A stretch of DNA of 24,224 nt, taken from positions 1-24,224 of IMG/VR virus record IMGVR_UViG_2548876940_000013. One strand, written 5' to 3'. Below, piece after piece: positions 1 through 24,224 of this stretch; the stretch's first letter is position 1, and each line of letters begins with the position of its first letter. A program made the translations under genes and the position numbers. This stretch comes from a virus (lineage: Duplodnaviria > Heunggongvirae > Uroviricota > Caudoviricetes). The notes below the pieces were generated by a model. It did not search any database. It saw only the letters and a program-made list of their open reading frames with translations, and had not been told where the DNA came from.

Positions 1-44
1 CAGCCATATGCGGCACTCCTGGTTAAATTTCATTTTTCGCGGGT

Positions 45-106
45 ATAAAAAAACGATGGGGCGGGCAGTCCGGAAGACGTCAGGTCACAGGGATTTGACC
101 CGCCCC
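45..106 (-). terminator. Candidate rho-independent terminator downstream of the HNH gene (could instead be part of a cos/packaging region)
   Basis: Inverted repeat ggggcggg (58-65) / cccgcccc (99-106), followed on the - strand by a T7 run (plus-strand A-run 45-53). The 33-nt loop is long for a simple terminator. Confidence 0.3.
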
Positions 107-132
107 TCCCCTCTGGCAATGGGAACTGGTTC

Positions 133-483
133 TTACTTCAGCCGTTCACGGGCCGTCTTCGCCTTATGACACGGCCAGCACAGACTCTGCAGGTTACTGT
201 CGGCATCGGTGCCGCCATGCGCTTTGGGAATGATGTGGTCAACGGTTTTCGCCTCACCCACCACACCAGCATGCAGACATAATTGACATAAACCTTTGTC
301 ACGCTTCAGCACACGCGCGCGGATAACATCCCACTTCGAACCATAACCGCGCTGATGACGAGATTGCCCCGGCTTGTATTGTTTCCAGCCTTCGTTTTTG
401 TGGCTTTCGCAGTAGCCTGACGGGTCTGTAGTGGTATTACGGCAGCCGCGAACGCGGCAGGATTTTGGGGTTCGTAGGGGCAT
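133..483 (-). CDS. Phage HNH homing-type endonuclease
   Basis: Cys-rich N-terminus (CRVRGC...C) and HNH core DHIIPKAHGGTDADSNLQSLCWPCH. The ORF track start at 546 is GTG; the internal ATG at 483 has the SD aagagga 8 nt upstream, so 483 is preferred. Packaging-proximal position is typical. Confidence 0.85.
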   Translation of the reverse strand: MPLRTPKSCRVRGCRNTTTDPSGYCESHKNEGWKQYKPGQSRHQRGYGSKWDVIRARVLKRDKGLCQLCLHAGVVGEAKTVDHIIPKAHGGTDADSNLQSLCWPCHKAKTARERLK

Positions 484-633
484 TGCATAATCCTCTTGGA
501 TGGTTCGCGTACGATACGTGGCACCCTTCTCAGAATCGAATCGCACTCCATTCCGGTTTTGCCATAAACGATCTTTTATGCTTCGCTGGATGTAGTTGAT
601 AGTTGTTGAAACTCAATGAACAGGAGTTCACAA

Positions 634-969
634 ATGAATAGTTATGAATGGGAATGGCTTTTGAACAAAGATGACACCCTATACTTTTTCCCCGTAGGCC
701 ATTCTGTAGAAGGTAATTACAAAATTCACTTTGAGTTGAGCGGTAGTTGTAACCTTAGAGTCTCAGATGCTGAATTGCATGGTAAACCTGTACTGCTGTT
801 CGAATACTTCGATGAAGATGATGACCGCCCTGCAATAATCGAAATATTAGAAACAACCACTACAACTGTGGAGGCGATGATCGCACATCTGAATAGTATC
901 GATAGTATTTACCATGAACCGATTTACAAAGCTGTTTACGAGTGGGCTGTAAAGTTTTTCTATCGATGA
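634..969 (+). CDS. Hypothetical protein (moron, unknown function)
   Basis: ORF on the strand opposite to the flanking late genes. The ATG at 634 is preceded by caggag (621-626); the track start at 616 lacks an SD. AT-rich and acidic (FEYFDEDDDRP). No recognisable motif. Confidence 0.5.
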   Translation: MNSYEWEWLLNKDDTLYFFPVGHSVEGNYKIHFELSGSCNLRVSDAELHGKPVLLFEYFDEDDDRPAIIEILETTTTTVEAMIAHLNSIDSIYHEPIYKAVYEWAVKFFYR

Positions 970-1012
970 TACTTCGTTATCTTTCTGGCATTCACAATAC
1001 CTTTACATATTA

Positions 1013-1639
1013 ATGACATGCCAGCACAATACTGTCACTTACAACCGTTCGGATTACCTAGAGAAAAGTATGATTCAGGATTTACTGATCGAAGCAATTA
1101 GTCACGATAGGATGCATAAAAAGTTAAATGAACTGAATGGCTACTTCTACAATCGCAAACATGAAACACAAATACGTGATGAGTTAGTTGTTATACTCAA
1201 TCAAATCAGCACACTAACTGCTTTAAGTGAGCATCCAAAACTCGGTATCGGCGCTGTTGACATATCACTTTATAACCAGTCGATATTAACGTCTGAACAT
1301 AATGGCAATGTTGCAACCATCGAGATAAAACACCATTACCCAAAGGATTTACTTTATCGGCAAGTTCAAGAAGACATCATTTCCGATATTTCAAGAGTAA
1401 TAGTTTCACCAACTACACACTTTATCCATATAATCCAGCAAAGAACCAAGATTAAAACTCCTTCTTTTGGTCAAGTGAAATTCCTTGAACGTGATGCAAG
1501 TGATATCAGCACTTATGTGCAATGTCTTGAGGAGCTAAGTTCATTTCCCAGTAATTTTCATAAAAAAAGTGTATGTATTGAGGTACTTGGTGAAATTATG
1601 TCGACATATACCTTTAACGTATATTCATTTGACAACTGA
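1013..1639 (+). CDS. Hypothetical protein (moron, unknown function)
   Basis: 208-aa ORF, same strand as and 44 nt downstream of the 634-969 ORF; AT-rich. Start uncertain (alternative ATG at 1070). No recognisable motif. Confidence 0.5.
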   Translation: MTCQHNTVTYNRSDYLEKSMIQDLLIEAISHDRMHKKLNELNGYFYNRKHETQIRDELVVILNQISTLTALSEHPKLGIGAVDISLYNQSILTSEHNGNVATIEIKHHYPKDLLYRQVQEDIISDISRVIVSPTTHFIHIIQQRTKIKTPSFGQVKFLERDASDISTYVQCLEELSSFPSNFHKKSVCIEVLGEIMSTYTFNVYSFDN

Positions 1640-1660
1640 TTAATTTGACAATTTTATTGC

Positions 1661-1918
1661 TTAATGGTTAGTTCTCTCTGCATCTATTTTACGAATATCA
1701 GCTTTATCCCGATTGCAGTTAGCCAGCGCAGACAACAGACTCACATTCAGCTCCAGACTGGCACCATACGTCAGCGGATTAGGTATAAACGGTACAGGAG
1801 TATCAGAAGTCAGGCTGGGTGGCAGTGGTGCCACCGGAACGCTCACGTAAACTGTCCGCGTACTTCCGCAACCGGTCAGCAGCGGCAGCAGGCACAGCAC
1901 GTGAAGCACAATCATCAT
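1661..1918 (-). CDS. Rz1: o-spanin (Rz1-like outer-membrane lipoprotein)
   Basis: Alternative frame overlapping the 3-prime end of Rz. Signal peptide with lipobox MMIVLHVLCLLPLLTGC, then a proline-rich segment PVAPLPPSLTSDTPVPFIPNP. Start at the MM pair (1913-1918) is inferred. Extends past the Rz stop (overlapped rather than fully embedded). Confidence 0.6.
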   Translation of the reverse strand: MMIVLHVLCLLPLLTGCGSTRTVYVSVPVAPLPPSLTSDTPVPFIPNPLTYGASLELNVSLLSALANCNRDKADIRKIDAERTNH

Positions 1919-2195
1919 CCGCAACAGCCATTTTGATATCTTCCTGGGTTCTCTGTGACTCCAGTGCGATCTGCTGTTTTGCATGCTGGTTAGCCTCCAG
2001 TACTGTATTGACGATTTGCAGTGATTGCAGGACGTTATTGGTAATGGCAGTTGCCGATTTGGCATTTTGTACAGCCTCATCAGCACGTTTCTTTTCGTGC
2101 TGATATTTGCTGTAGTAGTGATTCGCTGACCAGATGAAAGAGCCAATAACAGTAAAGAAGAAAGCAGAGATAGTCAGCTTATAACTCAACTTCAT
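1803..2195 (-). CDS. Rz: i-spanin (Rz-like)
   Basis: N-terminal TM helix (LTISAFFFTVIGSFIW) then a coiled-coil-like charged region. Sits directly downstream of the endolysin; its ATG at 2193-2195 overlaps the end of R. Confidence 0.7.
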   Translation of the reverse strand: MKLSYKLTISAFFFTVIGSFIWSANHYYSKYQHEKKRADEAVQNAKSATAITNNVLQSLQIVNTVLEANQHAKQQIALESQRTQEDIKMAVADDDCASRAVPAAAADRLRKYADSLRERSGGTTATQPDF

Positions 2196-2655
2196 TTACC
2201 ACCCCACCAGCCTCTTTAAATCGGGCAATCAGGTCACCGATTTTATGTTCATACTGACCGTAACCTGCACCGGGTAATGAAGCCCATATATTGCTGCAAC
2301 GGTCGATTGCCTGACGAATATCGCCGCTATCAATCATAGGTAAAGCGCCACGCTCTTTAATCTGCTGCAATGCCACTGCGTCCTGGCTTTTGGGGGAGAA
2401 GTCTTTCAAACCAAGCTGTTTACGGTAAGCATCCCACCAACGGGAAAGAAGCTGGTAACGTCCGGCGGCTGTTGATTTGAGTTTGGAGTTTAGCTTGACA
2501 AGTTTGCGAGGGTGATCGGAGTAATCAGTGAAGAGTTCTCCACCGACAATAACGTCATAACCGTGGTTACGTGTCGGTTGTCGCCCGTTATCCGTTCCCT
2601 CTGACCATGCCACCATATCCAGGAAAGCTTTACGCTGGGAATTTAGTACCTGCAT
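2179..2655 (-). CDS. R: Endolysin, lambda R-type lytic transglycosylase
   Basis: Translation closely matches lambda R as recalled (QRKAFLDM-AWSEGTDNGRQ-TRNHGYDVIVGGELFTDYSDHPRKLV...AGRYQLLSRWWDAYRKQLGLKDFSPKSQDAVALQQIKERGALPMID). Strong SD aaggag upstream of the ATG. Confidence 0.9.
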   Translation of the reverse strand: MQVLNSQRKAFLDMVAWSEGTDNGRQPTRNHGYDVIVGGELFTDYSDHPRKLVKLNSKLKSTAAGRYQLLSRWWDAYRKQLGLKDFSPKSQDAVALQQIKERGALPMIDSGDIRQAIDRCSNIWASLPGAGYGQYEHKIGDLIARFKEAGGVVNEVEL

Positions 2656-2658
2656 AAA

Positions 2659-2985
2659 TTACTCCTTAGAGCCACCAAACTTATTACCGATTACTCTCAT
2701 TGCAGCCCCACGAATAGCATCGACCCCGATCAGCCCAACGCCGCCACCAATGGCAACAGAAAGAGATTTAGGCCATCCGACATACTCAAGAGCGGATGCA
2801 AAAGTCAGCGTCAGAGCACCACAGAGCAAAATCTCGAGCGTTTTTCGTTTCCAGCCACCACCACCGCCAAAATAGGCAATGCGCAAGCCAGCCATAACGA
2901 TCGACATAATCACTGCGCCCAGCGGTGTGTCTCCACGCCACCAGCTCTGGAACAACTCCAGCCAGGTATTTGGGTTATGAGGCAT
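2659..2985 (-). CDS. Holin (three-TM type)
   Basis: 108 aa with three hydrophobic helices and a charged C-terminus; immediately upstream of R with its stop 1 nt before the R start. Confidence 0.75.
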   Translation of the reverse strand: MPHNPNTWLELFQSWWRGDTPLGAVIMSIVMAGLRIAYFGGGGGWKRKTLEILLCGALTLTFASALEYVGWPKSLSVAIGGGVGLIGVDAIRGAAMRVIGNKFGGSKE

Positions 2986-3124
2986 TTGTAGTTATCTCTC
3001 ACCTCGCTGATACAGCAGGTGCAAATTGAGGGAACATCATGTACAGCAAATTAGAAGCGGAAACGTCAAAGAAGCCGAACCAATGGATAACTGCGAAATA
3101 GACCAGGACCAACGAATCCCCAGC

Positions 3125-3160
3125 CCCAGAAACGACAAAACCCGCTCGACGGCGGGTTTA
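3125..3160 (-). terminator. tR-prime-like terminator of the short late leader transcript
   Basis: 8-bp GC stem aaacccgc / gcgggttt (3138-3145 / 3152-3159) with a 6-nt loop, followed on the - strand by the T-rich tgtcgtttctgg. Lies between the Q-proximal cargo and the holin, as in lambda pR-prime/tR-prime. Confidence 0.4.
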
Positions 3161-3169
3161 AGCTGTGTG

Positions 3170-3270
3170 GCGAAGTAACCACTCTTAACACGATACAATA
3201 ATTTTTGCGTACGCGTTAGCGTTTTTGTAAGATTAACAAATAAATCGAAAAATCATAATCGGATGATTTC
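3170..3270. promoter_or_regulatory. AT-rich divergent control region: candidate late promoter/Q-utilisation site (- strand) and promoter of the cargo cassette (+ strand)
   Basis: Roughly 100 bp AT-rich, non-coding on both strands, located between the tR-prime-like hairpin and the start of the 3271 gene. No confident -35/-10 assignment. Confidence 0.3.
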
Positions 3271-4293
3271 ATGGCAAAATTAAATGCTAGCGAAAGACTC
3301 GTTACTCATCATAGTCTGACCATTGACACAAAGTTTAGAACCAAGGCAACACAAGAGGTAAAAGCCCAGTGTATATGTCCTGTTCCGGAAATGTACATGC
3401 TTGCCCCATTGATTGTTAAACAAAAGGGACTCGTTCATTCATATGATTCTGGGAATATTGTAGTTACTCTCCAAGATGTACAACTTTATCCTTTACTTCC
3501 AGATAACTCACCCACGCATATTGTCCTTCTTATTAATAGTGTTGATAAAAATGGAAGTACTACCGTTGTAAAAAATATAAATACTAATGAACGCGTTGAA
3601 ATCCAACCAAAATATGAACAAGGTGAAGGCTATGAAGTTTCTACCTATGTTGTCATATCATTAAATGGAAATAAAAGAACCTATGATATGATTTGTACAT
3701 CTACCCCAGGTGTATCTACGGCCCGGTTAAATAGTTTTTTAGACAAAATTCTCTTTGAAGTGGCGAAAGACAATGAAGACTTATTTACCGCAAAACATCC
3801 AACTAACGTTATTTCTGCAACATCAAAAAAAGAAGTAAAAATACGATACAAACCAATATTTGAATTTACAGGAATGTTAGACAAGGAGCTTTTTAATAAA
3901 ATAAGCCAAAAAGGATTATCAGATGTCATATTAGTCAAGGATCAATTCGGAACAATTAATGCTCCTGATGTTAATTCACCTTACATTCCGACTGAAAGTA
4001 CATTAAAATTACTTCCAAATCATGGTGACAATGTTATTGGATGGATTAAAAATGTAGCATCTCATTTCAATAAAAAAATGAATGGTGGTTATGATAAATT
4101 AAAGGTTAAATTCCAAGATCCTGAAACAAATAAACCAAGGCAGGTTGATTTCAAAACCTCAAACATCAATCTTAATAATTTAGAAAAAACATTTATTAAG
4201 AAAAGCATTATCGATAACTTTAATTCGCGCCTGAAGGATTCATATGTTAAAATTGAACTAGAGTTTGTTGTGAAAATGATAGATTTGATGTGA
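3271..4293 (+). CDS. Hypothetical 340-aa soluble protein, first gene of the Q-lysis cargo cassette (candidate defence/abortive-infection component)
   Basis: Clean 340-aa ORF with ATG start, visibly AT-rich, antisense to the late operon. Lys/Asn-rich; no motif I recognise. Confidence 0.6.
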   Translation: MAKLNASERLVTHHSLTIDTKFRTKATQEVKAQCICPVPEMYMLAPLIVKQKGLVHSYDSGNIVVTLQDVQLYPLLPDNSPTHIVLLINSVDKNGSTTVVKNINTNERVEIQPKYEQGEGYEVSTYVVISLNGNKRTYDMICTSTPGVSTARLNSFLDKILFEVAKDNEDLFTAKHPTNVISATSKKEVKIRYKPIFEFTGMLDKELFNKISQKGLSDVILVKDQFGTINAPDVNSPYIPTESTLKLLPNHGDNVIGWIKNVASHFNKKMNGGYDKLKVKFQDPETNKPRQVDFKTSNINLNNLEKTFIKKSIIDNFNSRLKDSYVKIELEFVVKMIDLM

Positions 4294-4300
4294 GGTTATT

Positions 4301-4885
4301 ATGCCAATACTTTCAGTTTTCTCTCATCTAGGCAAGCCGTTTGGATATCTTTTTATTAAAGGTATTAGCGGCAAAGCTGCATATGATTGGGTAGCACCAA
4401 TTCTACTTACTTCTATCACAGCAGTACTTTTCATTCTATTAAAAATCCCTGTCAAAGATTTATTTGATGACAATGGTTTCATTAAATCAATCGTTTCATT
4501 TATCTCTAACCTACCAGGGTTTTATATTGCCGCTCTGGCCGCCATAGCAACTTTCAATAGAGCTGAGATTGATTTACCATTGATTAGCAATGAAAGAAAT
4601 GCCTCTATTGAAATAAAAGTAACAAAAGAAAATGGAAAAGTAGTAAATTCAGAGGAGGTTCTGACCAGACGATTATTTCTTTGCATGCTATTCTCTTTTT
4701 TAACAGCATTAAGCATTGTTATAATAATACTTAATGCTATATTTTCACCATTAATCAATGTCTATCAAAACAGTATTGTTTTAATGGTTTATACTGTTGT
4801 ATTTACTTTCCTAGTTTGGCAACTCTTAGTATCAACTTTCTTTGGATTATATTATCTCGGAAACAGAATTCATATGAATTATTAA
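4301..4885 (+). CDS. Hypothetical 194-aa integral membrane protein (about four TM helices), second gene of the cargo cassette
   Basis: ATG 7 nt after the stop of the upstream gene, with the SD gagg overlapping that stop (operon). Four hydrophobic segments, roughly aa 30-50, 60-85, 125-148 and 159-186. Confidence 0.6.
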   Translation: MPILSVFSHLGKPFGYLFIKGISGKAAYDWVAPILLTSITAVLFILLKIPVKDLFDDNGFIKSIVSFISNLPGFYIAALAAIATFNRAEIDLPLISNERNASIEIKVTKENGKVVNSEEVLTRRLFLCMLFSFLTALSIVIIILNAIFSPLINVYQNSIVLMVYTVVFTFLVWQLLVSTFFGLYYLGNRIHMNY

Positions 4886-4906
4886 GCCCTACAGGGGCTT
4901 AATAAT
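4879..4906. other. Perfect 11-bp stem hairpin spanning the convergent stop codons of the cargo cassette and Q
   Basis: ttattaagccc-taca-gggcttaataa. The stops of the 4301-4885 gene (+) and of Q (-) lie 3 nt apart inside this structure. No U-tract on either side. Confidence 0.4.
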
Positions 4907-5239
4907 CAACAAAATACCTTCAATCACTCCTATTGCTGCTTGAAGTTGTTTTCTGATTGACCCGTCAGAGCATTTCCGTTTCTTTGCTATTGAACGGAGT
5001 GAAATACCGATAACAAAGTGAGCAATGATCAGTTCATATTCTTCTGGCTTATATTTCCGCAATCGCGCAACACAGCTGTCAATCATGATTCCTTCATCAT
5101 CATCGCATTGTTGGCGTATTTTCTTTCCATGAGGTAGTAAACCTTTAAACCCTGCAGCAACAGGCTGCCAGTCCACACCACTGTTATCTGCTGCAGCCCA
5201 TGCTCCCCAGCGGTCCAATACTTCATACATATCACGCAT
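4889..5239 (-). CDS. Late-gene antitermination protein Q (QuuD-like)
   Basis: Motifs VLDRWGAWAA, GFKGL and a Cys/His-rich centre, as recalled for DLP12-type Q. Track start is TTG at 5254; the ATG at 5239 has the SD ggagaagg. Located directly upstream of the lysis cassette. Confidence 0.7.
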   Translation of the reverse strand: MRDMYEVLDRWGAWAAADNSGVDWQPVAAGFKGLLPHGKKIRQQCDDDEGIMIDSCVARLRKYKPEEYELIIAHFVIGISLRSIAKKRKCSDGSIRKQLQAAIGVIEGILLIIKPL

Positions 5240-5256
5240 CAACCTTCTCCACAAAA

Positions 5257-6252
5257 TCAGGCCAGCACGCCAATTGTCAGCGCACGATCGATAAAACGAA
5301 ATATCAGCTCCAGCTGGGAGCCATACTTCTCTTCAAATGCCACGGTATCCGCATGCAGCTCGTCGTGATGCTTTCTGCACAAAGGCAACACAAAGAGATC
5401 ATGCGCTTTTGTACCCATTCCACCCTGACCGTGGCCTATCAGGTGGTGGGGATCATCAGCGGGCTTTCCACAACATGCACACGGCTGTGTCTTAACCCAG
5501 CGCGTGTACTTTTCATTAACCCAGCGGCGACGTTTTGGGCGTAACATAAAAGACTCCGGCGACTCCGGATCCACTTTCAGCGCCAGCACCTTTTTCGCCT
5601 TATCCTGGATGATGCTGGTGGCAGGAACCGAAGGCACAAGGTCACTTTCCCGGGAGACAGACGGCACAACAGGCTTCGGTAATCTCAGTGCCTTACGGGC
5701 TGCACTTTCCGGTAAGGCATCCGCCAGGTCATTACGAATCAGCCACCAGCACAGTTCCGGCATTGTCACAACGTGACTATCATCAAAACCGAGATCCCGA
5801 CGCACAACAGACAACACCCAGCGGGCACAGTTATCCGTTGCCATTGATTCCAGCCGTTCCGTGAACTGATCGCGCAGCTGGTTATCGCAGTGCCAGCACA
5901 GACGGATTGCGCCCGGAGCGTGTCGCATTGTGGTCATGTTCTCGCTGTGCCAGTCGGAATGAGGCCACTGACAGCCTTTTTCACGAAGTAACCAGCTTTC
6001 AAGACATTCCACGCCACCAGCACGACGGATCACTGCCTCATTGCGGAACACGGCCCGAACGGCAGGATCATCCGCCAGCGGTTGTGATGCCGCCGGAACG
6101 GCACCGCTGGCGAAAGATGAATAACGTTCCGGCTCAGGCTCCAGCAGGACACGCCCCTGCATAAACAAGGGCATCAGCTCTGAACCTGGCCTGAACAATA
6201 CGATCCCCATACGCGGGGCAATTTCAGGGGTCAGTAGTGCTCTCACGGTCAC
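5257..6252 (-). CDS. DUF968/YdfU-like phage protein
   Basis: 331-aa ORF with a C-terminal Cys/His-rich HNH-like motif CACCGKPADDPHHLIGHGQGGMGTKAHDLFVLPLCRKHHDELH. nin-region position. Start ambiguous (GTG 6252 or ATG 6210). Confidence 0.55.
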   Translation of the reverse strand: MTVRALLTPEIAPRMGIVLFRPGSELMPLFMQGRVLLEPEPERYSSFASGAVPAASQPLADDPAVRAVFRNEAVIRRAGGVECLESWLLREKGCQWPHSDWHSENMTTMRHAPGAIRLCWHCDNQLRDQFTERLESMATDNCARWVLSVVRRDLGFDDSHVVTMPELCWWLIRNDLADALPESAARKALRLPKPVVPSVSRESDLVPSVPATSIIQDKAKKVLALKVDPESPESFMLRPKRRRWVNEKYTRWVKTQPCACCGKPADDPHHLIGHGQGGMGTKAHDLFVLPLCRKHHDELHADTVAFEEKYGSQLELIFRFIDRALTIGVLA

Positions 6253-6253
6253 C

Positions 6254-7063
6254 TCAATGAACGGTATCGAGCAGCTTTAACAGCTCTGGGAATCGGGATT
6301 CGAAGAAATGCGGCTGCGTCTCGCGCGGATTTGCGGGACTGGTGATGTTCTTGCCGAACATGCAGCCTTTCGCTGTCAGCGACCAGAATTTTTTGATGTT
6401 GTTAATCGCGGTACGGCTGTATCGTTCGCGCTGCTCGACGATCCCCAGTTTCACCATCTGGTGATATGCCTGATTAGCTGTCAGGCGGATACCATACTGC
6501 TTCAGCAGTGCACTCAGTGACAGCGTGGGGCGGCTTGAGCCATCAGGCGCGTCAGCAGGAGCATCAATGGCATAGCGCGGTGCCAGATTCGGTAAGCCAA
6601 CAGCCTCCTGGAGTTTCTGACAGGCACCAAGCACTGAAGAGTTAGACAGGTTTAACTCCCGGCGCATAAAGTCCAGCAGGATCACGCCAGCCTGCATCTT
6701 GTCAGCAGCCTGTCCGGATAATTTTTCCGGTGCGCTGGTTACCATATCGAAAGTACGGATCACCTTCAGATGGAATGACGGGCTGATCCACATTGCATAG
6801 GCATACACCAGTTCCTTGCAGACATACGTTCCCCGTTCATTTCCCCCATGAATCACACTCACCGGGTCAACACCCAAATTCTGGGTGTTGGTCAATTCAT
6901 GAACAAGCTCAACAGTTTGTTGGCTGGAAAGAAACTTTCCCGGCTCCTTGGTTCTGGCATTTGCACCAGATGCTACTGCTGCGCGATGCAGATCGTTCAG
7001 GCTGTAACGCCCATAAGCATCACGACGAACTTCAATACCATCAATGACCATCAGATTATTCAT
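6254..7063 (-). CDS. KilA-N domain-like protein (antirepressor-like)
   Basis: N-terminal MVIDGIEVRRDAYGRYSLNDLHRAA resembles KilA-N as recalled. Strong SD aagaggag. Family call is tentative. Confidence 0.45.
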   Translation of the reverse strand: MNNLMVIDGIEVRRDAYGRYSLNDLHRAAVASGANARTKEPGKFLSSQQTVELVHELTNTQNLGVDPVSVIHGGNERGTYVCKELVYAYAMWISPSFHLKVIRTFDMVTSAPEKLSGQAADKMQAGVILLDFMRRELNLSNSSVLGACQKLQEAVGLPNLAPRYAIDAPADAPDGSSRPTLSLSALLKQYGIRLTANQAYHQMVKLGIVEQRERYSRTAINNIKKFWSLTAKGCMFGKNITSPANPRETQPHFFESRFPELLKLLDTVH

Positions 7064-7082
7064 ACTTCGTTTCTCCTCTTAA

Positions 7083-7472
7083 TCAGGCGGCTGCACCCGC
7101 CGTTTTCTCGTACTTACTGATAGTGATTTCGACCTTCCCTTCCGGGATAACCGGTCCCCACTCCACTAGCATTCTTTTCACCTGACTGTCGTCTTCCCAC
7201 ACACCCGCGTGGGTCATGGCGTCAAACAGCGCCTTGTTATAGTTGTCCAGATCGCGGATCCGGTTATCCGGAGGAAACAACACGATCTCCACTGAAGCAG
7301 GTGCCGACGTTGGTTTCGGCAGACGACGTAACTGCTCAACTATTGCTGCGCACGCCGCGCTCTGGAATTTTCGCCCCGCCTCGCTTATCAGGCTCTTACC
7401 TGCAAACGCCCCTTTGTTGGGGTGTCGCCAGTACGTGTTCACGCTGGGCGGAAAAGGCAGAATCAGCTTCAT
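7083..7472 (-). CDS. rusA: Holliday-junction resolvase RusA
   Basis: 129 aa with LPFPPSVNTYWRH and the acidic catalytic region RDLDNYNKALFDAMTHAGVWEDD, as in RusA. Typical nin-region position. Confidence 0.85.
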   Translation of the reverse strand: MKLILPFPPSVNTYWRHPNKGAFAGKSLISEAGRKFQSAACAAIVEQLRRLPKPTSAPASVEIVLFPPDNRIRDLDNYNKALFDAMTHAGVWEDDSQVKRMLVEWGPVIPEGKVEITISKYEKTAGAAA

Positions 7473-7795
7473 ACTTTCATGCCCCTCTTATGTAACCAGT
7501 GGGTTGCACGCAGCCTGGCGTTTTCCTCACCGGCAAGCAGTGCGCGGATAATCCCGACCGCCTCGCTGTCGTCGTCCTTGACCGCGGTATGAAGCGTTAT
7601 CCCCCGGGCCACACCACGCTTTATCGTGATGACGCCTTTTTTCTCCAGTGCGCGAAGATGCTCCACCGCTGCATTCACCGAACGGTATCCCAGCATGGTT
7701 GCCACCTCCTGATTGGTTGGCGGGAAGCCACGTTCTTTCTGATAAGAAATCAGCATATCCAGCACCTGCTGCTGGCATTGAGTTAACGTCGTCAT
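7469..7795 (-). CDS. LexA-like DNA-binding protein (N-terminal winged-helix domain only, no S24 peptidase domain)
   Basis: QQQVLDMLISYQKERGFPPTNQEVATMLGYRSVNAAVEHLRALEKKGVI parallels the LexA N-terminal domain, including the recognition-helix SxNAAxEHL pattern; the protein ends about 40 aa later. ATG at 7795 overlaps the upstream stop (TAATG). Confidence 0.7.
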   Translation of the reverse strand: MTTLTQCQQQVLDMLISYQKERGFPPTNQEVATMLGYRSVNAAVEHLRALEKKGVITIKRGVARGITLHTAVKDDDSEAVGIIRALLAGEENARLRATHWLHKRGMKV

Positions 7796-8283
7796 TACGC
7801 CCCCACGTAATTCCCTGACAGATACCACTCATCACTCGATACAGCGCGCTTGCTGCTTTTCCGTAAACACTGCTCACGACGCGCCAGAAAATTGTTTCGT
7901 TCTGGCTGGGAGTGGCTTTCACGGAATGCCGCCATCCACACCGTTGCAGCACGACGGTATAAGCCCCTTGACTCCAGTTCTTCAGCCTGGCGGGTCAGGC
8001 ACAAAATCACCCGGGGATCGTTAGTGCCGACATAGAAATTGCGCACAGGTCTGGTTTCACGAACTGGTTGTGGTTCCGGCTCCTGCGCTCTCTCAGTCAG
8101 GCGCGGGAAATGTCTGCGTGTATCTCCTTCACAACGGTGAGCCACACGCCCACTCTGACGTAACTTGCTTGCTGACTGCAGAACGCGCTGCCGTGAGTAA
8201 CCTGCAAAAGCATCCGCAATGTCTCCGGAAGTACACCCCGGATGGGCTTCAATGAATTTCTGAACTTCATTCAAAAGACTCAT
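7795..8283 (-). CDS. Hypothetical regulatory protein with a PerC-like C-terminal motif
   Basis: C-terminal GLYRRAATVWMAAF resembles the PerC-family signature as recalled. ATG at 8283 with SD aggggg. Confidence 0.4.
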   Translation of the reverse strand: MSLLNEVQKFIEAHPGCTSGDIADAFAGYSRQRVLQSASKLRQSGRVAHRCEGDTRRHFPRLTERAQEPEPQPVRETRPVRNFYVGTNDPRVILCLTRQAEELESRGLYRRAATVWMAAFRESHSQPERNNFLARREQCLRKSSKRAVSSDEWYLSGNYVGA

Positions 8284-8285
8284 AA

Positions 8286-9227
8286 TCACCCCCTGAATCC
8301 TGCCGGGATCTGGCTGTAGTCCACGTTGTCGTAACTGGCTTTGAAGTACGGGTCTTCACGTTTTTCTGTGTGCGTGCTGACGGACGGCGATAAGCGCAGG
8401 GAAAGCTCATCCCATTTTTCCCGCAACTTCGACGGGCTGAGCACGTTACGGCACCAGAACGGATCGCGGCTGACGCGGCTGTACATCTCGCAGATTTGTT
8501 TGTGAGTACGACCATCCTGCACACACATCAGGCGAATTTCGTTTGCCCAGGCTGTCCAGTTAGGTTCTTTGGGACGAACCACCTCGCCGTCACATTCGGC
8601 GGCCTGCTCGTACAGGGCGATGATTTTTTTCCAGAGCCACTGTGCGCAGGTCAAATCATCCTGCGTTCCCCACTGGCGCTTTTTAGGGCTGAATACAACC
8701 GCATCAGGATGGCGAGTTAAAAAATCCTGTTCATCCATCTGCGTGTCCGGTTGCGAAGCGTCCGGACGAGAAGGTTTTTTATCTGATGGATCATGTTTTG
8801 ATTTTACTGACGGATCCCCGCCAGATTCTGACGGGTGAAAACCCGCTTTTTTGCCAGATTTCGACGCATCAAATTTTGACGGGTCAGATTTTGATGCGTC
8901 AGATTTTGACGGGTCAGAATCTGACAGTTGAGAAAATGCCGCTGCCTGAAGCTTCGCAACGTTAAGCTGATAAACATTCGACGCATTGCGGTTACCCTGG
9001 CGACGCGCCTTACGCGTTAACCAGCCTTCTGCTTCCAGCCGTGCGATAGCCGTTCTGACGGTACTCATCCCCGCGCCAATCTGACGGGCAATGGTTTCAA
9101 TTGATGGCCAGCACACACCTTCGTCATTACTGAAATCAGCCAGGCGGGCCATAATTGCCACGCTGGATAACTTCATGCCTGATGCAGCGCAACCATCCCA
9201 TACATAGCCGGTTAATTTAGTGCTCAT
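8286..9227 (-). CDS. Phage replication initiation protein (winged-helix N-terminus, iteron-encoded linker, DnaT-like C-terminus)
   Basis: N-terminal HTH (WPSIETIARQIGAGMSTVRTAIARLEAEGWL). Central low-complexity repeat SDPSKSDASKSDPSKFDASK encoded by the iterons. C-terminal end SQIPAGFRG resembles the E. coli DnaT C-terminus as recalled. Confidence 0.7.
   Translation of the reverse strand: MSTKLTGYVWDGCAASGMKLSSVAIMARLADFSNDEGVCWPSIETIARQIGAGMSTVRTAIARLEAEGWLTRKARRQGNRNASNVYQLNVAKLQAAAFSQLSDSDPSKSDASKSDPSKFDASKSGKKAGFHPSESGGDPSVKSKHDPSDKKPSRPDASQPDTQMDEQDFLTRHPDAVVFSPKKRQWGTQDDLTCAQWLWKKIIALYEQAAECDGEVVRPKEPNWTAWANEIRLMCVQDGRTHKQICEMYSRVSRDPFWCRNVLSPSKLREKWDELSLRLSPSVSTHTEKREDPYFKASYDNVDYSQIPAGFRG
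8800..8927. repeat. Origin-of-replication iteron array inside the replication gene
   Basis: Seven copies of a roughly 15-bp unit (consensus agattttgacgggtc), four contiguous at 8871-8927 and three more at 8800-8870, with an adjacent AT-rich tract at 8771-8800. Confidence 0.7.
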
Positions 9228-9396
9228 GACCGACCTCTATTTCCCTGAATTTACGACGAAACTGTTCGAGCGGACTGAAGCATTCATGCTCATAACCTTC
9301 GCGGAGGTAGATAACCCGTTGTGTTTCCGGCTCCCAACGAATGACTCTGACGAGCACTCCGTAGTGATCTTTGAACCAGCGGTTAACTTGTCGCAA
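9217..9396 (-). CDS. Small hypothetical protein (59 aa, TTG start), alternative frame to the 9237-9575 ORF
   Basis: TTG at 9396 preceded by a strong SD aaggag with 8-nt spacing. Product ([40 protein letters not shown]...) looks protein-like. The stop overlaps the replication gene start. Confidence 0.3.
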
Positions 9397-9575
9397 AGGA
9401 CTGTCTCCTTCTGCCGGTTGAAATCACCCACAGCCCACTCTGCAAAGCTGTGGGTTACAATTTCCCTGTCACCTGGTACATTCACTGCATAGCAATATTC
9501 CACCTTCGCTTTTCCACCCGGTACAGGAAGCGCAATCAGTTGCGAGCGACGGTAGTGTGTTGTTAAACTGTTCAT
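9237..9575 (-). CDS. Hypothetical protein (112-aa ORF; the C-terminal half looks low-complexity and may be the wrong frame)
   Basis: ATG at 9575 with SD ggagaaa, overlapping the upstream stop (ATGA). The N-terminal 55 aa look plausible; the Ser-rich remainder overlaps the better-looking 9217-9396 frame. Confidence 0.35.
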
Positions 9576-10162
9576 GCGTTAGTTTCTCCACAACCAGAAG
9601 CAATCGACGCCACGACGCCCGGAGCTGCACACTCGCGGGCGTCATTACTTTCTGAAATGCAAAAAATTTTGTAGACAAGTGCTGCATGCTCCTGCAGCTT
9701 CGAAATTGAGAGATACAGCTCGTCGTTAATTGCTGTCTTCTCATGCGGTTCCACTACGCCGTCTTCGATTGCTGAACGAATCTGTTTTGAATAACTGCCG
9801 ATCTGTTCAATGACTTCCAGCAGACGCTGGTTAATATCGGCGTTGTCCACATCCTCGACGTCAGGAAGAGACACAAAGACGCCATTTGCAGACTGCGCCA
9901 CAGCATCAGCAATGAAGTGAGTGCCACCAGCACGCTGTAAAACCATTGCCCATCCCAGCGGGAAAATCTGATCGCCATCTGCACGAAGGCGGTTGAATAA
10001 AGCGTTCTCTGTTACATCCAGCCAGTCAGCGGCTTCAGCGTAACCCCCCGGCAACGCCGCGATAGTTTTTCTGACAGCTTTCACGTACCACTCAGGCTGT
10101 TTTTCTATTTTCCAGTGATGCTTACCCACGGCTATCTCCTTAAAACTGTGGTTACTTTTCAT
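9572..10162 (-). CDS. Hypothetical early regulatory protein (CII/YdaT-position)
   Basis: Occupies the slot after the cro-like gene. The track start (TTG 10234) overlaps the cro-like gene, so the ATG at 10162 is preferred. No motif recognised. Confidence 0.4.
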
Positions 10163-10400
10163 CTGATGAATCTTTAATCTTTTGAAAAATATCTGGACGT
10201 AATTTTTCTTTTGATATGCCAGTGGTCTTTTCAATGAATATCGAGAGCTTTGCAGGGGGACGCTTTTCTCTGTTCAACCAGTTCCAGACATGTTGTTGCT
10301 TTACTAAATGACCGCTGCTGGCTGTGAGCTTCCGAGCCAATTCTGATTGACCACCAGCCAGAGCGATTGCCTCCGATAAGGCTAATTGCTCAGGTGTCAT
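10152..10400 (-). CDS. Cro/YdaS-like HTH regulator
   Basis: 82 aa with the HTH ALAGGQSELARKLTASSGHLVKQQHVWNW. Strong SD aaggagaaa. Divergent from the CI-like repressor across an operator-containing spacer. Confidence 0.7.
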   Translation of the reverse strand: MTPEQLALSEAIALAGGQSELARKLTASSGHLVKQQHVWNWLNREKRPPAKLSIFIEKTTGISKEKLRPDIFQKIKDSSDEK

Positions 10401-10535
10401 AGCTTTCTCCTTTTTTGGTAGTTAAGTTGTTACGAGCTGCAAGAATACAACATTAACAACTTTTACCACAACTTTTAGGTGTTGGAAAGCTAAAACATAA
10501 AGTTGTAACCTCATCAAAAAAGAGAGGGATATGTT
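10401..10535. promoter_or_regulatory. OR-like divergent promoter/operator region between the cro-like and CI-like genes
   Basis: 135-bp spacer with repeated acaactttt units and the inverted copy aaagttgt (caacttttaccacaacttttaggtgttgg ... cataaagttgtaacc). Confidence 0.5.
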
Positions 10536-11222
10536 GTGAAAACACTGGCAGAACGATTAAAGATAGGTAGAGAGAAAGCTGGCATGAGCCAAGCTCAACT
10601 AGCTGAAAAAATTGGACTTTCACAACAATCTGTAGCCAAAATAGAGAATGGCGAAACTCTACAACCGCGCAAAATTAAAGAAATTGCAAAAGTTTTAGGT
10701 GTATCACAAAAGTGGTTACAACTTGGTATTGAAGACAACGCATCCATACCTGATCTTGTTGTAAAAGAAGCAGAAAGCACCGCATTAGACCCCGATATTT
10801 TCGTAAACATTCCTGTTTTAGATGTCGAGTTATCGGCAGGTAACGGATGTCTGGCTGAAATAGTTGAATCAGCTATTGACTGGTTTCCGTTAAGAAGAGC
10901 AGATTTGAGAAAATCTGGCGTATGTGCATCTAATGCCAAGATCGTACAAATATGGGGGAACAGTTTATTACCGGTTCTCAATAATGGAGATCTTGTTGCC
11001 GTTGATATTTCTCAAACCGTTCCTATTCGTGATGGCGATCTTTATGCCGTACGAGATGGTGTATTGCTAAGGGTTAAAATACTTATCAACTTACCTGACG
11101 GTGGCTTGATTCTTAGAAGCTTCAACAAAGATGAGTACCCAGATGAAATACTCACCTTTGAAGATAGACGAGCCAGAATTCATGTTATAGGTAGGGTATT
11201 CTGGTCATCGCGAACTTGGTAA
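10536..11222 (+). CDS. CI-like prophage repressor (XRE-type HTH plus S24 LexA-like peptidase domain)
   Basis: N-terminal HTH (MSQAQLAEKIGLSQQSVAKIENGE) and C-terminal S24 fold with Ser (GNSLLPV) and Lys (LRVKIL) in the expected places. GTG start with SD agagaggg. Confidence 0.85.
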   Translation: MKTLAERLKIGREKAGMSQAQLAEKIGLSQQSVAKIENGETLQPRKIKEIAKVLGVSQKWLQLGIEDNASIPDLVVKEAESTALDPDIFVNIPVLDVELSAGNGCLAEIVESAIDWFPLRRADLRKSGVCASNAKIVQIWGNSLLPVLNNGDLVAVDISQTVPIRDGDLYAVRDGVLLRVKILINLPDGGLILRSFNKDEYPDEILTFEDRRARIHVIGRVFWSSRTW

Positions 11223-12095
11223 TGCATCGAAAAGCATTTCTTCAGAAATAATTTTAAGTTTTGCACCATTATCATCCCTATAAGATATAGCCTTTTCGAT
11301 CTTCCTTCCGTGACTAGAGAATTTCCAATCACGGGAGGAAAGCGTCCCAATTACTAAAAAATCCAACTTTTGAGTAATTCCACTACTGATGTTCCCACCA
11401 GCATTTTTAATCAAATTTTCAACTACGGCTCTCTTTCCTGCAACAAAAGTGCCTGTAAGACAATAGGTTTTACCCTCTAACTCTATCGAAGCCCCTACAT
11501 CAATAGGCAGCCTGGTCGCCAAACCATCCACCACCCCACTTTCCAAGTCACATCCTGTGAAGTCTACTAATGCCTTATGTAGAGTTAAACTCTCATCTTC
11601 AGTAATAACACCATCTTTAAGAATTTCCTTTACAAGTGCATAAAGTTTTTTTCCTGGGTAGTTGTTCTTCAAAGCTCCATTTTGCTCAAGCCACCAATTA
11701 AGATATCTTATTTCTTCTTGAGTTAAGTTCCGATCAGCAATTAATCCTTTACATAGTCCATTAAGTAAATGGACATCTACATCCTTGGAGTAAAAATCAA
11801 TTTCAGGGATATCAAGAATTTCCCTCTGTATTTGGAGAAGACTATTTTTAAGGTCATCACGTTCTTCTGATGTGATTATTCCATCCACAAGAATATCCGA
11901 CACCCGTGCAGATAGACTTTTTATAACTCCATTATTGATAATCTGCTTTGCTTCAAGTAACCATGTATCTAAGTAAAGAACCTCCTCTTCACGGACAACT
12001 CCATCTGCAATGATTCCATCAATGATGCTAATCAAGTTAGCAAATAACTTGTCCCGGTTCTGTGTGTAATTAAAAGCGTAAAGCGCGTCTTCCAT
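11205..12095 (-). CDS. TerB-like-repeat / BRCT-domain protein in the immunity region (candidate exclusion/defence factor)
   Basis: C-terminal BRCT signature GKTYCLTGTFVAGKRAVVENLIKNAGGNISSGITQKLDFLVIGT...KLKIISEEMLFDAL, as in the LigA BRCT. N-terminus has four repeats of about 38 aa with the motif [IL]xDG[IV][IV]TxEE. ATG at 12095 with SD aaggagg; track start is GTG 12125. Confidence 0.7.
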   Translation of the reverse strand: MEDALYAFNYTQNRDKLFANLISIIDGIIADGVVREEEVLYLDTWLLEAKQIINNGVIKSLSARVSDILVDGIITSEERDDLKNSLLQIQREILDIPEIDFYSKDVDVHLLNGLCKGLIADRNLTQEEIRYLNWWLEQNGALKNNYPGKKLYALVKEILKDGVITEDESLTLHKALVDFTGCDLESGVVDGLATRLPIDVGASIELEGKTYCLTGTFVAGKRAVVENLIKNAGGNISSGITQKLDFLVIGTLSSRDWKFSSHGRKIEKAISYRDDNGAKLKIISEEMLFDALPSSR

Positions 12096-12300
12096 ACAAC
12101 CTCCTTTTTTTGATAATCCTTGCACTCCTTGGCTACTCGTTCAAACCACATAAAGTTGTTGACAACATTCAAAACCACAACTAAATTACAACTTAAAGGT
12201 GTTAAGACAACGAACAGGCAGGACGCCCACGAAGTAGCCGCTTGGGGCATATGAAGTCCAGGATGATTCGTTGAGTCATGTTGTGCCACTAGGCACTCAT
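12096..12300. promoter_or_regulatory. OL-like operator/promoter region (candidate pL driving + strand early-left genes, with a divergent promoter for the BRCT gene)
   Basis: Contains the near-palindrome aaagttgttgacaac and the motif acaacttaaaggtgtt, which match the units in the cro/cI spacer. Confidence 0.4.
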
Positions 12301-12319
12301 GTTAAAGCAGGTGTATGAA

Positions 12320-12595
12320 ATGAAAGTCCAGATTTTAAACAATAACTGTGAAGTCGTTTGGTCATACGACATAGCCGCCCCTGTAGATCAGAGCGGCGAT
12401 AGCTGGACCAATGGGAAACATCAGATTATGGCTGGAGTTGTGTTCTCTTTACGCCGTGCTTTGGAACAGGCTGAAGTATTTCCATCAGACCCTGAATGGA
12501 AATGGCCTTTTTCTATTTGTCCAAATTCGGAGAGCACATTTCAGAAAATTGGTCAGAAAGTCGCACTCGAAGAGCATCAGCCAACTGTTTCCTGA
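12320..12595 (+). CDS. Hypothetical early-left protein
   Basis: ATG at 12320 with SD aggtg; the track start at 12299 has no SD. The 3-prime end overlaps a - strand ORF, so one of the two may be spurious. Confidence 0.4.
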   Translation: MKVQILNNNCEVVWSYDIAAPVDQSGDSWTNGKHQIMAGVVFSLRRALEQAEVFPSDPEWKWPFSICPNSESTFQKIGQKVALEEHQPTVS

Positions 12596-12758
12596 TTTTT
12601 TCAGGTAACTCGTCGGCATCGCAGAAACAACAACGCTCGATCATGTTGAAAGCCGATTCGTAGAACTGTTTCTGCTGAGTGTCGCTGAGACAGGAAAAGA
12701 GCGACGTTACGATGATTTTATTAATTGCATTATCAAATTCTTTTTCATCAAAAGTCAT
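12513..12758 (-). CDS. Hypothetical small protein
   Basis: 81-aa ORF with SD aaggaaa before the ATG. Product looks protein-like (acidic, Cys motif CCFCDADE). Confidence 0.35.
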   Translation of the reverse strand: MTFDEKEFDNAINKIIVTSLFSCLSDTQQKQFYESAFNMIERCCFCDADELPEKIRKQLADALRVRLSDQFSEMCSPNLDK

Positions 12759-13011
12759 TTGATTTTCCTTTTATGTATACGGGCTTAAAAGGATACCACC
12801 GAGCCTGAAGTGGTGAAAAGACAGGCACATAACAGCTAAGTATTTTCAACCAAAGAGAATCCTTAGCGTTGTGGTGAATGCGGCTCAGCGCACGCGGGTT
12901 AAGGTTGAGGCTGACAGTCGACCTTCTGTGGATACCCACCCGCCTGGTGTGCAACCTTCGCCAGGCACCGGGAGGCACCCGGCACCACAACTTTATGCTG
13001 TGTGTAGTCTT

Positions 13012-13068
13012 GGCGGTACCAGCTTGTACCCTTGCTTCCGGCTGGTACCGTCCTTTTTACAAAACAGA
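13012..13068 (+). terminator. Strong hairpin with a downstream T-run (candidate early-left terminator/attenuator)
   Basis: 10-bp stem cggtaccagc / gctggtaccg around a 17-nt loop, followed by tcc-ttttt. Lies in a GC-rich stretch with no convincing ORF. Confidence 0.4.
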
Positions 13069-13195
13069 GAAGAGCATCACCGGACGACGGGCTCATAACC
13101 CAATCCATCCGGGCGGCGGCCACCACAAGTGTTCTTCTCTGTTTTGTGGAGAAACTAATAGGCCTTGCAGGGTCGATATGATGAGGAGCAGCAAA

Positions 13196-13558
13196 ATGGC
13201 TAGCGAACGCAGTACTGATGTACAGGCATTTATCGGGGAGCTGGACGGCGGCGTATTTGAAACCAAAATCGGCGCAGTTCTCAGTGAAGTCGCTTCCGGT
13301 GTGATGAACACGAAAACCAAAGGTAAGGTCTCGCTCAACCTGGAAATTGAACCATTTGATGAGAACCGTGTGAAAATCAAACACAAACTCTCATATGTTC
13401 GCCCGACTAACCGCGGGAAAATTTCCGAAGAAGACACTACCGAAACGCCGATGTATGTCAATCGCGGTGGTCGCCTGACTATTCTGCAGGAAGACCAGGG
13501 ACAATTACTGACTCTTGCCGGTGAACCTGACGGAAAACTCCGCGCAGCAGGTCGTTAA
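13196..13558 (+). CDS. YfdP-like phage protein (120 aa)
   Basis: ATG at 13196 with SD gaggag. The longer track ORF from 12878 runs through the structured leader and is not credible. Size and position upstream of YfdQ/YfdR-like genes match the CPS-53 arrangement as recalled. Confidence 0.55.
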   Translation: MASERSTDVQAFIGELDGGVFETKIGAVLSEVASGVMNTKTKGKVSLNLEIEPFDENRVKIKHKLSYVRPTNRGKISEEDTTETPMYVNRGGRLTILQEDQGQLLTLAGEPDGKLRAAGR

Positions 13559-13623
13559 TATCGTTCTTAATAAACTGATTATTTATCTCATCACTGAATA
13601 TCTTTGTATAGTGAGGACTTATT

Positions 13624-14448
13624 ATGTCTCAGAACTTAGACGCAACCGCAATTAATCAAATCCATGCCCTTATTTCTGCTCAGGGTGTTAATGAAATTAT
13701 CAGTAAGATTGGTGCCGACGCAGTGGCGTTACCTGAAAATTTCCGCATTCATGATCTGGAAAAATTTAATTTAAATCGCTTCCGTTTCCGTGGCGCGCTT
13801 TCCACTGCCAGCATCGATGACTTTACCCGTTATTCTAAAGATCTTGCAGATGAGGGCACCCGCTGCTTTATCGATGCTGATAATATGCGTGCCGTCAGTG
13901 TGCTTAACCTGGGTACTATTGATGAACCAGGTCACGCAGATAACACCGCCACTCTCAAACTGAAAAAGACAGCACCGTTCTCTGCTCTGTTGTCTGTTAA
14001 TGGCGAGCGTAACCCCCAGAAATCACTGGCAGAATGGATTGAAGACTGGGCCGACTACCTTGTGGGCTTTGATGTTAATGGTGACATCATTCAGGCAACA
14101 AAAGCGGCTGCGGCGGTCCGTAAAATCACGATTGAAGCAAACCAGACCGCTGATTTTGAAGATAATGACTTCAGCGGAAAACGCTCCCTGATGGAGTCTG
14201 TCGAAGCGAAGACCAAAGACATTATGCCAGTGGCATTTGAATTTAAATGCGTTCCGTTTGAAGGCCTGAAAGAACGTCCGTTTAAATTACGCCTCAGCAT
14301 TATCACTGGCGATCGTCCTGTACTGGTACTACGCATTATTCAGTTGGAAGCAGTGCAGGAGGAAATGGCTAACGAATTTCGTGATCTGCTTGTTGAGAAA
14401 TTCAAAGACAGCAAAGTAGAAACCTTTATTGGTACTTTCACCGCCTGA
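13624..14448 (+). CDS. YfdQ-like (DUF2303) phage protein
   Basis: 274-aa ORF with SD gagg. Length and neighbours match CPS-53 yfdQ as recalled. Confidence 0.6.
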
Positions 14449-14460
14449 TTTCATTACTGC

Positions 14461-14483
14461 AAATGCCCCTGCGGGGGCATTTG
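14461..14483 (+). other. Hairpin downstream of the YfdQ-like gene
   Basis: aaatgcccc-tgc-gggggcattt, a 9-bp stem with no clear U-tract. Confidence 0.3.
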
Positions 14484-14576
14484 TGGAAACGTAATTGACT
14501 CAATAATCGCCTGATGGCGAGGGTTTTCTTTAACCAAAATTCAGCGCGGTGCAGCGCATATAACGTGGAGAACAAA

Positions 14577-15113
14577 ATGTCATTTATTAAAACTTTTTCC
14601 GGGAAGCATTTTTATTATGACAGGATAAATAAAGACGACATCGTTATTAACGATATCGCGGTTTCCCTTTCAAATATCTGTCGCTTTGCAGGACATCTTT
14701 CACACTTCTACAGCGTCGCCCAACATGCGGTGCTTTGCAGCCAGCTGGTACCGCAGGAATTTGCTTTTGAAGCGTTAATGCATGATGCAACAGAAGCGTA
14801 TTGTCAGGACATCCCCGCTCCACTGAAACGCCTTCTTCCTGACTATAAACGGATGGAAGAAAAAATAGACGCCGTAATCCGTGAGAAATACGAGTTACCC
14901 CAGGTTATGAGTACGCCTGTGAAATATGCCGATCTCATCATGCTGGCAACCGAACGCCGCGATCTCGAGCTAGATGATGGCTCTTTCTGGCCTGTACTGG
15001 AAGGTATCCCGGCAACAGAGATGTTCAAAGTTATTCCTCTAGCTCCTGGCCATGCCTACGGGCTGTTTATGGAGCGTTTTAAAGAGCTGCATAAGATACA
15101 TAAGCAATCCTGA
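14577..15113 (+). CDS. HD-domain phosphohydrolase (YfdR-like 5-prime-deoxynucleotidase)
   Basis: HD-domain metal-binding pattern (H...HD within SVAQHAV ... LMHDATEAY). ATG at 14577 with SD gtggag gives 178 aa; the track start at 14514 is upstream. Confidence 0.75.
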   Translation: MSFIKTFSGKHFYYDRINKDDIVINDIAVSLSNICRFAGHLSHFYSVAQHAVLCSQLVPQEFAFEALMHDATEAYCQDIPAPLKRLLPDYKRMEEKIDAVIREKYELPQVMSTPVKYADLIMLATERRDLELDDGSFWPVLEGIPATEMFKVIPLAPGHAYGLFMERFKELHKIHKQS

Positions 15114-15168
15114 CAGCGAAATTAACTAGTGAAATAGTTTTGTAGCAAAAGAAATGAGGTTATCAAAA

Positions 15169-15414
15169 ATGCTTCAAATGCTGACACTTGAGGAATGGGC
15201 TGCGGAAAAATTTAGGAGTAATCCTCCAAGTGTGTCCACATTGCGCCGTTATGCTAAGCAGAATTTATTTTGTCCACCGGCAATGAAACAAGGTCGACTA
15301 TGGCGAGTGCGTGAGGACGCAGAGTTAGTTGGGGAATTAGTTACCCCTGTCATCAAGAAAAGTGATTCTATTATTCTACAAAGGATTTTAAGTAATGGCA
15401 GCCAGACCACGTAA
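15169..15414 (+). CDS. xis: Excisionase (lambda Xis-like)
   Basis: MLTLEEWAAEKFRSNPPSVSTLRRYAKQNLFCPPAMKQGRLWRVRED parallels lambda Xis (MYLTLQEWNARQRRPRSLETVRRWVRECRIFPPPVKDGREY). The 3-prime end overlaps the int start. Start could be 15154, 15169 or 15178. Confidence 0.75.
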   Translation: MLQMLTLEEWAAEKFRSNPPSVSTLRRYAKQNLFCPPAMKQGRLWRVREDAELVGELVTPVIKKSDSIILQRILSNGSQTT

Positions 15415-16522
15415 AAATAATGTTTCAGTCCCGAACTTGTATCCGCTCTATAGCAGAAAAGTAAATAAAGTCTATTGGCGATATAAGCATCCAGTGACCG
15501 GGAAGTTTCATTCTTTGGGCACAAACGAAGCTGAAGCCATTGCCATTGCCACTGAGGCCAATACACGCCTGGCTGAGCAAAGAACCCGGCAGATTCTGGC
15601 TATCAGTGACAGGATCGCAACCAACAAAGGAAAAGCAATCACAACGTCAACCTGGTTAGATCGCTATCAAGCAATCCAGGATGACAGACTGAAAAGTGGC
15701 GATATAAAGCTCAACACCTATAAACAGAAAGCCAAACCAGTATCCTTGCTCAGGGAACGAGCAGGACTGAAGTTAATTTCAGCCGTTGATGTCAGGGATA
15801 TAGCCCAGTTGCTTGACGAGTATATCGCCGCCGGACAGCCGAGAATGGCGCAAGTAGTTCGCTCCGTCCTGATTGATGTTTTCAAAGAGGCACAGCACTA
15901 CGGAGAAGTACCTCCTGGCTATAACCCGGCATTAGCTACTAAACAGCCAAGAAGAAAAATTACACGACAGCGGCTAAGTCTTGAAGAATGGCAAAAAATC
16001 TTTGATATCGCAGATGCCAGTCATCGCTACATGGGAAATGCCATGCTGCTAGCATTGGTTACTGGTCAGCGGTTAGGTGATATTTCACGTATGAAATTTA
16101 GCGATATTTGGGATGATCATCTTCACGTCATCCAGGAAAAAACCGGGAGCAAAATCGCCATCCCGCTTTCTCTTCGTCTCAACGCGATTAACTGGAGTTT
16201 ACGCGATGTAGTCGCCCGCTGCCGTGACTATGCAGTCAGCCCATACCTTGTACATTTTTTCCGTACTACTTCACAAGCTGAACGTGGCGCGCAGGTTAAA
16301 TCCAATACATTGACCATGAATTTCAGTAAAGCGAGGGATTTAGCAGGAATTGACTGGGGTGATGGCTCACCCGCAACATTCCATGAACAAAGGTCTTTAT
16401 CTGAACGTCTGTACAAAGAACAGGGGTTAGACACACAAAAACTGCTTGGTCATAAAACGCAACAACAAACCGATCGTTATCATGACGATCGCGGCAAAGG
16501 ATGGAGCAAAGTAGCGTTGTGA
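15395..16522 (+). CDS. int: Lambda-family tyrosine integrase
   Basis: 375 aa collinear with lambda Int: arm-binding N-terminus (NLYPLYSRKVNKVYWRY), ALVTGQRLGDISRMKFSDI, KTGSKIAIPLS, and the C-terminal HEQRSLSERLY...LLGHK...YHDDRG with the catalytic Tyr region. Confidence 0.95.
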   Translation: MAARPRKNNVSVPNLYPLYSRKVNKVYWRYKHPVTGKFHSLGTNEAEAIAIATEANTRLAEQRTRQILAISDRIATNKGKAITTSTWLDRYQAIQDDRLKSGDIKLNTYKQKAKPVSLLRERAGLKLISAVDVRDIAQLLDEYIAAGQPRMAQVVRSVLIDVFKEAQHYGEVPPGYNPALATKQPRRKITRQRLSLEEWQKIFDIADASHRYMGNAMLLALVTGQRLGDISRMKFSDIWDDHLHVIQEKTGSKIAIPLSLRLNAINWSLRDVVARCRDYAVSPYLVHFFRTTSQAERGAQVKSNTLTMNFSKARDLAGIDWGDGSPATFHEQRSLSERLYKEQGLDTQKLLGHKTQQQTDRYHDDRGKGWSKVAL

Positions 16523-16699
16523 AATTTTAAACGTCTCAACGCCACCTTGATTTTCTCACCACACATGAAAAAGAACCAAACAGCCCGCTTTGAGCGACAA
16601 GCGGAAATTAACATATCTGTTAAAGTGGCCAAATTTAGCTATCCACTACAGTCAGAATGTAGCATACAACATTCATTTTTTTGATAATGTCGCAATTTA

Positions 16700-16735
16700 G
16701 GATTGGAAAAGAGGCTTATCTGTATAAACCTCTTC
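16700..16735 (-). terminator. Candidate terminator downstream of the TIR gene
   Basis: Short stem (aagagg / cctctt) just after the stop of the 16745-19213 gene, followed on the - strand by a moderately T-rich run. Confidence 0.25.
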
Positions 16736-16744
16736 CTATATTAA

Positions 16745-19213
16745 CTATGATTTAGGTAAGTACTGTTTTAGTTTGTCAATAAATTGATCGATCTCTGCAG
16801 AAGTGAGTTCTGTTAGCTCACGTTTGCATATACCTACTGCCTCATCAAATCTCGAAGTTAAAGTTAACCAAATAGCTTTAAACCTTATAAAACTGCCGTA
16901 TGTTTGAGATTTAGGTGAATCAGTTTTTTCAAGAATTCCAATAGCATACTCTAATTTATCAATTCTTTTATATTGTATAGCTAGGTCACAGAGCGTTAAA
17001 ACAGGATATTTTATATCAGGAAAGTCCATGATCCCATTTTCAATTAGGGTAAATGATTCATCAACTTTATTATCAAACCTAGCAAGTGCCTTAGCTTTGG
17101 CGGAGCAATAAATTTCCTGTGCGCGTTGGGCTTGATTCGATTTTAGTCGTTCAAGTATATCCTCTACTAAACCTGGTTCAATATGTGAATCATCCTTGTA
17201 AAAAAGGCAGTTTAAATAATTATTAGCATTTATTGGATTATTTTTCTGCCTTTCATAAACTTCCTTCGCCAATCCCAAAGCAAGTTCGTGCTCATCATTC
17301 TGTAAATACAACAATACCAGTTCACTTTTTGAACGGTGGTCATTAGGTCTTTGCCTTAAAACTCGCTTATAGCTCTCAATTGCCCGAGAACGTTGGCGTG
17401 TTATTCTAAAATAAAAACCATGCAGGAATGAACTTTCTGGTTCAGGAACATCTCGTACCGCATTAAAAAACTCTCGATCATGCAGTCTTGCTAGAGACTG
17501 GCATTTCATAAATAATATGTGTTCTATAACATTTGAATGCATATATTGAGCATTTGAAAGAATCTGATCAGCTAATCTCACAGCTTCTTTATAGTTCGCA
17601 GATCCACCTTTTTCGTATAATGATCTTATTGTTTTTACAAAATATGAAGGAACTAACACTCGACTATCTATATCTTTACCGGTTTTTATAGCCTCCTGAA
17701 TGGAGAAAATATATTCCGAAATATCCCTATTGTTGTCTGTATATTCTTCAATGAACTTCTTAATATGCTTACTCAAAACATCATCATATTCACTGGTGGT
17801 TCCAAACTTACTTCTTGATATGTAATCCTGTATTACTTGGTTTACCCTGATATAATCATTATTCACACCTAATTGATCACATACAGACATATTGATGAAG
17901 TTTTGCGTAATTGGATAAAACTCCACTTCATCTACTAATGAAAAAAGGAACTCATAGCTAATGAATTCAAATTTTGAAAGGAAATATAAAAAATCTAACT
18001 TACGCTGATCATGGGAAAAACTTTCAACTATTACTTTTGCCTTATCATCAGCATATTCTCTTATTAAATGTGAATCTTTTTTCACTGAATAAAGGTTCGT
18101 ATCCGATATACTATCCACGGCAAAAAGAACTTGCTCTGGATAACCCGAAAGTAGGTCTGAGAAAAAACGCAGATCTTCAGGGCATAAATCTAAACCTTTA
18201 TATGTTGCATATCTTTTCAAAAGCCCTCGTCTTTCTTGAGTATTCAATTCAGGAATTTCTTCAAAGTAATACTCTGGATTTCTATAAGAAAATGTTTTAT
18301 TACCTCTAAACTTAGATGCTATACAGAAAGTCAAGTGACCATAATGTTTAATATGATCTGTAATCCTTACAAACCAACTTACAATTGTACTATCAGGTTG
18401 AACTATAGCTCCTTTATCTTCAATTAGGATTCGTTCTTTTTCTTCTATAATTCCTTCTATAAGCTTTACCGCAATATTAACTTTATCACTTATTGAAGTG
18501 GTCATTAAATCATGAATTTTACCAATATCGCATAAGCCAAGATCATTTATTTTTAAGATAAAGTCTTCTATACTATCTGAAGACTCGATTTGTATTATAG
18601 GAAATTCATAAGACTCTCTTATAGCATTAGATTTTATAAGAGCGTTCTTCATAAAAGATTTACGGCCAATTGAATCCAAACCTGAAGCAATAAAAACTAC
18701 AGGAGGAGATTTATCAAAGTCATCAAAACGTTGCTCAACGTTAGTCGTTTTCTCATTTCTACCCACAAATATTTTTTGTCTTTCTTTCAATGCAGGATGG
18801 GTTTTAAATGCAATCTCTCGTAGTCGAGCATTAATTTTTCTAATTGCAACGTTAGGCTTCCGAATTGGCTGAATATTAAAACCTTCCTTCATCCAGGATG
18901 GGACCCTTGGATCTGTAAAAGTTATTTTGTCATCTATTATAATTGGATAAATACGTTGCAGATGACCATCCTCTACTTTTTTCTTTGCTAAGCGCATTTC
19001 CTCTTTAACCCAATCAGACTCTAATGCAGAATCAGAAAGAAATAAAACAAAAAGAGATGTATCATCTAGCCCCTTTAATATTTCCTCTGATGGGGACATG
19101 CCTTTTTCAAAAGTCTGCTCATCGAAAATTCTAGTTTCTTTGCGAAGCCCTGAAGCAACAACTCGTACATAGTCCTTGTCTTTTGAACTATGTGAAAGAA
19201 AACATTTTATCAT
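16745..19213 (-). CDS. TIR-domain protein with a central NTPase-like region and C-terminal TPR-like repeats (STAND/NLR-like antiviral candidate)
   Basis: N-terminal TIR motifs (CFLSHSSKDKDYV; LFVLFLSDSALESDWVKEE with a candidate catalytic Glu). Middle region with a degenerate P-loop (FIASGLDSIGRKS) and a Walker-B-like ERILIED about 75 aa later. C-terminal roughly 300 aa of helical TPR-like repeats. Visibly AT-rich; sits between int and the icd-derived arm. Confidence 0.8.
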   Translation of the reverse strand: MIKCFLSHSSKDKDYVRVVASGLRKETRIFDEQTFEKGMSPSEEILKGLDDTSLFVLFLSDSALESDWVKEEMRLAKKKVEDGHLQRIYPIIIDDKITFTDPRVPSWMKEGFNIQPIRKPNVAIRKINARLREIAFKTHPALKERQKIFVGRNEKTTNVEQRFDDFDKSPPVVFIASGLDSIGRKSFMKNALIKSNAIRESYEFPIIQIESSDSIEDFILKINDLGLCDIGKIHDLMTTSISDKVNIAVKLIEGIIEEKERILIEDKGAIVQPDSTIVSWFVRITDHIKHYGHLTFCIASKFRGNKTFSYRNPEYYFEEIPELNTQERRGLLKRYATYKGLDLCPEDLRFFSDLLSGYPEQVLFAVDSISDTNLYSVKKDSHLIREYADDKAKVIVESFSHDQRKLDFLYFLSKFEFISYEFLFSLVDEVEFYPITQNFINMSVCDQLGVNNDYIRVNQVIQDYISRSKFGTTSEYDDVLSKHIKKFIEEYTDNNRDISEYIFSIQEAIKTGKDIDSRVLVPSYFVKTIRSLYEKGGSANYKEAVRLADQILSNAQYMHSNVIEHILFMKCQSLARLHDREFFNAVRDVPEPESSFLHGFYFRITRQRSRAIESYKRVLRQRPNDHRSKSELVLLYLQNDEHELALGLAKEVYERQKNNPINANNYLNCLFYKDDSHIEPGLVEDILERLKSNQAQRAQEIYCSAKAKALARFDNKVDESFTLIENGIMDFPDIKYPVLTLCDLAIQYKRIDKLEYAIGILEKTDSPKSQTYGSFIRFKAIWLTLTSRFDEAVGICKRELTELTSAEIDQFIDKLKQYLPKS

Positions 19214-19747
19214 TTGAAGTCCTTTTTTTTCATTTTAGGGAGCAAATGCCATATTTGTACTTTACATCTTTCGAGAGCAGGCGAAAAGCTGTGTAACTTT
19301 CCCATATAATTCTGACACTTATAGTAAAAAATGTTTGTGAATATTGATCTTTATCACATATTCCCTGTTTCTTTGTTACTCACTTACTGCGAGCTTGTAT
19401 CTCGACGTATGGTTTTAGATTCTCATTTAGTTGCTAAAAATAGACTGAAGCAACTGTAACTTAGAGTGCGTACAGTCAAGAATCCCCGCTGGCGGGCAAC
19501 AACTTTTGACAACTCACTCCCATCACCAACTGACGGACCGGTTCCCGGTTGATTAACACATTGTGATGTCAGCAATCTCCGCTCACAGCACAAAGCAGCC
19601 AACTACAACGCCGTAAGGCAATTTTGAGCGAGGAGCGGAAGCTGGCAATAGAACTACCATCTGACCGACCAACCTACCCCGAACTACCAGGGGGTTTTGA
19701 TAACTTATTTTGATAAAATTTTGATAACCGTTAGCAGGCTAACAAAA

Positions 19748-19780
19748 AACAACGGGCGTGTTATACGCCCGTTATAATAT
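19748..19780 (-). terminator. Rho-independent terminator of the icd 3-prime arm
   Basis: Stem aacgggcg / cgcccgtt with a 7-nt loop, followed on the - strand by gttttttgtt, beginning about 17 nt after the icd-fragment stop. Confidence 0.6.
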
Positions 19781-19796
19781 TTAACACATGTGGTAA

Positions 19797-19958
19797 TTAC
19801 ATATTTTCGATGATCGCGTCACCAAACTCTGAACATTTCAGCAGCTTAGCGCCTTCCATCAGACGTTCGAAGTCATAGGTTACGGTCTTCGCGTTGATTG
19901 CGCCTTCCATACCTTTAACAATCAGGTCTGCGGCTTCAGTCCAGCCCATATGGCGCAG
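19797..19958 (-). pseudogene. icd: Orphan 3-prime fragment of isocitrate dehydrogenase (icd): phage-borne attachment-site arm, as in phage 21/e14
   Basis: - strand translation [53 protein letters not shown] matches the Icd C-terminus as recalled. An in-frame stop lies immediately upstream (19980-19982) and no upstream frame encodes Icd. Confidence 0.8.
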
Positions 19959-19979
19959 CAGCATTAATATATGCCTCAT

Positions 19980-20405
19980 TCATAAAATGTAAAAGAGCAA
20001 GCTCGTACCAGTAGGGGGAAAATTCATTGACATGTCCTGTCAATACGTACAGAGCCCTGCCATGCTTGCCAGCACGTAACAATTCCGCCCCCAGTAACCA
20101 GCGTGTCCCCTGATTATTCTCAGGGTTATATGTTAGTATTTTATCAATGAGTATAACGGCATCCTGATGACGCTGTAAATGAACATTCGCCAGAATTGCA
20201 GCATAAAGAGCGCAAATGCATATGCCAGATGAGCGTGAATATCAATGATGTCAGGAGCATGTCTGGCAAGACGCCTGAGTTTGTTGACGTAATTTGTTTC
20301 GTTTATTTCATCACTATCGTATGCGTCAAGAGTTTTTTCAAATTCATCCCGAAATGGGCCAAGCCTGGTTTCAGGAAATAAGAAATACCCCTGGTTATTG
20401 TTCAC
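19980..20405 (-). pseudogene. Decayed ORF of unknown origin
   Basis: A 90-aa ORF (GTG start) and the following segments read protein-like in one - strand frame, interrupted by three stops before running into the icd fragment. Confidence 0.3.
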
Positions 20406-21113
20406 TTAAAAGTATAATTTGTAATTCAAATCCTGAGTCTGTAAAGCGGGGAGTAACATATTCTATTCTGAAGATAATAAAAGTCGTGATGCGATGTATC
20501 AAGCCCGGATTGTAATCCCAGATTAACATAGATCACAAAACAACTTATTCTTCACTAACGTCAAGATAAATATCGTTGTATGCCTTATCACGACTACGAA
20601 TACCAGCAAGATACAACTGACATACGGAAAGATACCACGTTTTTTACTCCCGAAAATAACGCTAAAAAGCTACTTCCCCATCGTTTGTCCTTAGTATTGT
20701 CAGCGCCAACAATGTGGGCTGACATGATAAAGCTGTCTAGGAAATTGTTCGCCTCCTCAGCGGACAATCCAAATGGTGATTGTCTCTGTTAAACGTTTAT
20801 TTTGAAGGTCACTGAATAAGGTGATGACGCTGTAGAATTTTTCACGTGCCACAGAATTTTGAACGCTTTCTCTTACAATATTTCAATGTTTCTATCAGTA
20901 TTCGCCGGAAGAAGTCATCGACCAAATCATCCCAGTCGTCTCGCACCACTGACCATTCATGGTTGACATGTGGTGGAAATCCGCTTCTACAGTAACCATT
21001 TTTTATTCGCAAAACCGAACACGCCATACGGATAGCTGTTAACTGGCATGCCGAGGCAGTCGTTATTTATATTTAGTTTTGTCAATAATCTTTATTTTTT
21101 GTAAAAGGCAAAT

Positions 21114-21132
21114 ATAAATTATTCTCATTATT
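21114..21132 (+). promoter_or_regulatory. Candidate Fur box upstream of the TonB-dependent receptor gene
   Basis: ataaattattctcattatt matches the 19-bp Fur consensus gataatgataatcattatc at 12 of 19 positions, best in the right half. About 50-70 bp upstream of the ATG. Confidence 0.3.
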
Positions 21133-21183
21133 GTTTGTATTTGTGTATTGTCTTGCCGGTTAACATGATCGGAGATTAGTAAT

Positions 21184-23274
21184 ATGCGAATAACCACTCT
21201 GGCTTCCGTAGTCATTCCCTGTCTCGGATTTTCAGCCAGCAGCATAGCTGCTGCAGAGGATGTGATGATTGTCTCGGCATCCGGCTATGAGAAAAAGCTG
21301 ACTAACGCAGCCGCCAGTGTTTCTGTGATTAGCCAGGAGGAATTGCAGTCCAGCCAGTACCACGATCTGGCGGAGGCTCTGAGATCAGTAGAGGGTGTGG
21401 ATGTTGAAAGTGGTACGGGTAAAACCGGAGGGCTGGAAATCAGCATCCGAGGAATGCCAGCCAGTTACACGCTGATACTGATTGATGGTGTTCGTCAGGG
21501 CGGAAGCAGTGACGTGACTCCCAACGGTTTTTCTGCCATGAATACCGGGTTCATGCCCCCTCTGGCCGCCATTGAGCGTATTGAGGTTATCAGAGGGCCG
21601 ATGTCCACACTGTATGGCTCTGATGCGATGGGCGGTGTGGTGAATATCATTACCAGAAAGAATGCAGACAAATGGCTCTCTTCCGTCAATGCAGGGCTGA
21701 ATCTGCAGGAAAGCAACAAATGGGGTAACAGCAGCCAGTTTAATTTCTGGAGCAGTGGTCCCCTTGTGGATGATTCTGTCAGCCTGCAGGTACGCGGTAG
21801 CACACAACAGCGTCAGGGTTCATCGGTCACATCACTGAGCGATACAGCAGCCACGCGTATTCCTTATCCCACGGAGTCACAGAATTATAATCTTGGTGCA
21901 CGTCTTGACTGGAAGGCGTCGGAGCAGGATGTGCTCTGGTTTGATATGGATACCACCCGGCAGCGTTATGATAACCGGGATGGGCAACTGGGGAGTCTGA
22001 CGGGGGGATATGACCGGACCCTGCGCTATGAGCGAAACAAAATTTCAGCTGGCTATGATCATACTTTCACCTTCGGAACATGGAAATCGTATCTGAACTG
22101 GAACGAGACAGAAAATAAAGGTCGTGAGCTTGTACGCAGTGTACTGAAGCGCGACAAATGGGGGCTTGCCGGTCAGCCGCGGGAGCTTAAGGAATCGAAC
22201 CTTATCCTGAATTCATTACTGCTTACCCCTCTGGGAGAATCTCATCTGGTTACGGTGGGGGGCGAGTTTCAGAGCTCGTCCATGAAAGACGGAGTTGTCC
22301 TTGCCAGCACAGGTGAAACTTTCCGGCAGAAAAGCTGGTCGGTATTTGCTGAGGATGAGTGGCATCTCACGGATGCACTTGCGCTGACTGCGGGCAGCCG
22401 CTATGAACATCATGAGCAATTCGGGGGACACTTCAGTCCGCGTGCATATCTGGTCTGGGATGTGGCAGATGCCTGGACGCTGAAAGGCGGTGTGACCACG
22501 GGATATAAGGCACCCAGAATGGGGCAGCTACATAAAGGGATTAGTGGTGTGTCCGGGCAGGGAAAAACAAATCTACTTGGTAACCCCGACCTGAAGCCGG
22601 AAGAGAGCGTCAGTTATGAGGCTGGGGTGTATTACGATAACCCCGCCGGTCTGAATGCCAATGTCACAGGTTTTATGACTGACTTCTCCAACAAGATTGT
22701 CTCTTATTCCATAAATGATAACACCAATAGCTATGTAAACAGCGGAAAGGCCCGGTTGCACGGTGTGGAATTTGCCGGCACATTGCCGCTGTGGTCAGAG
22801 GATGTCACGCTGTCACTGAATTACACCTGGACCCGAAGTGAACAACGTGATGGTGATAACAAAGGTGCGCCGCTGAGTTATACCCCTGAACACATGGTGA
22901 ATGCGAAACTGAACTGGCAGATCACCGAAGAGGTGGCATCATGGCTGGGTGCCCGTTATCGCGGGAAAACACCACGTTTCACCCAGAATTATTCGTCACT
23001 GAGCGCTGTACAGAAGAAAGTGTATGATGAGAAAGGAGAATACCTGAAAGCCTGGACGGTGGTGGATGCAGGTCTGTCGTGGAAGATGACGGATGCCCTG
23101 ACGCTGAATGCTGCGGTGAATAACCTGCTCAACAAGGATTACAGTGACGTGAGCCTGTACAGTGCCGGTAAGAGTACGCTGTATGCCGGTGATTACTTCC
23201 AGACGGGATCATCAACAACAGGATATGTGATACCTGAGCGAAATTACTGGATGTCGCTGAACTATCAGTTCTGA
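21184..23274 (+). CDS. iha: TonB-dependent outer-membrane siderophore receptor, Iha/IrgA-like
   Basis: 696 aa. Signal peptide, TonB-box-like EDVMIVSAS, plug and beta-barrel, C-terminal ...NYQF ending in Phe. SD ggag 9 nt upstream. Length and N-terminus match Iha as recalled; the symbol is tentative. Confidence 0.85.
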   Translation: MRITTLASVVIPCLGFSASSIAAAEDVMIVSASGYEKKLTNAAASVSVISQEELQSSQYHDLAEALRSVEGVDVESGTGKTGGLEISIRGMPASYTLILIDGVRQGGSSDVTPNGFSAMNTGFMPPLAAIERIEVIRGPMSTLYGSDAMGGVVNIITRKNADKWLSSVNAGLNLQESNKWGNSSQFNFWSSGPLVDDSVSLQVRGSTQQRQGSSVTSLSDTAATRIPYPTESQNYNLGARLDWKASEQDVLWFDMDTTRQRYDNRDGQLGSLTGGYDRTLRYERNKISAGYDHTFTFGTWKSYLNWNETENKGRELVRSVLKRDKWGLAGQPRELKESNLILNSLLLTPLGESHLVTVGGEFQSSSMKDGVVLASTGETFRQKSWSVFAEDEWHLTDALALTAGSRYEHHEQFGGHFSPRAYLVWDVADAWTLKGGVTTGYKAPRMGQLHKGISGVSGQGKTNLLGNPDLKPEESVSYEAGVYYDNPAGLNANVTGFMTDFSNKIVSYSINDNTNSYVNSGKARLHGVEFAGTLPLWSEDVTLSLNYTWTRSEQRDGDNKGAPLSYTPEHMVNAKLNWQITEEVASWLGARYRGKTPRFTQNYSSLSAVQKKVYDEKGEYLKAWTVVDAGLSWKMTDALTLNAAVNNLLNKDYSDVSLYSAGKSTLYAGDYFQTGSSTTGYVIPERNYWMSLNYQF

Positions 23275-23302
23275 TAATAACAAAACGCTATCACTGACGG
23301 TA

Positions 23303-23341
23303 GAATACGTTGCCACTGCAACTCCTGGCGGAACAGTGGCA
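23303..23341 (+). other. 12-bp stem hairpin downstream of the receptor gene
   Basis: acgttgccactg-caactcctggcggaa-cagtggcaacgt. No strong U-tract. Confidence 0.3.
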
Positions 23342-23491
23342 ACGTATTAGGTTAAGTGCATTTCCGATCCGCTAATGAGATTTCGTTACCAACAACTAAT
23401 ATCGTCACAGGAAATGCACGGATTATTTTTAACTTATCATTTACATACTTGTCCAGAGTGTAAGCGCACCGTGAAGGACGTGGGGTAAAAA

Positions 23492-23745
23492 TTAGTTTAC
23501 AGAGAGAGTGACGTTCCAGGGCAACAACTCTTTCATGCGGTTGGCAGGCCAGGTGTTGATTACACTGATCACGTGGCGTAGCCACGTTTCCGGCTCGATT
23601 CCGTTAAGTTTTGCAGCTACCGATCAGGCTGTACATCACTGCCGCACTATCGCTCGTCATCTCAAAGTCCGGTCTCGTCAGCAGGAAGGTATCATTCTCT
23701 CCCGCCATTTTTCCAGGGGCCCGGTCAGATAAGTCCCTTTGTCTA
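23492..23745 (-). pseudogene. Frameshifted C-terminal remnant of a transposase (IS66-family-like, tentative)
   Basis: Two adjacent - strand frames read ...DTFLLTRPDFEMTSDSAAVMYSLIGSCKT and NGIEPETWLRHVISVINTWPANRMKELLPWNV, joined only by a frameshift. The LLPWN-type C-terminus recalls IS66 transposases. Confidence 0.35.
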
Positions 23746-24224
23746 TCGCTGACTCCTGACTCATAACCCGGTTAGCAGAATGCAGGGTCACCACCTCGCC
23801 ACGACCGAATCCGAATAAGTCAATTGTACCTTCTCAATCGCCATTTTGTCACAATTAAGTTTGATAAAGCAGGTCACCTCTGCACTGAATCTGCTCCAGT
23901 GCCTCATTGGTTTCCGTCCCCCCCTTTAAACTGCCGGATAAGACTGCTGCACAGCGCCTTCCCCGGAATCAAATCACTTTCCCTGTCCGCCACAATCCGC
24001 TTCATGCCACCTCGTATTTTGTTTCAGAGACCGAAATCTGCCAGAAAGTGACTACGCGTGCACATATCGGTTTTCTGGGTTACATGCATCGTGTTATTTT
24101 CTGAAATGCAAAATAATAAAAAACAAGGACACATAATGAAGGATGAAATACACAGTACCAGCATCAACCGTAAGCGTACAGCGAGGGCCGTATTGACGGG
24201 GATGTGTTATTCAGCTGGCAGTGC

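Follow-up and report, generated by a model that had tools for sequence, protein, structure and literature searches.

The window analysed here, a 24,224-bp stretch of DNA, carries a gene for a TonB-dependent receptor close to one end of a prophage. The question raised by this locus is whether the receptor gene belongs to the phage, to an island assembled around the phage, or to an island that existed independently of it. The gene, its regulation and the island are already known; what is unusual is the prophage, of a kind that targets icd, which appears to have recombined 1.2 kb upstream of the gene at a site resembling its normal attachment site.

Identity of the receptor gene

The receptor is encoded by a single open reading frame:

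21184-23274, plus strand: iha coding sequence (ATG start, 696 aa plus stop)

The original prediction described the product as an Iha-like TonB-dependent receptor of 696 aa, and this was confirmed in two ways. First, the protein scores 1618.1 bits with the NCBIfam equivalog model NF010012 (PRK13486), the cut-off of which is 924, and its residues 1-696 align with all 696 profile positions. Second, all 696 of 696 residues are identical to the iha product on the E. coli O157:H7 EDL933 record, which is itself scored as 100% iha by AMRFinderPlus; the product of an ST69 ExPEC strain is identical at 695/696 residues. On identical DNA the RefSeq name is "bifunctional siderophore receptor/adhesin Iha". 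The gene is iha, encoding Iha, the IrgA homologue adhesin, which is the known catecholate-siderophore receptor/adhesin of pathogenic E. coli.

The domain content is that of a plugged beta-barrel, with a Plug domain (PF07715, residues 40-152, E=5.5e-28) and a TonB-dependent beta-barrel (PF00593, residues 220-648, E=9.2e-68). By eye, the translation begins with a signal peptide of about residues 1-23 (MRITTLASVVIPCLGFSASSIAA, followed by AEDVMIVSAS...); direct reading also gives a TonB-box-like EDVMIVSA at residues 25-32 and a C-terminus ...NYQF with the terminal aromatic residue present. Gene identity and domain content come from the present analysis, while siderophore specificity and adhesin activity are taken from the literature: catecholate siderophore uptake and adherence go back to work by Tarr (2000) and Leveille (2006), for which PMC12200846, PMC6313751 and PMC3064760 are the citing papers.

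Among solved structures, the colicin I receptor CirA is the closest (2hdf, E=2.5e-78; full-length alignment), and several catecholate-receptor models match the protein below threshold, as could be expected of an ordinary housekeeping receptor like CirA, FepA or Fiu with conserved chromosomal surroundings. However, the CirA model scores 327 against a cut-off of 745 and the FepA family 272 against 493, compared with 1618 against 924 for Iha, so that only the Iha equivalog passes its cut-off, and protein identity to EDL933 Iha is 100%. Moreover, 71% of complete E. coli genomes lack the gene, which is located in IS-rich islands or on plasmids; with its promoter it was found in 1575 of the 5426 complete genomes (1386 records at least 99% identical). 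The housekeeping interpretation was rejected on these grounds, its probability being negligible. Receptors of the CirA/FepA/IrgA type have in common with Iha the plug and beta-barrel, the TonB box and Fur-controlled expression, but Iha forms a separate equivalog, is horizontally acquired and, according to the literature, is also an adhesin.

Island backbone around iha

Three features describe the DNA in which iha is embedded:

19958-24224, no strand: iha-bearing island backbone fragment, its left side truncated at the junction with the prophage
23304-23348, plus strand: hairpin with a perfect 15-bp stem, starting 30 nt after the iha stop codon
23495-23771, minus strand: what is left, with a frameshift, of the C-terminus of a TnpC transposase (IS66 family), identified from Pfam, reading frames and RefSeq

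The fragment 19958-24224 is identical (100% over 4267 bp) to DNA of E. coli H3, HSP425 and NCTC9082, has the same full identity to islands of the O55:H7 type, and is a piece of a pre-existing, widespread backbone of the OI-43/48, LPA/LAA, PAI-pheV type. Its right flank is of the type found in H3, O55:H7 and NCTC9082, with debris of IS66, ISEc43 and ISEc45 that is followed by espI in those genomes; the right end of the contig is the edge of another IS66 fragment. The short ORFs in the interval from the junction to iha have no credible Pfam domain, and Rfam gave no match over 19000-24224.

The hairpin downstream of iha has a minimum free energy of -30.1 kcal/mol (z = -3.76; 0 of 200 shuffles equal) and is probably a transcript-end structure, without a T-tract. 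The IS66 remnant lies beyond it on the minus strand, convergent with the 3' end of iha. A frameshifted IS66-like transposase C-terminus had been noticed at this place from the sequence. This is borne out by PF13817 (IS66 C-terminal element), which matches the minus-strand frame 23495-23623 at E=4.3e-13, and by RefSeq, where identical DNA is annotated as [quoted passage not shown]. The preceding part of the transposase is in another frame (23607-23771, reading ...SDSAAVMYSLIGSCKT). About 45-90 C-terminal codons in two frames are all that is left of the element, a complete IS66 (tnpA, tnpB, intact tnpC and inverted repeats) being absent, and the frames beside the remnant have no Pfam match. It is a remnant rather than an active IS, and the piece of the common island backbone that carries iha is decayed and strewn with IS66 debris.

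Compared with the islands of EDL933 (OI-43/48), UPEC, LPA and LAA, the window has the same protein (100% to EDL933), promoter block, downstream hairpin and IS66 remnant. The gene itself is no different; the difference is that the backbone is cut 1226 bp upstream of it and a prophage arm is attached. In H3, O55:H7, ST69, EDL933 and O104:H4, i.e., in five backgrounds, the backbone runs left past the point where it breaks off in the window, and this left half reads ...TCGAAATGCCGTT. The original prediction suggested an island juxtaposed with, or assembled around, the prophage end. The juxtaposition is real, but assembly around the prophage end is not supported: the backbone continues to the left of the breakpoint in every other genome examined.

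Prophage arm

To the left of the island fragment lie the following prophage features:

15154-15414, plus strand: excisionase (PF07825 Exc)
15395-16522, plus strand: tyrosine integrase of the e14/21 type, 375 aa (PF09003 Arm-DNA-bind_1 and PF00589 Phage_integrase)
16745-19213, minus strand: TIR-NLR-type defence gene, 822 aa (PADLOC TIR-NLR, E=4.2e-167, full length; PF13676 TIR_2)
19695-19727, plus strand: three direct repeats of TTTTGATAA, proposed as arm-type sites for integrase binding (repeat count)
19797-19957, minus strand: phage-borne surrogate icd 3' end (icd') within the P' arm of the prophage, 96% identical to the attP region of phage 21

Homologues of the first two genes are named xisE and intE in RefSeq. 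The arrangement is that of e14 and phage 21, which integrate at icd: the type of integrase, the excisionase, the surrogate icd' end and the core sequence are the same, and the cargo slot between the integrase gene and the attachment arm holds, in the window, the TIR-NLR gene. The TIR allele of the window occurs in no RefSeq complete genome. The assignment of 19797-19957 to icd' is supported by the annotation of phage 21. The repeat TTTTGATAA is present in six copies in the window against 0.56 expected, and the three copies clustered at 19695-19727 may represent arm-type integrase sites.

In all other genomes found to contain this prophage with its TIR cargo, it adjoins an intact 416-aa icd. 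In the window, by contrast, no attL arm leading into the 5' part of icd was seen; the icd-like arm ends at 19957, and from 19958 the DNA is that of the iha island. With iha starting at 21184, the gap is 1226 bp, in agreement with the roughly 1.2 kb estimated earlier.

Junction and proposed secondary attachment site

At the border between the two kinds of DNA lies one further feature:

19950-19964, no strand: recombinant attachment core ATGGCGCAGCAGCAT, from a comparison of phage, attB and island sites

Within this core, positions 19953 and 19956-57 are of the phage type, GCAGCAT (19958-19964) is common to the island, and from 19965 on the sequence is that of the island only; the phage side of the junction reads ...CAGTCCAGCCCATATGGCG. 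The switch point in the window is the nucleotide at which similarity to icd stops in the phage 21 attP and in both attL and attR of strain G47-1. This comparison was based on the phage 21 attP and strain G47-1, and the exact overlap region is deduced from them. The island site ATGCCGTTGCAGCAT agrees with the icd attB ATGGCGCAGCATCAT at 11 of 15 positions. Where the arm of e14 or phage 21 joins icd, that of the window joins a pseudo-attB in the iha island.

A second joint of the same kind was found in GCA_016660085.1 through a 55-aa version of the junction ORF; a look-up of the 60-aa junction ORF itself gave no match. There, a 99.79%-identical phage arm meets a nanS-p-like esterase gene, which belongs to another prophage, at its 3' end. 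At this joint the motif, ATGCCGTAGCAGCAT, agrees with the island site at 14 of 15 positions, and outside the motif there is no similarity. About 0.04 occurrences of the pseudo-att motif are expected per 5-Mb genome, and each partner locus has a single copy, located precisely at the breakpoint.

We infer integrase-mediated recombination because the breakpoint coincides with the attachment core, the island site is attB-like, and a second assembly has a nearly identical motif. It is very probable that iha lies on island backbone and that its adjacency to the prophage was created by the phage's own integrase at a pseudo-attB 1226 bp upstream of the gene. In mechanistic terms, an integrase of the e14/phage-21 type, the normal site of which is icd, would have recombined at a secondary (pseudo-attB) site in the backbone. 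The identity of the island, the precise breakpoint and the resemblance between the partner sites are direct results of the analysis, whereas the act of the integrase is read from them.

Lambda prophages occur at unusual chromosomal locations when attB is unavailable, as is known from the classical literature. As in the window, the joint in such secondary-site integration is at the core, and the partner sites are partly core-like, resembling one another and attB. Lambda differs in having another integrase and another core, and the usage proposed for the window is deduced from two natural genomes.

Since the window is one entire 24,224-bp contig of a draft assembly (AIAU01000050.1; GCA_000446445.2) with repeated DNA at both ends, the joint might be an assembly chimera, the prophage really residing in icd and the island elsewhere. 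Megablast across the junction found nothing covering both sides in 5426 complete E. coli genomes, and an exact search with the 35-bp junction found it absent from IMG/VR, species-representative genomes and metagenome contigs, both of which would fit a chimera. However, the two sides share 7 bp only (GCAGCAT), not enough to lead an assembler astray; the switch coincides exactly with the attachment core, with an attB-like partner; the second assembly has the same kind of joint with a nearly identical 15-mer in unrelated DNA; and the contig is listed for two samples. Repeat-driven misassembly was rejected in view of the short overlap, the core-exact switch and the second natural joint, and a chimera is very unlikely.

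The order of integrase gene, icd', core and other DNA is also that of an unintegrated phage, and iha could in principle be cargo of the phage b region, or the whole a specialised transducing derivative, so that the phage itself carries iha. Phage 21 has sitABCD beside attP, and in ExPEC, elements that are integrated at icd and carry the Sit system are common (PMC7545054). Against this layout, the DNA that follows the core on its right belongs to the interior of a conserved island backbone, full of IS66 debris and extending to the left in all other genomes, and the break lies on a pseudo-att motif native to the island. In addition, no phage record matches past the core, and in the L017 case the same arm is joined to the lysis region of another prophage, which cannot be a b region. 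The backbone past the breakpoint, the native motif and the L017 joint led us to reject iha as b-region cargo; its probability is minimal.

Under the preferred explanation, recombination by the integrase at the pseudo-attB, simple insertion of the phage into the island would be the simplest version of the event. The other end of the prophage lies outside the contig, and the junction fits both a simple insertion and an integrase-mediated inversion or deletion. Such an inversion or deletion between an icd-resident prophage and the island, made either by the integrase on attL and the pseudo-site or by illegitimate microhomology recombination, would have left icd truncated; it accounts for the junction sequence equally well, and the 5' part of icd is indeed missing from the contig. 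However, it would inactivate icd, a gene that is intact beside the same prophage in all other genomes seen, and pure illegitimate recombination leaves unexplained the 14/15 motif common to two independent partners. We regard a rearrangement of this type as unlikely.

Implications for virulence gene mobility

Iha is among the standard virulence markers for STEC and ExPEC, and finding it again adds nothing on the gene, its regulation or the island. The added value is modest and contextual: a virulence gene beside a prophage end need be neither phage cargo nor part of a phage-built island, and the two assemblies appear to be natural examples of an icd-specific integrase using a look-alike site. 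This is relevant to the calling of prophage boundaries and to judging how virulence genes beside prophages might be mobilised. A speculative extension, to which we give little credence, is that integrases of the e14/phage-21 family have a defined and recurrent pseudo-att motif ATGCCGTNGCAGCAT inside virulence islands and other prophages, so that imprecise excision of the int-xis prophage arm 1.2 kb from iha, which looks complete, could package and transduce iha. Were this true, recurrent use of the motif could also drive rearrangement of islands, and there would be a phage route for the spread of iha.

Regulation of iha

Two features precede the gene:

21076-21183, plus strand: conserved iha promoter/leader block (alignment of alleles)
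21114-21132, no strand: candidate Fur operator, agreeing with the 19-bp consensus at 13 of 19 positions and lying 52-70 bp before the ATG

Fur control of iha is known from the literature. [quoted passage not shown] A Fur-box-like sequence had been predicted before iha, and one is present: the best match, ATAAATTATTCTCATTATT, agrees with GATAATGATAATCATTATC at 13 of 19 positions on the minus strand and 12 of 19 on the plus strand. It is well placed and conserved, but not significant alone, as the 24 kb contain 17 matches of at least 13/19 with each strand counted; the motif by itself is weak, at background level in an AT-rich window. In the approximately 125 bp upstream of iha, about 0.09 such matches are expected by estimate. 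A scan for the sigma-70 consensus upstream of iha found no plus-strand promoter. It is likely that a Fur-type operator regulates iha, 21114-21132 being the best candidate site.

From what is established for this receptor family and for iha, Fe2+-Fur would, in the presence of iron, sit on an operator in the conserved promoter block, perhaps at this site, and iron limitation would lead to iha transcription. The Iha precursor would then be exported by means of its signal peptide and inserted into the outer membrane as a plugged beta-barrel, where it would import ferric catecholates (enterobactin and its breakdown products), energised by TonB through the N-terminal TonB box, and would also promote adherence to epithelial cells.

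The promoter block is nearly invariant in the EDL933, ST69, O104:H4 and pO113 types, the ST69-type promoter, as aligned, being near-identical to that of the window. Before about position 21070 the pO113 type diverges, and the candidate Fur motif of this iha subtype (90% identical) carries one substitution.

Prophage Arm and Island Breakpoint

Positions 1..19957 of the window belong to an e14/phage-21-type lambdoid prophage, forming its left arm and ending in a phage-borne surrogate icd 3' end (icd'). In place of icd, the remainder of the contig (19958 onwards) shows 100% identity to the iha island carried by strains H3, HSP425, and NCTC9082. The predicted juxtaposition of iha with a prophage end is thus confirmed. 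The accompanying suggestion that the island had been assembled around that end did not hold: in H3, O55:H7, ST69, EDL933, and O104:H4 the island backbone runs left beyond the breakpoint into a flank common to all of them, and its presence in five backgrounds indicates that the island pre-dated the joint and was cut.

Features of the window
15154..16522, excisionase and tyrosine integrase genes, prophage arm
16745..19213, minus strand, TIR-NLR defence gene (822 aa; PADLOC), cargo flanked by the integrase gene and the attachment arm
19695..19727, plus strand, three tandem TTTTGATAA repeats spaced 11-13 bp apart, between the TIR gene and icd'
19797..19957, surrogate icd 3' end (icd'), phage-borne, prophage arm
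23304..23348, plus strand, hairpin, a perfect 15-bp inverted repeat AATACGTTGCCACTG ... CAGTGGCAACGTATT, 30 nt past the iha stop codon

The 822-aa TIR-domain protein gave a full-length match to the PADLOC TIR-NLR model (E=4.2e-167); the complete E. coli genomes of RefSeq lack its exact allele, and the closest match among them shows ~92% identity. The same cargo slot in related prophages holds other defence-like genes, encoding an AAA ATPase, a KAP NTPase, HEPN/Toprim proteins, a Kiwa KwaB-like protein, or a TPR protein. In all other genomes found to carry the prophage with the TIR cargo, the arm adjoins an intact 416-aa icd. The TTTTGATAA repeats may be arm-type integrase binding sites: six copies were observed in the window versus 0.56 expected, single ones lying just past int (16679..16687, plus strand) and near xis (15160..15168, minus strand). 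The repeat differs from the consensus annotated in phage 21, YYTTCCCCAAAA.

Origin of the Joint

The switch point in the window matches, to the nucleotide, both the point where the attP of phage 21 (OL657228.1) departs from icd homology and the divergence of attL and attR in G47-1, a normal lysogen. The attB and island sites are identical at 11 of 15 positions.

Attachment-site sequences, in register
Window junction, ATGGCGCAGCAGCAT/TAAT
Uninterrupted island, ATGCCGTTGCAGCAT TAAT
icd attB, ATGGCGCAGCATCAT
Phage 21 attP, ATGGCGCAGCAGTAT

Look-up of the junction-spanning 55-aa ORF showed that the window is contig AIAU01000050.1 of GCA_000446445.2 in its entirety, and retrieved a second assembly, GCA_016660085.1. 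In the latter, a phage arm with 99.79% identity adjoins a nanS-p-like (SASA-family) esterase gene at its 3' end (DADCCD010000030.1, 9990..10020), just upstream of the lysis cassette (DUF1378/holin/lysozyme) of another lambdoid prophage, apparently a case of a prophage inserted into a second prophage. The uninterrupted second partner (3001..3015 of locus L019) reads ATGCCGTAGCAGCAT, identical to the island site at 14 of 15 positions, and no similarity between the two was found beyond this motif. With 14 specified bases the motif is expected ~0.04 times per genome, and each partner locus has one copy, precisely at the breakpoint. Two unrelated partners sharing this attB-like 15-mer at the joint is the pattern expected when an integrase recombines at secondary attachment sites, and we infer such recombination here; lambdoid integrases are known for events of this type.

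The joint is unlikely to be an assembly chimera. Neither the 5426 complete E. coli genomes nor the three contig collections contained the junction, but its two sides have just 7 bp in common, and the same phenomenon recurs in the independent assembly. We favour a simple insertion, in which the prophage integrase would have recombined the phage with a secondary attachment site in the island. Less favoured is a rearrangement by the integrase, with truncation of icd as its consequence, although the contig stops before the other prophage end and the window fits it equally well. The phage CA is kept at 19956-57, and the second joint carries T at the position equivalent to 19956, like its target; with phage 21 attP as the only reference, this distribution of phage- and target-type bases would fit an overlap of 7 bp around CGCAGCA (19954..19960).

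On the minus strand, 19936..20405 contains two successive short ORFs (90 aa and 48 aa), without RefSeq annotation and with Pfam matches at noise level only. They resemble pieces of one decayed gene that crosses the junction into DNA that is island elsewhere, and the pseudo-att site in the island therefore looks as if it lies within a pseudogene.

It could also be supposed that iha is phage-borne, by analogy with sitABCD beside the phage 21 attP. In phage 21, sitA and sitB (iron/manganese transport) lie at 5133..6223, ~2 kb from attP, in agreement with the "PAI-icd with Sit system" that PMC7545054 lists for many ExPEC strains. Phages that integrate at icd thus do carry iron-uptake cargo, but that is not what the window shows: the DNA adjoining the arm is the interior of the island backbone with IS debris, which disfavours this explanation. 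For the gene, its regulation by Fur, and its IS-littered island, all of this is already textbook knowledge; only the joint at a secondary site is out of the ordinary, occurring as it does in a natural strain and close to a virulence gene.

The iha Gene and Its Promoter Region

The sole long ORF within 21061..23745 (21184..23274, plus strand, 696 aa) contains a Plug domain and a TonB-dependent beta-barrel (Pfam), and among solved structures it is closest to that of CirA, the colicin I receptor (2hdf, E=2.5e-78). Its match to the NCBIfam equivalog NF010012 (PRK13486) covers the full length and scores 1618 bits (curated cut-off 924), while every other TonB-dependent receptor model (CfrA, IreA, CirA, FepA, BtuB, Fiu) stayed below its cut-off. 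The protein agrees at 696/696 residues with Iha from an E. coli O157:H7 EDL933 record and at 695/696 with that of an ST69 ExPEC strain, identical DNA is labelled "bifunctional siderophore receptor/adhesin Iha" in RefSeq, and iha with its promoter occurs in 1575 of the 5426 complete genomes (at least 99% identity in 1386 records). The Iha-type receptor of the original prediction is therefore iha itself, not a relative.

The top Fur-consensus match upstream of iha, ATAAATTATTCTCATTATT (21114..21132, minus strand), agrees at 13 of 19 positions; as 17 matches in the window, both strands counted, are as good or better, the motif by itself is not statistically distinctive. Its position, 52-70 bp upstream of the start codon, and its conservation support a candidate Fur operator: the surrounding block (about 21076..21183) is near-invariant even in the pO113 iha subtype, which shows only ~90% identity overall and diverges sharply further upstream, and the motif there has one substitution. 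A passage in PMC6313751 citing Rashid et al. (2006) states that iha is repressed by iron through Fur, ChIP-seq in CFT073 places iha among the direct Fur targets (PMC7157518), and in O157:H7 iron limitation promotes iha transcription (PMC3064760); the exact 19-mer is the predicted operator. A simple sigma-70 scan called no plus-strand promoter upstream of iha. A 60-aa ORF (21063..21245, minus strand), antisense to the iha promoter and start and spanning the Fur-box region, bears the label "hypothetical protein" in RefSeq genomes (WP_000922604/606); this call is probably spurious.

Downstream Region

The hairpin past iha has a minimum free energy of -30.1 kcal/mol (z = -3.76), lacks a T-tract, and was not called in the terminator scan. 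Beyond it, 23495..23623 (minus strand) gave a hit to PF13817, the C-terminal element of IS66 transposases (E=4.3e-13), and the preceding residues (...SDSAAVMYSLIGSCKT) sit in a different frame (23607..23771, minus strand). This two-frame reading agrees with the RefSeq label on identical DNA, "frameshifted; incomplete; missing N-terminus", and bears out the proposed frameshifted IS66-like transposase C-terminus, which is debris and not an active element. Genomes with the same right flank continue with further IS66, ISEc43, and ISEc45 fragments and then espI, an LPA/LAA-type arrangement (PMC6920203, PMC7545054).

One record with iha, NZ_CP124741.1 ("E. coli O157:H7 str. EDL933 plasmid unnamed2", 286,775 bp), is labelled a plasmid, yet holds the terZABCDE cluster together with iha, both of which, according to the literature, belong to the chromosomal OI-43/48 in EDL933; PLSDB probably lists here a replicon that was mis-assigned or mis-assembled.
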